Shown here: one piece after another, positions 1 to 64,000 of the stretch
Numbering within the stretch: the first letter of the stretch is position 1
How the letters are laid out: every line of letters starts with the position of its first letter
Origin: Lachnospiraceae bacterium
Lineage (GTDB): Bacteria; Bacillota; Clostridia; Lachnospirales; Lachnospiraceae
Assembly (NCBI GenBank): GCA_047975025.1
Contig: JBKECY010000050.1
Location: 38,055 to 102,054 of the forward strand
Direction of reading: 5' to 3'
Length of the DNA stretch: 64,000 nucleotides
The notes under the pieces: model-generated
Told to the model about the DNA's origin: nothing
What the model saw: only the letters and a program-made list of their open reading frames with translations
Databases searched by the model: none
Translations under genes and position numbers: made by a program

Positions 1-1713
1 GATATCGTGGGAGAAGACCCCATTACGTTCGATGAGTATGCACAGATGTTAAAGGCAGGGCTTGAAAGCGCACGTGTCAAAATCATTCCCCTCGCCCCGG
101 ATCAGGTACTGGTGGGAGATATTGAGCGCACACGTATCCGCGAGATTAAAATGCTTTTTTTCGTGGGAATTAATGATGGTATTATTCCTAAAAATCCGGG
201 AACCGGTGGAATTGTCAGTGAAGCCGAACGAAGGACGCTAAAGGAAAAGGAGGTGGAACTTGCGCCGGGAGCCAGAGAGCTGATGTTTCAGCAGCGATTC
301 TATCTGTATCTGATGCTGACGAAGCCGAGTGAGCGGCTGTATCTTTCCTTTAGCAAGACGAATGCGGCCGGAGATGCCCTGCTTCCTTCCTATCTGCTGG
401 GAACAATACGCAAGATGTTTCCGCAGCTGCGGATGAACGAACGACAGGAATTCGCAGAGCGGGCAGCGGCAGTTGAGCACCCGGTCCAGGGACTTGCCAT
501 ATTGCTGGAGGGGATTTCGGAGCCTCTTGCAGGGGAGGCACTGGCTGCCTGGAAGCAGTTGTATGGCTGGTATTTCAGCGAGCCGGAATTTGAGGCACGT
601 CTGTCTGGCATACTGGATGCAAAATTTATTGCAAACAAACCACTGTATTTGTCGAAGGAAGCGGTCGAGCTGCTGTATCAGACGTTTGCTAAAAGCGGAG
701 TTACCGGACTGGAGCGCTACGAAGCCTGCCATTTTGCCTATTTTCTGCAATATGGTCTGCGTATCAAGGAACGGGCGGAGCATGGATTTACGCCGATGGA
801 TCTGGGAACCATGCTGCACGATGCGCTGGAGTTTTATTCCAAAGAAGTGACAGTGCGAGGATGGGACTGGTCCGAAATCACACCGGAAGAAGCAAAAGTA
901 CTGGTGGCAGAAGGGCTGGATGCGTCGATTGATTCGTATAGTGAAGCGGTATTGCAAAGCAGCGCCCGCAACGGCTATATTAAGGAAAGAGCCAGACGGC
1001 TGCTTGAGCGCACCGTATGGGTATTGGGGCAGCAGTTTTCCCAACAGCCGTTTACTCCCGAGGAGTTCGAGCTTGTATTTCCGGGAGGCCGTATCGACCG
1101 AATTGATGAGTATAAGACACAAGAAGAGGTCTGCATACGTGTCGTTGATTACAAGACCGGAGCGAGAACCTTCGATCTGCTCTCCGTCTATTATGGCCTT
1201 CAGCTGCAGTTACTCTGGTATCTGCAAAAGGCGGCAGAATATGAGCGCCGTAAATATCCGAATCATGAAGTGAAGGCAGTGGGGGCGTTCTACTATCAAG
1301 TGGCTGACCCTATGATACGCAAATCAGCCAAATGCCAGCCGGATGCGATTCAAAGGGAGTTGTTAAAAGAACTTTCCATGACAGGGATTGCCCAAGAGTC
1401 GCTTGGCGGAGGAAAGGAAGATATCTCCATACGCTCCGGTGCGGTAAGAATTGAGGCTGAGCAAATGGAGTGTCTGCAGGAACACGTGACAGAGACGATT
1501 GAAACACTTAAGTGTACTATGCAGGAGGGGGATGTCAGTGTGGCTCCCTATGAGTTAGGAAAAGAGGTTGCCTGCACGTGGTGCCCGTATATGTCTGTCT
1601 GCGGGTTTGACCGGAAAGTGCAGGGATATGCTTATCGCAGACTGCGCAAATACTCCAATACGGAAATATGGAATCTGCTGGAATGCCAAAGGAAGAAAAA
1701 ACATAAGGAGTAA
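1..1713 (+). CDS. addB: ATP-dependent helicase/nuclease subunit B (AddB), C-terminal part; the 5' end lies outside the window
   Basis: The frame is open from base 1. It contains the RecB-family nuclease region and the C-terminal Cys cluster (CTWCPYMSVC) typical of the AddB Fe-S domain. It sits immediately upstream of addA. Confidence 0.85.
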   Translation, partial: DIVGEDPITFDEYAQMLKAGLESARVKIIPLAPDQVLVGDIERTRIREIKMLFFVGINDGIIPKNPGTGGIVSEAERRTLKEKEVELAPGARELMFQQRFYLYLMLTKPSERLYLSFSKTNAAGDALLPSYLLGTIRKMFPQLRMNERQEFAERAAAVEHPVQGLAILLEGISEPLAGEALAAWKQLYGWYFSEPEFEARLSGILDAKFIANKPLYLSKEAVELLYQTFAKSGVTGLERYEACHFAYFLQYGLRIKERAEHGFTPMDLGTMLHDALEFYSKEVTVRGWDWSEITPEEAKVLVAEGLDASIDSYSEAVLQSSARNGYIKERARRLLERTVWVLGQQFSQQPFTPEEFELVFPGGRIDRIDEYKTQEEVCIRVVDYKTGARTFDLLSVYYGLQLQLLWYLQKAAEYERRKYPNHEVKAVGAFYYQVADPMIRKSAKCQPDAIQRELLKELSMTGIAQESLGGGKEDISIRSGAVRIEAEQMECLQEHVTETIETLKCTMQEGDVSVAPYELGKEVACTWCPYMSVCGFDRKVQGYAYRRLRKYSNTEIWNLLECQRKKKHKE

Positions 1714-1722
1714 AATCTGCAT

Positions 1723-4700
1723 ATGGGAATTACATGGACCAAAGAACAAGAACAGGTAATACGGTTAAGGGAGCGCAATCTTCTGGTAAGTGCCGCCGCA
1801 GGCTCAGGGAAAACGGCGGTTCTTGTAGCGCGGATTTTGTCTATGATTACCGACCCGAAGAATCCGATAGACATTGACCGGCTGCTGATTGTGACCTTTA
1901 CACGTGCTGCGGCAGCCGAGATGCGCGCGCGTCTGGCAGCTGCGCTTGATGAGCAATGTGCGCTGGCACCAAATGACCGCCATCTGCAAAAACAGACGAC
2001 ACTTTTGCATACCGCCCAGATTACGACCATCGACGGCTTTTGTGCCTATGTCGTACGCAGCTATTTTCATGTGATTGGACTTGACCCATCCTTTAAAGTG
2101 GCGGAGGAGGGGGAAGTCACACTGCTCAAAACAGATGTGCTCGAAGAGCTTCTTGACGAGGCGTACGCATCGCAGAACCCGGCGTTTGAGAAATTTGTGG
2201 AGTCCTTTTCAGCCGGCAAAAACGATAATGATATTGAGCAGCATATTCTGGATTTGGCACGCTTTTCAGAGAGTTATCCATGGCCGGACGAGTGGCTGCA
2301 GCAGTGTGCAGCAGCTTCCGGGATCAACGAGAACGGCTCCCTTTCGGACCTTCCCTGGATGCCTCAAATATGGAAAATGTCACATCATATGCTTGCCGAA
2401 GCACAGTCACTGCTGCAGGAGGCGCTGCATATTGCACATAAGCCGCAAGGTCCCTTCCCCTACGAAGAGGCCATACAGTCAGATCTGGAATTTATGGCGG
2501 AAGCATTGCAGGTGCAGGACTATACACAAATGTTCCAAATGCTTCAGGGCTACAAATTTCCGGCACTCTCCAGAAAAAAAAGTGAGGCACTGGAAGTATA
2601 CAAAACTACGGCCAAGGATCTGCGGGATCAGGCAAAAAAAATCGTGAAACAGCTTACCGAGAGCTTTTTTACAGCTCCGGAGGCAGAGGTGTGTTCCGTT
2701 CTTGCCAATGCACAGGATTCTGTGGAGATGCTGGTTGCTTTGACCAGAGATTTCAGAAAGCGTCTGGCGGAGAAAAAACAGGCAAAAGGAATTGCAGATT
2801 TTTCTGATGTGGCACATTATGCTTTGGATATATTAATTCATAAGGAAGCGGATTCGTATGCACCTTCACAGGTAGCCATTGACTTAAGCCGGCAGTTTAC
2901 AGAAATTATGATCGACGAATATCAGGACAGCAATCATGTACAGGAGATGATCCTTACCAGTGTATCCCGGTACCATCTGGGAGAGCGCAATATCTTCATG
3001 GTGGGTGATGTAAAGCAAAGTATTTACCGGTTCCGCCTGGCGCGTCCGGAGCTTTTTATGGAGAAATTCCATACGTATGCGTTGACAGAGGCAAAAGAGC
3101 AGAGAATCGATCTGCATAAGAATTTTCGCAGCAGAAACGAAGTCCTTACAAGCATCAATTATCTGTTTGCACAGTTGATGCAAGACGACATGGGCGACAT
3201 TACATATTCGCAGGAGGTGGCGCTGTATCCGGGAGCCGACTATCCTGAACCCAAGGCGCAGTTTTGTATACCGGAAGTGCGGCTGATTGATACGAGTGAA
3301 GAGGACGAGCCTGTGCAGCCGGAGCCGTATCTGGATGAATTTCAAATAGAAGCCATGGATGTGGCAGGCAGAATTCGAGAAATCGTGGAACTCGAAGAAG
3401 TCTATGATGCCAAAGCTGGCAGTTATAGAAGCGCACGCTTTAGTGACATCGTTATCCTGCTTCGCTCTGTTTCGGCAGCGGCGGACGCATTCGCCAAGAC
3501 CTTGCTTGAGCAGGGAATTCCGGCGCATGCTGTCAGCAAGACCGGCTATTTCTCAGCGCAGGAGGTACAGACTGTTTTGAACTATCTGCGGATTTGTGAT
3601 AACCCCAGACAGGAGATTCCGCTTACGGCAGTGCTGCATTCCTTGCTTGTCGGCCTGACGCCAACCCAGCTCACGCAGATTAAGACGGCGCAGGAGGGAC
3701 TGCCTATGTATGAAGCGGTCTGCGCGTATAGTGTGACGGGAGAGGATGTGCAGCTGCGTGAAAAATTACAGGCTTTTTTGCGGCAGCTCAACGAGATTCG
3801 GGACTGTGTGAGTTATACGACGACGCACGATCTGGTACTGCGCATTCTGGAAGATACGAATTACGGAAATCAGGCGGCGGCGATGCCCGGCGGAGCACAG
3901 AGAAAAGCCAATCTGGAATTCCTGGTGGAAAAGGCACGAAGCTTTGAGCGCAGTAGCTACAAGGGGCTTTTCCAGTTCATACGGTATATCGATAAACTAA
4001 ACAAATACGAAGTGGATTTCGGTGAAGTGAATATTGTGGGAGAACGCGAGAATACGGTGCGCATCATGAGCATCCATAAGAGCAAGGGGTTGGAATTTTC
4101 CATTGTTTTTGTGTCCTGTATGGGACGGCAGATCAATTTGATGAGCTCACGTGCCAAAGTGCAGATCCACCCGACCTTAGGGATTGGGCTGGACAGCATC
4201 TATCCACAGGAGCGCATGCGTATACCTACGCTGCAAAAGGCCTTGATCAGCCGGCAGAGTAAAATTGATGACCTCGGGGAAGAGCTGCGGATTCTGTATG
4301 TTGCCATGACCAGAGCCAAGGAAAAATTAATCCTGACAGGTATTACGGATAAGCTGAACAAGCAGCTGGAAAAGGCTCCGGCTATTCTTAGCAGCACCGC
4401 CCCGATGCTCTCGTATCAGATTCGTGAAAATCCATCCACCTATTGGGGCTGGATTCTGCCGGCATTAGCCCGGCATTCGGCCATCCGGCCGCTGTATGAT
4501 GCCTATGGAATCCCGTATGAAGCAGAGGATTTCAAAGATGCCGGTGCACAGTTTGTAATTCATACGATTCCCGTACAGCAGGTTCGAATGCAGGCAGTAC
4601 ACCATGAATTCACACAGCTGCTGCAGGAAGACGAGCTGCGTCACTGGGATACGAAACTGGTGTATGATGCTGCTTTGCAGCAGACACTTGAAGAACGCTT

Positions 4701-5376
4701 TGGATTCATATACCCGCACGAGGTCTATGCAGGAACCCCGGTGAAATTGTCTGTCTCGGAGCTGAAAAAGCTCTCTACGCAGGAAGATAGTACGTTTCTA
4801 TATGAAGCACAACAGACCGACCATCGCGTGCCGGCTTTTATCGAGGTGCCGCCGGAAGCAGCAGGGGCAAGGCGAGGAACCGCATACCATCGGGTGATGG
4901 AATTACTGGATTATGCCTATTGCAAGAATCTAACGGAAGTCGAAGAACAACTGCGAAGACTGTTCACAGAACAACGAATCAGCCGGGAGGTATACGAAGC
5001 GGTTGAGGCGCAGGATGTACTCGGATTTACGCAATCTGCCATTGGGCAGAGGATGCAGCAGGCGGCACAGGCCGGTCGGCTGGTGCGCGAGCAGCCGTTT
5101 GTCCTAAGCGAGCCGGGAAATCGCTTGCATCCTGACTGGTCGCATGAGAAAATCCTGATACAAGGAGTCATCGATGCTTATTTTTATGAAGGGGATACGG
5201 TGGTCATTGTGGATTACAAGACGGACCGGGTACCGGAGGGGGATATAGAACTGCTGGGCAAACGCTATCGGGTGCAGCTGGATTACTATGCGAAAGCGCT
5301 GGAGCGGGCTACGCATAGGGAAGTGGCGGAGAAAATTATATATTCGTTTACACTGCAGCAAGAACTTTCACTCTAG
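1723..5376 (+). CDS. addA: ATP-dependent helicase/nuclease subunit A (AddA, UvrD/Rep-type helicase plus C-terminal nuclease)
   Basis: 1217 aa. Walker A AAAGSGKT near the N-terminus, UvrD-helicase motifs (IDEYQDSN, MSIHKSKGLEF, LYVAMTRAKE) and a C-terminal PD-(D/E)XK-like DYKTD motif. Confidence 0.92.
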   Translation: MGITWTKEQEQVIRLRERNLLVSAAAGSGKTAVLVARILSMITDPKNPIDIDRLLIVTFTRAAAAEMRARLAAALDEQCALAPNDRHLQKQTTLLHTAQITTIDGFCAYVVRSYFHVIGLDPSFKVAEEGEVTLLKTDVLEELLDEAYASQNPAFEKFVESFSAGKNDNDIEQHILDLARFSESYPWPDEWLQQCAAASGINENGSLSDLPWMPQIWKMSHHMLAEAQSLLQEALHIAHKPQGPFPYEEAIQSDLEFMAEALQVQDYTQMFQMLQGYKFPALSRKKSEALEVYKTTAKDLRDQAKKIVKQLTESFFTAPEAEVCSVLANAQDSVEMLVALTRDFRKRLAEKKQAKGIADFSDVAHYALDILIHKEADSYAPSQVAIDLSRQFTEIMIDEYQDSNHVQEMILTSVSRYHLGERNIFMVGDVKQSIYRFRLARPELFMEKFHTYALTEAKEQRIDLHKNFRSRNEVLTSINYLFAQLMQDDMGDITYSQEVALYPGADYPEPKAQFCIPEVRLIDTSEEDEPVQPEPYLDEFQIEAMDVAGRIREIVELEEVYDAKAGSYRSARFSDIVILLRSVSAAADAFAKTLLEQGIPAHAVSKTGYFSAQEVQTVLNYLRICDNPRQEIPLTAVLHSLLVGLTPTQLTQIKTAQEGLPMYEAVCAYSVTGEDVQLREKLQAFLRQLNEIRDCVSYTTTHDLVLRILEDTNYGNQAAAMPGGAQRKANLEFLVEKARSFERSSYKGLFQFIRYIDKLNKYEVDFGEVNIVGERENTVRIMSIHKSKGLEFSIVFVSCMGRQINLMSSRAKVQIHPTLGIGLDSIYPQERMRIPTLQKALISRQSKIDDLGEELRILYVAMTRAKEKLILTGITDKLNKQLEKAPAILSSTAPMLSYQIRENPSTYWGWILPALARHSAIRPLYDAYGIPYEAEDFKDAGAQFVIHTIPVQQVRMQAVHHEFTQLLQEDELRHWDTKLVYDAALQQTLEERFGFIYPHEVYAGTPVKLSVSELKKLSTQEDSTFLYEAQQTDHRVPAFIEVPPEAAGARRGTAYHRVMELLDYAYCKNLTEVEEQLRRLFTEQRISREVYEAVEAQDVLGFTQSAIGQRMQQAAQAGRLVREQPFVLSEPGNRLHPDWSHEKILIQGVIDAYFYEGDTVVIVDYKTDRVPEGDIELLGKRYRVQLDYYAKALERATHREVAEKIIYSFTLQQELSL

Positions 5377-6929
5377 GAATTCAACCGAAATTGTTCGGGA
5401 GTCTTTCCCGTTCCTTTTTTAAAGACCCGAAAAAAGTACTTGGTGTTGTCATATCCAACGCTTTTAGATATCTGATACATTTTCTTATCAGTGGTCAGAA
5501 GAAGTGTTTTGGCTCGCTCAATTCGAACCGAGTTAAGGTAGTTAACGAAGGTATCGCCGGTCTTGGATTTGAAAAGGTGACTGAGATAACTGCGATTCAT
5601 GTAGAAGAGTGAGGATAAAAATTCAATGGTAATATTGTTATAATAATGCTTTTGAATGTATATTTTTATTTTTTCTATGGTGTCTTTGGAAGCATAAATC
5701 GTGTGCTCCTTGAGTATAGCTGTGATATTGTCATAGAACTGCAAATAATATTGCTGAATCTCATCAAGAGAAAACATACTGTTGAGTATGTTTTGCATAC
5801 TGCTGTTGCCAGAAGAGGGATCCACCTGTTTGAAGTAATGACTCATAAGGGCCGTTGTCTGGCTTGATAGCAGGAAGCAGTATACTTTTACATCATAGAG
5901 TGTAAAATTCTCGGATTTTGAGAAAAAGGAAAACAGGTCATCCAGCAATTGTTCCATAGCAGTTTGGTCGCCGGTTTCCACACGAAACAAAAACTCCTCC
6001 TGCTTTGGCCAGTTATACTGGACGGATTCGGGGGCAGTCAGATAAGGATAGTAATAGCCTTTCGAGTCACCAAGAGTCTTTGAATTAAGTGCATGTATCG
6101 TTTCATTATAGGCTGTATGCAGGTCCGAAAGAGAAGCATGGATTTCACTGATTCCAAACAGAGCAGTCTGCACATTTTCCAGAAACATCTGATACAGCCC
6201 TTCGGTTACCTGACGGCACAAGCGGTTTACGTTTCCGCCTGCCGAGGGGACAAAAAGGATAAAAAAGCCTATATGTGAATTCGTTGTATGCTCCAGAAAA
6301 AGAGCCAAATCTCCAAAACTATTTTCGGATAAAAAGTTCTGCAGGTGTTCTGCGGTAATTGCTGAAGTAACATACATAGAAATCAGTACAAAATGATGTG
6401 TCTCATTCATTGTATGCAGACGCTGCGAGGCAAGAGTCAGCGTATCTGTTTGATGGCCAAGAAGCTGATTTTTCAGCATTTGGATATCAAGTTCGTATTT
6501 TGACTCTTCCTGTTTTTCTTTACTTATGACAATCTGTGAATTGATGGCGCAATGTGCTTCGATTCGTTTTATGGCATCCAGCATAGTATGCAGCAAAATT
6601 TCGCGGCTGAAAGGCTTTAAAATATAATCTACAGCTTTGGCAGAAATTGCCTGTTTCATATATTCAAAATCTTTATAGCCACTGATTACAATAATCTGTT
6701 TTTCTGGAAAGCGTTCGGAGAGCAGGGGTAATAATTGTGTCCCATCCATAATCGGCATATTCATATCTGTAATGATGATATCCGGATCAGTTTCAGAAAT
6801 CATCGTCAATGCGCTTGCCCCGTTTTCTGCTTCTCCGACACAGAGTAACCGGTCAGAGAGCGCTTCTAATTTCTTTTGTGTACCTTTTCTGGTCAGCTGC
6901 TCATCATCTATAACAACGTATGTATACAT
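5373..6929 (-). CDS. Two-component response regulator, REC plus AraC-type HTH output (YesN-like)
   Basis: REC domain (VVIDDEQ..., IIITDMNMPIMDG) and a C-terminal AraC/XylS HTH (KIYIQKHYYNNITIEFLSS...GKTPEQFR). I chose the start at the internal ATG (MYTYVVIDD) because the longer ORF would overlap the kinase stop at 6949. Confidence 0.85.
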   Translation of the reverse strand: MYTYVVIDDEQLTRKGTQKKLEALSDRLLCVGEAENGASALTMISETDPDIIITDMNMPIMDGTQLLPLLSERFPEKQIIVISGYKDFEYMKQAISAKAVDYILKPFSREILLHTMLDAIKRIEAHCAINSQIVISKEKQEESKYELDIQMLKNQLLGHQTDTLTLASQRLHTMNETHHFVLISMYVTSAITAEHLQNFLSENSFGDLALFLEHTTNSHIGFFILFVPSAGGNVNRLCRQVTEGLYQMFLENVQTALFGISEIHASLSDLHTAYNETIHALNSKTLGDSKGYYYPYLTAPESVQYNWPKQEEFLFRVETGDQTAMEQLLDDLFSFFSKSENFTLYDVKVYCFLLSSQTTALMSHYFKQVDPSSGNSSMQNILNSMFSLDEIQQYYLQFYDNITAILKEHTIYASKDTIEKIKIYIQKHYYNNITIEFLSSLFYMNRSYLSHLFKSKTGDTFVNYLNSVRIERAKTLLLTTDKKMYQISKSVGYDNTKYFFRVFKKGTGKTPEQFRLNS

Positions 6930-6948
6930 AGGCACTCCTTTGCAATTT

Positions 6949-8670
6949 TTATACGATAGGAATTTTAATTGTGATTTTAGTTCCTTTTCCAAGCTGGCTG
7001 GTAATGGAAAGGCCATAGCCTTCTCCATAGTAAAGGACAAGTCGAGTATGGATATTCTTAAGACCTATACTTTCTTTATTTCGCTGGCCAAGCTCCGAGA
7101 ACTCGGCTTTGCTGTCTAAATGTTTTTGAATATCCCGTAGTGTCTGTGGCTCAACGCCTACACCATTGTCTTCAATTTCGAAGATAATGTTTTGCTGCTC
7201 GGTTCGGCAGGTAAGTATGATACGGTCTCCGCTATGACAGTATTGTAGGCCATGATACAAAGCATTCTCAACAAGCGGCTGCAAAATCAGCTTTAAGACT
7301 TTTAGAGAATAATGCTCTTTCGGTATATGAATTTCGGTCGAAAATGCATTGTTGAATCTGATTTCCTGGATTGAAATATATTTCATCATATGATTTACTT
7401 CATCCTGCACCGTAACAAGTTCGCTTTGTGTTTTAATGCTATAACGAAACATATCACCCAATGCAATTGAAATAGTGGAAATAGAGTCCACCCCCTCGAT
7501 TTCAGCAATACTATTGATTGACTCTAAGGTGTTGTATAAGAAATGCGAGTTGATTTGTGCTTCCAGAGATTTCATCTGTGAGTCCAGAGTAATCAGCTTG
7601 TTCTTTAGTTCGATTTGTATATACTCAGATAAAGTTTCAATCATCTGATTGTATTCGGTATATAAGACCCCAATCTCATCAGTCCGCTCCAAATATTTCG
7701 TTGAAGTTTCCAGATTCTTACCGGATTTAATTGCCATTTTTTTGCTTAAGTGAACGATGGGTCTTGTTAAATAGGAGGAGAGTACCAGCGATAGGATAAT
7801 CGCAATCGCGGCACAGAGCAAAGCAATGGCAAGTATAAGAATGGCAGTTACTCCAAATTCCCGGTACAAGTCCTCATAGTTCACAGAAAAAACAAGCTCC
7901 AGATCGCCGGTGCTTAAGGCCGTTGTATAGGTTTGGGAAGTCTTGAATGAAATATCGGACTTTATCGAGTCGATATTGCTATATAAGACTGGACCATTCT
8001 TTTTCACGACAGCCAGCATGGCAGTTTCCGGCATTGTATTAATATTGGAAAGATCAAAAATTTTAGGAGAACAGTCGATGAACAAGACACCTAGAAATTC
8101 ATGTGTATATACATCATAAAGTGCCTGTGAGAAAGAGACGGAGGCATCTGAATTAATAATGAAACTCTTCTCAGAAACCCCATCAACATAGTATTCGCCT
8201 GCAAGATCTAATGTGTTTTGATACCATTTGTCATGTAGCGGGGTGTAGTTTGGCATTAGATCAATGCCGTAGCCATAACCAAGGGTTTCGCCACTTGGGG
8301 TAAATATGTAAATTCCATTGAGATAATCTGATGAAAATATAAGGTTTTTGCAAATAAAACGGATGTTTTCATTGCTTTGAAAAACATCATAATTGGTATA
8401 GCCGTCGGAGGAACCGCTATACTTTTTTAAGTCATCAACGATGGAATTGTCATCACCGCTGTAAAAATTAAATATGACAGATATATGCTTAATATTATCA
8501 AGAGAGGAGTTGGCCTCTAAGGTGGCTTTTTCGAAAACATTAGCTGCGGTCTCGGAAGTGCGCTCCTTGATGAGCTTCGTATAACGATCGTATGTAAAGC
8601 TTGTAATGATAATCACCGGAATGGTGGAAATTAAAAGAAATACAAGGAAAAACCTGTTTTTTAGTTTCAT
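6949..8670 (-). CDS. Sensor histidine kinase, YesM-like (N-terminal TM, extracellular sensor, second TM, HAMP, His_kinase/HATPase)
   Basis: 573 aa. It has two hydrophobic segments, the SHFLYNTLESI phospho-acceptor box of the LytS/YesM-type kinases, and N/G boxes (ENALYHG, DNGVG, GLKN). Confidence 0.85.
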   Translation of the reverse strand: MKLKNRFFLVFLLISTIPVIIITSFTYDRYTKLIKERTSETAANVFEKATLEANSSLDNIKHISVIFNFYSGDDNSIVDDLKKYSGSSDGYTNYDVFQSNENIRFICKNLIFSSDYLNGIYIFTPSGETLGYGYGIDLMPNYTPLHDKWYQNTLDLAGEYYVDGVSEKSFIINSDASVSFSQALYDVYTHEFLGVLFIDCSPKIFDLSNINTMPETAMLAVVKKNGPVLYSNIDSIKSDISFKTSQTYTTALSTGDLELVFSVNYEDLYREFGVTAILILAIALLCAAIAIILSLVLSSYLTRPIVHLSKKMAIKSGKNLETSTKYLERTDEIGVLYTEYNQMIETLSEYIQIELKNKLITLDSQMKSLEAQINSHFLYNTLESINSIAEIEGVDSISTISIALGDMFRYSIKTQSELVTVQDEVNHMMKYISIQEIRFNNAFSTEIHIPKEHYSLKVLKLILQPLVENALYHGLQYCHSGDRIILTCRTEQQNIIFEIEDNGVGVEPQTLRDIQKHLDSKAEFSELGQRNKESIGLKNIHTRLVLYYGEGYGLSITSQLGKGTKITIKIPIV

Positions 8671-8680
8671 ATGCCTCCCA

Positions 8681-8720
8681 ACCTAACAAAAGTACACCAA
8701 AACACCTAACAAAAGTACAC
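8681..8720. promoter_or_regulatory. Two perfect 17-bp direct repeats (ACCTAACAAAAGTACAC) in the divergent kinase/ABC promoter region; candidate response-regulator operator
   Basis: Copies at 8681-8697 and 8704-8720, 23 bp start to start. A 9-bp inverted repeat, TATGTATAT-N6-ATATACATA, follows directly. Confidence 0.5.
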
Positions 8721-8793
8721 TATGTATATGATATTATATACATAATTCCAAATAAAGCAATAGTAAATACAGAGAGTAACAAGGAGGAAAAGG

Positions 8794-10120
8794 ATGAAGA
8801 AGAAAGTAGTTGCCTTGCTGGTAATGAGTGTTATGGCAGTGAGTCTGTTAATGGGGTGTGGCGGTTCAAGTGATACGAAACCCAGCGATACCAGTAATGA
8901 TGGGACACTGACAGAGGATGATATCACTATCACAATGATGTTCTCCAGAACAGAAGCAGAAAATGATTTTGAAACCAAGGTATTGCCGGCACTTGTAAAG
9001 GAAGCATTTCCCAAATATAACATTGGAAGTGACAAAGCTCCCGGACGACCAGTATTATACAGCTCTAAAAACAAAACTTGCATCTGGAGAATGTGCCGAT
9101 ATCATCTTAGTACAGCCCAAATATGCGGGAGCAAATTCAGTTATAAGCCTGGCAAAAGCCGGATATTTGGAGCCGGTGGGAGATTTGAAAGTTATGGATC
9201 TGATTGGTGAAGCCGGTACAGAGTCTTTCACGTATGAGGAAGAAGTCTATGCGGTTCCCAATAGTATTACAACACTTGGCACGTATTATAATAAAGACAT
9301 GTTTGAGGCAAATGGCTTAGAGATTCCGACCAACTGGGATGAGTTCCTAAACGCTTGTGAGGTTTTGAAAAGTGCAGGAATTCAGCCGATTGTCATGGGA
9401 GATAAAGACATGTATGTGATGCAGTTCGGGCTATATCAGATTGCTGCAAATCAGGTATATGCACAGAATCCAAGCTATGATGATGAACTGAGAACAGGTG
9501 AAGTCAAATTCACGGATGAAGGAACCTGGGATACGGTACTTGAAATGTACAAGGAACTTTATGACAAAGGCTATATAGAATCTTCATCCTTAGGTCTTGG
9601 TGCACAGCAGGCAATTCAGAAATTCGTTGATGGCGAAGCGGCCATGACATTTGACGGAAGCTTTAACGCACCGGCACTGGAAGCAGAGGGTGCCGTAGCA
9701 TTTGAAAGAGGCTATTTCCCACTGCCGGGAAACAAAGCAGGAGAAGATATGTATGCATCAATTGCTATGGGAGCCGGTCCGGCGATCTATGCGGGCTCTG
9801 ACTACATTGATGAATGCAAAGCGATTCTGGAATTGTGGTTCGACGGAGAATCAGATATCTGGCAGGCATATGTAGATTCAGGAAAGATTATCCCCACATA
9901 TGGATACGGTGCGGATAATATTAACCCTCTGTTCCAGACATTCGTGGAGCTTTATAATGACGATAAATCCTTCTATTGGTGCAACCAAGGATGGCCGGCA
10001 GGAACAGAGACAGAAATGGAAGCATTATTCAGTGAAGTCATAGGACAGCAGGGAACCACCGTAGCTGATATCACGACCGGAATGCAGAATAAATTCGAAG
10101 AACTTTATACAGAAGATTAA
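8794..10120 (+). pseudogene. ABC sugar transporter substrate-binding lipoprotein, reading frame interrupted (+1) near 9007-9012
   Basis: Signal peptide plus lipobox (LLMGCGGSS) in ORF 8794..9210. The family-1 SBP body is in ORF 9023..10120. Removing one C of the CCC at 9010-9012 joins ...LVKEAFP to NITLEVTKLPDDQYY... Confidence 0.8.
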
Positions 10121-10172
10121 ATGTGGAAGGTGGAGGTCTCATCAGATCTTTACCTTTATATAGGAGATAGAA

Positions 10173-11081
10173 ATGAAAAATAGAAAGAGGAATGGAATGA
10201 GTAAATCGCTCGTGTTTCCAAAACGACTGTATTTTTTTATCATACCTGCATTGGCCATGTTCTTAGTATTTTGGATTTTTCCTGTATTTCAGTTGTTTTA
10301 TTATAGTTTTACGAATTTTAATGGTGTGAACTATAATTATGATTTCATAGGTCTGAAAAATTTTGTGTCAATTTTTAAAGACGGAACTATGATTAATTCG
10401 CTGAGAAATACACTGCTGTATGCCTTTGTTATGGTCGTACTCAGCAATCTGATCGGACTGGCGCTTGCCATGGCCTTAAATGTAAAGTTAAGAGGAAAGG
10501 GAATCTTTCGTACACTTTCCTATATTCCGGCACTATTTAGTGCCATTGTCGTTGGGTTTATATGGTCTTATGTATATATGCCTGATACCGGTATGATTTC
10601 CTCGATTTTAAATGCGGTTGGGGTAGATGGAAGCAGCTTTAATGTACTGGGAGATTATAAAACAGCCTTATTTGCCATCGCCATCGTGGAGGTATGGAAG
10701 GGGTTTGGTACAACGATGATTATTTACCTGGCGGGTCTGCAGACAGTGGATGAAAGTCTGATTGAAGCGGGCAGGATAGACGGATGCAGTGAATGGCAGC
10801 TGATCCGAAAAATCAAACTTCCGCTGATTTCTTCTACGATTACGATCAATGTAATTCTAAGTGTTATCGGGGGCCTTAAGGCATTTGATTATGCATTTAT
10901 CATGACAAATGGGGGTCCGGGAAAGTCAACTAATACTCTGATGTATACGGTCTATAAAATTGCATTTTCCGACCAGATGATGGGAAAAGCCAGTGCGCTC
11001 TCAGTCGTGTCGTTTATATTTATAATTGCCATTACAATTCTAATGCTGGTCATCATGAATAAGAGGGAGGTGGAACTATAA
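10173..11081 (+). CDS. ABC sugar transporter permease (MalF/LacF-like, BPD_transp_1)
   Basis: 302 aa with six hydrophobic segments and an EAA-like loop (IEAGRIDGCSEWQLIRKIKLP). GGAGA Shine-Dalgarno sequence upstream. Confidence 0.88.
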   Translation: MKNRKRNGMSKSLVFPKRLYFFIIPALAMFLVFWIFPVFQLFYYSFTNFNGVNYNYDFIGLKNFVSIFKDGTMINSLRNTLLYAFVMVVLSNLIGLALAMALNVKLRGKGIFRTLSYIPALFSAIVVGFIWSYVYMPDTGMISSILNAVGVDGSSFNVLGDYKTALFAIAIVEVWKGFGTTMIIYLAGLQTVDESLIEAGRIDGCSEWQLIRKIKLPLISSTITINVILSVIGGLKAFDYAFIMTNGGPGKSTNTLMYTVYKIAFSDQMMGKASALSVVSFIFIIAITILMLVIMNKREVEL

Positions 11082-11943
11082 TGGCAAAGGAAAAGACATA
11101 CAGAGAAATAGAAAAGAAAGGCTGACAGTAAAGATTCTGCTTCTGTATATTGTACTTATACTCTTTTGTGCAGTAGTCATTGCACCGCTTCTCATCGTGC
11201 TTTCAAGCTCCTTAAGAGAACCGGGAAATATGCGGTCGCCACTTGAGCTTTTCGTGCAATTTTCATTAGACAGCTATATTAGTGCATTTACCAGAATGAA
11301 TTACCCGGTTCAACTTATGAACAGTATCATGACAACAGGTGGTTCGGTACTCTTAATCGTACTGTTTGCAACAATGGCGGCCTACCCGATTTCCAGGATA
11401 AAATCCAGAACCAGCAGGTTCTTGTACTATTTTTTTATCGCAGGCCTCGTGATTCCGGCACAGATGGTTATTGTTCCGATTGCACAAATGTTTGGTAATC
11501 TGGCAATTCCCAATACGCGATTTACACCAATGATTATGTTTATAACCTGCAGTATGCCATTTTCAGTCTTTTTATATGCCGGGTTTATGAAAAGTGTGCC
11601 GATTGAAATCGAAGAATCTGCATATCTGGACGGTGCGGGACCATGGACCCGATTCGTTACAGTCGTATTTCCACTCTTAAAACCGGCAACTGTTTCAGTA
11701 GTCATCACGCAGGGACTTTGGATTTGGAATGACTATTTCTTCCCAATGGTATTTGTATCAAAGTCGAGCCAGTACTCGCTCCCTGTGGGAATGATTCAAT
11801 TTCTGGGTGATCGTGAAAATCCGGCACAGTGGAATACGTTATTTGCTGCTTGCGTACTCTGTGCATTGCCTCTGATTATTTTGTTTCTGGCATTGCAGAA
11901 ACAGTTTGTAAATGGAATCGCAGCGGGAGCCGTCAAAGGATAG
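11081..11943 (+). pseudogene. ABC sugar transporter permease (MalG/LacG-like), N-terminus out of frame (-1) in an A-rich stretch
   Basis: The ATG at 11081 overlaps the upstream stop (TAATG) and reads MAKEKTYREIEKKG* (stop at 11123). The adjacent frame continues RLTVKILLLYIVLILFCAVVIAPLL... (TM1) into ORF 11197..11943, which carries the EAA loop (EESAYLDGAGPWTRFVTVVFPLLKP). Confidence 0.8.
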
Positions 11944-11968
11944 CACTAACTAAGAAGGTGGAATAAGG

Positions 11969-14215
11969 ATGGATGAGAAAATTTGGAAAGACCCCAAAGC
12001 AGAGAAGTCTTTGGATTACAGTCAGTCGCCGCTTTGGTTCTGGAATGACAAACTAGAACATGAAGAGCTTGTTCGGCAGCTGGAAATGATGACAAATGTA
12101 GGAGTGACAAGCACAATCCCACATGCCAGAGGGAACATGGGAGAGGGCTATATAGGTGGGTACTTAGACGAAGAATGGTTCGAGAAGATTCATACGGTTC
12201 TAAAGTACAAAAGAGCTCATGGAGAACCCTGTTGGCTATATGATGAATTCGATTGGCCGGCAGGAACTTGTAATAAGACGATTACAAAAGAAGAAAAGTA
12301 TAGAGAACAGTATATCAGCTTTCAAAAGTATGAATTGCGAGAAGGGGAAGAGTTTCGCTGTCAGCTGACTGATTATGCTGGAAAACCAATGTTTACGGTG
12401 ACAAAAGATACGGATCTGAGGGAATATTGCTTTAATGTTTATATACTGGATGCAAATGGTCAAAAGCAGGATATCATGGAATTTCTGGTATTCAGTAAGT
12501 TTGGTCCTACCGTAGAATTTGTGGCGGCAAAGGACTTGGTTGTATATATTGCCGAAATTCGGATAGACCCATATGAAATGGGTGGTGCTGAAGCGGTCAA
12601 TTACCTGGATGACAAAGCGACTAAAGCATTCCTTAATTCTACCTATGAGCCATATTATGAGCGCTTCTCAGAATATTTCGGTTCTACCATTAAGGCAGTA
12701 TTCAATGATGAAACCAGAATGTGCCATGCATTTGCCTGGAGCAGTACGTTTGCTGCTGAATTCAGTAAGGAAAAGGGATATGATCTGCTGCCACTGCTAG
12801 TGGATCTTGTTCTGCCGGGAGAAGAGGCGGGACGCACCAGATGTGACTATTTTGATGTTCTGGCAGGGCTGTACCAAAAGAATTATTTTGGTGTGCTCAG
12901 ACAATGGTGCGAGGAACATGATATCGCTCTGTATGCACATCTGCTGGGAGAAGAAACTTTGGCTGCTCAAGTGCGGTTCAGCGGGGATATGATGCGGCAA
13001 TACCGCTATATGACCTGGCCGGGTCTAGATCATCTGGGGAAAGGAATCGGCAGTCTAAATGCCAAATTCGGCGACTCAGCGTCCAGAAGCTATGGTCTGG
13101 AGAACTATGGTGTTGAAGTGTTTGCCGGTTGTGGCTGGGAGTTGACATTTGAAGAGTATATCCGTATGATCTGCTGGATGTTTCAGCAGGGGTTACAGGT
13201 GATTATTAATCATGGATTCTTTTATTCCACACGAGGGAGACGCAAGGATGATTGGCCGCCTTCGCAGTTCGTTCAATGGCAGGGATACGAAAGGATGGAA
13301 GAGGGAAATGCCTTAGTCAGGCGTCTGCATTATGCACTTTCAGGCGGGACACCAGAAGTAGATGTACTGATTTATCATCCGACAGAAGCCTTCTGGATGC
13401 ACTACATCGGAGATGAAAAGTTCAAGCACGGATATGCGAGAGGGCCGTTGATTAAAGGGGACAGAGCCGCGCTTATTGACCGGGAATTGCAAATCTTTTT
13501 AAATGAAATGAGCCAATGTAATATAGATTTTGATATGTTTCATAAGGACGTACTGGCACATTATGAAGTCGTAAATGGGAAGATTCGAAATACATGTAAC
13601 GGTGAAGAATACAAAGTCCTTGTACTTCCAATGTGTGATGTACTGCCGTACGAAGCTGTTGAACTTCTGTCTGCATTTGCGGAAGCGGGAGGACAGATCA
13701 TTGCATTGGAGGGGCGGCCAAACTATGCCATGCCCAAGGAACGGGACGAGGATCTAAGATGCGAGATGCAGCGGCTCATACAATGCGGTAAGATAAAGCT
13801 GGTTGGGCTTGCCGATAAAAAGGATATGTTTGCTGAAATTGCTGCCATAATTGATGCTCCGGTAAAGATTATTGAAGGCAGAAGTACGAATCAAAACAAT
13901 CATCTCTGTTATGAGAAGTTTTTGGAAGATCCCTATATGCATGGAGGAGAAGACCTTACCGGGATCTCGTTTATTCGATATCGAAAAGATAAAAAAAGAA
14001 TCACCTATTTTATGAATTATGGGAACAAACCGGAAGAAATTACGGTCGCACTAGCCGGAGCAAAGTCAGCGCAGCTTTGGAATCCGCTTACGGGAGATAT
14101 TACAATTCCCCAAAGTCTGGAAAGTGCTATGGAAAATACTGCTTCAGTGCGGTTCACAGTACCATCTGATTTCGGTGTGCTCTTAGTAACAGAGGTAGAT
14201 ACATGCGTATTGTAG
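11969..14215 (+). CDS. Glycoside-hydrolase-like protein; I cannot assign the family by eye
   Basis: 748 aa and cytoplasmic (no signal peptide). N-terminal PLWFWNDKL..EEL..QLEMM...G motif followed by WLYDEFDWPAG, which I recall from poorly characterised sugar-hydrolase families. It lies between the ABC importer and GH3 genes. Confidence 0.5.
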   Translation: MDEKIWKDPKAEKSLDYSQSPLWFWNDKLEHEELVRQLEMMTNVGVTSTIPHARGNMGEGYIGGYLDEEWFEKIHTVLKYKRAHGEPCWLYDEFDWPAGTCNKTITKEEKYREQYISFQKYELREGEEFRCQLTDYAGKPMFTVTKDTDLREYCFNVYILDANGQKQDIMEFLVFSKFGPTVEFVAAKDLVVYIAEIRIDPYEMGGAEAVNYLDDKATKAFLNSTYEPYYERFSEYFGSTIKAVFNDETRMCHAFAWSSTFAAEFSKEKGYDLLPLLVDLVLPGEEAGRTRCDYFDVLAGLYQKNYFGVLRQWCEEHDIALYAHLLGEETLAAQVRFSGDMMRQYRYMTWPGLDHLGKGIGSLNAKFGDSASRSYGLENYGVEVFAGCGWELTFEEYIRMICWMFQQGLQVIINHGFFYSTRGRRKDDWPPSQFVQWQGYERMEEGNALVRRLHYALSGGTPEVDVLIYHPTEAFWMHYIGDEKFKHGYARGPLIKGDRAALIDRELQIFLNEMSQCNIDFDMFHKDVLAHYEVVNGKIRNTCNGEEYKVLVLPMCDVLPYEAVELLSAFAEAGGQIIALEGRPNYAMPKERDEDLRCEMQRLIQCGKIKLVGLADKKDMFAEIAAIIDAPVKIIEGRSTNQNNHLCYEKFLEDPYMHGGEDLTGISFIRYRKDKKRITYFMNYGNKPEEITVALAGAKSAQLWNPLTGDITIPQSLESAMENTASVRFTVPSDFGVLLVTEVDTCVL

Positions 14216-14227
14216 GAGGTAGGACTC

Positions 14228-16459
14228 ATGTATGAAACAATTATCAGTAAAATGACGTTAGAAGAAAAAGCAGCTCTTTGTTCCGGACAGGATTTTTGGC
14301 ATACTAAGGGAATCGAACGGTTGGATATTCCTTCCGTCATGGTATGTGACGGACCTCATGGATTGAGAAAGCAAGCAGAAGACGCAGATCATCTTGGAAT
14401 CAATGACAGCATAGAAGCTGTGTGCTTTCCCGCAGCATGTGCCACTGCTTGTACATTTGACCGGGAGCTTATGCAGCAGATGGGAGAAATACTGGGGACA
14501 GAGTGTCAGGCAGAGCGTGTAGCTGTGTTATTAGGGCCGGCGGTCAATATTAAAAGATCGCCCCTGTGTGGCAGAAATTTTGAATATGTATCGGAAGATC
14601 CCTATATAACCGGAGAGTTGGCGGCAGCCTATATTGAAGGAGTACAGTCAAAAGATGTGGGAACTTCTATTAAACACTTTGCAGCAAACAATCAGGAACA
14701 TGAAAGAATGTCCGGCTCATCTGAAGTGGATGAGAGGACCTTGCGTGAAATCTATTTCCCGGCTTTTGAGACTGCGGTCAAAAAATCCCAGCCTTGGACT
14801 GTTATGTGTTCCTATAATAGGTTAAATGGAATCTATGCATCTGAAAACGAGTGGCTCTTGCGTGACATACTTAAGAAAGAATGGGGATTTCAAGGCTATG
14901 TCATGTCTGACTGGGGGGCAGTCAGCGACCGGGTCAAAGGGTTGCAGGCAGGGCTGGAATTAGAAATGCCTGCCAGCGATGGAACGAATGATAGGGAAAT
15001 TGTACAAGCGGTCAAGGAGGGCAGAATTTCTGAATCTGTCGTGAATCAGGCTGTCGAGAGAATGCTGCGAGTCCTGTTTCAGTATCAAGACCACAGTATA
15101 CAGTCAATATTTGACAGAGATGCGGATCATAAGAAAGCAGCAGAAATTGCAAAGAGAAGCATAGTATTGCTCAAAAATAATGGGGTGCTGCCATTACAAA
15201 AACAGGCCAAAAACATACTGTTTGTCGGGGGATTCGCTGAGACTCCCAGATATCAGGGCGGCGGCAGTTCCCATATTAATGCGCACCAGGTGGTAAGTGC
15301 AATGGAGGCAGCAAAGCCTTATGGAGATATTGCCTATGCTAAAGGGTTCAGCAGTCAAGAGGACAGGACAGAGCAAACTTTGTGTTTAGAAGCAATTGAA
15401 GCAGCAAAGCGGGCTGAGACTGTTGTGATTTTTGCGGGGCTTCCTGATGTATTTGAATCGGAAGGCTATGACAGGGTTCATATGCGCCTGCCAGAATGTC
15501 AGGATGTATTAATTGAAGAAATTTGCAAAGTCAATAAACATGTTGTAGTGGTACTGCACAACGGGTCCCCGATAGAAATGACATGGATTCATCATGTGTC
15601 CGCAGTTGTTGAGGCGTATTTGGGCGGAGAAGGTGTTGGGGAGGCGGTAATATCTGTTATATATGGAGACACGAACCCAAGCGGAAAACTTGCGGAGACA
15701 TTTCCTCTGCGCCTGGAAGATACTCCTTCTTACCTGAATTTTCCGGGGGCAAATGAAAAGGTGAACTATCAGGAAGGGATTTTCGTAGGTTATCGTTATT
15801 ACGACACAAAAGATATGGAAGTACTGTTCCCATTTGGACATGGGCTTAGTTATACCACGTTTGCGTATAGCAATCTGAAGGCGGATATCGTATATCCCGA
15901 GGGTACGCCAGAGGTGCAGGTGACTCTGGATATTACAAATACAGGTGAGGTTGAAGGGCGCGAGATCGTGCAGCTCTATATCAGAGATCTGACACAGCAG
16001 ACCATTCGGCCATTTCAGGAACTAAAAGGGTTCCAAAGTGTCAATCTGCTGCCTCATGAGACCAAGACAGTTACGATGCAGTTAGACAGCCGGGCATTTG
16101 CCTGGTATAGTGAGCAAATCAAAGACTGGTTTGTTGGAACAGGGACTTATGTAATTGCTGTGGGAAAATCCTCCAGAGATATTATGCTGGAAAAAGAAAT
16201 AGAAATCAGAGGGGGTCAGGAACTTCCCTTTACGGTTACGAAAGACGTAACCTTGGGAGAATTGACCAAACATCCTGCAGCAAGAGAATATGTGAAGGAG
16301 AATATCCTGGATACACTCACCATGTTTTCCGGCATCGAACAAGAGATGCAGGATGCTATGATAAAATACATGCCGCTTCGTGCGCTAAGAAGCTTTGGGG
16401 CAGTTTCTAATGAGGAAATTGACAAGTTTGTAGCGGATCTGAAAAAGCTTTTAGAGTGA
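14228..16459 (+). CDS. Glycoside hydrolase family 3 beta-glucosidase (BglX-like, with C-terminal Fn3-like domain)
   Basis: 743 aa. GH3 signatures include KHFAANNQE and the nucleophile motif MSDWGA. It has the three-domain GH3 length and no signal peptide. Confidence 0.9.
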   Translation: MYETIISKMTLEEKAALCSGQDFWHTKGIERLDIPSVMVCDGPHGLRKQAEDADHLGINDSIEAVCFPAACATACTFDRELMQQMGEILGTECQAERVAVLLGPAVNIKRSPLCGRNFEYVSEDPYITGELAAAYIEGVQSKDVGTSIKHFAANNQEHERMSGSSEVDERTLREIYFPAFETAVKKSQPWTVMCSYNRLNGIYASENEWLLRDILKKEWGFQGYVMSDWGAVSDRVKGLQAGLELEMPASDGTNDREIVQAVKEGRISESVVNQAVERMLRVLFQYQDHSIQSIFDRDADHKKAAEIAKRSIVLLKNNGVLPLQKQAKNILFVGGFAETPRYQGGGSSHINAHQVVSAMEAAKPYGDIAYAKGFSSQEDRTEQTLCLEAIEAAKRAETVVIFAGLPDVFESEGYDRVHMRLPECQDVLIEEICKVNKHVVVVLHNGSPIEMTWIHHVSAVVEAYLGGEGVGEAVISVIYGDTNPSGKLAETFPLRLEDTPSYLNFPGANEKVNYQEGIFVGYRYYDTKDMEVLFPFGHGLSYTTFAYSNLKADIVYPEGTPEVQVTLDITNTGEVEGREIVQLYIRDLTQQTIRPFQELKGFQSVNLLPHETKTVTMQLDSRAFAWYSEQIKDWFVGTGTYVIAVGKSSRDIMLEKEIEIRGGQELPFTVTKDVTLGELTKHPAAREYVKENILDTLTMFSGIEQEMQDAMIKYMPLRALRSFGAVSNEEIDKFVADLKKLLE

Positions 16460-16595
16460 AGAACCTCCCTCCTTTGAGAAAATATATCAACAGCATTAAA
16501 AAAAGGGAAATCATGTTTACAAAAAAACTCTCATAGTGTAGACTGCAAGCTGGATTATAGGATAATAATGGACTATAGAAAGGGCAGGCAGTACA

Positions 16596-17138
16596 GTGAG
16601 ATTTCAAAGATTTGCATTAAAAGATATAGTGTTTCTGGCGATTATGGCGGCAGCATTGCTGTTGCTGGGGGCGATTTCCATGCCACTTATGGGCGTCCGG
16701 ATCTTCGGTATTCAGACATTGCTTACAGGACCGTTGTATGCAGTAATGACAGTGATAGCGCTGACGAAGGTACCAAAGCCAGGAGCACTTATTTTATTGG
16801 GCTTTTTTAACGGAATTATTCTTTTTATGATGAGTCCGATCATGTTGTTGTCAATGTTGGTCGGGGCGGTCCTTTCAGAGGCGGTCGTTGCGGTTATTTT
16901 CAGAGGATTTGACTCACCCAAGGCCAGATGCCTGGCAGCAGCGTTGTTTATCCCGCTTTCTTTACCGGGACAGCTCCTATTCTATGGAGTTTTAGATCCG
17001 GAAGCATGGGGGGAGCTGCAGCACCAGCCTCTTATGACCGTCATCATTGTAGCCGCTACGGTTCTGCTGAGTGCCCTGGGTGCCTGGGTAGGACAAAAAA
17101 TCGCTAAGGAATTGCAAAAAGCAGGAAAGTTGAAATAA
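16596..17138 (+). CDS. Putative ECF-transporter substrate-capture (S) component, Trep_Strep/MptD-like small membrane protein
   Basis: 180 aa, about 6 TM segments, strongly basic C-terminus (KIAKELQKAGKLK). It sits directly upstream of the EcfT and ATPase genes. The family name is from memory. Confidence 0.55.
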   Translation: MRFQRFALKDIVFLAIMAAALLLLGAISMPLMGVRIFGIQTLLTGPLYAVMTVIALTKVPKPGALILLGFFNGIILFMMSPIMLLSMLVGAVLSEAVVAVIFRGFDSPKARCLAAALFIPLSLPGQLLFYGVLDPEAWGELQHQPLMTVIIVAATVLLSALGAWVGQKIAKELQKAGKLK

Positions 17139-17140
17139 AT

Positions 17141-17821
17141 ATGACCGGAATACAGACTCAGAATTCGCTACACCCATTCATAGCCATTGCAGGCTCCATC
17201 GCCATGCTGATTACGGGACTGGCCTTAGCCAGAAGCCCGTATTTTATGGTGCTTTTGTTGGCATATGCACTTTTGCTGCTCGGATTTGGCTATTGGGACA
17301 TTTTATGGAAAGTATTGCTCGTATTTATTACGGTGGGTGCCATCATAGGGACAATAACCTTTTTATTTACATCGGATGCAACGCGCATTCTGCAGATGAT
17401 GGGGCGCATTGTTGTTATGGGCTTGGCGGCAATTCCGCTCGTGACCATGCCGCCCATACGGCTGACGCGTTGTCTGGCACAGGTACACTGTCCCAGAACA
17501 ATTACACTTGGAATCTTGATTGTATCGAGATTCTTCCCCCTTATGCAGAGGGAATGTCAGCAGATACGTCAGGCCATGCGTACCAGAGGAGCCAGTGTCG
17601 CCTGGTACCGGCCGTCCTGTCTGTATCGTGCTTTTTTGATTCCGTTGCTGACGAGGCTGGTCAATATATCGGATACATTAACACTTTCTCTCGAAACGAG
17701 AGGTTTTGAATTAGGGGGGCTGCCGGCAACGATTTATGAGCCGGTCGCTTTGCGCAGTCGGGATAAGCTTTTTGCAGGAATCTTAGTTCTTCTGCTGGGA
17801 GGAATGGTGATCGCAGGATGA
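17141..17821 (+). CDS. ECF transporter transmembrane (T) component, CbiQ/EcfT family
   Basis: 226 aa membrane protein with the two Ala-Arg-Gly-type coupling motifs (AMRTRG, LETRGF). Its end overlaps the ATPase start. Confidence 0.8.
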   Translation: MTGIQTQNSLHPFIAIAGSIAMLITGLALARSPYFMVLLLAYALLLLGFGYWDILWKVLLVFITVGAIIGTITFLFTSDATRILQMMGRIVVMGLAAIPLVTMPPIRLTRCLAQVHCPRTITLGILIVSRFFPLMQRECQQIRQAMRTRGASVAWYRPSCLYRAFLIPLLTRLVNISDTLTLSLETRGFELGGLPATIYEPVALRSRDKLFAGILVLLLGGMVIAG

Positions 17822-19285
17822 AACATGCAGCAATCGCATTGGAAAACGTGAGCTTTACATATTTTGGAAGCAGCCAGCCGGTATTAACCGATCTCACCTG
17901 TGAGATCCCCTATGGCGCCCTTACTGTTATTTCCGGAGCTTCGGGAGAGGGCAAGACCACGCTTCTGTCAATTTTAAACGGAAGCATACCTCGTGTGACG
18001 GATGGGACGCTGACCGGGACAATTTGGCTCGATGGTCAGGATAGCCGGGAACTGTCTATGGGAGCCATTTCCCATTATATTGGAAGTGTTCTGCAAAATG
18101 CAGAGGATCAGATCATACATAGCAGAGTAGAAGATGAAGTTGCCTTTGGCTGCGAAAATATGGCAGTGCCGGCAGATGAAATACAGGAGCGTGTCGCAAA
18201 AGCGCTGGAACGCATGGAACTTGGAGCGGACTGGGCGACAGAGACACTCTCAGGAGGGCAAAAGCAGCGCCTGATTACGGCGACCACCTTAGCAATGGGG
18301 CAAAAAATCGTGCTGCTGGATGAGCCTTTAGCCAATCTCGATTTAGATGGGAGTTTGCAGCTGCTTACTGTACTGAAAGATCTGGCGGCAGAAGGTTATG
18401 CGGTGCTGTTGGTAGAGCACAGATTGGATGTGACACTGCCATTTGCCAGCCGGCTGCTCTGGCTGCAGGATGGACGGCTGACTGCCTATGATGATCCGGC
18501 GGCGACTTTCTCACATGTGGAGCAGGTCATCCCCCGGGCGGACAGACTGGAGGGCACCAAGGAGCAAATACCGCTGTTTGTGCTAAAAGACGTCAGCTGT
18601 GAAATCGGTGGGGCGTATTCTCGATTCGATTAATCTTACGATCTACAAAGGTGAACGTGTGCTGCTGTTAGGAGAGAACGGGTGCGGCAAAACCACGTTA
18701 CTCAGGCTGTTGGCAACGATGGTCTACCCCAGTGAAGGGGTGTTTGAGCAAAACATCATGGAGCAGGGTCAGGTATTTGCAGATACGGAGTGGTTCCGTA
18801 AAGTTGGGTATGTATTTCAGAACCCAACCTATCAGCTGTTCATGCCATCGGTGCAGGAGGAGGTCGGATTCCGTTCCCCTTCTGAAGCGCATACAGCAGA
18901 TGTCTTGCAGCGGTTTTCCATGCAGGATATTGAGTTGAGGCACCCACAGTCGCTTTCCCAAGGACAAAAGCGCAGGGTCAGTGTAGCGGGAATCACAGCA
19001 GGCGGCCCGCAGGCGCTTCTGCTGGATGAGCCGACAGTCGGACAGGATTTTGACAATCTAAAGCGGCTGGTCGGTATCTTAGATGCAATGCAGCAGGAAC
19101 AGGAGATGACAATGGTGACGGTCACACACGATTATCGGTGTGCGGCGGTATTCGCTGACCGCGTCGTCTGGATGAAAGACGGACGCATTTATCAAATCGG
19201 TGGCCCGGAACTGGTGGAAACTTATTTTAAAGAAAGAAACCGACCACGCAGGCTCGAAGAAAAAAATGTAAGGAGACAGAAAAAA
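17818..19285 (+). pseudogene. ECF transporter duplicated ATPase (fused EcfA1-EcfA2), frame interrupted in a G4 run; the 3' end is uncertain because the frame runs into the next gene
   Basis: NBD1: GASGEGKTT, LSGGQKQR, LLDEPLANLD. NBD2: GENGCGKTT, LSQGQKRR, LLLDEPTVGQD. Deleting one G of GGGG (18610-18613) joins ...LKDVSCEIGG to RILDSINLTIYKGE... Confidence 0.8.
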
Positions 19286-21058
19286 TTGGATGAATTACAG
19301 GCGAAACAGAAACGCTATCCGAACCTGAACAGCAGACTTTTACAGATGGTACCGGAAAGTGTGAAATATATTGCCGGGTCTGTCCTAAGTCAATGGATTG
19401 CATTATTGTGCAATATGGCGGTGATTTTCTCTGTATCCTTTGCAATCGCTTCGGCTGTGTCAGGCACAGCAGCGGACTACAAAATCCCCGCGATTATATT
19501 TGCAGTGGCCCTGCTGGTGCGCCAGTGTGCTATTCGAATACAGACCAGAATGCAGTTTCTTGCGACAACACAAGTCAAAGGTATTCTGCGCCGGCAGTTT
19601 TATCAAAAACTGCTGTCTATGGGAGAGGGGTACAAGGAGAAGATGTCAACAGGCGAAGTCGTGCAGATTATGGGCGAGGGTGTGGAGCAGTTGGAAACTT
19701 ATTTTGGCCAATACCTGCCCCAGCTGGTCTATGCAATCGCAGCCCCGCTGACTTTATTTGCGGTCATTGCGACATTTAGCCCCAGAACAGCGATTGTGCT
19801 GTTCGCCTTTGTTCCGCTGATTCCGGTCAGCATTATGCTGATCCAGAAGCTGGCAAGGCGGCTCCTGGCGAAATACTGGAAACGCTATACGGATCTGGGA
19901 GATGTGTTTCTCGAAAATACCCAGGGCCTGACAACACTTAAAATTTATCAGGCAGATGCCTACAAACAAAGGCAGATGGAAGAAAAATCCGAGCTTTTTC
20001 GAAAGGCAACAATGAAAGTACTCAGCATGCAGCTTAACTCTGTTACCATGATGGATATTATTGCGTTTGGTGGAGCGGCAGTGGGCGTAATTCTGGCTGT
20101 CACACAGGCGGCCTCCGGTCAATTGGCTTTGTTCTATGCACTGGCTATCATTTTGCTGTCCTCAGAATTTTTCATTCCTATGCGGATTCTGGGATCGTTC
20201 TTCCATATTGCCATGAATGGCATGGCGGCCGCACGCAAAATGTTCCGTATTCTGGATACCCCGGTGGAAGATCCGGGTGAAGAAGTCCTAGAACGGGTGC
20301 CGCAGACCATTTGCTTTGAAAATGTGAACTTTTCTTATACGCTGGATCGGCCGATTCTAAAAGATCTGACATTTCAGGCGGCTCCGGGGTCATTTATAGC
20401 AATCGCCGGTGTCTCGGGCAGCGGCAAAAGCACAATCGCCGGGCTGCTGACGGCAAGAAATAAAATGTATGAGGGAAGCATCACAATTGGGAAGCAGCAG
20501 TTAAAAGACATTCATGAAGCGAATCTTCATACCTATATATCATTGCTCCGGGATAAATCCTATCTGTTCACAGGAACCGTTCGTGAAAATCTGCTGATGG
20601 CAGATCCGAATGCCACGGATACACAGATGTGGGAGGCGTTGGAACAATCCCGTATTGCGGATTTCCTGCGTGGTGAAGCCGGTCTGGAAACTGTGCTGAC
20701 GGAACAGGGAATGAATCTGTCCGGAGGGCAGCGGCAGAGAATCGCGCTGGCCAGAGCACTTTTGCAAGATGCGCCGGTCTACATTTTTGACGAAGCCACC
20801 TCCAATATTGATGTGGAAAGTGAAGAAAGTATCTTACAGGTCATGCAGGAACTGGCACAGAAAAAGACAGTGATTATGGTATCGCACCGGCTGGCAAATA
20901 CAGTACATGCAGACAAAATTCTGGTACTGGAGCAAGGTGTGCTGGCGGAAACAGGGACACATAAGGAGCTTATGGCGTGCAAAGGGGTCTATGCCGCTAT
21001 GTATACTGCCCAGAAGAAGCTGGAGTCTTATACTCAGGAGGTGACAGAGCATGCGTAA
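19286..21058 (+). CDS. ABC exporter-type permease/ATPase, CydD-like half transporter
   Basis: TMD with six helices followed by an NBD (GVSGSGKST, LSGGQRQRIALARALL, IFDEATSNID). The proposed TTG start at 19286 follows an AAGGAGA Shine-Dalgarno sequence. In the ORF track it is fused in frame to the upstream ATPase. Confidence 0.75.
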   Translation: MDELQAKQKRYPNLNSRLLQMVPESVKYIAGSVLSQWIALLCNMAVIFSVSFAIASAVSGTAADYKIPAIIFAVALLVRQCAIRIQTRMQFLATTQVKGILRRQFYQKLLSMGEGYKEKMSTGEVVQIMGEGVEQLETYFGQYLPQLVYAIAAPLTLFAVIATFSPRTAIVLFAFVPLIPVSIMLIQKLARRLLAKYWKRYTDLGDVFLENTQGLTTLKIYQADAYKQRQMEEKSELFRKATMKVLSMQLNSVTMMDIIAFGGAAVGVILAVTQAASGQLALFYALAIILLSSEFFIPMRILGSFFHIAMNGMAAARKMFRILDTPVEDPGEEVLERVPQTICFENVNFSYTLDRPILKDLTFQAAPGSFIAIAGVSGSGKSTIAGLLTARNKMYEGSITIGKQQLKDIHEANLHTYISLLRDKSYLFTGTVRENLLMADPNATDTQMWEALEQSRIADFLRGEAGLETVLTEQGMNLSGGQRQRIALARALLQDAPVYIFDEATSNIDVESEESILQVMQELAQKKTVIMVSHRLANTVHADKILVLEQGVLAETGTHKELMACKGVYAAMYTAQKKLESYTQEVTEHA

Positions 21059-22712
21059 GAGAAAAACAATGGTAATTATGTTGAAATTAATCGTGCTGGT
21101 CCGCCCCATGCTGCCCATCATGTTTCTGGCAGTGCTTGCGGGGGTATTGGGCTTTTTGTGCGCATCTGCGATTACCTTGCTTGGCGGCTATGCTCTATTG
21201 GAAGTGTTTGATGTTTATACAACGGGGCTGGGGCTGACAACACTGTTGGTACTGGCCGTTGCAGCCGGCATTGGACGAGGACTGCTGCACTACGCTGAGC
21301 AGGCGGCAAATCACTATATTGCCTTTAAATTACTGGCTACGATTCGCAGTAAAGTGTTCAAAGCTTTGCGCAGGCTGGCACCGGCCAAACTCGAAGGCCG
21401 TAACAAAGGGGATCTGATTGCACTGATTACTTCCGACGTAGAGTTATTGGAGGTGTTCTATGCGCATACGATTTCTCCCATTGCCATTGCCATCCTTATG
21501 GTGGTACTGATGGTGCTTTATATCGGACAGTTCCACTGGATACTGGGAGCGGTCGCGCTGGGGGCCTATCTGCTGGTGGGAGCGGTCATTCCGATCATCA
21601 ACTCCGTTTTTGTCAATGCACCGGGGCATAAGCAGAGGACTTCCTTTGCCGCACTGAGCAGCTTCATTCTGGACAGTCTGCGGGGCCTGCCTGAGATTTT
21701 GCAGTATGGCGTGGGAGCGCTCAGAATGCAGCAGATGGCAGAACGTACGGGACAGCTGCAGATGCACCAGCAGAAATTAAAAAAGCATGAGGCACATACC
21801 AGAGGGTTTACGGATGCAGCCATTCTGCTGGCAGCGATTGCCATGCTGTTTACCTGCCTCTATCTGAACAGCCGGGGAGAACTTGCACCTGAGGCAATTT
21901 TACTGGCTGTAATTGCCCTGATGGGCTCGTTTGGACCGGTGACGGCTTTATCCAATCTGTCGAACAATCTGGCACTGACGCTCTCAAGCGGAGACCGCGT
22001 GCTGCAGATTCTGGAAGAAGAACCGGAGACGGAGGAGGTACGGCAGGGTGCAGATGTGGTATTCGAAGGTGCCGCCTGTGAGAATATAAGCTTTTCCTAT
22101 CAGGAAGAGACGATCCTGCGGGATATAAGCTTACAGATACAGCCCGGAAAAATCATTGGCATCACCGGCAAGAGTGGTTCCGGTAAATCAACGCTCTTAA
22201 AACTTTTGATGCGTTTCTGGGATACGGACAGAGGAAGTGTTACAATATCGCAGGAAGATATTCGGCATATCAACACAAGTGCCCTTCGTACGATGGAAAG
22301 TTATGTGACGCAGGAAACACAGCTGTTTGATGAGAGTATCGAAGAGAATATCCGGATTGCACGTCTTTCAGCCACAGATGAAGAGGTGGCTGAAGCTGCC
22401 AGGAAAGCGTCGCTGCACGATTTTATTACAACGCTGCCTGACGGGTATAAGACAAATGTCGGTGAACTTGGCGACAATCTGTCGGGAGGTGAGAGGCAGC
22501 GCATCGGCATTGCACGTGCGTTTTTAAGTAATGCCAGACTTATGCTGTTAGATGAGCCGACAAGCAATCTGGACAGCCTGAATGAGGGTGTGATTTTAAA
22601 ATCTGTCCGCAAAGAAAAAGAGGACCGTACGGTCGTGCTGGTGTCCCATAGAGAATCCACAATGCAGCTGGCAGATTACAGTTATTCGGTAGAAAACGGA
22701 CGATTGTCCTGA
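21051..22712 (+). CDS. ABC exporter-type permease/ATPase, CydC-like half transporter
   Basis: 553 aa. TMD plus NBD (GKSGSGKST, LSGGERQRIGIARAFL, LLDEPTSNLD). Its start overlaps the partner's stop by 8 nt. Confidence 0.85.
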   Translation: MRKRKTMVIMLKLIVLVRPMLPIMFLAVLAGVLGFLCASAITLLGGYALLEVFDVYTTGLGLTTLLVLAVAAGIGRGLLHYAEQAANHYIAFKLLATIRSKVFKALRRLAPAKLEGRNKGDLIALITSDVELLEVFYAHTISPIAIAILMVVLMVLYIGQFHWILGAVALGAYLLVGAVIPIINSVFVNAPGHKQRTSFAALSSFILDSLRGLPEILQYGVGALRMQQMAERTGQLQMHQQKLKKHEAHTRGFTDAAILLAAIAMLFTCLYLNSRGELAPEAILLAVIALMGSFGPVTALSNLSNNLALTLSSGDRVLQILEEEPETEEVRQGADVVFEGAACENISFSYQEETILRDISLQIQPGKIIGITGKSGSGKSTLLKLLMRFWDTDRGSVTISQEDIRHINTSALRTMESYVTQETQLFDESIEENIRIARLSATDEEVAEAARKASLHDFITTLPDGYKTNVGELGDNLSGGERQRIGIARAFLSNARLMLLDEPTSNLDSLNEGVILKSVRKEKEDRTVVLVSHRESTMQLADYSYSVENGRLS

Positions 22713-22727
22713 CAGAAGCAAGCTAAA

Positions 22728-22781
22728 GTGTTAAAAAATCCCTTGTCGCAAAAGAATTGCGGACAAGGGATTTTTTAACAC
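22728..22781. terminator. Bidirectional intrinsic terminator between convergent genes
   Basis: Perfect 20-bp inverted repeat GTGTTAAAAAATCCCTTGTC / GACAAGGGATTTTTTAACAC with a 14-nt loop. The A-run and T-run inside the arms provide a U-tract on either strand. Confidence 0.85.
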
Positions 22782-22819
22782 TTTTTTTGTGATTTTTTTC
22801 GTGATTTCTTTAGATTTCT

Positions 22820-23920
22820 TTAGCTTTCAGGATTGTAGAAGGAGCACAAAGAGCTGATTTTGGCACTCATATTGGCAAAGAGGGCATCCACAAGGCAGAG
22901 TGCAGTCATTGACTCTACAACGACAACGGCTCTGGGAACAATGACTGGGTCATGGCGCCCCTTGATGGAAACATCAATGTTCTCCTGCTTTTTATTGACC
23001 GTCTGCTGCAAGGCGGCAATGGATGCGGTAGGCTTAATAGAAGCACGCAGAATCAGTTCGCTGCCGTCACTGATGCCGCCGAGAATCCCCCCGGCATGGT
23101 TGGAACGTTTGCCGAGTGTACCATTCTCATAATAAAAGGAATCGTTGTTCTGCGATCCGGTACGTTTGGCTGTTTCGACACCGTCACCGATTTCAATCGC
23201 CTTGACAGCGCCGATGGACATGACAGCTTTTGCCAGATTCGCGTCAAGCTTTTCGAATACGGGGTCACCCAGTCCGGCGGGGAGTCCTTGTACGTGGCAG
23301 GCAATCACACCTCCGGAAGAATCGTTTTCCTTCATGCAGCCGAGTAAAAACTCCCGGGTCTGTTCGGCTGCCTGTTTGTCCGGCATAAAGAAATCATTCT
23401 TATAAATCTGTTCGTAGTCAAGCTCATGGCATTGGACAGGTCCGATGGACTGCGTATAGGTACGCACAGTAATACCGAGCATTTGCAGGATTTTCAGCGC
23501 AATGGCTCCCGCAGCAACTCTGCCGATGGTTTCCCGTCCTGAGGAGCGGCCGCCGCCGCGATAGTCACGAAAACCGTATTTTTGATCAAAGGTATAGTCT
23601 GCATGCCCCGGTCGATAGTAGGAGGCAATCTCACTATAATCGTGCGAACGCTGATCCGTATTACGCACCATGACCGAAATCGGGGTTCCCGTTGTCCGGC
23701 CTTTGAACACTCCCGAGAGAATGGATACGGAATCCACTTCCCGCCGGGAGGTGGTAAAAGAATTCTGGCCAGGGCGGCGCCGGTCAAGCTGGCGCTGCAG
23801 GTCTTCCTCGGTAAGAGGCAGGCCGGCAGGGCAGCCGTCAATTACGGCACCAAGTGCCGCGCCATGGGATTCGCCCCAGGTCGTTACTGTAAAATATCTT
23901 CCAAATGTAGAACCGCTCAT
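22820..23920 (-). CDS. aroC: Chorismate synthase
   Basis: 366 aa. The N-terminus FTVTTWGESHGAALGAVIDGCPAGL and the overall length are typical of AroC. Confidence 0.92.
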   Translation of the reverse strand: MSGSTFGRYFTVTTWGESHGAALGAVIDGCPAGLPLTEEDLQRQLDRRRPGQNSFTTSRREVDSVSILSGVFKGRTTGTPISVMVRNTDQRSHDYSEIASYYRPGHADYTFDQKYGFRDYRGGGRSSGRETIGRVAAGAIALKILQMLGITVRTYTQSIGPVQCHELDYEQIYKNDFFMPDKQAAEQTREFLLGCMKENDSSGGVIACHVQGLPAGLGDPVFEKLDANLAKAVMSIGAVKAIEIGDGVETAKRTGSQNNDSFYYENGTLGKRSNHAGGILGGISDGSELILRASIKPTASIAALQQTVNKKQENIDVSIKGRHDPVIVPRAVVVVESMTALCLVDALFANMSAKISSLCSFYNPES

Positions 23921-24025
23921 AAAATCTCCTTTATCCTTACAAAATAAACTCTTTTACTGTATTATAACGAAAGGTGAAATGTTTGTAAACATTCGATAAA
24001 TAAAAGGTTTTTGTGTTAGGAGTGT

Positions 24026-24054
24026 TTGACAAAATTCTTTGAACTGCTTATAAT
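24026..24054 (+). promoter_or_regulatory. Consensus sigma-70-type promoter upstream of corA
   Basis: TTGACA (24026-24031), 17 nt spacer, TATAAT (24049-24054). Confidence 0.7.
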
Positions 24055-24148
24055 GATAATGCACTATTTTTGCAAAAAAGCAAAGAGCTGAAATACTCGA
24101 GAAGCCTCTTGTTTCTCACATAAAACCGGAAAGAAGGGAAGTGTAGGA

Positions 24149-25090
24149 ATGCTTACGATATACAGGACAATAGATGGAAAGATCCAGGAAATCAATGAGC
24201 CGCAGGCAGGCTGCTGGATTACCATGACGAACCCGACAGCGGACGAAATTTTTTCAATCTCTGATTTATATAATATTGAAGTCGCGGACCTGCGCTCCTC
24301 TCTGGATGAGGAAGAGCGCTCCCGTATTGAGGTAGAGGATGAATATACGCTGATTCTGGTAGATGTACCAATTATCGAGGAAAGAAATGATAAAGACTGG
24401 TATGGTACCATACCGCTTGGTATTATAGTGACAGACGATGCCATTATCACAGTCTGTCTGCAGGAGACCGCAGTACTGACTCGTTTTATGGATGGTAGAG
24501 TACGCAACTTTTTCACCTATATGAAGACCAGATTCATACTTCAGATCCTGTATCGAAATGCGACGATGTATCTGCATTATCTGCGTATTATTGACAGGAA
24601 GAGCGAGCAGGTGGAAGAGCAGCTGCACGTATCGACGAGAAACCAGGAGTTGATTGAACTGCTGGAGCTTGAGAAGAGTCTGGTATATTTTACCACTTCG
24701 CTGCGCTCCAATGAAGTGGTGCTGGAGAAGCTTTTGAAGGTGGAGAGAATTAAGCAGTATCCGGAAGATACGGAATTGCTGGAAGATGTAATTATTGAGA
24801 ATAAGCAGGCAATTGAGATGTCGAATATATACAGCGGCATTTTAAGCGGAATGATGGATGCATTTGCGTCTGTCATATCGAACAACCTGAATATTGTCAT
24901 GAAATTTTTGGCAACTGTGACCATCGTTATGTCGATACCTACGATGATCTTTAGTGCCTATGGGATGAACTTAAATGCCGAAGGCATGCCGTTCTCTCAG
25001 AGCCCATATGGTTTTTGGGTGGTAATTTTGGTGTCGCTGTTGATTAGCTTGATCGTAGCCCTTGTTTTCTCGAAAAAGAAGCTTTTCTAG
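24149..25090 (+). CDS. corA: Magnesium/cobalt transporter CorA
   Basis: 313 aa. Cytoplasmic domain plus two C-terminal TM helices with the YGMN signature (FSAYGMNL). Confidence 0.9.
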   Translation: MLTIYRTIDGKIQEINEPQAGCWITMTNPTADEIFSISDLYNIEVADLRSSLDEEERSRIEVEDEYTLILVDVPIIEERNDKDWYGTIPLGIIVTDDAIITVCLQETAVLTRFMDGRVRNFFTYMKTRFILQILYRNATMYLHYLRIIDRKSEQVEEQLHVSTRNQELIELLELEKSLVYFTTSLRSNEVVLEKLLKVERIKQYPEDTELLEDVIIENKQAIEMSNIYSGILSGMMDAFASVISNNLNIVMKFLATVTIVMSIPTMIFSAYGMNLNAEGMPFSQSPYGFWVVILVSLLISLIVALVFSKKKLF

Positions 25091-25120
25091 GAGAGAGCAG
25101 GCGGTCATGTCTGGAGGAAT

Positions 25121-25957
25121 ATGAATTTTATTTACAAATTAGAACGCAAATATGGTAAATTTGGAATCAAGAACCTGACACTTTACATTATGATTTGTTA
25201 TGTCATTGGCTTTGCGCTGGACATATTGTTTCCGTCAATCCTGCCTTTTCTGACACTCAACCCGTATTATATTCTGCAGGGACAGGTCTGGAGGCTTGTC
25301 AGCTGGCTGTTAATACCGCCTTCCGGCGCCAGTATTTTTGTAATCATCATGCTCTTGTTCTACTACTCAATTGGTACGTCACTTGAGAGGGCATGGGGAA
25401 GCTTTCGGTATACGTTGTATATCTTTTCAGGCATTATCTTCACGATACTGGCTGCATTCCTGCTTTTTATATTGACCGGAGATGCAAGTACAAGTGTCAG
25501 CTACCAGTTTTCAACGTACTATATCAGCATGTCGATTTTTCTAGCGTTTGCTGCAACCTACCCGGACATGCAGGTTCTTCTATACTTTGTCATACCAATC
25601 AAGGTCAAGTGGCTTGCCTACGTCAATGTTGCGCTGCTTTTGTATAGTGCTTTTACGGGAATTCGACAGGGAACCTGGGCAGTCCTGTATGTGATCGTGG
25701 CATCACTTTTGAACTTTATATTGTTTTTCCTGGGAACCCGCAATATCAAGAGATTTCATCCCAAGGAAGTGCGCCGCAAGAAGGAATTCACACACGCTGT
25801 CAGTAAGAGCCGGGCAGAAAATGCGACGCATAAGTGTACAATCTGCGGACAGACGAATCTGGACAACCCGGATTTGGAATTTAGATTTTGCTCAAAATGC
25901 AAGGGAAATCATGAATATTGTCAGGAACACTTGTTTACACACCAACATATCAAATAG
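25121..25957 (+). CDS. Rhomboid-fold-like polytopic membrane protein with C-terminal Cys4-type zinc ribbon; no obvious catalytic GxSG motif
   Basis: 278 aa. QVWRLVSW and G..LE...G..RY..IY..SGI resemble rhomboid TM2/TM3. The C-terminus is HKCTICGQ...FCSKCKGNHEYC. Confidence 0.5.
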   Translation: MNFIYKLERKYGKFGIKNLTLYIMICYVIGFALDILFPSILPFLTLNPYYILQGQVWRLVSWLLIPPSGASIFVIIMLLFYYSIGTSLERAWGSFRYTLYIFSGIIFTILAAFLLFILTGDASTSVSYQFSTYYISMSIFLAFAATYPDMQVLLYFVIPIKVKWLAYVNVALLLYSAFTGIRQGTWAVLYVIVASLLNFILFFLGTRNIKRFHPKEVRRKKEFTHAVSKSRAENATHKCTICGQTNLDNPDLEFRFCSKCKGNHEYCQEHLFTHQHIK

Positions 25958-25969
25958 GAGGGACAGGCA

Positions 25970-27406
25970 TTGAGGAGAACGAAAATCATCTGTACAATGG
26001 GACCGCAGACTAATTCCATGGAAATGCTGCGCGAACTGGTCAAAAATGGAATGAATGTTGCAAGATTCAATTTTTCACATGGCGACTATGAAGAGCACAA
26101 GCAGCGTATGGATATGGTCAAGGCTGTACGTGAGGAACTGGATACGCCCATCGCATTGCTGCTGGATACCAAAGGTCCGGAGATCAGAACAGGGCGTCTG
26201 GAGGGCGGACAAAAGGTCTGTCTGGAGGTCGGAGAAACCGTCGTACTGACAACGGAAGACATTGTAGGTACCAGTGAGAGAGTTTCAATTAATTATCCGC
26301 TGCTGCCCTCTGAAATCAGTGCGGGACAGCGGATTCTACTGGACGACGGATTGTTCGAGCTTATTGTAGAGCAGATTCAAGGGACAGAAATCACCTGTTC
26401 TATCATCAATGGAGGAGAGTTAGGTGAGAAAAAGGGCGTGAATGTCCCGGATGTGGAACTCAAGCTTCCAAGTATTACTGCGCAGGATGAACAGGATATT
26501 TTGTTTGGAATATCGCAGAACATCAGCTATGTGGCGGCATCTTTTGTCAGGGATGACGATGCCATCTTAAAAATCAGAAATCTGCTGAACAGCCATGACG
26601 GAGAACATATAGGTATCATCGCAAAAATTGAGAATTCCCAAGGGGTCAGAAATATTGACAAAATCATACGTGCGGCCGATGGCATTATGGTAGCCCGTGG
26701 AGATTTGGGTGTGGAAATCCCGGCAAGTCAGGTACCGTATATTCAAAAGGAAATTATCAAGAAGTGCAATGACAGCTATGTGCCGGTCATTACGGCCACG
26801 CAGATGCTCGATTCCATGATTCGTAATCCGCGTCCGACCAGAGCCGAGGTTGCGGATGTGGCGAATGCTATTTATGACGGAACAGATGCCATCATGCTCT
26901 CCGGTGAGACGGCAGCGGGCAAATATCCGGTTGAGGCACTGCGTATGATGGTTGAGATTGCTGAAACAACAGAGGAATATGTTGACAATACCTGTCATGT
27001 AAGCCACAGAAGTATGTACCGCAAGCAGAATGTCTCAAGCGCAGTGGGAAGTGCCGCTGTGGCAGCTTCGCAGAACATCGGAGCTGTGGCAATCGTAACG
27101 CCGACAATTTCAGGCAGAACGGCTCGATTGATTTCAAGCTTTCGGCCGGAGGTTCCCATTTATGCAATTACACCGAATGAGTCGGTTATGCACAAACTGC
27201 AGCTATTCTGGGGTGTGACACCTATGATGGGGTCCGCGATGACTACGACTGAGTTTATAATTAAGCAGGCGATGAAATCCATTAAGCAAAGAGATCTTGT
27301 CCAAAAGGGAGACCTGATCGTATTTACTGCGGGCGATCCTGCCACAAATCTGGTAACTGGAGTCGGAGCTGTGACGAACATGATGCATATAATTGAAGCA
27401 CTATAA
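25970..27406 (+). CDS. pyk: Pyruvate kinase
   Basis: 478 aa. TTG start after an AGGAGGGA Shine-Dalgarno sequence. Motifs: TKIICTMGP, MNVARFNFSHG, MVARGDLGVEIP. Confidence 0.93.
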   Translation: MRRTKIICTMGPQTNSMEMLRELVKNGMNVARFNFSHGDYEEHKQRMDMVKAVREELDTPIALLLDTKGPEIRTGRLEGGQKVCLEVGETVVLTTEDIVGTSERVSINYPLLPSEISAGQRILLDDGLFELIVEQIQGTEITCSIINGGELGEKKGVNVPDVELKLPSITAQDEQDILFGISQNISYVAASFVRDDDAILKIRNLLNSHDGEHIGIIAKIENSQGVRNIDKIIRAADGIMVARGDLGVEIPASQVPYIQKEIIKKCNDSYVPVITATQMLDSMIRNPRPTRAEVADVANAIYDGTDAIMLSGETAAGKYPVEALRMMVEIAETTEEYVDNTCHVSHRSMYRKQNVSSAVGSAAVAASQNIGAVAIVTPTISGRTARLISSFRPEVPIYAITPNESVMHKLQLFWGVTPMMGSAMTTTEFIIKQAMKSIKQRDLVQKGDLIVFTAGDPATNLVTGVGAVTNMMHIIEAL

Positions 27407-27427
27407 TACACTTAAGAGGAGAGCAGT

Positions 27428-28717
27428 ATGGGAAAAAAGCCATTCGTAACGCTGGAGCAAATTGAAACGATTACAACGACATATCCGACACCTTTTCACA
27501 TCTACGACGAGAAAGGTTTGCGCGCCAATGCACAGGCATTGCTGGACGCTTTTTCATGGAATCAAGGATTTAAAGAGTTTTTTGCGGTCAAGGCCAACCC
27601 CAACCCGTTTCTGATTGAGATTCTCAAGGAATATGGATTTGGATGTGACTGTTCATCGCTTACAGAGCTGATGCTTTCCAAAGAGATGGGATTCTCAGGC
27701 AGTGAGATCATGTTTTCTTCGAATGATACACCGGCACAGGAATTTCGTTATGCTTACGAGCAGGATGCGACCATCAATTTAGATGATATTACCCACATTG
27801 CATTTCTGGAAGAAGCACTCGGAACGCTCCCTAAGAAGATCAGCTGCCGGTATAACCCGGGCGGACTCTTTAAAATCAGTACGGACATTATGGACAATCC
27901 CGGTGATGCCAAATACGGAATGACGACAGAGCAGTTGTTCGAAGCATTTCGTATTCTTAAGAGCAAAGGTGTGGAAGAGTTTGGAATTCATGCTTTTCTG
28001 GCGAGCAATACAGTTACGAATGAATATTATCCTACACTGGCCAAGACGCTGTTCGAAGTCGCAGTGAAGCTGCAGCAGGAAACAGGAGCTAAAGTATCCT
28101 TTATTAATCTTTCCGGTGGTATTGGTATACCGTATACACCGGAGCAGGCACCCAATGATATTGCTGTCATAGGTAAAAATGTACAAAAGGTATATGATGA
28201 AGTCCTGACAGCCGCAGGTATGGGGGATGTGGCACTGTATACGGAGCTGGGCCGTTTTATTACAGGACCGTATGGCGCACTGGTCACGAAAGCAATCCAT
28301 GCAAAGCATACACATAAAGAATATATTGGATGCGATGCGTGTGCGGTGAATCTGATGCGTCCAGCTATGTATGGAGCCTATCACCATATTACGGTTCTGG
28401 GAAAAGAAGATGCCCCTAAGGATCATGTCTATGATATTACAGGCTCTCTGTGCGAGAACAATGACAAGTTCGCGATCGACAGAGAACTGCCGGAAATTGC
28501 AACGGGAGATTATCTGGTGATTCATGATACCGGTGCACATGGTCATGCGATGGGATACAATTACAACGGCAAGCTTAAGTCGGCAGAACTGCTGCTGCAA
28601 AGCGATGGAGAAGTCAAACTGATTCGGCGTGCAGAGACACCGAAGGATTATTTTGCCACGCTGGATCTCTTTCCGATATATGAGAAGTTAAAGGCAGAAA
28701 CAGATCGAATCATGTAA
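27428..28717 (+). CDS. lysA: PLP-dependent Orn/DAP/Arg-decarboxylase family 2 enzyme, most likely diaminopimelate decarboxylase
   Basis: 429 aa. YPTPFHIYDE, the PLP-Lys motif FFAVKANPN, and C-terminal GAHGHAMGYNYNG. Confidence 0.7.
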   Translation: MGKKPFVTLEQIETITTTYPTPFHIYDEKGLRANAQALLDAFSWNQGFKEFFAVKANPNPFLIEILKEYGFGCDCSSLTELMLSKEMGFSGSEIMFSSNDTPAQEFRYAYEQDATINLDDITHIAFLEEALGTLPKKISCRYNPGGLFKISTDIMDNPGDAKYGMTTEQLFEAFRILKSKGVEEFGIHAFLASNTVTNEYYPTLAKTLFEVAVKLQQETGAKVSFINLSGGIGIPYTPEQAPNDIAVIGKNVQKVYDEVLTAAGMGDVALYTELGRFITGPYGALVTKAIHAKHTHKEYIGCDACAVNLMRPAMYGAYHHITVLGKEDAPKDHVYDITGSLCENNDKFAIDRELPEIATGDYLVIHDTGAHGHAMGYNYNGKLKSAELLLQSDGEVKLIRRAETPKDYFATLDLFPIYEKLKAETDRIM

Positions 28718-28761
28718 TTTGTTCTTTTAGAAACTGTGCAGCTTTTTTACAATCGTTGTAC

Positions 28762-28790
28762 TTGACTAAAAAAATTGTTGATGGTAAAAT
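28762..28790 (+). promoter_or_regulatory. Sigma-70-type promoter for the riboswitch-led transcript
   Basis: TTGACT (28762-28767), 17 nt spacer, TAAAAT (28785-28790), about 20 nt upstream of the riboswitch P1 helix. Confidence 0.6.
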
Positions 28791-28812
28791 GTACACAATT
28801 AAATATAACACA

Positions 28813-28979
28813 CAAGTAAGTGAGTCTGGTCTTGTACCAGAATTAGAGGGAATTAGGTTAGAGTCCTAAGCGATCCGGTCACTGTATTTGGATATGCGTC
28901 GTTTATGAAACCATTGTAGAGGAATCTATGAGAAGGGAAGCGGCGTGACAGTCCATAAGTCAGGAAACCTGCTTACTTG
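28813..28979 (+). promoter_or_regulatory. Cobalamin (B12) riboswitch aptamer
   Basis: An 8-bp P1 helix closes the element (CAAGTAAG 28813-28820 / CTTACTTG 28972-28979). The conserved core reads AGAGGGAATTAGGTTAGAGTCCTAAGCGATCCGGTCACTGT, and the B12 box is AAGTCAGGAAACCTGC (28957-28972). Confidence 0.88.
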
Positions 28980-29030
28980 GCAGAGGTGTAACTTCCGAGA
29001 AAAGTTGGAACCTATAGTTGATAACCATTA

Positions 29031-29059
29031 GTGTCTATTCATAGGAATAGGCACTTTTT
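29031..29059 (+). terminator. Intrinsic terminator of the riboswitch expression platform
   Basis: GTGTCTATT-CATAGG-AATAGGCAC hairpin (one G-U pair) followed by TTTTT. It lies 89 nt upstream of the ATG at 29148. Confidence 0.75.
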
Positions 29060-29264
29060 GCGTTTATTTTTAAAGGAAGGGGATGATTCAAAAGCAGACA
29101 GAGTTTTATCACCACAAATTATTTCAGCAGGAGAAAGGTAGAGAATAATGAAAAAAGTTTTGAAGGGATTTATGAAAAGAGGATGCAGTTTATTACTGGT
29201 CATCGTAATGCTGCTGACATCTTTGCTGCCCCAGGTTGTATTGGCAGCTCCTGAGGGAGAAAGT

Positions 29265-29735
29265 GCGTATGCAACGATTAGTGTGGAGGCTTTTTCGGTA
29301 GGCGGAGGGTATATAGTGGAGCCAATCAGGGTTCCGATTACATCAGGGGAAAAAGTCTCAGATGTATTTGAGGCGGCTTTGACCCAAAAGGGGTATACCT
29401 CGACAACCGTTACAGAAGGGACATATTATGTCACCGGAATTACCGGAAGTTTTTCTTTTACACCGGCACTTCCAGCAAGCACCAGTGCCTCTGTACAGGC
29501 TTTCGCAGAGACGAATGGAGACCCTATCCGGGAAAATTCAGAGCAGACATTGGATATGAGCTTCTGGACACCGGGTACCTTGAAAGCAGGGGATTTTGCC
29601 ACAACCAGTGGCTGGATGTATGCGTATAATAATGAAATGCCCGATACCACAATGAACAATGTGGAAGTACAGGACGGGGATGTGATCCGGGTGCAGTACT
29701 CCATGATGTGGGGGGATGACATTGGAGCAGGTTAC
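29265..29735 (+). other. DUF4430 / transcobalamin-like C-terminal-domain homology region within the giant protein
   Basis: ATISVEAF..GGGYIVEP..VPITSGEKVSDVFEAAL...YYVTGITG...TSGWMYAYNNEMP......VQDGDVIRVQYS follows the pattern I recall for PF14478. Confidence 0.7.
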
Positions 29736-32700
29736 GGCGGCACCGGGCTGGACCCAGCCAACAAGGATGAACTGACAAGTTTTCTTGCTGAGGTCAACAG
29801 TGCGGCTAATTCCGCTGAACTTCTCGCAGACAGCACAGTCAGGAATGCCTATGATGCCGGTGTGCAGGCAGCGGCCCTCCTTGGAAACAGCCAGGAGGCG
29901 GTAAGCGGCAGTGCCACGACATTAAGAGCGGCGCTGGATAACTTTATTGCAGACCAGCCATCCCTGACCCTTTCACCCAAAGAAGCAGGCTTGCTGACAG
30001 GAGAGAGCGTACAACTCACAGCCGCACTGCAGAATCTGGAGGGGGAACCGCAATGGGTCAGTGATGCACCGGAGGTAGCTTCGGTTGACAGCACTGGACT
30101 GGTAGAAGCACTTACAGCAGGAAGTGCGACGATTACAGCCAGCATAGGCGAGGTGCAGGATACCTGTGTCATAACGGTAACACAGGCGCCTCAGGATGAA
30201 GAGAAAGTAGATGCCGTACTGGCCAAAGTGCAGAGCAGCTGGTTAAAGCTTGCAGCAGTATCTCCGGTAGATACTAATGTAATAACGCTGTTCAACACAT
30301 GGATTGCCGCACAGACGGACTTGAACACGCAGGGGATTACCGCAGCGCTAAAAAGCAGCAGTGATACGGATTATGTCGCACAGGACGGAAGCATAACGTA
30401 TATGCAGCCGCAAACGACGCCTGGTTCCATTGCTGTCAAAAATGTAACGCTCGTGTTTACCCTTAGCTGTGGAGAGGTCGTTAAAGATACACAGAATATC
30501 ACAGTTCAGCTTGGGTGGGACAAAGCAGCCATGCTGAGCAAAATGAATGCGGAAGCAGATGTATTTACCGCAGATTTCATTAAAAAGGACAATACGGATC
30601 TGGAAAATGTTACACAGGATCTGACACTGCCGCAAATTGCCTCACAGTCTTATAGTCAGGCATGGTCTGTTGTGTCATGGGAATCATCCAATACGGATGT
30701 CATTCGTGTGGAGAGCACAGATCCATATGGAGGCTATGCAACACCTCTGGCCGGCAAGGTCACGCGTCCTGCCGAGGATACGCAGGTGACATTGACAGCC
30801 ACCTTTGGGTTAAAGCCACAGTGTCTGAATGACAAAGTGAATCCGGATCTTACATTTACGAAGACATTTACAGTAACAGTACTCGGTGAGGAAGTCCCGG
30901 TAGAAGATGGGGATGCAATTCGTGCCGAGATGCAGGCGAAGCTCGACAAATACTATGTTTCGGATCTGCTGACAGATTTCGTGACAAAGGAAAAGCTGGA
31001 CCTGAATCAGGTAGTAGGCGATATCCAGCTGCCGATCCCAAGCAGGATCGCAGTGGATACAGGGGATACAAAATTCGTATCCAATCAGATTAAGGTAACC
31101 AGCGATAATACGGAGATTGCCAGCATTAGCGGCTACCGAGTCAATGTAGATGTATTTGCGGCAGCAGACACCACGCTCAATCTGACAGTGACCTACACAA
31201 AAACAAGTGAACTGGGAAATACATACAGTGTGCAAAAAGTATTTCCTATCACAGTCAGAATGATCAGTGAAGCTGAACTGGATGCCGAAATAGCGCTTAT
31301 GGAGGCTGTCAAAGCACACTATTTTGATGGACTTAACGACGGAGCGAATCTGAATCAGAATACAATCGTAAATAATCTGCATGCTTTTAAGGAAGCAGTA
31401 TTTGCTGAAGACGGGCAAACGCTTGTCTGGGCATATCACATTGATGATACGACCGGGACGGGAATTATCCCGACTGATATTGACCCGGATGATCAGATGG
31501 GTGTCAATGGATACAGATTGTTCAAATCCACGGATAATTCGCTGATCCGTCATGAGAATCTGCTCGTAACACTGCCTGAAACCGAGAAGCAGGTTACAAT
31601 TTCATCGGTACTGACAAGCGCACGCTTTGGAGAGTGGGCAAAGTCACATCCTGAGAATGCGAAATTGCAGAAAGTATATCGTCAGCCTGTCGAGGTTACG
31701 GTTACGGTAAAAACGCAGGCCTATGTGGATGCACAGGCTGCCCTGCAGACGGCACTCGGTGAGCTTGCGGCTAAGGTCACAGAAGCTGAACAAATCGACA
31801 CAACGCTGTATACTGCTGAGTCTGTGAGCCTGTTCGATACAGCTTTGCAAGCGGCTCAGAATATTTTGTCGGATGATTCTATGACAGATCTCACAGCAGA
31901 AGTTGTGACAGCTGCCAAAGCTAGTCTGGAAGCGGCAATTCGCGGTCTGGTATATAAAAGTGCCGATTTAAGCGGATTACAAGAAGAAATAGAACGTGCG
32001 CAGAGTCTGGATTCTGCACTATTTACAGAAACCTCCTTTGCGGCAGTCACCAATATTCTGGGCGAGGCGAGGCTGTTAGTGGCAGCACAGCCTGTGATCC
32101 TGCAGCAGACGCAGGTGAATGCACTGGCGGAAAGCCTGAAGCAGGCAATTGACGGTTTGGTTTATAAAGAGAGCCAGAGCCGGCTGAAAAGTCTTAAATT
32201 CTCGGAGACCGGAGCTGACAGCACTTTATTACAGTCAACACCGGGATTTGAGAAAAACACCTTCGCCTATGATGTATCTGTATACGATTATCTGACGAGT
32301 TTCTATGTATATGCTGAAACAGAAAATACACAGGATGTGCTTAAATACTATGTACGGACATCCATGGGAACAACCAGTATTTATACACATGCAAGCGGCC
32401 CATGGAGAGGGGTTAGTACGACCGGCTCCGCAGACATTCCTTATAAATTAAGTAATGATGCAAGCAAGTTGTCTTCAACTGCTGTATGGCCGGATGTAAC
32501 CGTATATAATATACATCTGAACAAAATTGCCACTTTAAAAAATCTAAGTGTCAATGAGACAATAAAGCCGAGTACATTCGATAAGAATGTCAGAGAATAC
32601 CAGGCATATATTCCGGCCGGGCAGACAACGGTAGATATTACCGCTTCGGGATATAGTTCTGATTATAAAGTCAGAGCAGGGGAAGTAGAAGGCAAAAGCG

Positions 32701-35700
32701 ATAAGGTAATAAGCGTTCCTGTGGTTTGGGATGGGGACACGATGGAGGTTCCGGTCACTGTATATTCCGCAGATACAATCGCGTCAACTTATACAGTTAT
32801 CCTGCATAAAGAGCCTACCGCAGATGTACCGGACATTCTGTTACAGCCGACAGCAGGACAGAACTATGTGGATACGGATGCGGCAACGCCCATCAAAGTC
32901 AAAGCAAGTGCCAACGGAAGCCTGAGCTACCAGTGGTTCAAGAATACGACGGAAAGTACGCAAGGGGGCGTCAAAATTGACGGCGCAACGGCTGCTTCCT
33001 ACCAGCCGACCTATGGCCTGGTGACACAGACAGAGACATACTACTATTACTGTGTTATTACGAATACCAATACACAGGGAAGTTATGATACAACGACGGA
33101 TCTTGTGCATATCACCGTAAAGCCGGATCCGACACCCTATGATGTACAGCTTGTACCGTCGGACGGCAGTGAGCTTTCGGCGAACGGCTATTTCTGCGCA
33201 GTCGGAGACGAGGCGCAGGAGGTGAAAGTCACTTTCAAGAGTCGTGCACAAGGCGGGGTTGAGAACAATACGTATAAATATCAGTGGTGGACGAAGGATG
33301 CCAGCGGCACTGGTTCCGGTTCCACTAAGACGACGGATACGTTTTCGTTTGCAACAACACTTAACAGAGCACGTTATATCAGCTGCGTGGTAACCATCGC
33401 ACTGGATGGCGTCACTTACAAATCGGATTATAGGAATGCGGTCCTGTTTACAGTGTATGCCAAAGGAATAACGGCTACCACGATCTCAAAACAACCGGTG
33501 GCAGCAGAGTATGTTTGCGGTGCGGCCGATGTATTGCCGCTGTCAGTAACCATTAGTAACAACATTTCAGGAATGGATAATGCCTCTAATGTGCCGCAAT
33601 GGTATGTCAGTGACGACAATGTGACATTTGCGGCTATTGAAGGGGCTACGGAGCTGAGTTATACACCGCCGGCTACGTCAGAGCCTTCTGCAAAATACTA
33701 TAAATGCAAAATCACTTCCCGTCTGGTAAGCTACAATGGCAGAACCTATACGGCAGCCGTTGATTCAGATGCTGTTAAGGTAGGATTCTCGACATTAGAA
33801 GAGATTGTCGGAGAAACGTTGTGGGACGGAGAGGGTACGCAGGAAAATCCGTACCTGCTAAAGACCGCAGACGATCTGCTGCTGATGCAGCGTCTGGTTA
33901 ACGAAAAAGGAATTAATCTGTCAGGAAAATACCTGAAGATGGCAAATGATATTACATTACCCGAAGCATGGGTGCCTATTGGTTCCTTAAAACCGGGTAT
34001 GACATCGACATCTAATGGGAAGTATATCAATCCCTTCTCCGGTACTTTTGACGGAGGGAACTTCACGTTAACCGTCCCAGAGGATGGCCTGCCGCTTTGC
34101 GGCTATGTACGATTTGCATCAGTACAGAATTTGAATATTTACGGAACTAAAATCGCAGGCTACGGTCTTATCAATAATTTTACGGTAGACTACGGCGCCA
34201 CAGGTGTCTACAATGACTGGACAGCATTAGGCGCAGTTACGGCGAACATTGATAAGGTTACATTAAAGAGCGGTACAAAGACCTTAAAAGCGGGATTTTT
34301 AGGCGGCTATGCTTCCGCAGCCAATATTGTGAATTTTAATAACTGCCTTGTTGAAGAAGGGGTTATCATTGGCTACGATAAGAGCCAGACACAGATCGGT
34401 TCTTTTGCCGGCAATCTGGCCGGGACAATCAATAACTGCCATAGTTATGCTACGGTATACGGTACAGACCGGGTTGGTGGTCTGGCAGGTTCAAAAGGTG
34501 AGGCCATGGGAGTCTGCCGCGTAATTAACAGCAGCTTCCAGGGAACCGTAGAAGCGACTGGAAAGTATGTCGGCGGTATTTTCGGCTCCGGTTACACCTC
34601 AGCATCCGCACCTAATACACCTTGTGTTTCCGTACAAAACTGCTTTGTCAGAGCCGATATAACCGGCGGACAATACGTCGGTGGTATATTGGGAGCTGAG
34701 CCGGTTGTTGTACAGTGCTGGGCGAACGGTGTTGGTGCAATTCAGAACAACTATTTCTATGGAACGCTGTCAGGCGACGTAACAGGCGGTATTATAGGCC
34801 TGATGCATTCCTTGGATCGGTATAACATTATTGAGAACAACTACTTCTATGATTTGGGCGGCACAACAGATACAATTGGACACTGTGGATACGACTCTGA
34901 CGATTGCCAGGGAAGATACGAAATACCTTACAACAGATGCGTATTTCCGTTCAGACGACCCGTTAGGAGCAGATGCTGACAAGCTGGGACGGACTGTCAC
35001 AACAGAAGAGCTTTCAGATGGTACCATAACGGCAGCGCTTAATACAGGCGGCAGCAGTAGCAGGAATTGGGTTCAGGGAAGTTCCTTCCCGGAATTCGGT
35101 GAGGGTGAAGTGCTGTATGTGACAACCCTGGATATTACCGGCTACAAAGCGGAATACTCGACACTGGATGATTTTACAACTGAAGGAACGGTTGTCACTG
35201 CGTATATGAATGATGGAAGCAGCAAGCTGGTTGCCACAGAAGACGTAGAATTCTCCGGCTATATTCAGACAGCCGGTACGTGGACGATTACCGCTGTGTA
35301 TGGCGGCGCCATGAAGATGTTCAGTGTTAAGGTGCGGGCAGCCACAGATGAGGAAAAGGCACAAAAAGTAAGTGCTATGATTACTGCACTTCCCGAAGTG
35401 ACCCTGGACAGTGAAGATGCGATCACAGCTGTCCGGCAGGCGTATGACGGCTTGACGGATGTACAAAAAGAGCTGGTGAGCAACTATGCGCAGCTTACAG
35501 CAGCAGAAGACACGCTTTTGCAGCTGAAAGTCGATACACAGGCAGCGGAAGCAGCGACGCAGGCTATTGTTGCCATTGGAACTGTAACGAAAGATAGCGG
35601 GGATGCGATACAAGCTGCCCGTACAGCCTATGACGGACTGACAGAGGCTCAAAAACAACTGGTAACAGAAGATGTGCTCAAGACTCTGACCGATGCTGAG

Positions 35701-35727
35701 ACGGCGTTTGAAAAGTTGACTCAACTT

Positions 35728-36216
35728 GAAGGCTGGATCACAGAGGATGGATATCAGTTCTATTATGTTAATGGCAAGAAAGCCACTGGATTTACTGCAA
35801 TTGAAGGAAAGACGTATTATTTTAGCAAGGTAAAGGCCAGAGAAGGCCGTATGATGACAGGTTTCCAGACAATTGGAGGGTACAGATATTTCTTCAGTAA
35901 AGTAAAAGCAAGAGAAGGTTAGATGTTAACAGGCTTCCAGACAATCAATGGACATAAGTATTATTTCAGCAAGGTCGCTGCACGAAAAGGGCGCATGCTG
36001 ACAGGCTTCCAGACGATTAGCGGACACAAGTACTATTTCAGTGCAGTTAAAACGCGACAGGGACGTATGTTGACCGGACTTCAGTACATCAACGGGAAGA
36101 AATACTATTTTAGTATGTCAACAGCTACAAAAGGTCAGATGCTCAAAAGCAGATGGGTAAAGGTCGGAAATAAGTCCTATTATCTTGGAAGTAACGGAGT
36201 TGTTACGAAGAGTAAA
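35728..36216 (+). repeat. Tandem ~66-nt coding repeats (about 7 copies) encoding cell-wall-binding repeats (G-x-M-x-TGFQTI-x-G-x-KYYFS)
   Basis: The repeats are directly visible in translation: GWITEDGYQFYYVNGKKATGF / TAIEGKTYYFSKVKAREGRMMTGFQ / TIGGYRYFFSKVKAREG*MLTGFQ / TINGHKYYFS... Confidence 0.85.
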
Positions 36217-36276
36217 TAAGATGCAAAAGTAAAATGACCGAAATGACCGGAATCACAATAAAGTAGGAAAAAGTAC

Positions 36277-36305
36277 TTGCGAACCAGACGGTGATATGAT
36301 ACAAT
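36277..36305 (+). promoter_or_regulatory. Promoter for tRNA-Leu
   Basis: TTGCGA (36277-36282), 17 nt spacer, TACAAT (36300-36305), about 37 nt upstream of the tRNA 5' end. Confidence 0.6.
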
Positions 36306-36341
36306 GACTTCTGGTTCGCAAGAAATTCCTATTTTTTTCAT

Positions 36342-36425
36342 GCCGGCGTGTCGGAACTGGCAGACGAGACAGACTCAAAATCTGTTGTCCGCAAGGGCGT
36401 GTGGGTTCGAGTCCCACTGCCGGCA
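36342..36425 (+). tRNA. tRNA-Leu (anticodon CAA), class II with long variable arm; CCA not encoded
   Basis: Acceptor stem GCCGGCG/TGCCGGC; anticodon arm ACAGA-CTCAAAA-TCTGT; long variable arm GTCCGCAAGGGCGTG; T-arm GTGGG-TTCGAGT-CCCAC. Confidence 0.92.
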
Positions 36426-36495
36426 TACTATGAATGCTGAATATGCAGCGTTTTATTTTTTGAAAGTTGCATATTAAGTTGCATATGTTTCATAA

Positions 36496-36538
36496 AAGAA
36501 GGAGTCACTGTACGTATTACATACAGTGGCTCCTTCTT
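36496..36538. terminator. 17-bp stem hairpin terminator between tRNA-Leu (+) and the TraX-family gene (-)
   Basis: AAGAAGGAGTCACTGTA-CGTATTACA-TACAGTGGCTCCTTCTT. There is a T-rich flank on the minus strand (CTTTTAT) and TGCGTTTT on the plus strand. Confidence 0.7.
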
Positions 36539-36544
36539 TGCGTT

Positions 36545-37279
36545 TTACAGTCCCAGAATCACACGAAGCAAAGCTAGAATCATGAAATGGGCAGGATAAA
36601 AAATATAAAAGAAATACTTATTTAATCGAGGTCTTAGATTGGTATGAATATAAATCAGAGGCAGAGACAAGAGTGCAAATGCCTGCAGATCCAGCCCTAG
36701 CGGACCTATGTAGAAGTAGTCCCCAAGCCCCCATGCCAGCATCCAGAGCGCAATGGTGCATGCTGACAGCCAACGAGGTCGTTCGCGCATCAGATAGAAT
36801 AGAACGATTAACCCAATACCATACAGACCATAATCCACTCCGACCAGCCACTCGAAGAGTACCAGCAGCGGGAGTAAAAACCAGCGCTTTCTCAAATCAG
36901 ACAGCGCATAAATGGCAATGACACCCAGCAAGAGCGTAAATAAAATATTCAGGTTCAGAAAATCCGCATCCATTCCGCTGCTTTGTGCGGTGAGTCTGGT
37001 AATCACATAGGCTCCAAGAAAAAGGGATTGTGTGATTACCGCAAAAATCCCAAGACGAAGCATGTAACGCTTTATATTTCGGGTGTACAGACAGCCCACC
37101 ACGACGCAGTAGGCAATCAATGGGAAGGAAATCCGTCCAAGAACTGCCATGATTTGATTTTCGGGAAAAAACGCTTTATGGACATGATCAATGACCATAC
37201 TGATGATTGCAATGATTTTTAAAAGGTTCGTATCGAGGTTCTCGTTTATTTTAGCTGCTGTTTTATCTGCCTGTGTCAT
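36545..37279 (-). CDS. TraX-family membrane protein (putative acyltransferase-like)
   Basis: 244 aa polytopic protein. The N-terminus LLKIIAIISMVIDHV is characteristic of the TraX family. Confidence 0.7.
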   Translation of the reverse strand: MTQADKTAAKINENLDTNLLKIIAIISMVIDHVHKAFFPENQIMAVLGRISFPLIAYCVVVGCLYTRNIKRYMLRLGIFAVITQSLFLGAYVITRLTAQSSGMDADFLNLNILFTLLLGVIAIYALSDLRKRWFLLPLLVLFEWLVGVDYGLYGIGLIVLFYLMRERPRWLSACTIALWMLAWGLGDYFYIGPLGLDLQAFALLSLPLIYIHTNLRPRLNKYFFYIFYPAHFMILALLRVILGL

Positions 37280-37371
37280 TTAGCCTGCTCTTTCTTTAAG
37301 ATTGTACAATGGTGGTATAAATAGTTTATACCATAAGATGGTTGCACAAGGCAAGAAAAATCAGGATGACA

Positions 37372-38100
37372 TTAGTCGGCATAGCCTGTTTCCCGGACTC
37401 CCTGGATGATATTGCGCATATAGGTGTCGCGTACTTTGCGATAATCCCGCTGCCGTATATAGACGATATCCCCGTTTTTCATAATAAAGTCCTGTGTCAG
37501 CTCCTCTACATAATTCAAGTTTACAATATAAGCCCGGTGGCAGCGCAGAAAAGGAGGGGAGGGGAGCATTTTCTCCAGAGCATCCATAGAAGTATAGGTT
37601 GAGATTTCACCGGCCGTAGTATGAATTGTGCAGGTTCTGTTGTAAATATCGACATACATAATTTGACGCAGTGCGATGCTTAGTTCCTTTTTATTCGAAA
37701 GTACGACGCAGTAGGGTTCCTGACCGGGCGTACTTAATTTTATAGCCTGCTGAAGCGCGCGATTCACGTCCTCCTGTCTGGTCGGCTTTAGCAGATACTG
37801 CAGTGCCTGTACTTGGTAGCTCTCAAACGTATGCTCGCGGCTGGAAGTTGTAAATATAATAATACAGTCATTATCCTGTGCCCGCAGCTGCTGCGCTGTT
37901 TCAATTCCGGTCATTCCTTTCATATAGATATCCAAAAACACGATCTGATAGTGTTCGGTCACACAACTTTGTAAAAATGCCTCACCACTATGAAAACAAT
38001 GCAGATTCATAGCGACCTGACTGGCTGTAAGCTGTGTGCACAACCATTCCATATCTTCTTTGCGGTCCTCGCATACTGCAACATTATATGGTACTTTCAA
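37372..38100 (-). CDS. Orphan response regulator, REC plus LytTR DNA-binding domain
   Basis: REC domain (VAVCEDRKED..., IVFLDIYMKGMTG) and a LytTR-type C-terminus (FLRCHRAYIVNLNYV). I prefer the TTG start at 38100, which is preceded by GGAGGGG plus 6 nt; the ATG at 38115 has no Shine-Dalgarno sequence. There is no kinase gene nearby. Confidence 0.8.
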   Translation of the reverse strand: MKVPYNVAVCEDRKEDMEWLCTQLTASQVAMNLHCFHSGEAFLQSCVTEHYQIVFLDIYMKGMTGIETAQQLRAQDNDCIIIFTTSSREHTFESYQVQALQYLLKPTRQEDVNRALQQAIKLSTPGQEPYCVVLSNKKELSIALRQIMYVDIYNRTCTIHTTAGEISTYTSMDALEKMLPSPPFLRCHRAYIVNLNYVEELTQDFIMKNGDIVYIRQRDYRKVRDTYMRNIIQGVRETGYAD

Positions 38101-38793
38101 TATTGACCCCTCCATTCAAGACTAAAAACATCCACTATTATATAGGTAGAAAAACAACTTTTTTTCAAAGATATAGCCACCACATTTCAAGCAGGCAGTA
38201 AGATACCGGATAGGATGGCATGTCGTAATTTTAACATGTTTTATACCGCCCGCACAGTGTGAATTTTCTGAATAGTTTTGTAAAATTAATGAAAAGTAAA
38301 AAAAAGGAGATGTATTCGCAAACTTATATGCAATATTACTACAAAAAATGATGATGCACAAAAACGAAAAAAAGTCAAGTGTATTTTACTACATGCAAAA
38401 TTGCCCGAAGCGCACGTCCGAAAAAAGCAAAATTTGATACAATTGATATGTGATATGTGAGTTGTTACTTCATATGATTTGAACAGATATATTGTTGCGT
38501 TTCAGGAAGGAGGAAAATTTGGCAGTGAAGTATACACATACTAATGGAGGATGGCAGCAAGAGAATGTCATATTGGTTCTATCTGAAACTACGTGTTTGA
38601 CCAGGTGACAGGGGAGAAAGGAGAGAATAAAACAAAAAAATGGGAAAGCAGAAACATCTTGATTGATCAAATGTTTGAGTATTCAATACTAGAAAGTACG
38701 TAATTCAGACGCTTGGTGCGGTTCATACCCTTGTATGGGCTATAAGGCCGTTTCGATGATGCATTGGATTCGTACATGAGGAAAGGGAATGGT

Positions 38794-41700
38794 ATGCAAA
38801 AAAGAATATTAAGTTTTATGCTGGTTGTTGCAATGCTATTGCAAGTACTGGTACCAAATTTAAGTTTAAGCGTAAATGCGGCGAATGATGGAACAGCACC
38901 CTGGGTAGTTACTTATGAGAGTGGTGTTGGAGATGATTCGGTTACGAATTTACCAAGTATTACAACTGTTAATGTTCCGGCAGGGCAATATAACAGTACT
39001 AATTTGAGAGTAAATTCCCCGGAAAGAAGTGGGTATACTTTTACCGGATGGAAAGTTACATTTAATGCAGGTGCTACGCTGGATGCAGGATACCGGGGTA
39101 TGGTTATTGCTCCGGATACAGATGCATACTTGGGAGGCACCATAGCTGACAAAAAGTGGAGCACTGCAACACTGACAGCACAGTGGAAGGAAAATACTGT
39201 CGCTGACACAGGTTCTGTGCAGCTGTGGCTGTATTTAAATGATAGTAATTTTACTAGTGCTTCTAATAGGAATTACAGTCTGAAATCTGTTAATTCAGAT
39301 GTGTCCTATGCAGCAGTAGCAGTGAATAACTCAGTAAAGTTTAATAATGTTGCAAATGGAACATATAGACTTTACGAAACATTTGCCGGAGGGTACACTG
39401 TTGATATTACAACGCTTTATTCCGAAGCAGCTGATACAACCAATGTAGCAAGCCCCATAGTCATCAACGGCGATGAACAGGAAATGGGAATTTACTACTA
39501 TCAGATTGATACGGCAGTAGCTGCTGCTGGGACTATCAGCAAGTCGGCAACCCCTTTTCAGGGAAGTGGCATTGCCTTTTTCCTGAAATATACGAAAGTT
39601 CAGTATACGGCGGTTAGGGACGGTTATAGTCTGACGGGATGGACCTCTACGGGATCTGCTATTTCTGCAGGTGGGGAAGTAGTATTAACTAATAGGACTA
39701 CAGTTACTCCAATTTACAGCGCAAATCCTACACCTAAAAAAGTATCTCTTGAAATTTATCTGGATAATACGCCGACCAGAGGTGACAAGGATTTTTATCT
39801 GCAGAGCAAAGATGACCCGACTGTGACAGTTTCATCAAGCTCACTGGGAAGCGAGTGGGTTGCTTTTGATGCTGTACCTTCCGGAACCTATAAGGTTTTC
39901 CAAAAAGTTGGTCAATGGATAAGTGATACCGATTTGGATACGGGAGTTGAGGTTACGGTTGGCAGCAGCGATGTAACGACGGCCGTCAATTACTATACAG
40001 TTCAAGTGAACAATGCAGGCGGTGGTACATCGGATATAGTTACCGGCGAATATGTTAAAGGCTCGGTGCTTCCGATTCTTGCAACACCAAATGCAGGGTA
40101 TTCTTTTGCTGGTTGGGTTGTTGCAGCAAATCCTGAATATCTGCAAAATGCAAGTCAGCCTAATGCTACTTTGTATGTACAGAAGGACATGATCATTCAG
40201 CCGTTATTTGAGGAAATTGATACATACAAGATAGTTTTTGATACGAATAAAGGTACGGAAACTTATAGCCCTTATGAAGGTGGATATCAAAGTTCTTACT
40301 ATCTTGCAGGTGCAACACGCCCGGGTTATATTTTCGCAGGCTGGAAAGTCGTAGAAGGTGGAGCAGAACAACTGATTGCTGCCGGCAGTTCGGTTCTTTA
40401 CAGTGAACTCGCCACAGATTCGACTGTGTCGCAGGTTACTTTGCAGGCGCAGTGGCAGCGAAGAGATGTTGTTGTCAATCTGTCCTTAGATGGTGATTCT
40501 TACACTTCCAATGATGGAAACATTTACCAATTGCGTGATGCATCCGGAGAGGTTCTGTATACGGCGACAAGTGAAAGCGGCAAAGTAAGATTTAAAGGAG
40601 TTGTCGAAGGCGTAACATACTATTTATGGGAAGATGTACCGGCTAATTCAGTGGACTACCAATTCCTGAACGTAGATGGTGGCACGAACTTTGAAATCAC
40701 TCCGAGTGCTGCTGCGCTCACCACTCGCAATTTAAATTATTATACGTTAAACGTTGCTTCTGCGGAAAATGGAACCACTGAGCCAGGTACAGGCAGTGCG
40801 ACTGTATATCCGCAGGGAATGACAGTGGAGTTAAAAGCAAAGCCTTCAGATGGATATAAATTCGCAACATGGAATCCATCAGGTGCAAGCGTAGTTGCTG
40901 ATGCTGCTAAAGCAGCAACAACAATTGTGATAAAGGGGACGACTCAATTATCGCCGCTCTTTGTTGCAAAAAATAGATTTGGAGTTATTTATAAGCTGGC
41001 TGGCGGTTCTTCTGCTGCAATTCCGGCAAGCGTAAGCATATTAAAAGAAGAAAATGTAATTCTGGCTGCTGAGCCAACGCGTGCAGGTTATGTGTTTGCA
41101 GGCTGGGTAGTAACGGAGAATGGTTCATCAGCAACAGACAATCAGGTATATCAAGCAGGCCAGACACTTGCGTATGAAGATGCAAGAGCCAGCACAACGC
41201 CAGCTTACATTGAGCTGACAGCACAGTGGCAAACAAACACTGTTGAAGTAGCACCATATCTTGATGGTGCGCGTACAGCAAAGAACCTTTATCTTAAAAA
41301 TACAGATGGTGTATCTGGTGATATTACAGGAAGCATTATTGATTCAGACGGAACATGGGAGTTTGCAGGTGTACCGAATGGTACCTATGAAATTTACGAA
41401 GATGTAGCCGTATGGATTGGTGAAGATATCGCAACAGGTAAAACAATTACTGTTATGGATAATAGTGTATCGACAGAATTGCATTATTATACTGTAGACG
41501 TGTCATATGATACTGCACAGGGCAGTGTGAATATTGAAACGCGTGTATACCTTGAAGGAACTAAGGTTACTCTTTTAGCAACTCCTGCCACAGGGTATCA
41601 GTTCGCTAATTGGGGATATGACGAAGAGTACATTAAAGACAGCAATGCGTCACAGACGACGCTGTATGTACAGGAACCGGTTACTTTTGCACCTACGTTT

Positions 41701-44700
41701 ACCAGTGACTCAGATTACACGATTGTGTTCGACTATAACGGAGCCGGTGAATCTGTACAGGTAGGACCGGGAAGCTTTACGGATGCGTATTCTGTACCTG
41801 AGGATCCTACACTTTCAGGCTCTGTATTTAAGGGCTGGAAGGTTATCGCAGGTGGAAGTGCACAGTTCTTAGGTGCTGCAAACACTCCATTTGCCTATGC
41901 ATCTCTGGCAACGGATAACTCTGTAAAACAGATTACGGTTCAGGCACAATGGGAGCGCAGAGATATTGTGATTAATCTCTATAAAGATGGAGAAGTCTAT
42001 GATGATCTGCAAGGCACGCGTTTCCAACTAAGAGATGTTTCAGGAAATGTTCTCTACTCAGCGGTAAGCAGTAATGGTAAAGTAAGATTTAGAGGTGTTG
42101 AAGCCGTTGATGCCAATAATGCGTACAGACTCTGGGTAGATGTTCTGAATACGACGCACGACTATCAATTCCAGACAAAAGACGGAACCTTACCTCTGAC
42201 AATTTCATCAGAAACAGGTGCTCTGATTTCAGTTGACGTTAATTACTATACATTAACTCTAAATGAAGCTGAGCATGTTACAACAACTCCGGAAGCCGGC
42301 AGCAAAGTGTATCCGCAGGGTACCAGTGTAAGCTTGTCAGCGGAGCTGGATTATGGATTTAAGTTTGTACAATGGAGCTCTGACACTGCCGGTGCAGTCG
42401 CAGATTCCAGCTCAAAAAATACGACCGTTCTGTTGCAGGATACAACACAGGTAACACCGGTCGTTGTAGAAAAGAACAAATTCAAAGTATTCGTTGATTT
42501 AAATGGGGGAAGCTCAGACACAATTACGGATACGGAAGTTTACAAAACTGACAATGTAATTCCGACAGATGTTCCGGAGTATACAGGTCATGTATTTGCA
42601 GGATGGAGAGTAACAGAGAATTCAGCAGATACCAACGTTTATCAATCAGGCGATACACTTTTGTACAAAGATGCGGAAGCGAACAGCGCTCTTAATTCCA
42701 TCACGTTACAGGCACAGTGGGAAGTTAACACAGTCGCGCTGGATGTGACACTGGATGGCACTGCTGTTCCGACAGCGAAAGTATTTTATCTGAAAAATAC
42801 AGATGGAACATCACCTGATATTACGGAATTCACTACGGATGCTACAACAATCTCTTTTGCCGGCGTACCAAACGGCAGTTACGAAATCTGGGAGAAGATT
42901 GGTAACTGGGCAGGCGGAGATGTTTCTACCGGAAGAGGTTTCAGTGTTGCAGATCAAAGTGTAACCATTGCTCTTGACTACTTTAATGTTACTGTGGACG
43001 TTAGTTCAACAATTGGCGGAACGGTTGATATCGAGAGCGGTATCTATCTAAAAGGCAGTGAGATTGCAATCAATGCAACGGCTGACCTTGGCTATCAGTT
43101 CGCCAGCTGGGGATATGCAAGTCAATATCTCCCGGGCAATACGAATGCGCAGGCAACACTGTATGTTCAGGAACCGGTCACTTTGGCACCAGAGTTTACA
43201 GCCGAAAGCGATTATTCAATTATGTTCGACCTAAATGGGGCATCAGGTACTGCACCTGCCACATTAACAGGCACATTTGCGGCACATTATACAGTACCAT
43301 CGGATCCGGAACGTTCCGGTTATGTATTCGATGGCTGGAAAGTAGTTGCTGGCGGTACTGCGACACTTGGTGATGCAGACTCTATCTTTGCTTACAGTGA
43401 TTTGGCAACTGACGCAACAGTAAAACAGGTAACAGTTCAGGCACAATGGATACAAAAGCGCGTTGTAATCGCACTGTACAAAGACGGTGCACGTTGGAAT
43501 AATCCTGAAACAGAGATGACCTTCCAGCTGCGTGATGCATCCGGAGAACTTGTGTATACCTCTCCTGAAAGCGAACTTGCCAGAGCCAGATTTACTGAGG
43601 TCAAGACAGGAACGTACTATCTATGGGAAGATATTAAGAACACATCCGTAGATGAGCAGGTATACAATGAAGACGGAACGGCAGTTGAAGTTGTTGTAGG
43701 TGCAGAAGATGCACGTATTCAGATTGATGTGGACTATTACACACTGAATATCAAAGCAGCAGTCAATGGAACTACCGAACCTGGAGAAAGTACAACAATT
43801 TACCGTCAGGCAACAGGTGTCAAATTGACAGCAACACCTGACTATGGATTCGAACTTGCTTCATGGGGTATCAGTGCAGGTGGTGCACTCGAAGAAGGCC
43901 CTGACGCAAATCAGGCAACTGTCTATATGAGTAATACAACGACACTCGAACCTGTATTTACAGCAAGAGATCAGTATGTTGTGTATTATGATTTTGCCGG
44001 CGGAAGCTCTGATACGATTGAAACACTGCTTTGCTACCAGGAAGAAAATGTCGTACCGGCTGCGATTCCTACAAAAGCGGGCTATACATTTGCCGGCTGG
44101 GTAGTTACAGAGAATGCCAATAGCGGACTGTCAGGAGATCCGATACAGGCAGGTACGCAGTTAACGTATGCAGACGCGGCAGATGCTGCGGCTAACTACA
44201 TCAGACTGACGGCGCAGTGGGAATCCAATGATGTAGCACTGTCAATCTTCCTGGATAATGCAGCGTTCGACGATTGCACAAAGCAATTCTTCCTGAAGAG
44301 TGCAGACGGCAAAATCGTTTCGAACTATGATGTTGACACAACAAGCTTTGCGGCTGTACCGGATGGCGAATACGAAGTATGGGAAAAGATTCCATACAAA
44401 GAGAGTCTTGCAACGGGAGTTCTTGTTTCCGTAGCATGTACAGATGCATCTGCAAGCGTGTATTATTGCACACTTACTGTGAATGCACCGGCAGAAGGCG
44501 GCACAGTGAAAGCAGCTGCAGGAATCTACCTGGATGGTACGGTCCTGAATATTACTGCAACACCGGCAGCCGGATATGAGTTCGTTACATGGGGCTTCAC
44601 AGGCGAAGGATTACTGGAAGTGGATCAGGCGGCAACCACAGTGACTGTTGGACCAAATGCTACACTAAATCCAGAATTTGCACAGAAAAATTACACAGTA

Positions 44701-47178
44701 GTATATGATGTGAATGGTGGAACTCCAGAGCTTGCGAATTGGAATACCGCAACATGGACATCAGGCGTATACAATGATCAGGTCAGCAAGTCAGGATATA
44801 CACTGGCAGGCTGGGAAGTCGTAGAAGGCGGTTCCGGTATCGTACGTGACTTTACTAAGACATATGGTGATGTTGCAACGGATGCGGAGACAACTTCAAT
44901 CACTTTAAAAGCTATCTGGAATGCCAATGACGTAACCTTTAAAGTTAAGAAAGACGGAACAGATTGGGCAGAGTTCACCAGAACGTTCTACCTGAAGAAT
45001 GATGCTACGAATGAAACGACTGCACAGACATCAACAGACGGAGCGACAGTTCTGTTTGCGGCAGTACCGGAAGGAAGCTACACATTATATGAGGATACAC
45101 CGGGCACATCTGTTGATGCAAAATTAGCGTTAAGTCAATTAGTTATGACCGGCGGAGCATTTAGTTACAGCTCAATCGGAGAATATGTTGACTATTACAC
45201 AGTAACTGTAAATGAAACAGTCAACGGTACAGTGACACCGCAGCCGGGCTCGAAAGTATATCTTGAGAACAGTCTGGTAACGCTTAAAGCAGTACCGGAG
45301 AGTGGATATTCATTTGAATCATGGAATATAGATGCGGATACATCGAGTCTGATTTCTGACGAAACGGCTGTGAATGCAGTTCTGACAGTGACAGATACAA
45401 CAACTCTTAGTCCGACATTTACAGAAAATGATGAGTATGAAATCGTATACGAACTCAACGGAGCAGCGGAAGCACCAATTGCTGCAACGACTGGCGTAAA
45501 GTGGACAGATAAAGTGTTGGATAAAGCGCCTGAGCAGTTAACCAAATTTGGTTATACGTTTGCAGGCTGGACACTGGATGCTGCCGGTAACAAGGCTGTT
45601 ACAGCGGATACACTGTATAAAGAGGCAACAAATGGTGATGATTCAATTGCAACCGTAACGCTGTATGCACAGTGGGAAGCAAGACAGGTAACAGTTAAGT
45701 TTGATGGAAATCAAGGCACCGGAAGTTCAGAACCAAGTTCTACGCAATCGATTGTCACTGAATATGGCGAATTAATCGATGCACCTCTGGCTCCAACAAG
45801 AGATGGATATACCTTTGGAGGCTGGTACTACTTCATAGGCGGAGAATATCATGAATTTGGATTTGGATATGCAGGTACAGAACTGACAGATGCAATTGGC
45901 GTCATTGAGTATCATAAGGCATTGGAGATTACCCTGTATGCGAACTGGGTAGCCAAGGAGGTCGTTGTAAAATTCAACAGCAATAAGGGAACGGGATCTA
46001 CAGCACCTACCGAAACTGCTGACATGACAGCCACATTTGATTCTGCACTGGTCATCACACAGACAGCGCCGACGAGACCTGGCTATACCTTTGATGGCTG
46101 GTATCTGGATAAGAGCCTTACGAAGAAAGTAGTTAACGGCGTTACAATGCTTACGGCAGACAATGGCGTACTGACACCTGGAAAGGGCGATCAGACATTG
46201 ACTGTATATGCAAAATGGGCACCGAAGACTGTGAAACTGTATTACGAGTTAAATGATGGTAAAGCTACACCTGCCGGTGTAATTTTCAATCAGACAAAAG
46301 CATCAAAAGAAGGTCTGTTCGATCAGGCTGTTTCCAACCCAACGAACCCGACAAGACCGGGATATACATTCAAGGGCTGGTATGAAGTGCCTTCTACCAA
46401 GGTGGCATCGAATACACCTGCATGGGTATTTGCCAACAAACTGGGAAGCAAACTCCTCTCTGCAGCAAATGTTACAGTTCAGTCTGAGATGAGCAAGACA
46501 TTCTACGCAAAATGGGAAGCGAAGACATATACAGTTACCTTTAGTGCAAACGGAGGAACTCTGGACACGTCTTCAAAAACCAAGAAAGTGACATATGATA
46601 CAGCCTATGGTGATCTTCCGACAGCTACACAGTCCCGTTATCAGTTTGACGGATGGTGGACGAAGAAGACCGGTGGTGAAAGAGTCACAGCATCTACAAT
46701 CTTTACAAATGCTAAAAATACAACCGTATATGCTCATTGGACAAAAGGTGTTGTTGTTTACAGAGTCTATAATCCAAATTCTACAGAGCATGTATATACA
46801 CCGGATATTGCCGAAGTCAATGTATGCGTAAGCAAAGGATGGCAGTATGAAGGCGTTGCATGGATCGCCGCACCGAAGGAATACGGCGAGCCGGTATACA
46901 GAACCTACAATAAAAATTCAGGTGAACATTTCTATTCAACGAACATGGGAGAAATCAGAGCCCTGCAGGCAATAGGATGGACGTATGAAGGTATTGCATG
47001 GTATAGTGCAACGAACAAGAAAGTACCTGTATACAGACTGTACTCACCGTATCTGACAGGTGAGCAGCAAGCTGGTTCACATCTCTTTACAACAAGTAAG
47101 TATGAGAGAGATACCCTGATCCAAGGTGGATTATGGTTAGATGAAGGTATTGGCTGGTATGGATTTGCAGCAATTTAA
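38794..47178 (+). CDS. Giant (~2,794 aa) secreted repeat protein / putative adhesin, built from Listeria-Bacteroides (InlB B-type) repeats alternating with SpaA/Cna-B-like beta-sandwich modules, with C-terminal DUF5648-like repeats
   Basis: The start is set at the ATG at 38794 (GGAAAGGGAA Shine-Dalgarno sequence). Signal peptide MQKRILSFMLVVAMLLQVLVPNLSLSVNA. There are more than 15 G-Y-x-F-x-G-W motifs, each ending in ..L.AQW. The interleaved modules carry G(T/S)Y(E/R)(I/L)(Y/W)E. The tail has three copies of VYR.YN.NSGEHFY...E......GW.YEG..W. There is no LPXTG motif. Confidence 0.85.
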   Translation: MQKRILSFMLVVAMLLQVLVPNLSLSVNAANDGTAPWVVTYESGVGDDSVTNLPSITTVNVPAGQYNSTNLRVNSPERSGYTFTGWKVTFNAGATLDAGYRGMVIAPDTDAYLGGTIADKKWSTATLTAQWKENTVADTGSVQLWLYLNDSNFTSASNRNYSLKSVNSDVSYAAVAVNNSVKFNNVANGTYRLYETFAGGYTVDITTLYSEAADTTNVASPIVINGDEQEMGIYYYQIDTAVAAAGTISKSATPFQGSGIAFFLKYTKVQYTAVRDGYSLTGWTSTGSAISAGGEVVLTNRTTVTPIYSANPTPKKVSLEIYLDNTPTRGDKDFYLQSKDDPTVTVSSSSLGSEWVAFDAVPSGTYKVFQKVGQWISDTDLDTGVEVTVGSSDVTTAVNYYTVQVNNAGGGTSDIVTGEYVKGSVLPILATPNAGYSFAGWVVAANPEYLQNASQPNATLYVQKDMIIQPLFEEIDTYKIVFDTNKGTETYSPYEGGYQSSYYLAGATRPGYIFAGWKVVEGGAEQLIAAGSSVLYSELATDSTVSQVTLQAQWQRRDVVVNLSLDGDSYTSNDGNIYQLRDASGEVLYTATSESGKVRFKGVVEGVTYYLWEDVPANSVDYQFLNVDGGTNFEITPSAAALTTRNLNYYTLNVASAENGTTEPGTGSATVYPQGMTVELKAKPSDGYKFATWNPSGASVVADAAKAATTIVIKGTTQLSPLFVAKNRFGVIYKLAGGSSAAIPASVSILKEENVILAAEPTRAGYVFAGWVVTENGSSATDNQVYQAGQTLAYEDARASTTPAYIELTAQWQTNTVEVAPYLDGARTAKNLYLKNTDGVSGDITGSIIDSDGTWEFAGVPNGTYEIYEDVAVWIGEDIATGKTITVMDNSVSTELHYYTVDVSYDTAQGSVNIETRVYLEGTKVTLLATPATGYQFANWGYDEEYIKDSNASQTTLYVQEPVTFAPTFTSDSDYTIVFDYNGAGESVQVGPGSFTDAYSVPEDPTLSGSVFKGWKVIAGGSAQFLGAANTPFAYASLATDNSVKQITVQAQWERRDIVINLYKDGEVYDDLQGTRFQLRDVSGNVLYSAVSSNGKVRFRGVEAVDANNAYRLWVDVLNTTHDYQFQTKDGTLPLTISSETGALISVDVNYYTLTLNEAEHVTTTPEAGSKVYPQGTSVSLSAELDYGFKFVQWSSDTAGAVADSSSKNTTVLLQDTTQVTPVVVEKNKFKVFVDLNGGSSDTITDTEVYKTDNVIPTDVPEYTGHVFAGWRVTENSADTNVYQSGDTLLYKDAEANSALNSITLQAQWEVNTVALDVTLDGTAVPTAKVFYLKNTDGTSPDITEFTTDATTISFAGVPNGSYEIWEKIGNWAGGDVSTGRGFSVADQSVTIALDYFNVTVDVSSTIGGTVDIESGIYLKGSEIAINATADLGYQFASWGYASQYLPGNTNAQATLYVQEPVTLAPEFTAESDYSIMFDLNGASGTAPATLTGTFAAHYTVPSDPERSGYVFDGWKVVAGGTATLGDADSIFAYSDLATDATVKQVTVQAQWIQKRVVIALYKDGARWNNPETEMTFQLRDASGELVYTSPESELARARFTEVKTGTYYLWEDIKNTSVDEQVYNEDGTAVEVVVGAEDARIQIDVDYYTLNIKAAVNGTTEPGESTTIYRQATGVKLTATPDYGFELASWGISAGGALEEGPDANQATVYMSNTTTLEPVFTARDQYVVYYDFAGGSSDTIETLLCYQEENVVPAAIPTKAGYTFAGWVVTENANSGLSGDPIQAGTQLTYADAADAAANYIRLTAQWESNDVALSIFLDNAAFDDCTKQFFLKSADGKIVSNYDVDTTSFAAVPDGEYEVWEKIPYKESLATGVLVSVACTDASASVYYCTLTVNAPAEGGTVKAAAGIYLDGTVLNITATPAAGYEFVTWGFTGEGLLEVDQAATTVTVGPNATLNPEFAQKNYTVVYDVNGGTPELANWNTATWTSGVYNDQVSKSGYTLAGWEVVEGGSGIVRDFTKTYGDVATDAETTSITLKAIWNANDVTFKVKKDGTDWAEFTRTFYLKNDATNETTAQTSTDGATVLFAAVPEGSYTLYEDTPGTSVDAKLALSQLVMTGGAFSYSSIGEYVDYYTVTVNETVNGTVTPQPGSKVYLENSLVTLKAVPESGYSFESWNIDADTSSLISDETAVNAVLTVTDTTTLSPTFTENDEYEIVYELNGAAEAPIAATTGVKWTDKVLDKAPEQLTKFGYTFAGWTLDAAGNKAVTADTLYKEATNGDDSIATVTLYAQWEARQVTVKFDGNQGTGSSEPSSTQSIVTEYGELIDAPLAPTRDGYTFGGWYYFIGGEYHEFGFGYAGTELTDAIGVIEYHKALEITLYANWVAKEVVVKFNSNKGTGSTAPTETADMTATFDSALVITQTAPTRPGYTFDGWYLDKSLTKKVVNGVTMLTADNGVLTPGKGDQTLTVYAKWAPKTVKLYYELNDGKATPAGVIFNQTKASKEGLFDQAVSNPTNPTRPGYTFKGWYEVPSTKVASNTPAWVFANKLGSKLLSAANVTVQSEMSKTFYAKWEAKTYTVTFSANGGTLDTSSKTKKVTYDTAYGDLPTATQSRYQFDGWWTKKTGGERVTASTIFTNAKNTTVYAHWTKGVVVYRVYNPNSTEHVYTPDIAEVNVCVSKGWQYEGVAWIAAPKEYGEPVYRTYNKNSGEHFYSTNMGEIRALQAIGWTYEGIAWYSATNKKVPVYRLYSPYLTGEQQAGSHLFTTSKYERDTLIQGGLWLDEGIGWYGFAAI
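40441..44931 (+). repeat. Three tandem, diverged 1497-bp (499-aa) coding super-repeats inside the giant gene
   Basis: The landmark ..VQAQW(E/Q/I)(R/Q)(R/K)(D/R)(V/I)V(V/I)(N/A)L.. begins at 40441, 41938 and 43435, exactly 1497 bp apart. A second landmark, LTAQW..N.V, occurs at 41221, 42712 and 44212. Confidence 0.85.
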
Positions 47179-47212
47179 GATATTTGTAGAAGTGCAATAA
47201 GCACCAAACAAT

Positions 47213-47272
47213 AGAACACCCCCTGCGGGGTAGTATGTGCCAGGATGGCCGCTGTCCCGCAGGGGGTGTTCT
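47213..47272 (+). terminator. Long hairpin downstream of the giant gene (probable terminator)
   Basis: 17-bp perfect arms AGAACACCCCCTGCGGG / CCCGCAGGGGGTGTTCT with a 26-nt loop. The T-tract is weak (CTTTGCG). Confidence 0.6.
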
Positions 47273-47439
47273 TTGCGCTGTGCTTTTGTAATGTATGCAT
47301 CGTATACCGGCTATATCAGAAAAATACATTGGCGGGTGCATTTTTTGGGGAGCGGGAGTGGTAGTAGTGTGATACTATAACAATAGAGTAGGGTATGACA
47401 GGATGTTGGTAGTATGGGAAAGGCAGGGAACAGCAAGCA

Positions 47440-47706
47440 ATGGCGGGACAGGAAAAAGTAAAGAACTGCAAAGTTAAGCAGTTAGAACACGTGGATATGA
47501 TCGTAGGGATTCTTAAATTGCAGTTGACACAAAATGAAGTACGTCAAGAAGGTGTCATCATCGAACTTAATTGTACGCTTACCGCACAGGAATGCGAGGA
47601 AATTCGTGCAATTATGGAACTCGACCACTGGAAAATCTCTTTTTTGGAAGGACTGCTTAGGAGCCAGGCTTTTTTCTGTTTTGATGTAAGCGAATCGTGT
47701 AAATAA
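47440..47706 (+). CDS. Hypothetical small protein (88 aa)
   Basis: This is an open frame only. I see no recognisable motif and the Shine-Dalgarno sequence is weak. Confidence 0.3.
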   Translation: MAGQEKVKNCKVKQLEHVDMIVGILKLQLTQNEVRQEGVIIELNCTLTAQECEEIRAIMELDHWKISFLEGLLRSQAFFCFDVSESCK

Positions 47707-47895
47707 GGAGGAGTTCTTCGAATAATCACATAATCTTCATAGGACTGCCACAGGATGAACAAAATTTCCGTTTAGACTCTTGTAGAAGTTACAAGATGAA
47801 AGCGTGAGTTGGCGTACCGGTACGACCGGACAGAAACTCATGTATATGCAGCAAAGCAAAGTCTGACTCTGCCTTGCGTCTGAAAGGAGATTTTT

Positions 47896-48531
47896 ATGAA
47901 AAAACAAGTGGTGATGGTTCTTTTATCAGCAGGTATTGCAGCAGCTAGTGTCACAGCCTGCGGACAGCAGGAGACGACAAGTACTGAAACACAGGCCACA
48001 CAGACGGAGGAGGTAACGGAAGCACCGGCCGTTGATGAAAACAGTCTTATGGGAGAAGTAACAGCGATAGATGGCAGCGATATCACTCTCGCAGTGATGA
48101 CACAGCCGGCACAAAGTGAGTATGGGGCGGGAGATAGCACTTCCTCGGAAGATACGGCGGACACTTCGGCGACAACGGATGCCACAGAAACCACAGAGAG
48201 CACAGAAACCACAGAAGCATCTGCCACTGCAGATACTGATGCCACAGAGCCGTCAGAGGACATGGAACCCCAGACAGAAGAACAATTGTTGACGGTGGTG
48301 GATTCTACTGAGATTCTCACACAGGGAGAAGACGGAGAAGAAACAGAAGCCACGCTGGAAGATATCCAAGTCGGAAGCCGCATAAGTGCCACTTTAGACG
48401 ATGCGGGAGAAGTTTCCCGGATTGTAATTCAAAACACAGAGGCAGGTCCGGGGGCAGAGGGAGGCGAAGCACCGGAAGAAGGTGAAACACCGCCGACAGA
48501 CACCACGACAGCGACAGAAGCTGCTGAATAG
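47896..48531 (+). CDS. Acidic Thr/Glu-rich lipoprotein of unknown function
   Basis: AAAGGAGA Shine-Dalgarno sequence, signal peptide plus lipobox (AAASVTAC), then low-complexity T/E/A-rich sequence. The antisense ORF 47838..48392 has no signals. Confidence 0.7.
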   Translation: MKKQVVMVLLSAGIAAASVTACGQQETTSTETQATQTEEVTEAPAVDENSLMGEVTAIDGSDITLAVMTQPAQSEYGAGDSTSSEDTADTSATTDATETTESTETTEASATADTDATEPSEDMEPQTEEQLLTVVDSTEILTQGEDGEETEATLEDIQVGSRISATLDDAGEVSRIVIQNTEAGPGAEGGEAPEEGETPPTDTTTATEAAE

Positions 48532-48541
48532 AACATCATAC

Positions 48542-48572
48542 AAAAAACCATCCGAAAGCCGGATGGTTTTTT
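48542..48572. terminator. Bidirectional intrinsic terminator
   Basis: AAAAAACCATCCG-AAAGC-CGGATGGTTTTTT between convergent genes. Confidence 0.85.
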
Positions 48573-48586
48573 GTATGATTTGCTGC

Positions 48587-48937
48587 TTACAACAACGTAT
48601 TATCCCAGTCTGCGACCCGAAAGCCGGTAAGGACAAAATCGTCACCGACGACCAAGGGACGCTTAACCAGCATACCGTCAGTAGCCAGGACGGAGAGCAT
48701 TTGCTCCTCGCTCATAGCGGCAAGCTGATCTTTTAGATTCAGCTCGCGGTAGACAAGTCCGCTGGTATTGAAGAAACGTTTGAGCGAAAGACCGCTCTTG
48801 TGGTACCAGTCGGTAAGTTCCTCTTGTGTCGGCCGCTCTAGTTTTATGTCACGTAATTCATAGGGAATTGCGTGCTCATCCAACCAGTGCAGTGCTTTTT
48901 TACATGTGCTGCATGAAGGATAGCAAAGTACTAACAT
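48587..48937 (-). CDS. ArsC/Spx-family thioredoxin-fold protein
   Basis: N-terminal CxxC (YPSCSTCKKA) and family-typical ...KRFFNTSG..YRELNL......ML..DGMLVKRPLV. The start is set at the ATG preceded by AAGGAG. Confidence 0.75.
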   Translation of the reverse strand: MLVLCYPSCSTCKKALHWLDEHAIPYELRDIKLERPTQEELTDWYHKSGLSLKRFFNTSGLVYRELNLKDQLAAMSEEQMLSVLATDGMLVKRPLVVGDDFVLTGFRVADWDNTLL

Positions 48938-49139
48938 GAAGCTCCTTTCTGTAACCATCATTGAGTCATCCTACTGTGAATTATAGAAGATATGGGCGGC
49001 AAATACAAGAGTGAGAGACCAAAAAGCTTTAGCAGTCAAGTATTGGTTTTCAGATGCGGTCAGTTATGTTATACTACTTGCAAAGTATAATTTCGATATT
49101 GGGGGAAGTATACCTAAAAGAAAGAAGAGATCTACAATT

Positions 49140-49469
49140 ATGGATTGTTCGACTGCTGAAAAGCTGGTAACGGCTTATATTAACCGGACATTAAGTCCGA
49201 GACAACTCGAAGAGTTTATCAAACATGTGGAAAGCTGCCCTTCCTGTTATGAAGAGCTGGAAATCTATTTTACGACAGACTATGCGATTCGGCAGCTGGA
49301 CAATAAGAATATGGATGCCTGGCTTGATATTAAAAAAATTCTCAAACAGGACCTGCATAATAAAAAGCGCTTTGTTCACAGAAGAAAGATCCGGCATTCG
49401 CTGCTCATCGCGGTGGGCGTCTTTATGTTAATGCTGATTTTGGGTGCGCTTGGCGTTTTCATTGTCTGA
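49140..49469 (+). CDS. Membrane-anchored zf-HC2-type anti-sigma-factor-like protein
   Basis: H-x3-C-x2-C motif (HVESCPSCYEE) and a C-terminal TM helix (LLIAVGVFMLMLILGALGVFIV). I chose the internal ATG; the upstream part of ORF 49011 looks non-coding. Confidence 0.55.
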   Translation: MDCSTAEKLVTAYINRTLSPRQLEEFIKHVESCPSCYEELEIYFTTDYAIRQLDNKNMDAWLDIKKILKQDLHNKKRFVHRRKIRHSLLIAVGVFMLMLILGALGVFIV

Positions 49470-49495
49470 GAAATCCATGAAAAGAGGAGAAAAAC

Positions 49496-52126
49496 ATGAG
49501 TGATAAAATAGTATTGGTGGATGGGCACAGCATTTTGAACCGGGCTTTCTATGCGCTTCCGGTGATGACAAATTCCAAAGGCGTGTTTACGAATGCGGTG
49601 TACGGATTTTTAACAATACTTTTTAAGACGCTGGAAGATGAAACTCCCGGTTATTTAATCGTGGCGTTTGATGAGCATGGACCGACGTTTCGAAATGATT
49701 TATACAGTGAGTATAAAGGAACCAGAAAACCGATGCCCCATGAATTGCGCGAGCAGGTGCCCCTGATACGGGAGGTGCTTGAAAGCATGGGGATTCAGAT
49801 GTGCTCCCTGCCGGGATTTGAAGCAGATGATATTTTGGGAACCCTTGCGGTAGAGGCGCAAAACGAAGGGATGGAGGTTACCGTACTTTCCGGCGACAGG
49901 GATCTGCTGCAGCTGGCAACAGACTGGATTAAGATCAGAATCCCGAAGACCAAAGCAGGCAAGCCTGTGATAGAAGAGTATTTCGCAAAGGATGTCAAGG
50001 AAGTATATCAGCTGACGCCGGAACAGATTATTGATTTGAAATCACTCATGGGAGATGCGTCCGATAATATTCCGGGAATTCCAGGTGTGGGAGAAAAGAC
50101 AGCGACCAAAATGCTTCTGGAGTTCCAAACGCTTGAGAACGCCTATGAACATCTGGGGGAGATCAAGCCGCCCAAGGCGCAGAACTCATTGCGTGACCAT
50201 TATGATAAGGCAAAATTGAGCAAAGAACTGGCGACGATCTGTACGACGGCGCCGGTCGAACTAAAACCATCGACAGCGGTAATCACAGATTTTTATACGC
50301 AAAAAGCGTATGAAAAGTTTCGTGAGCTGGATTTCAAGAATCTGATGTCCCGCTTTGAGACAGAGGCGGTACCGCAGACAGCGGATACGTCCGTCACAGT
50401 CCTTGGCAGTTTGTCGGAATTCAAGGAGAAGACAGAGCGTCTGGCTACGGACCAGAAGGTCGGGATGCAGCTATTTGCTGCCGGAGATACAATCCTGTAT
50501 ATTGCCGTGGCGCTGGAGGGGGGAGACGTGTATTGTCTTCCTGTGGATGCCACCCTGCAAAGCGAACTGCGTGAAAGCATACAGCAGCTGGCACAAAAGG
50601 TAGTGATTGCAACGCTGGATGCCAAAATATTAGCGGCTGGGGCCGGAATTTCAAACAAAGCCGAGGTATTTGATGTGACACTGGCGGCGTATCTGCTGAA
50701 TCCGCTGCGCTCCTCCTATCTATATCATGAGCTTGCAGGCGAATATCTGGAACAGATGTTACCGGAGCGTACGGAACTGATTGGAAAAGCAACATACGAA
50801 ACTGCAATTTCCGAAATCCCGGAGAAGTTTAGTCAGCTGGCCGCCTGTATGGCGCAGGTACCATTACAGCTCTATGAAGTGTTACATCGTAAACAGGCCG
50901 AGTCACAGATGCAACAGGTATTTGAAACAATTGAAATGCCGCTTGTGTGGACGATTGCCTCCATGGAACGGTGGGGAATCAAGGTGGAAGCTTCGGAATT
51001 ACAGGAATACGGGGACAGACTTGTAACGCGTATTACTGAGTTGGAGGGCATAATTTATGAGCAGGCGGGTGAGACGTTCAACATACAGTCTCCGAAGCAG
51101 CTGGGCGTCATTTTATTTGAAAAGCTCAAACTTCCCGGAGCCAAGAAGACGAAAACCGGGTATTCGACAGCAGCAGATCTGTTATTAAAACTGTCGGAGG
51201 GAAATCCGATTATAAAAGACATACTGGAATATCGGCAGCTGACAAAATTAAAATCCACATATGCAGACGGGCTGGCAGCCTACATTGGGCCGGACAGCCG
51301 CATTCATTCGCACTTCAATCAGACGATTGCTGCCACAGGCAGAATCAGCAGTACGGAACCGAATCTGCAGAACATACCGATTCGTATGGAACTTGGCAGA
51401 CTGATTCGTAAGGTGTTCGTACCGGAGGAGGGATTTGTATTTGTAGATGCGGATTATTCGCAGATCGAACTGCGTGTTCTGGCACATATGTCGGAGGATG
51501 AGACACTGATTCAGGCCTACAAAGAAGCGCAGGATATCCACCGGCTGACGGCTTCGCAGGTGTTCAATACTCCATTTGATGAGGTAACGTCCTTACAGCG
51601 AAGAAATGCCAAGGCGGTTAATTTCGGTATTGTCTATGGCATCAGTTCGTTTGGGCTGAGCCAGGATTTGGACATTACCCGAAAAGAAGCGGCGGCCTAT
51701 ATTGAATCGTATTTTCAGACCTACCCCAAGATTAAGCAGTTTCTTGATTCGTTGGTGATTTCTGCAAAAGAGACAGGCTATGCAGTGACCTTGTTCGGCA
51801 GGCGCAGACCTGTACCTGAACTGGTGTCGAGTAATTTTATGCAGCGTTCTTTTGGTGAAAGAGTGGCGATGAACTCGCCAATTCAGGGAACGGCAGCAGA
51901 TATTATCAAAATAGCCATGAACCGGGTACATGACCGATTACTGCGCGAGGGCTTGAAGTCCAGACTTTTGCTGCAGGTGCATGATGAGTTGCTGGTAGAA
52001 GCGCATACGCAAGAGGTCGATGCAGTTACGCGGATTCTGGAAGAAGAGATGAAAGCGGCGGCTGATTTATCCGTATCGCTGGAAGTGGACATTCACGTTG
52101 GAGAGAACTGGTATGAAGCAAAATAA
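49496..52126 (+). CDS. polA: DNA polymerase I
   Basis: 876 aa. 5'-nuclease domain (GDASDNIPGIPGVGEKTA) and Pol A motifs (DYSQIELRVLAH, RRNAKAVNFGIVYG, QVHDELL). Confidence 0.95.
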   Translation: MSDKIVLVDGHSILNRAFYALPVMTNSKGVFTNAVYGFLTILFKTLEDETPGYLIVAFDEHGPTFRNDLYSEYKGTRKPMPHELREQVPLIREVLESMGIQMCSLPGFEADDILGTLAVEAQNEGMEVTVLSGDRDLLQLATDWIKIRIPKTKAGKPVIEEYFAKDVKEVYQLTPEQIIDLKSLMGDASDNIPGIPGVGEKTATKMLLEFQTLENAYEHLGEIKPPKAQNSLRDHYDKAKLSKELATICTTAPVELKPSTAVITDFYTQKAYEKFRELDFKNLMSRFETEAVPQTADTSVTVLGSLSEFKEKTERLATDQKVGMQLFAAGDTILYIAVALEGGDVYCLPVDATLQSELRESIQQLAQKVVIATLDAKILAAGAGISNKAEVFDVTLAAYLLNPLRSSYLYHELAGEYLEQMLPERTELIGKATYETAISEIPEKFSQLAACMAQVPLQLYEVLHRKQAESQMQQVFETIEMPLVWTIASMERWGIKVEASELQEYGDRLVTRITELEGIIYEQAGETFNIQSPKQLGVILFEKLKLPGAKKTKTGYSTAADLLLKLSEGNPIIKDILEYRQLTKLKSTYADGLAAYIGPDSRIHSHFNQTIAATGRISSTEPNLQNIPIRMELGRLIRKVFVPEEGFVFVDADYSQIELRVLAHMSEDETLIQAYKEAQDIHRLTASQVFNTPFDEVTSLQRRNAKAVNFGIVYGISSFGLSQDLDITRKEAAAYIESYFQTYPKIKQFLDSLVISAKETGYAVTLFGRRRPVPELVSSNFMQRSFGERVAMNSPIQGTAADIIKIAMNRVHDRLLREGLKSRLLLQVHDELLVEAHTQEVDAVTRILEEEMKAAADLSVSLEVDIHVGENWYEAK

Positions 52127-52727
52127 GATGATCGTGTTGGGAATCACAGGCGGTATCGGTGCCGGCAAGACCACTGTCCTGAGTTACCTGAAAGAAAACT
52201 ATGCGGTTGTGGCTGTACAGGCAGATCATGTCGGGTATCTGCTGATGCGGCCCGGCGGCCCATGCTATGATCCAATGCTGTCGCTTTTTGGAGAGCGCAT
52301 CTTAAATCCGGACCGCAGCATTAACAGAAAGACGGTAGGCGCACTCGTATTCACGAATCTGGAGCTTTTGCAGCGGCTAAATGCGATTATCCATCCCAAA
52401 GTGCAGGAGTACATTCAGGCGCGTATTGACGAAGAGAGGAGCCGGGGGACAGCCTTCTTTGTCGTAGAGGCAGCTTTGCTTTTAGAAGCGGGATATGATG
52501 CAATTTGTGATGATTTATGGTATATTGATGTGGACGAAGCTGTCAGAAGAGAGAGATTAAAGCAGGAACGAGGGTATTCGGATCAGAAAATCACGAATAT
52601 TCTGGCCAACCAGATGAAGCCGGAAGAGTTTCGGCAAAGATGCCAATATACAATCAGGAATAACGGGGATTTGGCGTATACTTACAGACAGATAGACCAG
52701 AGGATGAAACGATATGAAATTATGTAG
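52113..52727 (+). CDS. coaE: Dephospho-CoA kinase
   Basis: P-loop LGITGGIGAGKTT. The start is ambiguous: the ATG at 52113 overlaps the polA end, and the ATG at 52128 lies just after it. Confidence 0.85.
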   Translation: MKQNKMIVLGITGGIGAGKTTVLSYLKENYAVVAVQADHVGYLLMRPGGPCYDPMLSLFGERILNPDRSINRKTVGALVFTNLELLQRLNAIIHPKVQEYIQARIDEERSRGTAFFVVEAALLLEAGYDAICDDLWYIDVDEAVRRERLKQERGYSDQKITNILANQMKPEEFRQRCQYTIRNNGDLAYTYRQIDQRMKRYEIM

Positions 52728-53511
52728 TATAGCAAGCGGAAGCAGCGGCAATTGTATTTTCGTGGGAAGTGAGCACACAAGCCTCCTTGTAGATGCAGGA
52801 ATCAGCGGCAAGCGTGTTGAAATGGGGCTCAATGAGGTGGATATGACGGCCAAGGACCTGGATGGGATCTTGGTGACACATGAGCATTCAGACCATATGT
52901 GCGGGCTGGGGGTATTGGCCAGACGCTGCCACATACCAATCTATGCCACCATCGGTACGATTGACGAGATACGCAAAAGCCGTCAGGTAGGAGAGATTCC
53001 GGAGGAACTGTTTCGAGAGATCAGGGAAGATGAATACTTTGGAATCGGGGATATGCAGATTCTGCCGTTTGCCATCTCACATGATGCGGCACAGCCGGTA
53101 GGGTATCGTCTGGAATGCGGTGATAAAAGCATCGGTATTGCGACGGATATGGGCAAGTATACGGAGGAGATCGTTGAGCATCTGACACATCTCGATGCGC
53201 TTCTTTTAGAGGCCAATCACGACATAAATATGCTGCAGGTAGGGAAATACCCCTATTATCTCAAACAGAGGATTCTGGGGGCTCGTGGGCACCTTTCCAA
53301 CGAAAGTGCGGGGCAGCTGCTCTGCAGATTGCTGCATGATGATCTCAAAGCGGTATTTCTGGGACATCTAAGCAAGGAGAACAACTACGAAGAACTGGCA
53401 TATGAAACCGTCTGCCAGGAAGTTACAATGGGAGAAAATCCCTATCAGTCAAGAGATTTCAGAATTGAAGTGGCACGCAGGAACTGTGTGTCAGGCATGG
53501 TGTGCGTATAG
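52714..53511 (+). CDS. MBL-fold metallo-hydrolase (YycJ/WalJ-like)
   Basis: SGSSGNCIFV...LLVDAG and the HEHSDH metal motif. 265 aa. Confidence 0.85.
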   Translation: MKLCSIASGSSGNCIFVGSEHTSLLVDAGISGKRVEMGLNEVDMTAKDLDGILVTHEHSDHMCGLGVLARRCHIPIYATIGTIDEIRKSRQVGEIPEELFREIREDEYFGIGDMQILPFAISHDAAQPVGYRLECGDKSIGIATDMGKYTEEIVEHLTHLDALLLEANHDINMLQVGKYPYYLKQRILGARGHLSNESAGQLLCRLLHDDLKAVFLGHLSKENNYEELAYETVCQEVTMGENPYQSRDFRIEVARRNCVSGMVCV

Positions 53512-53542
53512 AGGGGACCGCCAAGGTAGAAGAGGAGAAGCT

Positions 53543-53815
53543 ATGAAAAAAACCGTAATTACAGTAGTGGGTAAAGATACAGTTGGTATTATTGCAAGAA
53601 TATGTACCTATCTTGCAGAAAATCAGGTGAACATCCTGGATATTTCCCAGACAACCATGCAGGGATATTTTAATATGATGATGGTGACAGATACAAGTGA
53701 GGCACCGAAGGCAATTGCAGACATGTCCAAAGAGCTTTCTGCGATTGGAGAAGAAATCGGTGTTGTCGTGCGCTGCCAGTTAGAAGATATCTTCAATAAG
53801 ATGCACAGAGTGTAG
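53543..53815 (+). CDS. ACT-domain protein (UPF0237 family)
   Basis: 90 aa. [33 protein letters not shown]. The start is at the ATG after GAGGAGAAG. It is paired with the UPF0210 gene. Confidence 0.8.
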
Positions 53816-53825
53816 GGGGAAAGAC

Positions 53826-55190
53826 ATGATAAATCTGTTTGAAGTAACACAGACCAATAAAATGATTGAGCAGGAGAACCTGGATGTCAGAACAATTACA
53901 ATGGGCATCAGTCTGCTCGACTGCGTGGATACGGATCTGGAAAAATTAAGTGATAAGATCTATCGCAAAATCACAGATGCGGCGCGCAATCTGGTAGCAG
54001 TGGGTGAAGAAATTGCATCTGAATATGGAATACCGATTGTGAATAAGCGTATTTCGATTACACCGCTTGCCCTGATTGGTGGCGGTGCCTGTAAATCCGA
54101 AGAAGATTATGTGTTTTTAGCCAAGACACTTGACCGCGCGGCAGAAGAGGCAGGAGTCAACTTTATCGGCGGGTTTTCCGCACTCGTAGCCAAAGGAATG
54201 ACACCGTCAGAAGAATTGCTGATCCGCTCCATTCCCAAGGCACTGGCGGTTACGAACCGCGTATGCAGTTCGGTGAATATAGGCTCCACAAAGACGGGGA
54301 TCAATATGGATGCCGTTAAACTGATGGGGGAAATCATCCTGCAGACGGCGCAAGAAACGAAAGAGACGGATTCAAGCGGCTGTACCAAGTTGGTAGTGTT
54401 CTGTAATGCGCCGGACGATAATCCGTTTATGGCAGGTGCGTTTCATGGTGTCACAGAAGCGGACAAGATTATCAATGTTGGTGTCAGCGGACCGGGCGTT
54501 GTCAAAACGGCGCTGACGCAGGTGCGCGGAGCGGATTTGGAGACTTTATGCGAGACAATCAAACGGACTGCGTTCAAAGTGACACGAGTGGGGCAGTTAG
54601 TGGCGCAAGAGGCATCCCGACGTCTGGGAATTCCCTTTGGTATCATTGACTTGTCACTGGCGCCCACGCCGGCCGTAGGCGATAGTGTAGCAGAAATCCT
54701 GGAAGAAATCGGACTGGAATATGCAGGGGCTCCCGGAACTACCGCAGCGCTTGCACTATTGAACGATCAGGTTAAAAAAGGCGGAGTTATGGCATCTTCC
54801 GCAGTCGGAGGCCTAAGCGGTGCCTTTATTCCGGTCAGTGAAGATCAGGGAATGATCGATGCGGTACAGGCCAATGCACTTTCCCTTGAAAAACTTGAGG
54901 CGATGACCTGCGTATGTTCTGTCGGTCTGGATATGATAGCGATACCGGGAAGTACCAGTGCCTCTACCATTTCCGGCATTATCGCAGATGAAGCTGCGAT
55001 TGGAATGGTGAACCAGAAGACAACAGCCGTACGTATCATACCGGTCATTGGCAAAGGTGTAGGTGAAATGGTGGAGTTCGGTGGTCTTTTAGGCTATGCC
55101 CCGGTCATGGCGGTCAATCCGTATTCCTGCGAGAAATTTATTGCCAGAGGCGGCAGGATTCCGGCCCCCATACACAGCTTTAAGAATTAA
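53826..55190 (+). CDS. UPF0210 (DUF711) family protein
   Basis: 454 aa. The N-terminus [17 protein letters not shown] is typical of the family, and it has the canonical pairing with an ACT protein. Confidence 0.8.
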
Positions 55191-56449
55191 GGGGCATCAG
55201 GAGTACGCCAGGGCGCAGAAATGGCGACCGGCTGGGAGTACTCATGAACAAAAGCCCGGTGTGCAAGCGTAGACAGTACACTTTCATACAGATTGCTATT
55301 CCAAACGTCCGCCTGCAGCATATGTCTGGCGGCAGACGGCAGAAGACGCAGTTGTGTTGACAGCTTGGTGACAAGCGGGACACAGCTGTGTTTTTTTATG
55401 GCAGCCAGGACAGGGGTGTTCTCCCGAAAGCCCAGCACACGCGCATACGGACTCCAGCCAGCCTGTTTGTAAGCCGCAAGGTCTTCCTGGCGCAGCTGCA
55501 AAAGTATATGGTAAAGTGCTCTGGAAATACGAGAATGTGTCAGCTCCCGGGTCTTAAGAAGTTCGGTGAATTGTGAAAGTGTTTCAAAGTTGTATAGCTG
55601 CCGGTCGATGCGGGCGGCCAGATCTGATGAAACATCGGCGAATTCTGACAGGCGGCCTCCCTCTGACATCAGCTTGTATTTCAGCAATAATGAGAAATGG
55701 TCTGTAGTAATCGCCGGATTGGTGCGCAGCGTCTTTTGCAATAAAGCAAAGACCTCCACAGGCATCTGTGACTGCAGTGAGGCGAAAGCACCGTCTTTCT
55801 CCTGCAAAATGGTGTGCCGAATGGCAGTTGCCGAACTCGTCAGAGGGTGCAGATCTGTATCATGATAGGCATTGTGCCGGCGTTGCAGTGTCAGAGGCTG
55901 CAGCGGGCTTTTTAGCCGCAGCAGCGCCTCACAGTAGGCAAGCCCTAAAATGTTATTCGGACTTGCCAGAAATTCTCCGAGAGCATCCTCGGGAAACAAC
56001 TGTACCAGGGCACGCTGCCGGGCGACGGGAAAGGTCTGTCCCAGCTTGAGATTGGACTGCAGCAGCAGGCGGTATGGCTCCGGTTCCTCGGTCAGATAGG
56101 AGGCAAGCTTTTGGAAAACCGGCAGTTCTCCGGATTCGCTGCCAAAGCACAGGGTATCCACAACACCGAGGTTTGTCAAAAGAGCGACGGCTCCCTGTGC
56201 AAAATCAGCGGCACTTGAGGTGGCATAGCAGGAGGGAAGTTCGAGTACCAGATCCGCCCCCTGACTGAGTGCCATCCGGGTCCGCACGTGCTTGGAGAGT
56301 ATGGCAGGGGCACCGCGCTGGACGAAATCGCCGCTCATCACAACGATGACATGCTCGGCCGAACTCATCCGGCGGGCCTCCTGCAAATGGTAGCAGTGAC
56401 CATTGTGAAACGGGTTATATTCGGTTATAAGTCCTACAGTTTTAGCCAT
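55187..56449 (-). CDS. tmcAL: tRNA(Met) cytidine acetate ligase (YlbM/UPF0348 nucleotidyltransferase family)
   Basis: N-terminus [17 protein letters not shown] and SGDFVQRG. 420 aa. Confidence 0.8.
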
Positions 56450-56493
56450 GATTGCACCTCAAAAAATACATACTATATTAGCGTATTCTACCA

Positions 56494-56522
56494 TTGACAG
56501 TCTTGAAATACAAGTATACTAA
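56494..56522 (+). promoter_or_regulatory. Candidate promoter for pta-ackA
   Basis: TTGACA (56494-56499), 17 nt spacer, TACTAA. An extended -10-like TGTATAAT follows at 56524-56531. Confidence 0.5.
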
Positions 56523-56570
56523 GTGTATAATGACTTTATCTTGTTAAAAATGAAAGGAGTCATGGGGACT

Positions 56571-57566
56571 ATGGGATTTATCGACGTAATAAAGGAGAGA
56601 GCGAAACAGGCACAAAAGACGATTGTACTTCCTGAAAGTGAAGACCGCAGAACACTGGAGGCAACCCAGGCCATCTTGCAAGAAGGACTGGCAAAAGTAA
56701 TCTTAATCGGAAATGAAGAGGATATCAGGAAACGCAGCGAAGATCTTGATATTTCGGGAGCAGTGATCGTAGACCCTGCAACATCAGATAAAACACAGGC
56801 CTACATTGACAAATTTGTTGAACTTAGAAGTAAAAAGGGAATGACACCGGAGAAAGCCAAAGAAATCCTGCTGTCAGAATATCCGTACTTCGGATGTATG
56901 ATGGTCAAAATGGGAGATGCAGACGGTATGGTATCAGGAGCCTGCCATTCAACGGCAGATACACTGCGCCCCTGCCTGCAGATACTTAAGACTAAACCGG
57001 GAACCAAGCTGGTATCAGCCTTCTTCCTTATGGCAGTGCCTAACTGCGAATATGGAGCAGATGGTACTTTTATTTTTGCCGATTCAGGACTGAATCAGAA
57101 TCCAAATCCTGAGGAACTGGCAGCGATTGCAGCTTCTTCCGCAGAATCTTTCAAACTGCTGGTAGAGCAGGAGCCTACGGTCGCATTTTTATCACACTCC
57201 ACTATGGGAAGTGCAAAGCATGCAGATGTAGACAAAGTTGTTGAAGCAGTGGCAATTGCCAAAAAAGAGAATCCGGATCTTTTACTGGACGGAGAGTTCC
57301 AGTTGGATGCCGCTATCGTACCCAGCATCGGAGCAAGCAAAGCACCGAACAGCCCGGTGGCAGGCAAGGCAAATGTCTTGATTTTCCCGGATCTTGATGC
57401 CGGAAATATCGGATATAAGTTAGTAGAGCGTCTGGCAAAGGCAGAAGCTTACGGACCTGTAACACAGGGAATCGCTAAGCCGGTCAATGACTTATCCAGA
57501 GGATGCAGCGCAACTGATATCGTTGGTGTTACTGCGATTACCGCTGTACAGTGTCTGGCAGAATAG
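56571..57566 (+). CDS. pta: Phosphate acetyltransferase
   Basis: About 332 aa from the ATG at 56571. Motifs: KTIVLPESEDRRTLEA, GMVSGA.HSTADT, DLSRGCS. Confidence 0.92.
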   Translation: MGFIDVIKERAKQAQKTIVLPESEDRRTLEATQAILQEGLAKVILIGNEEDIRKRSEDLDISGAVIVDPATSDKTQAYIDKFVELRSKKGMTPEKAKEILLSEYPYFGCMMVKMGDADGMVSGACHSTADTLRPCLQILKTKPGTKLVSAFFLMAVPNCEYGADGTFIFADSGLNQNPNPEELAAIAASSAESFKLLVEQEPTVAFLSHSTMGSAKHADVDKVVEAVAIAKKENPDLLLDGEFQLDAAIVPSIGASKAPNSPVAGKANVLIFPDLDAGNIGYKLVERLAKAEAYGPVTQGIAKPVNDLSRGCSATDIVGVTAITAVQCLAE

Positions 57567-57627
57567 TCGGATTTAGAATCGTAAAAGTAGATAGAAGCTG
57601 TTTTCATAACTAAAGGAGGATATAAGA

Positions 57628-58821
57628 ATGAACGTTTTGGTAATCAACTGTGGTAGTTCTTCTCTGAAATTCCAGTTGCTGGACTCTGATACAGAGAAAG
57701 TACTTGCAAAGGGACTTTGCGAGAGAATCGGACTTGACGGAAGGCTTGTATATACACCGGCCGGCGGCACGAAAGAAATCACTGAGGCTGCTATGCCGAC
57801 CCACAAACAGGCAATTCAGCTGGTACTTGAAGCACTGACAAATGAGAAAACCGGTGTCATCAAGAGTCTTGACGAAGTAGAAGCAGTTGGTCACAGACTG
57901 GTGCATGGAGGAGAGAAATTCTCCACATCCGTAGTTATCAATGACGAAGTTATTGAAGCTGTGACAGAATGTAATGATCTGGCACCACTGCACAATCCGG
58001 CCAATTTAATTGGTGTGGCAGCCTGCAAGGAACTGATGCCGAATGCCCCTATGGTAGGTGTCTTTGATACGGCATTCCATCAGACAATGCCGGAAAAGGC
58101 ATATCTGTATGCCCTTCCTTATGAATATTACACAAAACATAAAGTAAGACGGTATGGCTTCCATGGAACATCACACAGCTATGTATCCAAGAGAACAGCA
58201 GAGTTTCTGGGATTGGATTATGAGAATTCCAAAATCATTGTCTGCCATCTGGGAAATGGTGCTTCTGTAAGTGCCGTACTTAACGGAAAATGTGTAGATA
58301 CCTCCATGGGACTGACACCACTTGAAGGACTTGTAATGGGAACCCGCTGCGGCGATCTCGACCCGGCCATTGTAGAATTTATTGCTGAAAAAGAGAATCT
58401 GTCATTGCATGAAGTAATGGATGTTCTGAACAAAAAGTCTGGTGTCCTTGGTATTTCCGAAGAACTTTCCAGTGATTTCAGAGATCTGGAAGATGGTATG
58501 TTTGCAGGAAACAAGATTGCAGAAAGAGCAATCCAGGTATTCTGTTATCGCGTGGTCAAATATATTGGTGCTTACGTAGCTTCAATGAACGGTGTTGATG
58601 CAATTGCCTTTACAGCCGGAATCGGTGAGAATGGCCCGGTCATCAGAGAAATCGTATGTGAAAGCCTTGGTTATCTGGGAATCCAGCTGGATGAAGAAGC
58701 GAACAACAGAAGAGGTAATGATGAAGTGATTTCTACTCCGGATTCTAAAGTCAAAGTTGTCGTTGTTCCTACGGATGAAGAGCTTGCAATCTGCCGCGAA
58801 ACAGTAGCTTTGGTAAAATAG
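57628..58821 (+). CDS. ackA: Acetate kinase
   Basis: 397 aa. Motifs: VLVINCGSSSLKFQL, VGHRLVHGG, RRYGFHGTSH, FTAGIGEN. Confidence 0.95.
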   Translation: MNVLVINCGSSSLKFQLLDSDTEKVLAKGLCERIGLDGRLVYTPAGGTKEITEAAMPTHKQAIQLVLEALTNEKTGVIKSLDEVEAVGHRLVHGGEKFSTSVVINDEVIEAVTECNDLAPLHNPANLIGVAACKELMPNAPMVGVFDTAFHQTMPEKAYLYALPYEYYTKHKVRRYGFHGTSHSYVSKRTAEFLGLDYENSKIIVCHLGNGASVSAVLNGKCVDTSMGLTPLEGLVMGTRCGDLDPAIVEFIAEKENLSLHEVMDVLNKKSGVLGISEELSSDFRDLEDGMFAGNKIAERAIQVFCYRVVKYIGAYVASMNGVDAIAFTAGIGENGPVIREIVCESLGYLGIQLDEEANNRRGNDEVISTPDSKVKVVVVPTDEELAICRETVALVK

Positions 58822-58849
58822 CCGGCGTTGTGAATATGAGAAATAAAGA

Positions 58850-58878
58850 TTGACAAAAAGTGTCCGTCTATGTATAAT
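58850..58878 (+). promoter_or_regulatory. Consensus sigma-70-type promoter for yceD-rpmF
   Basis: TTGACA (58850-58855), 17 nt spacer, TATAAT (58873-58878). Confidence 0.7.
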
Positions 58879-58904
58879 TGAAAAAGTGTGATTTGGAGAC
58901 CTTT

Positions 58905-59432
58905 ATGAAAGTTCGATTGAGTACAATTCTTACGGATGAAAAGAAAGTAATAGAGGAAGTGATACCTTTTCAGCCGGAAATATTTGAAGCAAACGGCGAA
59001 TTTTTCAAAGTCTTGAGTGATACGGCTTTCGAGCTGACAGTTAAGAATGAAGGAAATAAGGTCTTATGGGTAAAAGCAAAAGGTGAAATCCTGATTGAAA
59101 TTCCCTGTTCACGATGCCTGGATGCAGTCCCAACTGCTTTTACGTTGGATATTGCGCAGAGGGTAGATATGAAAATACCCTACGAAGAGCGTCTTTTGGA
59201 TATGGATGCCATTCATTATATCGATAATCTGGATCTGGATTTCGATGAAATGATACGCGAAGAAGTTCTGACGATGTGGCCGATTGGTGTTCTCTGCAAA
59301 GAGGATTGCGCCGGTATATGCAGTCAGTGCGGCGCTAACCATAATCATACATCCTGCAATTGTGATGTGTATGAAGCCGGGTCCATACCAGCGACCTTGG
59401 GGGATTTATTAAAGAATTTTAAGGAGGTGTAA
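58905..59432 (+). CDS. DUF177 (YceD-family) protein
   Basis: Cys-rich C-terminus (CKEDCAGICSQCGANHN) and a conserved position immediately upstream of rpmF. The start is at the ATG after GGAG. Confidence 0.8.
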   Translation: MKVRLSTILTDEKKVIEEVIPFQPEIFEANGEFFKVLSDTAFELTVKNEGNKVLWVKAKGEILIEIPCSRCLDAVPTAFTLDIAQRVDMKIPYEERLLDMDAIHYIDNLDLDFDEMIREEVLTMWPIGVLCKEDCAGICSQCGANHNHTSCNCDVYEAGSIPATLGDLLKNFKEV

Positions 59433-59435
59433 CAT

Positions 59436-59615
59436 ATGTCAATTTGTCCAAAGAATAAATCATCAAAAGCCAGAAGAGATAAGAGAAGAGCTAACTGGAA
59501 GATGAGCGCACCAAATCTTGTAAAATGCAGCAAATGCGGTGAGCTGATGATGCCTCACAGAGTCTGCAAGGCTTGTGGTTCTTACAACAAGAGAGAAATT
59601 ATCGCACAGGGCTAA
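59436..59615 (+). CDS. rpmF: 50S ribosomal protein L32
   Basis: My own translation gives MSICPKNKSSKARRDKRRANWKMSAPNLVKCSKCGELMMPHRVCKACGSYNKREIIAQG. At 59 aa it is below the ORF-track cutoff. AAGGAGG Shine-Dalgarno sequence upstream. Confidence 0.93.
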   Translation: MSICPKNKSSKARRDKRRANWKMSAPNLVKCSKCGELMMPHRVCKACGSYNKREIIAQG

Positions 59616-59646
59616 TTACCCATGCGAAAGCTTGACGAATAAAACT

Positions 59647-59689
59647 AAAAGAAGTAGTATATCAGAGTATGATATACTGCTTCTTTTTT
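59647..59689 (+). terminator. Intrinsic terminator after rpmF
   Basis: 17-bp stem AAAAGAAGTAGTATATC / GATATACTGCTTCTTTT followed by a T-run. Confidence 0.85.
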
Positions 59690-59737
59690 GTTACAGTGTC
59701 ATACGTCTGACGAATTGAGCGGAGTGCGGGAGACATT

Positions 59738-60958
59738 ATGAACGAGAAATTATTTGCCACAGCACAGAAATACAGTGAACATATAGCTAATCTTTGTGGT
59801 ACGACAAGCTATTTAATAGATCATAACAGCAAAGAGATGAGTTGTTCAGCCTATGCGAAAATCTGTGAGCAGTGTATAAAATATAAGCTATGCCATTGTA
59901 ATGCCGTAGATGCCTATATACAAGGCTACGAGCAGGCCTATCAGTGGGATGGAATGTATATTTATTTGTGTGAACTGGGACTGGTGCTGGCGGGATTTTC
60001 CATTTCTGATGAGGATGGAGATCTGACAGGCGGTCTGCTCGTGGGCCCTTGTTGTCTGGGAACGATTGACGACAATCTGCAGGATGATTTTCCTATGGAG
60101 GTCAAGGAGACGATTTCCGGTATGCCCAGCTTTACGGTAGGTCAGATTCAGAGTATGGCAGAGATCGTGGTAGTACTGACAGAGCAGATGTCGGAAGGAC
60201 TGCATACGAAGTCTAAACGAGTATTCTACCAGCAGGAAACTTTGGTGCGTGACTTATATACGGAGAAAATGCGCCAGCTGTCAGATAACACATATTATAT
60301 GTATCCCATTAAGCTGGAAAGAGAGCTCAGGATGGCGATCCGCAGTCAGGACAAGGAGAATGCACAGATCATCTTGAATCAGATACTGGCAACGATTTAT
60401 GTGTCAAACGATTCTAATATCGAGAGGATGAAGCCTAGAATCACAGAACTTCTCATTGTTATTTCACGTGCGGCACTGGAGGTGGGGGCGGACGGAGGCG
60501 GTCTGCCGGTCATGACACAGGATTTTGCCAGAGAACTAGATAAAATCAACACGATTGAGGACATGAGTGCCTGGCTTTCGGCTATATTGCAGACGCTGAT
60601 CAAGGACACCTTCGATTTTAATAATATTAAGCACGGAGAGATCATCTTTAATGTTGTCGAGTATATTAAGCGAAATTATATGAAGAACATAACGTTGGAC
60701 GACATTGCCCAAAGCACCTATGTGAGCAAAGCGTATTTAAGCAGTCTCTTTAAAAAAGAAACGGGCAAGAGTATCTCTCACTATATCAATTGTGTGCGGG
60801 TGGATAAAAGCAAGCTTTTGCTGCTCAATAGCAAACTGGGGCTTGTCGAAGTGGCAGATTTATGCGGATTTGGAAGTCAAAGTTACTTTACTAAGATTTT
60901 TCACAGTATTGTCGGGGTAACACCCAAAAAATACAGGGAAGAGCGCGGAAAAAAATAG
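59738..60958 (+). CDS. AraC-family transcriptional regulator with N-terminal PocR-like sensory domain
   Basis: N-terminal Cys-rich segment (CSAYAKICEQCIKYKLCHC...YIYLCELGL...GGLLVGP) resembles PocR. The C-terminus is an AraC HTH (VEYIKRNYMKNITLDDIA...GVTPKKYR). Confidence 0.7.
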   Translation: MNEKLFATAQKYSEHIANLCGTTSYLIDHNSKEMSCSAYAKICEQCIKYKLCHCNAVDAYIQGYEQAYQWDGMYIYLCELGLVLAGFSISDEDGDLTGGLLVGPCCLGTIDDNLQDDFPMEVKETISGMPSFTVGQIQSMAEIVVVLTEQMSEGLHTKSKRVFYQQETLVRDLYTEKMRQLSDNTYYMYPIKLERELRMAIRSQDKENAQIILNQILATIYVSNDSNIERMKPRITELLIVISRAALEVGADGGGLPVMTQDFARELDKINTIEDMSAWLSAILQTLIKDTFDFNNIKHGEIIFNVVEYIKRNYMKNITLDDIAQSTYVSKAYLSSLFKKETGKSISHYINCVRVDKSKLLLLNSKLGLVEVADLCGFGSQSYFTKIFHSIVGVTPKKYREERGKK

Positions 60959-60959
60959 A

Positions 60960-61634
60960 TCAGATTTCTGCCTGCCAGGACATGGCAGGCAGTACCTTTT
61001 TAGGTGCATGGACAGGGATGATTTTGGGGATTCTCACCTTTTCTGTATCCCAGATAAGCTCCTGAAGTTTTTGCTTAGACAGAGTCTGCCGACCGGCAGG
61101 CTCTGTTTTGCAGTGTGGATTGATTGTATAAATATAAGTCTGCAGGGCAGATAACTGTTCCGGTGAAAGCGCCTCTGTTTTACTGAGAAAGACAAAATCA
61201 CTATGGCGGATCTGGTTTTCTAAAAATGTTTCGGACAAGAGGCGGCGTTTCTCGAACGTGGAAGCATCCAGCACAAGACAGATAGATTTGATATGGCACA
61301 GTTTCTGCAAAGCCGGTGTCTGAAGTTGTACCAGCAGATCAGAGAGCTGCGCAAAGCCGGAGGCCTCTAATAAGATAGAATCAGGCGCCTCTTCGTAGAC
61401 CGTCTGAATCATACCGGGAACAAGCGTGCCGGCACAGCAGACACACCCGGCATACATACTTTTTACAAGGATTGAGGGGGTAGCAGACGCATAAGAAGGA
61501 TAGGTGCATTTGCCGGACTCGTTCTCCCAGACAACGATTTTTTGTGCCTGCGGCGCCTGTTCCAGCAGCTGCCTGGCAAAGGTAGTCTTGCCGGCACCTT
61601 GAAAACCTGCAATGACAATAAGTTCTGTTTTCAT
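60960..61634 (-). CDS. COG0523/CobW-family G3E P-loop GTPase (short form, no CobW_C domain)
   Basis: About 224 aa from the ATG at 61634 (AAGGAGG Shine-Dalgarno sequence). P-loop IAGFQGAGKTT, VWENESG, and the family metal motif GCVCC. Confidence 0.75.
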   Translation of the reverse strand: MKTELIVIAGFQGAGKTTFARQLLEQAPQAQKIVVWENESGKCTYPSYASATPSILVKSMYAGCVCCAGTLVPGMIQTVYEEAPDSILLEASGFAQLSDLLVQLQTPALQKLCHIKSICLVLDASTFEKRRLLSETFLENQIRHSDFVFLSKTEALSPEQLSALQTYIYTINPHCKTEPAGRQTLSKQKLQELIWDTEKVRIPKIIPVHAPKKVLPAMSWQAEI

Positions 61635-61673
61635 GATGGTATCCTCCTTGTAGAAGTCTGTATCCAATTGCTT

Positions 61674-63050
61674 TTATAAGCCGTATTCTGCCGGTGCGTA
61701 TTTGCTTTCGTCTAATTCTGCACGTATTTCCTGTGTAAATTCCTCTTTGTCCTCTGGAATTTCGTCAATCTGATCTTTTAGGATATCCAGCCAGCGCGTC
61801 TCTTTTTCGCTGATTTCAAGCTCTTTGGCTGCAACTGCATGCTCAAGGATTTCCACAGTTTTTCTGGCAACATGTAATGTTCTTAAGAAGGGGTCTTGTG
61901 TTTTGATGATTTCTTTACTGATTTCGAAGACTACATCCGGACGCATTACATAAGCCTGCGGGTCCAGATAGCAGTCAGACTCAACGAGCAGATCCCGCAT
62001 TACTTTTTGGTATCCTTTTTCTGCAGCCTTGTTCATCAGACGGCAGTCGTAGATGAGCTGTTCCGTAGAAACGACCGGTGCGAACCCGCTTAGAAGTTTG
62101 ACCTGCTGTACAGATTCATTGCTCCACAAATCAGCGACAGCCGCTGAAATATTGCCGATGGGGCTAAAGTGAGCGCACGCAGCAGATTTTCCTTCCAGTG
62201 AAATAGGGGTGCCCGTAATAGCTTTTAAATAAACATTTTCATAAGCGCAGTCTTTACCAGGCCCAACAGCTCCGTTTTCAAGTGCCACTAAGGCTCTGGG
62301 AGCTGAAATTGTACGCATAAATGCAGCATACACTTTGGGGATAAAGCCTTGTTCTGCCAGAACCATGGCGGTATTGGCAAAGCCGCAAGCCGAATCGCCG
62401 CCGGCAATAGCACCGTTCTCGGTAATGATCTGAGTGAGATTCTGCCAGAGCCATTCCATATCGTTGGAGGCAAGCACGCCAAGTGCGAAAATAGAGGTGC
62501 GGATATCAGCGTTTACGATGGCCGCATCGTTGATTTCCTTGCCGCCGGTAGATTCGATCGATAAGATATCTGCGCCGTCTTTGGCAGTCTGCTCAAATAT
62601 AGAAACCATAGAATCCCAATATTTGCCGCTTCTCATAATCGGCGGACGGGACATATCACGCAGATCGTTCGGGGTCATGCGGATAACTGTTTTAAGTCCG
62701 TGTTTTGCTTCGAATTCTGATATTCTGTCACGCAGGATTTTGTGAATGGAGATACCCCATTCCGGGTGTTCTGTATATTGCGGCAAGGTCTCAAATTCGA
62801 CGACCAGACCGGGCGCATGCAGCTCGTGTGCTTTTTTCAGCACGCCGTCAATCATGTCGGTGTAAATCCTTTGGGCTGTCGGCAGGGTTTCAGCAGTTGC
62901 ACTCATAACCGGCAGAGTAAAGTTGACTTCAGGGTAGATGGTACCTCCTCCAATAGTAAGACCGTTTTTGCATACAACCGGGTTAGGGCATTTGCCGTAC
63001 AGAAAATCTTCGGTTGAAGCATAGGCAAGTTGTGAGAAAGTTTTTTTCAT
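61674..63050 (-). CDS. mtaB: MtaB-family methanol:corrinoid methyltransferase homologue
   Basis: 458 aa. It aligns along its whole length with the Methanosarcina MtaB sequence as I remember it: SIESTGGKE, GDSACGFANTAM, ISAPRALVALENGAVGPGKDCAYEN, AACAH, WSNESV, DPQAY, and C-terminal PAEYGL. Confidence 0.8.
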   Translation of the reverse strand: MKKTFSQLAYASTEDFLYGKCPNPVVCKNGLTIGGGTIYPEVNFTLPVMSATAETLPTAQRIYTDMIDGVLKKAHELHAPGLVVEFETLPQYTEHPEWGISIHKILRDRISEFEAKHGLKTVIRMTPNDLRDMSRPPIMRSGKYWDSMVSIFEQTAKDGADILSIESTGGKEINDAAIVNADIRTSIFALGVLASNDMEWLWQNLTQIITENGAIAGGDSACGFANTAMVLAEQGFIPKVYAAFMRTISAPRALVALENGAVGPGKDCAYENVYLKAITGTPISLEGKSAACAHFSPIGNISAAVADLWSNESVQQVKLLSGFAPVVSTEQLIYDCRLMNKAAEKGYQKVMRDLLVESDCYLDPQAYVMRPDVVFEISKEIIKTQDPFLRTLHVARKTVEILEHAVAAKELEISEKETRWLDILKDQIDEIPEDKEEFTQEIRAELDESKYAPAEYGL

Positions 63051-63367
63051 TTGTGGTTCCTCCTTTTTAGCTCGAAAGCAATTGTAATGTGTGGTGTTAC
63101 CCGTATACTATCAAAAGAGAATTGTAAAATATATCAAAATAATAGAATTTTTTTAACTTTTTTTCGACTTTATTTTGATAAAAAATGCCAACTAATTGAA
63201 AAAGTATAAGTATCATACAAAAAAACAGATGTCCAATACTGAAATTTGCTGAATGCGTGATACTATTGTAAAAAAATTACAAAAATCATTGTTTATTGAT
63301 ATATTTTTAAAAAATCCTATGCCATAATGTGCTCGTTAAGATTATATAAATACAGGAGGAGAACACA

Positions 63368-64000
63368 ATGAATATGTTTAAATGGGTGGATAAAATGATC
63401 TTTGAGGATGAGAAAAAACCTTTGCCTATTTTATCTTTTCCGTCAGTACAGTTATTATTTGTAACTGTTAAAGAGTTGGTCTCAAGCAGTGATTATCAGG
63501 CTATGGGGATGCGAATGATCGCCGACAAGTATGATATGCCGGCAGCCCCCAGTTTCATGGATCTCTCAGTAGAAGCTGAGGCATTCGGTTCTACGGCTGT
63601 CTATGCCAGTGATGAAGTGCCAACCATCATCGGACATCTTGTGCGTACGCAAGAAGAGGCAGATGCGCTCGTTGTACCCGAGGTAGGTGCCGGACGTACG
63701 GGAATCTGCGTGGAGGGTGTGAGAAAAAGCCTCAAGCTGATCACAGACCGCCCGGTTTTCGCCGGTTGTATCGGACCCTATTCGCTGGCGGGGCGTCTGA
63801 TGGATATCAACGAGGTTATGGTCGACTGCTATGAAGAGCCTGAAAAAGTACATACGGTGCTTCAAAAAGCCACTGATTTTATTATAAAATATATTAAAGA
63901 GTTCAAAAAAACAGGGGCACATGGTGTCATCCTGGCCGAGCCGCTGGCGGGTCTGTTGTCTCCGGAACTTATGCAAAAGTTTTCTTCCGATTACGTTCGT
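63368..64000 (+). CDS. Uroporphyrinogen-decarboxylase-family (MtaA/MtbA-like) methylcorrinoid methyltransferase, 5' part; the frame runs off the window end
   Basis: Not in the ORF track because there is no stop in the window. My translation: MNMFKWVDKMIFEDEKKPLPILSFP...SVEAEAFGSTAVY...FAGCIGPYSLAGRLM...GVILAEPLAGLLSPE. AGGAGGA Shine-Dalgarno sequence 6 nt upstream. Confidence 0.7.
   Translation, partial: MNMFKWVDKMIFEDEKKPLPILSFPSVQLLFVTVKELVSSSDYQAMGMRMIADKYDMPAAPSFMDLSVEAEAFGSTAVYASDEVPTIIGHLVRTQEEADALVVPEVGAGRTGICVEGVRKSLKLITDRPVFAGCIGPYSLAGRLMDINEVMVDCYEEPEKVHTVLQKATDFIIKYIKEFKKTGAHGVILAEPLAGLLSPELMQKFSSDYVR

Follow-up and report, generated by a model that had tools for sequence, protein, structure and literature searches.

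Within the window (the whole 64,000-nucleotide stretch of Lachnospiraceae DNA that was analyzed), a full-length cobalamin riboswitch lies upstream of a giant gene whose predicted secreted product opens with a transcobalamin-like beta-grasp module, and the locus probably represents a riboswitch-regulated system for capturing corrinoids outside the cell and handing them over to an importer encoded elsewhere. It should be recognized that a B12-scavenging surface protein of Gram-positive bacteria is an already published prediction: Burroughs, Balaji, Iyer, and Aravind in 2007 predicted B12 scavenging for transcobalamin-like SLBB proteins of low-GC Gram-positives, which are secreted or wall-anchored and carry Ig, FIVAR, and beta-propeller domains as fusions (PMC1796856). 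The sequence-only reading of this DNA had stated that no Gram-positive equivalent was known, which holds for experimental characterization but not for prediction. The locus is a good, though unsurprising, lead and a damaged addition to a predicted protein family. Its features, in window coordinates, are as follows.

28762-28790, + strand: sigma-70-like promoter, TTGACT / 17 nt spacer / TG-extended TAAAAT (pattern match only)
28801-28990, + strand: full-length cobalamin riboswitch aptamer, RF00174 (covariance model), with the B12 box at about 28957-28972
29030-29065, + strand: intrinsic-terminator-like expression platform, 11-bp hairpin and T-run (pattern match only)
29148-34979, + strand: ORF A, 1943 aa, the riboswitch-controlled frame as it stands
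29148-29246, + strand: type I signal peptide, residues 1-33, MKKVLKGFMKRGCSLLLVIVMLLTSLLPQVVLA followed by AP (read by eye from the translation)
29247-29954, + strand: transcobalamin-beta-like SLBB/DUF4430 module, residues 34-269 (Pfam, AlphaFold2, Foldseek)
29961-30179, + strand: Big_2 Ig-like domain, residues 272-344 (Pfam, 43.6 bits)
30576-30884, + strand: aBig_2, residues 477-579 (Pfam, 31.6 bits against a cut-off of 27, segment scored alone)
31752-31949, + strand: FIVAR helical domain, residues 869-934 (Pfam, 35.4 against a cut-off of 29.2, segment scored alone)
32535-32801, + strand: Cadherin-like beta-sandwich, residues 1130-1218 (Pfam, 32.7 bits)
34065-34880, + strand: repetitive VGGxxG region, 49% identity to an Oscillospiraceae MAG protein
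34831-35922, + strand: ORF B, in a different frame, continuation of the ancestral gene
34875-34892 (about 34880), + strand: +1 frameshift site, ACAATTGGACACTGTGGA, where the frame of homology to the intact relative L001 switches
about 35146-35334, + strand: Big_3 domain of ORF B (Pfam)
35920-35922, + strand: in-frame TAG within the wall-binding repeats
35923-36219, + strand: ORF C, four more choline-binding / cell-wall-binding repeats
36277-36339, + strand: long hairpin CTTGCGAACCAGA...TCTGGTTCGCAAG followed by a T-run, -30.5 kcal/mol, immediately 5' of tRNA-Leu(CAA)
61674-63050, - strand: MtaB, 576.7 bits

The complete cobalamin riboswitch that had been read from the sequence was confirmed by the covariance model, which matched over its whole length (positions 1-189 of 189) with 86.9 bits against a gathering score of 31.5 (E 4.7e-20), and in the alignment the core elements AGGGAA and GGUCACUGU and the B12 box AAGUCAGGAAACCUGC are all visible. 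The promoter and terminator-type platform that had also been proposed are both present as pattern matches only; the promoter-like site has 10 of 12 matches and the top score in the region, and the 11-bp hairpin at 29030-29055 is followed by TTTTTGCGTTT, the terminator-like site lying 92 nt 5' of the start codon. Folding of the riboswitch leader revealed no convincing antiterminator. Of 20 leaders from the gene family, 17, with that of the window among them, have a comparable hairpin and T-run separating the aptamer from the ORF. The predicted B12-dependent control of ORF A is considered well founded on the riboswitch match.

ORF A corresponds to GenBank MFV0528797.1, an "Ig-like domain-containing protein" from a Lachnospiraceae MAG. 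Its signal peptide ends with VLA before AP and contains no lipobox, and the module that follows matches Pfam DUF4430 at residues 152-185 with 28.7 bits against a cut-off of 23.8, the match being confined to profile positions 38-71 of 72 and spanning only the C-terminal half of the Pfam model. [quoted passage not shown] In a Foldseek comparison, the top 19 PDB matches were transcobalamin, haptocorrin, intrinsic factor, or the Ruminococcus gnavus DUF4430 protein (3u7z), the best having a modest E of 5e-4 and TM-scores of 0.61-0.68 when normalized to the target, an isolated beta domain. At the sequence level, the N-terminal 236 aa matched no PDB chain at E up to 10, and a profile of 32 family sequences gave only chance matches to PDB chains, with transcobalamin not found; the link to transcobalamin therefore rests on Pfam and fold. 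[quoted passage not shown]

The remaining architecture agrees largely, though not entirely, with what had been proposed: the signal peptide, Big_2, FIVAR, Cadherin-like, and choline-binding modules were found, FIVAR (like aBig_2) exceeding its cut-off only with the segment scored alone, but the supposed GLUG region was not, since residues 1621-1911 gave zero Pfam matches and contain only VGGxxG-type motifs. In ORF B, the Big_3 domain is followed by helical repeats and then by the first choline-binding-type repeats at about 35716-35919, whose scores are weaker than those of the tandem repeats of ORF C (Choline_bind_1, 64 bits; Choline_bind_3, 62.7 bits). A search of ORF A against NCBIfam returned no family, and only one copy of the SLBB domain was detected in ORF A by profile search. 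The protein has no Pfam or NCBIfam match to the BtuG beta-propeller, the BtuH B12-binding domain, or the DUF4465 jellyroll, and no Prenyltrans or SQHop_cyclase match, as expected of an alpha/alpha-toroid partner, was found in the protein or in the 64 kb window.

The association of the module with the riboswitch extends to its relatives. A word-indexed protein search returned only 3 relatives with the single sequence and 33 with a profile, and it was an exhaustive HMMER search that revealed the family, with 996 clusters of module relatives at 50% identity, many being proteins of 1000-2800 aa with 1-7 module copies; a single-protein scan of genome contigs of species representatives gave one useful relative, L001. 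Of 29 sampled loci that encode the module, 21 have RF00174 upstream in the same orientation (8 of the 9 with close relatives of the module and 13 of the 20 from metagenome clusters), and in most of these riboswitch-bearing loci at most 450 nt separate the end of the aptamer from the ORF. Four clusters for which 3.5 kb or more of upstream sequence is available lack the riboswitch, including L036, the most abundant cluster in human gut metagenomes. In relatives whose architectures and anchors (SLH, dockerin, membrane helix, choline-binding) otherwise have nothing in common, the constant elements are the SLBB module and the riboswitch, not the stalk. In four loci (L003, L006, L008, and L012), module genes stand together with those of an ECF transporter (T component, ATPases, and S component), and L003, L006, and L012 additionally have a small DUF4430 protein and a prenyltransferase-like toroid, encoded by a separate gene in L003 and located inside the giant protein in L006 and L012; a transcobalamin-alpha-like toroid domain or gene is likewise present in L009. 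Orphan giant genes resembling that of the window are found in L004, L007, and L011.

In the proposed mechanism, abundant intracellular corrinoid would act through the riboswitch and intrinsic terminator to shut off transcription of the giant gene. When expressed, the protein would be secreted by means of its signal peptide and would carry at its tip the ~235-residue SLBB (DUF4430) beta-grasp with its small helical bundle, and behind it a stalk of ~2000 residues made of Ig-like, FIVAR, cadherin-like, and repetitive domains, which in the ancestral protein would have terminated in choline-binding-type wall repeats. The module appears to be part of a large Firmicute surface-protein family within the B12 regulon, and its most likely role would be to capture corrinoids outside, far from the cell, the captured corrinoid then passing to a membrane importer (ECF-type or BtuFCD) that may be encoded elsewhere in the genome. 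Counted in favor of this reading, in addition to the riboswitch, the fold, and the linkage seen across the family, are the corrinoid-dependent MtaB and MtaA-type genes, which indicate a corrinoid demand in the organism; counted against it are the absence of transcobalamin from the PDB sequence matches, the half-length Pfam match, the modest Foldseek E-values, the lack of a toroid partner and of a transporter in the window, the riboswitch-free clusters, the disruption of the gene, and the failure to find an antiterminator. Isolated human transcobalamin beta domain alone binds cobalamin and cobinamide (PMC5599065). That the ~235-residue module is a self-sufficient, high-affinity corrinoid binder, displayed on very long stalks or released, as the truncated product of the window would be, and a Gram-positive counterpart of BtuG/H/J that is widespread in gut B12 competition is a tentative proposal, to which we give slightly less than an even chance.

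The sequence-only reading described a single, wall-anchored gene of ~7.1 kb, and both parts of that description must be revised: the region comprises three ORFs, and the +1 frameshift at about 34880 and the in-frame TAG at 35920 keep the signal peptide and the choline-binding repeats from occurring in one frame. Because the repeats occur only in ORFs B and C, they are not linked to the secreted N terminus encoded by the riboswitch-controlled ORF. The TAG stands in the context GGT TAG ATG, and the last repeat has GGT CAG ATG. The methyltransferase genes raised the possibility that TAG is recoded, for example as pyrrolysine, but this was dismissed, since TAG terminates 12 of the 37 large ORFs in the window; the methyltransferase of the window being of the methanol type also disfavors it. 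Both lesions are present in Logan assembly L014, from a different sequencing run, at 100% identity over 13.1 kb. An assembly error is a less likely cause of the frameshift, as a different assembler gave an identical sequence from another run, but it should be noted that the MAG and the Logan contig may not be independent, because the MAG could stem from the same reads. The hairpin at 36277-36339 is likely to be the terminator of the ancestral full-length gene. With the lesions cutting the wall anchor off from the secreted portion, the protein made today is probably released and no longer attached to the wall, or else the gene has lately started to decay.

Alternatively, the locus may be a pseudogene, a former B12-regulated surface-protein gene that a frameshift and a nonsense codon have knocked out and that no longer has any function. 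The two lesions, their presence in both assemblies, and a frameshift in a second gene of the window, encoding an ABC solute-binding lipoprotein (at about 9010), speak for this interpretation, but we regard it as unlikely: 5.8 kb of ORF A is open and ORFs B and C are free of additional stops, so that any decay would be very recent; no damage is apparent in the riboswitch, the promoter-like site, the ribosome-binding site, the signal peptide, or the SLBB module; a secreted, truncated protein of 1943 aa could still bind ligand; and the two assemblies that show the lesions possibly derive from the same reads.

Other interpretations concern the ligand of the module. SLBB domains bind diverse soluble ligands (PMC1796856), cobinamide is also bound by the transcobalamin beta domain (PMC5599065), and an ECF operon of Lactobacillus sakei with transcobalamin-alpha- and beta-like proteins has been argued in a preprint to import heme (10.1101/864751), so the module might recognize heme, an incomplete corrinoid such as cobinamide or cobyric acid, or a lower-ligand base in place of complete cobamides. 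This appears improbable, as the cobalamin riboswitch in 21 of 29 loci connects the family with corrinoid rather than iron or heme status and the heme proposal is based mainly on docking. Uptake of incomplete corrinoids would still be corrinoid scavenging. Finally, the protein could be an adhesin or surface structure that uses B12 merely as a niche signal, its SLBB domain binding polysaccharide or protein instead of corrinoid. Most of its length consists of adhesin-type modules (Big_2, Cadherin-like, FIVAR, and Big_3), the adjacent gene encodes another giant surface protein and has no riboswitch, and ComEA and polysaccharide exporters have SLBB domains whose presumed ligands are sugars (PMC1796856). 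However, the fold and topology of the module point to the transcobalamin-like and not the Nqo1/ComEA clade, relatives share operons with ECF importers and transcobalamin-alpha-like toroids, and it is the module and riboswitch, not the stalk, that are conserved across architectures; an adhesin is accordingly considered very improbable, and corrinoid capture remains the preferred reading.

Comparison with known systems shows both close parallels and clear differences. Like the proteins predicted in 2007 to scavenge B12 or its precursors, the window protein combines a signal peptide with a beta-grasp of the transcobalamin-like type, fused Ig-fold and FIVAR domains, and a surface-attachment module in a low-GC Gram-positive, and relatives of its module are encoded in operons with CbiQ/CbiO-type ECF components. 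It differs in being encoded by a disrupted orphan gene with no nearby transporter, in having a choline-binding-type rather than an LPXTG anchor, and in the ~45-residue insert and fixed helical tail of its module; riboswitch control, found here for the window and related loci (21 of 29), is not mentioned in that work (PMC1796856). A literature search combining DUF4430, SLBB, or transcobalamin with riboswitch found no description of riboswitch-controlled giant SLBB proteins. The beta domains of mammalian transcobalamin, intrinsic factor, and haptocorrin (4zrp, 5no0, 5np4, 2pmv, and 4kki) are the best structural matches and belong to the same Pfam family, but share only 11-16% sequence identity with the window module and lack its additional insert and helical bundle; unlike mammalian transcobalamin, the window protein has no fused or adjacent alpha6/alpha6 toroid, and its module tips a giant bacterial stalk. 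RUMGNA_00854 of R. gnavus (3u7z), ranked 3 and 4 among the fold matches, is a Lachnospiraceae DUF4430 beta-grasp, a single domain of ~97 residues solved by structural genomics and deposited as a "putative metal binding protein"; the family profile did not match it at the sequence level. The L. sakei ECF operon, Lsa1836-1840, has the same gene set as L003, L006, and L012, but its proteins are small rather than giant, heme import is proposed for it, and a riboswitch is not reported (10.1101/864751). In Bacteroides, BtuG, BtuH, BtuJ, and BtuK, which are under riboswitch repression, bind cobamides outside the cell and supply them to a membrane transporter, a scheme similar to that proposed here, and the binding domain of BtuH2 is likewise mounted on Ig/PKD-like spacers (PMC13616437). 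However, their capture folds (beta-propeller, BtuH fold, and DUF4465 jellyroll) are unrelated to that of the window module, and they are experimentally proven outer-membrane lipoproteins whose partner is the TonB-dependent BtuB, whereas the window module is a predicted binder.

The locus bears on how Gram-positive anaerobes acquire extracellular corrinoids; a 2026 review describes the wall-associated cobamide binders of Firmicutes as "entirely uncharacterized" (PMC13616437). The family-wide link between the cobalamin riboswitch and the SLBB module, often together with an ECF importer and a toroid, points to a concrete, testable candidate module for capture, which is small (~235 residues), confidently folded in prediction, and frequent on metagenome contigs labeled as human gut; a search with two peptide patterns located 492 related metagenome stretches, many of them on contigs so labeled. 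The window copy, disrupted and known only from the MAG of an uncultured organism, is a poor test subject, and intact relatives are preferable.

With regard to genomic context, no btuFCD, ECF, or cob genes are present in the 64 kb window, which extends the earlier remark that neither btuFCD nor ECF-CbrT stands beside the gene, and at the window locus no transporter gene shares the transcription unit or adjoins it. The neighbors of the giant gene encode DAP decarboxylase, pyruvate kinase, CorA, tRNA-Leu, TraX, and a LytTR regulator. The downstream methyltransferase pair that had been noted is also present, MtaB being accompanied by a URO-D/MtaA-type gene that begins at about 63059 and extends past the end of the window.

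The riboswitch-preceded locus at 29148-36219 (here, the giant gene) adds a new and damaged example to a kind of Gram-positive B12 scavenger that is known from prediction. The sequence-only reading of this region was largely right, its error being the description of the gene as intact, since what had been taken for a single gene of about 7.1 kb reads as three ORFs. The leader, the frames and the domains are arranged as follows.

28762-28790, + strand: promoter-like site (TTGACT, 17 nt, TG-extended TAAAAT), best in the region, a pattern match
29030-29055, + strand: terminator-like hairpin of 11 bp, then TTTTTGCGTTT, a pattern match
29148-34979, + strand: ORF A, 1943 aa
ORF A residues 1-33, + strand: signal peptide, type I, no lipobox, read from the translation
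ORF A residues 152-185, + strand: DUF4430 (Pfam, 28.7 bits against a cut-off of 23.8, profile positions 38-71 of 72 only)
ORF A residues 272-344, + strand: Big_2 (Pfam)
ORF A residues 477-579, + strand: aBig_2 (Pfam)
ORF A residues 869-934, + strand: FIVAR (Pfam)
ORF A residues 1130-1218, + strand: Cadherin-like (Pfam)
34831-35922, + strand: ORF B, in a frame different from that of ORF A
ORF B, + strand: Big_3 (Pfam)
End of ORF B and all of ORF C, + strand: choline-binding repeats (Pfam)
35920-35922, + strand: in-frame TAG, inside the wall-binding repeats
35923-36219, + strand: ORF C, in the frame of ORF B after the TAG

An Rfam scan of all 64 kb identified RF00174 (cobalamin) at 28801-28990 on the + strand as the sole riboswitch, with 86.9 bits against a gathering score of 31.5 (E 4.7e-20) and a match over the full length of the model (positions 1-189 of 189). 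The covariance search that had been proposed thus gave a significant match, in whose alignment the previously recognized core (AGGGAA and GGUCACUGU) and B12 box (AAGUCAGGAAACCUGC) are visible. The promoter and terminator-type platform described earlier are also present in the sequence, as pattern matches; the terminator-like site is 92 nt 5' of the ATG at 29148, and folding of the leader gave no convincing antiterminator.

ORF A is deposited in GenBank as MFV0528797.1, an "Ig-like domain-containing protein" of a Lachnospiraceae MAG, and an NCBIfam search assigned it to no family. From the domain list of the sequence-only reading, the signal peptide, DUF4430, Big_2, FIVAR, Cadherin-like domain and choline-binding repeats were recovered, but the GLUG-type region has no Pfam match. 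Over its C-terminal two thirds, the giant protein is most closely related to one from an Oscillospiraceae MAG (L001; JAEEUX010000177.1, about 4700-5100), and the two have a repetitive VGGxxG region and the Big_3 domain in common. The canonical DUF4430 domain of L001 (..GEFDNGNLSGWMYTLNGKHPVLGVAQQYLENGDEIVLHY..) is near the C-terminal end and not at the N terminus, so the same stalk occurs with the capture domain at a different position.

L001 is 49% identical to ORF A over residues 1560-1911, and its frame is uninterrupted across the equivalent point and into the Big_3 domain; because of this continuity, the window must carry a +1 frameshift near 34875-34892, where it reads ACAATTGGACACTGTGGA. 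The TAG stands in the context GGT TAG ATG and the last repeat has GGT CAG ATG; therefore one C-to-T change accounts for it. TAG is an ordinary stop codon in the window, terminating 12 of its 37 large ORFs. A 22.7-kb Logan assembly contig of the same region from SRR30067235 is 100% identical to window positions 26545-39645, both lesions included, and a contig from SRR30067233 is identical to positions 24712-32140. Since the SRR30067235 assembly comes from a different run, the frameshift and the TAG are reproducible and, as judged from the assemblies, probably real. As written, the riboswitch-controlled product consists of the signal peptide and N-terminal module, without the choline-binding repeats, and its description as wall-anchored was overstated, because the two lesions split these repeats from the ORF with the signal peptide.

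The assignment of a transcobalamin-like N-terminal domain (the module, residues 34-269 of ORF A) is well supported by Pfam, structure prediction and Foldseek ranking. The Pfam DUF4430 search, one of the checks suggested earlier, gave a match above the cut-off, although over only part of the profile. The AlphaFold2 model, generated from an alignment of 32 modules (pLDDT 91.1, pTM 0.90), shows a beta-grasp whose helix leads straight into a beta-hairpin, with an insert of ∼45 residues and a four-helix tail. As anticipated, its best PDB fold matches are transcobalamin beta domains: the top match is transcobalamin 4zrp (E 5.2e-4), and behind it come 5no0, the human transcobalamin beta domain on its own (target-normalised TM-score 0.68), and 3u7z, a DUF4430 protein from R. 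gnavus. Haptocorrin and intrinsic factor rank lower, and each of the first 19 matches is of the transcobalamin-like or DUF4430 kind. PDB sequence searches with the module, family profile included, gave no match, and therefore the predicted kinship with transcobalamin is confined to the levels of family model and fold, at 11-16% identity. Residues 33-269, used as the query in an exhaustive HMMER search, matched 996 clusters (E up to 1e-3), 451 of them at E up to 1e-10; many members have 1000-2800 aa and one to seven module copies, and a profile search of the ORF A protein found one copy and no second SLBB module. In the 32-module alignment G22, P27 and W124 (SGW motif) are invariant and GDxxR is near-invariant.

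Among the loci of the nine proteins with the closest modules, a same-strand RF00174 match is located just upstream of the gene in eight (L003, L004, L006, L007, L008, L009, L011 and L012) and is lacking upstream in L010. The proteins vary in anchor (SLH, dockerin, membrane helix) and stalk. An ECF importer (CbiQ-type T component, double ATPase, S component) adjoins the giant gene in L003, L006, L008 and L012, and a small DUF4430 gene is also present downstream in L003, L006 and L012; a prenyltransferase-like alpha/alpha toroid, a fold that it shares with the transcobalamin alpha domain, is encoded by a separate gene in L003 and within the giant protein in L006 and L012. L004, L007 and L011 are orphan giant genes, as in the window. 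When metagenomes were scanned for two conserved peptide patterns, 492 relatives were found, from which 80 loci were kept, representing 20 clusters at 90% nucleotide identity. Same-strand upstream RF00174 matches occur in 13 of these clusters, the aptamer ending ≤450 nt before the ORF in most. Three negative clusters hold <1.1 kb of upstream sequence, and L036, L083, L025 and L094 have at least 3.5 kb of it and no riboswitch, L036 giving no match at the gathering score in the 2.5 kb before its ORF; either some family members are not riboswitch-controlled or the riboswitches of these clusters have diverged or lie at a greater distance. In total, 21 of 29 loci (21 of the 26 informative ones) are positive, in two samples that may overlap, and a hairpin and T-run separate aptamer and ORF in 17 of 20 leaders. 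For these reasons the joining of a cobalamin riboswitch and terminator to a surface protein with an SLBB module is a conserved arrangement that recurs across loci, and its presence in the window is no coincidence. The synteny in relatives that had been suggested as a check is thus found, and the comparative linkage strengthens the well supported claim, based on the RF00174 match, of B12 control of the gene.

L036 (ORF 2515-7386) is the most frequently recovered cluster and represents 48 metagenome contigs, several named human gut. L006 has two cobalamin riboswitches (5431-5616 and 16754-16939), one before the giant SLBB gene and one after the ECF operon and before the next gene, and L074 has two in tandem before the gene (105-240 and 1016-1240).

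The SLBB superfamily was defined by Burroughs, Balaji, Iyer and Aravind in 2007 (PMC1796856), who described transcobalamin-like members in low-GC Gram-positives with signal peptides, wall anchors and CbiO/CbiQ neighbours, and with fusions to Ig, FIVAR and beta-propeller domains, and proposed for them a role in scavenging B12 or B12 precursors. The protein in the window matches this description; therefore the concept is not new, and the novelty claimed for Gram-positive corrinoid capture was overstated. However, riboswitches are unmentioned in that work, whereas the RF00174 linkage is found here, and literature searches, with RegPrecise-type databases outside their scope, located no paper describing a riboswitch link of SLBB proteins. 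The linkage also bears on the nature of the ligand. In a preprint on Lactobacillus sakei (10.1101/864751), an ECF operon that includes transcobalamin-like proteins is proposed to have heme as its substrate; for the module family, the association with cobalamin riboswitches counts against heme. Surface cobamide capture is experimentally established only for BtuG, BtuH, BtuJ and BtuK of Bacteroides (PMC13616437), whose folds are unrelated to that of the module, and a 2026 review terms Gram-positive wall-associated binders "entirely uncharacterized" (PMC13616437). The module family is a good route into this open question, although the finding will not surprise a specialist and the window's copy is not the best test case.

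A corrinoid-capture role would most likely operate as follows. At high intracellular levels of adenosylcobalamin or another corrinoid, the aptamer would fold and the terminator at 29030-29065 would halt transcription, an OFF logic that we infer; when corrinoid is scarce, the giant protein would be synthesised and exported. The N-terminal module would then capture corrinoids extracellularly, held at a distance from the wall by the stalk, and the ligand would presumably be handed to an importer encoded elsewhere in the genome. Because the isolated transcobalamin beta domain alone binds cobalamin and cobinamide (PMC5599065), the module is plausible as a binder without a toroid partner. With the anchor severed in this genome, the product may be released, or the gene may be in early decay. 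In this scheme the riboswitch, the fold, the linkage and the lesions are what the analysis shows, and corrinoid binding, the direction of switching and the transfer of ligand are proposals.

Chorismate synthase, CorA, a 278-aa protein, pyruvate kinase and DAP decarboxylase are encoded upstream of the giant gene, and a hairpin with T-run, tRNA-Leu(CAA), TraX, a LytTR response regulator and a second giant surface protein lie downstream, with TraX and the regulator on the opposite strand between the two giant genes. The principal features are listed here.

25121-25957, + strand: 278-aa ORF between CorA and pyruvate kinase, hypothetical protein in GenBank, no Pfam or NCBIfam family
36277-36339, + strand: strong hairpin (13-bp stem) with T-run, adjoining ORF C on one side and tRNA-Leu(CAA) on the other
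38764-47178, + strand: second giant surface protein, 2804 aa, eight Flg_new/InlB B-repeats, SpaA-like region, C-terminal DUF5648
61674-63050, - strand: MtaB, 576.7 bits
Within 59738-64000, - strand: CobW-like GTPase, methyltransferase island
Within 59738-64000, + strand: PocR-AraC regulator, methyltransferase island
Running off the window end, + strand: URO-D/MtaA-type gene, methyltransferase island

The second giant gene, 2.5 kb downstream of the first, has no riboswitch in the Rfam scan of the window. The absence of btuFCD or ECF genes beside the first, noted earlier, extends to the whole 64 kb, which also contains no cob genes. The methanol methyltransferase island occupies 59738-64000, with no gene for the corrinoid protein MtaC within the window; the presence of its MtaB, CobW-like GTPase, PocR-AraC and URO-D/MtaA-type genes means that the earlier remark on corrinoid demand stands. 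Within 36277-36426, the hairpin at 36277-36339 contains a promoter-like site, TTGCGA-17-TACAAT with a TG upstream, that could drive tRNA-Leu(CAA). A second broken gene in the 64 kb encodes an ABC solute-binding lipoprotein (SBP_bac_1; 8795-10120, + strand) that appears frameshifted near 9005-9015, the signal peptide with its lipobox (MKKKVVALLVMSVMAVSLLMGCGG...) and the protein body (..FPNITLEVTKLPDDQYY..) being in different frames, consistent with one extra A in CCCAAATAT.

Follow-up and report, generated by a model that had tools for sequence, protein, structure and literature searches.

In the locus described here, from an uncultured, gut-type Lachnospiraceae bacterium, an intact mtaB and the gene of a probable metal chaperone are joined to a methyltransferase and a regulator of another module. 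As judged from its sequence, the locus is a mosaic pieced together from two corrinoid-methyltransferase modules, both of them partial, since the URO-D/MtaA-type zinc methyltransferase and its PocR-AraC regulator (the second module) come from a module other than that of mtaB and cobW (the first). It rearranges a known system in an unusual way and does not represent a system of a new kind; the control of mta genes by PocR-AraC (MtaR) regulators, linkage of COG0523 and mta genes, the sharing of corrinoid proteins and mtaB genes that stand alone have all been described already. The features of the locus within the window, i.e., the whole stretch of 64,000 nucleotides that was analysed, are the following.

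59738..60958, + strand: PocR-sensor/AraC-HTH transcription regulator, MtaR-like, 406 aa (Pfam PocR, PF10114; HTH_AraC; HTH_18)
60960..61667, - strand: short COG0523/CobW-type G3E GTPase, 224-235 aa (Pfam cobW, 92 bits)
61674..63050, - strand: MtaB, methanol:corrinoid methyltransferase (MT1), 458 aa, intact (PF12176, 577 bits)
63051..63367, no strand: divergent promoter region, rich in A+T, in which one box occurs twice in inverted orientation (box matches)
Box 63126-63137 and -10 TAGTAT 63105-63110, - strand: predicted mtaB-side promoter (12-mer box and extended -10)
Box 63296-63307 and -10 CATAAT 63323-63328, + strand: predicted URO-D-side promoter (12-mer box and extended -10)
63368..64000, + strand, first 211 codons: URO-D family, MtaA/CmuA-like zinc methyltransferase, probable MT2 (Pfam URO-D)

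All four reading frames are intact, and the gene identities given in a preliminary description of this DNA were borne out by Pfam (PocR-AraC, cobW, MtaB from end to end and the divergent URO-D gene at 63368). Its term "island", in the sense of a single inherited unit, was not, because the URO-D and PocR-AraC genes form a separate module of gut Lachnospiraceae that occurs without mtaB. The sequence could be followed beyond the window in a Logan contig (L001), which matches the window without a difference over 9080 bases and continues for 5304 bases past its end.

MtaB is a zinc enzyme that methylates a Co(I)-corrinoid with methanol. Residues 3-457 of the protein in the window matched positions 2-460 of the 460 in the PF12176 profile (577 bits), a full-length match, and the comparison with MtaB of M. 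barkeri (PDB 2I2X) gave E = 7e-90; the score against the methanogen equivalog NF040651 was 416 bits, under the cut-off of 720. All three zinc-ligand motifs pointed out in the preliminary description align with the archaeal enzyme, E166, C222 and C268 falling on E164, C220 and C269 of 2I2X. These residue numbers, counted from the alignment, agree with what we take to be the ligands of M. barkeri MtaB, i.e., Glu164, Cys220 and Cys269 (Hagemeier et al. 2006). We infer methanol as the methyl donor.

The CobW protein has 235 aa if translation begins at a TTG, or 224 aa if it begins at the ATG at 61634. Its P-loop (GFQGAGKT, residue 21) and its CVCC sequence (the CxCC metal-binding motif, residue 75) are both intact. 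In Pfam only the N-terminal cobW/G3E nucleotide-binding domain was present and no CobW_C domain was found, and the NCBIfam matches were all under their cut-offs. CobW genes follow mtaB in 14 of 21 close relatives, to which the CobW of the window is 23-38% identical (35-38% to the closest). The protein is probably a metallochaperone, and COG0523 genes beside mtaABC were described in 2009 (PMC2770081).

What the locus lacks is mtaC. This gene lies 0-77 bases upstream of mtaB in each of the 21 close relatives of this MtaB (69-77% identity) for which 1.5 kb or more of flank is available on each side, and likewise upstream in the two nearest metagenomic relatives, i.e., in 23/23 with readable upstream sequence. 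The MtaB of the window is nested inside this clade, whose members all carry an upstream mtaC. The departure from mtaB-mtaC adjacency reported earlier is thus real and sharper than had been stated. However, CobW does not stand in for mtaC, as had been supposed; the order in the relatives is mtaC-mtaB-cobW, in which CobW after mtaB is the norm of the clade, so that the place of the absent gene is upstream of mtaB. That place is now occupied by the 318-base divergent promoter region, and the MtaC profile revealed no trace of mtaC there (63051..63367). The MtaC-protein profile, made from related loci, had no match in any frame of the 64-kb window or L001; a search for the DxHxxG motif gave no match within a plausible gene; and neither a corrinoid protein nor an activase was seen in about 69 kb (the 64-kb window and the adjoining 5.3 kb). 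An MtaC just past position 64000 had been anticipated, but the next 5.3 kb in L001, comprising the end of the URO-D gene, tRNA-Arg, a membrane protein, a pseudouridine synthase, LigA and HTS, hold no corrinoid protein.

The preliminary description had regarded the lack of any corrinoid protein near the locus as fatal to its assignment. That lack was indeed found, but the identity of MtaB stands, because corrinoid proteins, like MT2 enzymes, can be shared, and mtaB genes that stand alone are known, such as mtaB2 of Moorella (PMC13391211). Sets of MtaB, CobW and PocR-AraC without an adjacent mtaC were found in three distant lineages (L063/L064, L069/L070 and L050/L056); in L064, genes for MtaC, URO-D and RACo lie 5-9 kb off, the corrinoid protein being 7 kb away. 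Moreover, a cobalamin riboswitch at 28801-28990 of the window indicates that the organism uses cobamides.

A possible reason for the missing gene could be decay, in which a rearrangement split mtaB-cobW from mtaC and left the genes out of use for methanol metabolism. The locus is the only one without mtaC against 23 close relatives, its CobW gene is short, and its MtaB has a long branch, with eight private changes, mostly conservative, at near-invariant positions, and ranks second among 120 relatives in its number of private substitutions. On the other hand, MtaB keeps its zinc ligands and 205 of the 213 near-invariant columns. The four intact reading frames, the retained P-loop and CxCC motif of CobW, and the well-formed promoter and ribosome-binding site predicted for mtaB also argue against decay, which we consider distinctly unlikely.

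The URO-D gene, complete in L001, encodes 342 aa and ends at the window-equivalent position 64396. The protein exceeds the Pfam URO-D threshold, whereas every NCBIfam score is under its curated cut-off; those of MtaA/CmuA type (methylcobalamin:CoM methyltransferase subfamily NF004889, 134 bits, cut-off 244; MtaA/CmuA TIGR01463, 108 bits, cut-off 235) are above that of HemE (72 bits). In alignment, the zinc ligands of MtaA 4AY7 (chain residues H246, C248 and C325) correspond to H227, C229 and C310 of the protein. At the 21 loci of its orthologues (63-74% identity), neither MtaB nor MtaC and no adjacent corrinoid protein was found, and at 11 of them a PocR-AraC gene lies 88-155 bases downstream. 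Homologues at 50-57% are often placed right behind an MtaC-type gene, and RACo and more URO-D-like genes lie close by; more distant URO-D genes of this cluster (18-27% identical) come after mtaC-mtaB at 16 of 40 distant loci, in Bacteroidales, Opitutaceae and other lineages. The family is probably corrinoid-dependent and MT2-like, and the enzyme of the window a probable MT2.

The regulator combines an N-terminal PocR domain with a C-terminal AraC HTH (two AraC HTH domains), the architecture of MtaR of Eubacterium limosum, whose role as an activator of the methanol-induced mta operon promoter has been tested genetically (PMC13602510). The nearest relatives found for the regulator of the window are those located after URO-D orthologues (loci of the Ruminococcus gauvreauii type), at 47-48% identity over the full length; those beside mtaC-mtaB-cobW are only 28-31% identical. 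The effector of the PocR domain, which had been listed as an open question, is less open in view of the work on MtaR, although direct sensing of methanol by the PocR domain of MtaR itself is still unsettled (PMC13602510).

An exact 12-mer, TTGATATATTTT, is present on both strands of the promoter region and at one further site in the 64 kb, and with at most one mismatch the box has 4 matches vs 0.6 expected. In both promoter copies the gap between the box and the TGn-extended -10 is 15 bases, as read directly, and the two copies have 44 of 70 bases in common. The box aligns with the URO-D promoters of relatives; a weight matrix made from four relatives gave a high rank to the URO-D-side copy only. 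The similarity of the boxes sits in A+T-rich DNA. The same box in both divergent promoters suggests that mtaB and URO-D may be co-regulated. It also argues, with its equal spacing, against the view that the two modules are unrelated neighbours, in which URO-D and PocR-AraC act independently with a methyl donor or acceptor of their own, and mtaB-cobW, having landed between them, depends, if it functions, on a different MT2, e.g., a pterin-binding MtaA of the acetogen type. For this view it could be said that URO-D orthologues are nowhere else linked to mtaB, that a URO-D gene is near just 4 of the 21 Lachnospiraceae mtaC-mtaB-cobW loci, and that the MT2 of acetogen methanol systems, at about 30 kDa, is smaller than the 342-aa enzyme (PMC13391211). 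The distant URO-D genes that follow mtaC-mtaB (16/40) speak against it, and we regard such independence as rather unlikely.

The reading to which we incline, with moderate confidence, is a pathway of methyl transfer from methanol for which both the corrinoid protein and the activase are encoded elsewhere in the genome. The regulator, in analogy to MtaR of E. limosum, would sense methanol or a related small molecule and would activate both divergent promoters, each of which has a copy of the box. MtaB would then move the methyl group of methanol, e.g., methanol released from pectin, to the corrinoid protein encoded elsewhere, and the URO-D enzyme would pass it on, most likely to tetrahydrofolate and possibly to a thiol. 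A RACo/RamA-type activase, also encoded elsewhere, would keep the cobalt reduced, and CobW would most likely load zinc into MtaB, the URO-D enzyme or both. The donor, acceptor and effector named here are what we infer from homology. Counting against this reading are the ~69 kb without corrinoid protein or activase, the long MtaB branch with its private substitutions, the A+T-rich context of the box and the weight matrix that favours one promoter copy; moreover, the regulator is upstream of URO-D here and downstream in relatives, and at least two rearrangements are needed.

In cells, free Co(I) cobamide is unstable and requires an activase. This counts against carrier-free operation, in which the methyl group would pass between MtaB and the URO-D enzyme via a free or loosely bound cobamide, as it can between MtaB and MtaA of M. 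barkeri in vitro; free cob(I)alamin was able to replace MtaC there according to Sauer and Thauer (1999), as that work is cited in PMC5770442 and PMC10805028. Carrier-free operation would fit the absence of an adjacent corrinoid protein here and at all 21 URO-D orthologue loci, and the orphan MtaB, CobW and PocR-AraC sets of the three distant lineages. However, the corrinoid protein of L064 is just 7 kb away, MtaB and the URO-D protein are canonical in length and without an extra B12-binding domain, and sharing of corrinoid proteins in trans is the documented norm (PMC13391211), so that this mode is very unlikely. Equally improbable in our estimation is its extension to a minimal two-enzyme methanol system without a dedicated corrinoid protein, with a thiol (sulfide or homocysteine) instead of tetrahydrofolate as the acceptor, and with biochemistry not yet described that the URO-D and PocR-AraC pairs of gut Lachnospiraceae would share; a thiol acceptor could follow from the His-Cys-Cys zinc site of URO-D, which is of the thiol-activating type. 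Unless carrier-free operation is true, the advance is incremental, because both the components and the individual associations between them were known before.

Pectin-derived methanol is a major C1 substrate in the guts of herbivores and humans, and mtaB is a marker gene for anaerobic methanol use. The locus indicates that in a non-model Lachnospiraceae bacterium mtaB can be detached from its corrinoid partner and rewired under the promoter and regulator of another methyltransferase module. This affects the scoring of "complete" Mta systems in metagenomes, in which an mtaB gene should not be disregarded for standing alone, and makes the locus a natural test case for the sharing of corrinoid proteins between methyltransferases.

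Among known systems, the mta operon of E. limosum and other acetogens likewise has MtaB as MT1, a PocR and AraC regulator and auxiliary genes beside the core (PMC13602510), but its MT2 is the ~30-kDa MtaA (PMC13391211) instead of a 342-aa URO-D/MtaA-type protein. It also has two corrinoid proteins, whereas there are none here, where the genes are split over two divergent promoters and the regulator is orthologous to URO-D-linked and not to mtaC-mtaB-linked regulators. The CobW of the window may presumably correspond to the acetogen auxiliary gene mtaW, judged by name only.

Methanosarcina (2I2X, 4AY7) shares the MtaB fold family with its Glu/Cys/Cys zinc ligands, the URO-D-type MT2 with His-x-Cys...Cys zinc ligands, and COG0523 genes near mta genes (PMC2770081). 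The differences are the bacterial host, the lack of MtaC and the scores against MtaA models (91-134 bits vs cut-offs of 235-600). Coenzyme M is, to our knowledge, not known in such bacteria, and the acceptor must therefore differ from that of Methanosarcina.

The mtaC-mtaB-cobW/PocR-AraC loci of Lachnospiraceae (from uncultured rumen and rabbit-gut bacteria, Anaerocolumna and Sporanaerobium) are similar in that MtaB, 69-77% identical, is followed by CobW and then by a convergent PocR-AraC gene. They differ in the presence of mtaC, in regulators just 28-31% identical and in having no URO-D gene divergent from mtaB, a URO-D-like gene being downstream in 4/21. The URO-D and PocR-AraC module of gut Lachnospiraceae such as R. 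gauvreauii, whose function is uncharacterised, resembles the second part of the locus in its proteins (URO-D 63-74% and regulator 47-48% identical), in a homologous promoter element upstream of URO-D and in having no adjacent corrinoid protein. In that module, URO-D is followed by the regulator on one strand with nothing between them, whereas here the regulator is upstream and is separated from URO-D by mtaB-cobW, inserted on the opposite strand.

The four genes named in the preliminary description were all found where it had placed them, and the last of them could be followed past the window end in L001, a 14-kb Logan contig (SRR30067235) that matches the window exactly for 9080 bases and runs 5304 bases further:

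59738-60958 (+), PocR-AraC regulator of 406 aa (PocR sensor domain at the N-terminus, AraC-type HTH at the C-terminus)
60960-61667 (-), short COG0523/CobW G3E GTPase of 235 aa (TTG start) or 224 aa (ATG, public gene call)
61674-63050 (-), MtaB of 458 aa, matching Pfam MtaB end to end with 577 bits
from 63368 past the window end (+), URO-D family gene, the full 342-aa protein being seen in L001

The GTPase carries a GFQGAGKT P-loop and a CVCC metal-binding motif, and no CobW_C domain was found in it by Pfam domain search. MtaB matched that of M. barkeri (PDB 2I2X) with E = 7e-90, and the residues previously proposed as zinc ligands do align: E166, C222 and C268 correspond to E164, C220 and C269 of 2I2X (residues counted in the alignment). 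In the URO-D protein, H227, C229 and C310 fall, in alignment, on the His-x-Cys...Cys zinc ligands of MtaA (PDB 4AY7), and the best NCBIfam scores were those of methylcobalamin:CoM methyltransferase (134 bits) and MtaA/CmuA (108 bits), against 72 bits for HemE, all below the curated cut-offs.

The locus has a first methyltransferase (MT1, MtaB), a probable second one (MT2, of URO-D type), a metallochaperone and a regulator, and the carrier protein and activase are absent from it. A profile built on 38 MtaC-type proteins taken from related loci found no such protein when all frames of the 64-kb window and L001 were searched, and a DxHxxG search gave no match within a plausible gene. It had been predicted that any MtaC-type protein would lie beyond 64000, but none is present in the 5304 bases of L001 past the window end, where the URO-D gene is followed by tRNA-Arg(CCG), a membrane protein without Pfam match, pseudouridine synthase, LigA and homoserine O-acyltransferase. 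Likewise, six-frame profile search revealed no mtaC remnant in the 318 bases that separate mtaB from the URO-D gene, and no coding remnant was found in this gap. The 257-aa gene after the tRNA was considered as a hidden corrinoid protein and rejected, having a transmembrane segment, a low-complexity Thr/Ala region and no Pfam match. The tRNA gene itself (L001 4625-4699 (-), window-equivalent about 64606-64680 (+)) lies ~210 bases beyond the URO-D gene and flanks the four-gene locus on one side, with rpmF-yceD-ackA-pta on the other; tRNA genes are a frequent site of rearrangement or insertion.

More than 7000 MtaB homologues were found at E < 1e-20, the nearest being 77% identical, and those with names are annotated as methanol--corrinoid methyltransferase, mostly of uncultured Lachnospiraceae. 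Eighty MtaB loci were retrieved, one genome per species, and their neighbours were sorted by clustering and profiles, with clusters named by Pfam. In the close clade (69-77% identity), which includes Lachnospiraceae from rabbit gut and rumen, Anaerocolumna, Sporanaerobium and certain Bacteroidales of termite guts, the order is mtaC-mtaB-cobW, then a convergent PocR-AraC gene. Among the 21 close-clade loci whose flanks reach at least 1.5 kb in both directions, mtaC (scored within 1.5 kb of mtaB) was always present, 0-77 bases upstream of mtaB, and CobW and PocR-AraC were present in 14 and 17, respectively; the two nearest metagenomic relatives (77%) likewise show mtaC-mtaB-cobW with PocR-AraC. 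Thus the departure from the usual mtaB-mtaC adjacency noted earlier is real, mtaC being missing here but present in 23/23 close relatives. The idea that the CobW gene takes the place of mtaC did not hold, as cobW after mtaB is the norm in this clade. Because the close relatives carry mtaC and the MtaB of the window nests among them, on a long branch of a neighbour-joining tree without support values, the simplest reading would be a secondary loss of mtaC or its separation from mtaB. It could also be supposed that mtaB-cobW is a decaying remnant, since MtaB has eight private changes, the second highest count among 120 relatives. However, it keeps 205 of the 213 columns that are near-invariant in this set, and most of the eight changes are conservative. 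Pseudogenisation of mtaB is accordingly not supported, the protein sequence gives no sign of decay, and the remnant reading is improbable.

The closest homologues of the URO-D protein (63-74% identical) are from gut Clostridia, including Ruminococcus gauvreauii (70%). When the surroundings of 21 orthologue loci were read, MtaB or MtaC was found near none of them, and in 11 a PocR-AraC gene lies 88-155 bases downstream on the same strand. This URO-D-linked regulator (about 407 aa) is 47-48% identical over its full length to that of the window (406 aa), whereas regulators adjoining mtaC-mtaB-cobW are only 28-31% identical to the latter. The order of the URO-D/regulator pair in the window differs from that in the relatives. 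Judging from these comparisons, the locus is a mosaic, with mtaB-cobW set between the URO-D and PocR-AraC genes on the opposite strand. URO-D homologues of 50-57% identity often directly follow an MtaC-type gene, with RACo activases, PocR-AraC genes and more divergent URO-D-like genes nearby, and same-cluster genes of 18-27% identity come after mtaC-mtaB in lineages that include Bacteroidales and Opitutaceae. These positions suggest that the family is corrinoid-dependent and stands in the position expected of an MT2. The conserved two-gene module of URO-D then PocR-AraC (L082-L084, L088-L091, L093, L095, L096 and L102; L082 has URO-D at about 8001-9029) is shared by Ruminococcus gauvreauii and further gut Lachnospiraceae. 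It stands among housekeeping genes, no corrinoid protein, MtaB or activase lies within 8 kb of it, and its function appears uncharacterised.

The exact 12-mer TTGATATATTTT occurs once per strand in the 318-base gap, and in both copies exactly 15 bases, as read from the sequence, separate it from a TGn-extended -10:

63126-63137 (-), 12-mer, mtaB side
63105-63110 (-), -10 TAGTAT, mtaB side, read from the sequence
63296-63307 (+), 12-mer, URO-D side
63323-63328 (+), -10 CATAAT, URO-D side, read from the sequence

A third exact copy in the 64 kb (16479-16490 (-), in the intergenic gap 16460-16595) is probably a chance match in A+T-rich DNA. With one mismatch allowed, four matches were found against 0.6 expected in 64 kb, a number reached in 0/100 shuffles. 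The two promoter copies share 44 of 70 aligned bases, and both align with promoters of URO-D orthologues that precede an orthologous regulator. A weight matrix built on the URO-D promoters of four relatives, too few sites for a sound matrix, ranked the URO-D-side copy second of 128,000 positions and missed the mtaB-side copy; its top match (28781-28809 (-), just upstream of a cobalamin riboswitch on the opposite strand) probably also arose by chance in A+T-rich DNA. The perfect 12-mer match, the identical 15-base spacing and the alignment together suggest that a copy of the URO-D promoter came to drive mtaB-cobW and that both units answer to one regulator, the promoter-copy step being inferred in DNA that is A+T-rich and where the small matrix recovered only one of the two copies. 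The URO-D/regulator pair and mtaB-cobW might instead be neighbours with no functional link, which would agree with the lack of MtaB near URO-D orthologues; with the same box facing both units, this seems unlikely.

In Mta systems, MtaB uses methanol to methylate Co(I) of a corrinoid protein, the methyl acceptor of MT2 is coenzyme M in archaea and tetrahydrofolate in bacteria, and oxidised cobalt is re-reduced by an activase (PMC5770442, PMC8048578, PMC13391211). The best-supported model is that both the carrier and the activase would be encoded elsewhere in the genome and shared. This is because the URO-D module has no local corrinoid protein in any orthologous locus; because MtaB with CobW and PocR-AraC but with no mtaC beside it is seen again in three distant lineages (Planctomycetota L063/L064, the anammox Candidatus Kuenenia L069/L070, and L050/L056), L064 having a set of MtaC, URO-D and RACo 5-9 kb away; and because, according to work on Moorella in which a solitary mtaB2 is listed, several MT1 enzymes can be served by shared corrinoid proteins and MT2 enzymes (PMC13391211). 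Transfer by both enzymes through free cobamide without a carrier has an in vitro precedent in M. barkeri (Sauer and Thauer 1999, as cited in PMC5770442 and PMC10805028), but it is very improbable, and a shared carrier encoded elsewhere is preferred. By analogy with the PocR-AraC activator MtaR, which E. limosum needs to express mta genes (PMC13602510), the regulator would likely respond to methanol or a related compound. Methyl donor, acceptor and effector are all three inferred.

COG0523 genes are known to cluster with mtaA, mtaB, mtaC and ramM (PMC2770081), the acetogen mta operon is headed by the PocR-AraC gene mtaR and has the auxiliary genes mtaW, mtaX and mtaY (PMC13602510), and bacterial mtaB is expressed in peat soils (PMC10805028). 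Every pairwise gene association of the locus has been described previously; particular to it are the absence of an mtaC that all 23 close relatives have, the mosaic origin and the promoter, which appears to be duplicated.

Several other arrangements were seen among the loci compared. MtaC is absent from the sequence (2.5-10 kb each side) of 15 of 40 distant MtaB loci. In termite-gut Bacteroidales/Prevotellaceae (L017, L020 and L024, e.g., L020 1711-15400), whose MtaB is 73-74% identical to Lachnospiraceae MtaB, mtaC-mtaB-(Met_synt_B12-like gene)-URO-D directly follows SusC/SusD/SusE and a GH13 cyclomaltodextrinase-like gene and precedes a further conserved gene (cluster c18); a corrinoid methyltransferase set appears to lie inside a polysaccharide utilisation locus. 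In rumen Lachnospiraceae, a family of ~400-aa proteins without Pfam match adjoins mtaC-mtaB/PocR-AraC (L014, L021-L023 and L027, e.g., L027 12270-13481 (-)). Its match to the URO-D profile is only faint (28 bits in L027), and it may be an undescribed substrate-specific methyltransferase; L106 3259-4488 and L140 5304-6530 are possible further members, judged by similar size alone.

A search with the acetate kinase of the window matched nothing but uncultured Lachnospiraceae, at about 80% identity or less, which fits an undescribed gut or rumen-type lineage of this family as host. The cobalamin riboswitch (28801-28990 (+), Rfam RF00174, 87 bits) lies upstream of 29148-34979 (+), whose product is a surface-type protein of 1943 aa that has DUF4430, Big_2, cadherin-like and FIVAR domains. 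As DUF4430 is related to transport proteins that bind cobalamin, the product could serve to capture cobamides at the cell surface under B12 regulation. Further along, 38764-47178 (+) encodes a protein of 2804 aa that has numerous Listeria-Bacteroides repeats (Flg_new), SpaA-like domains and, at its C-terminus, DUF5648. Ahead of it, on the opposite strand, lie genes for a LytTR response regulator (37372-38115) and a TraX-family protein (36545-37279).
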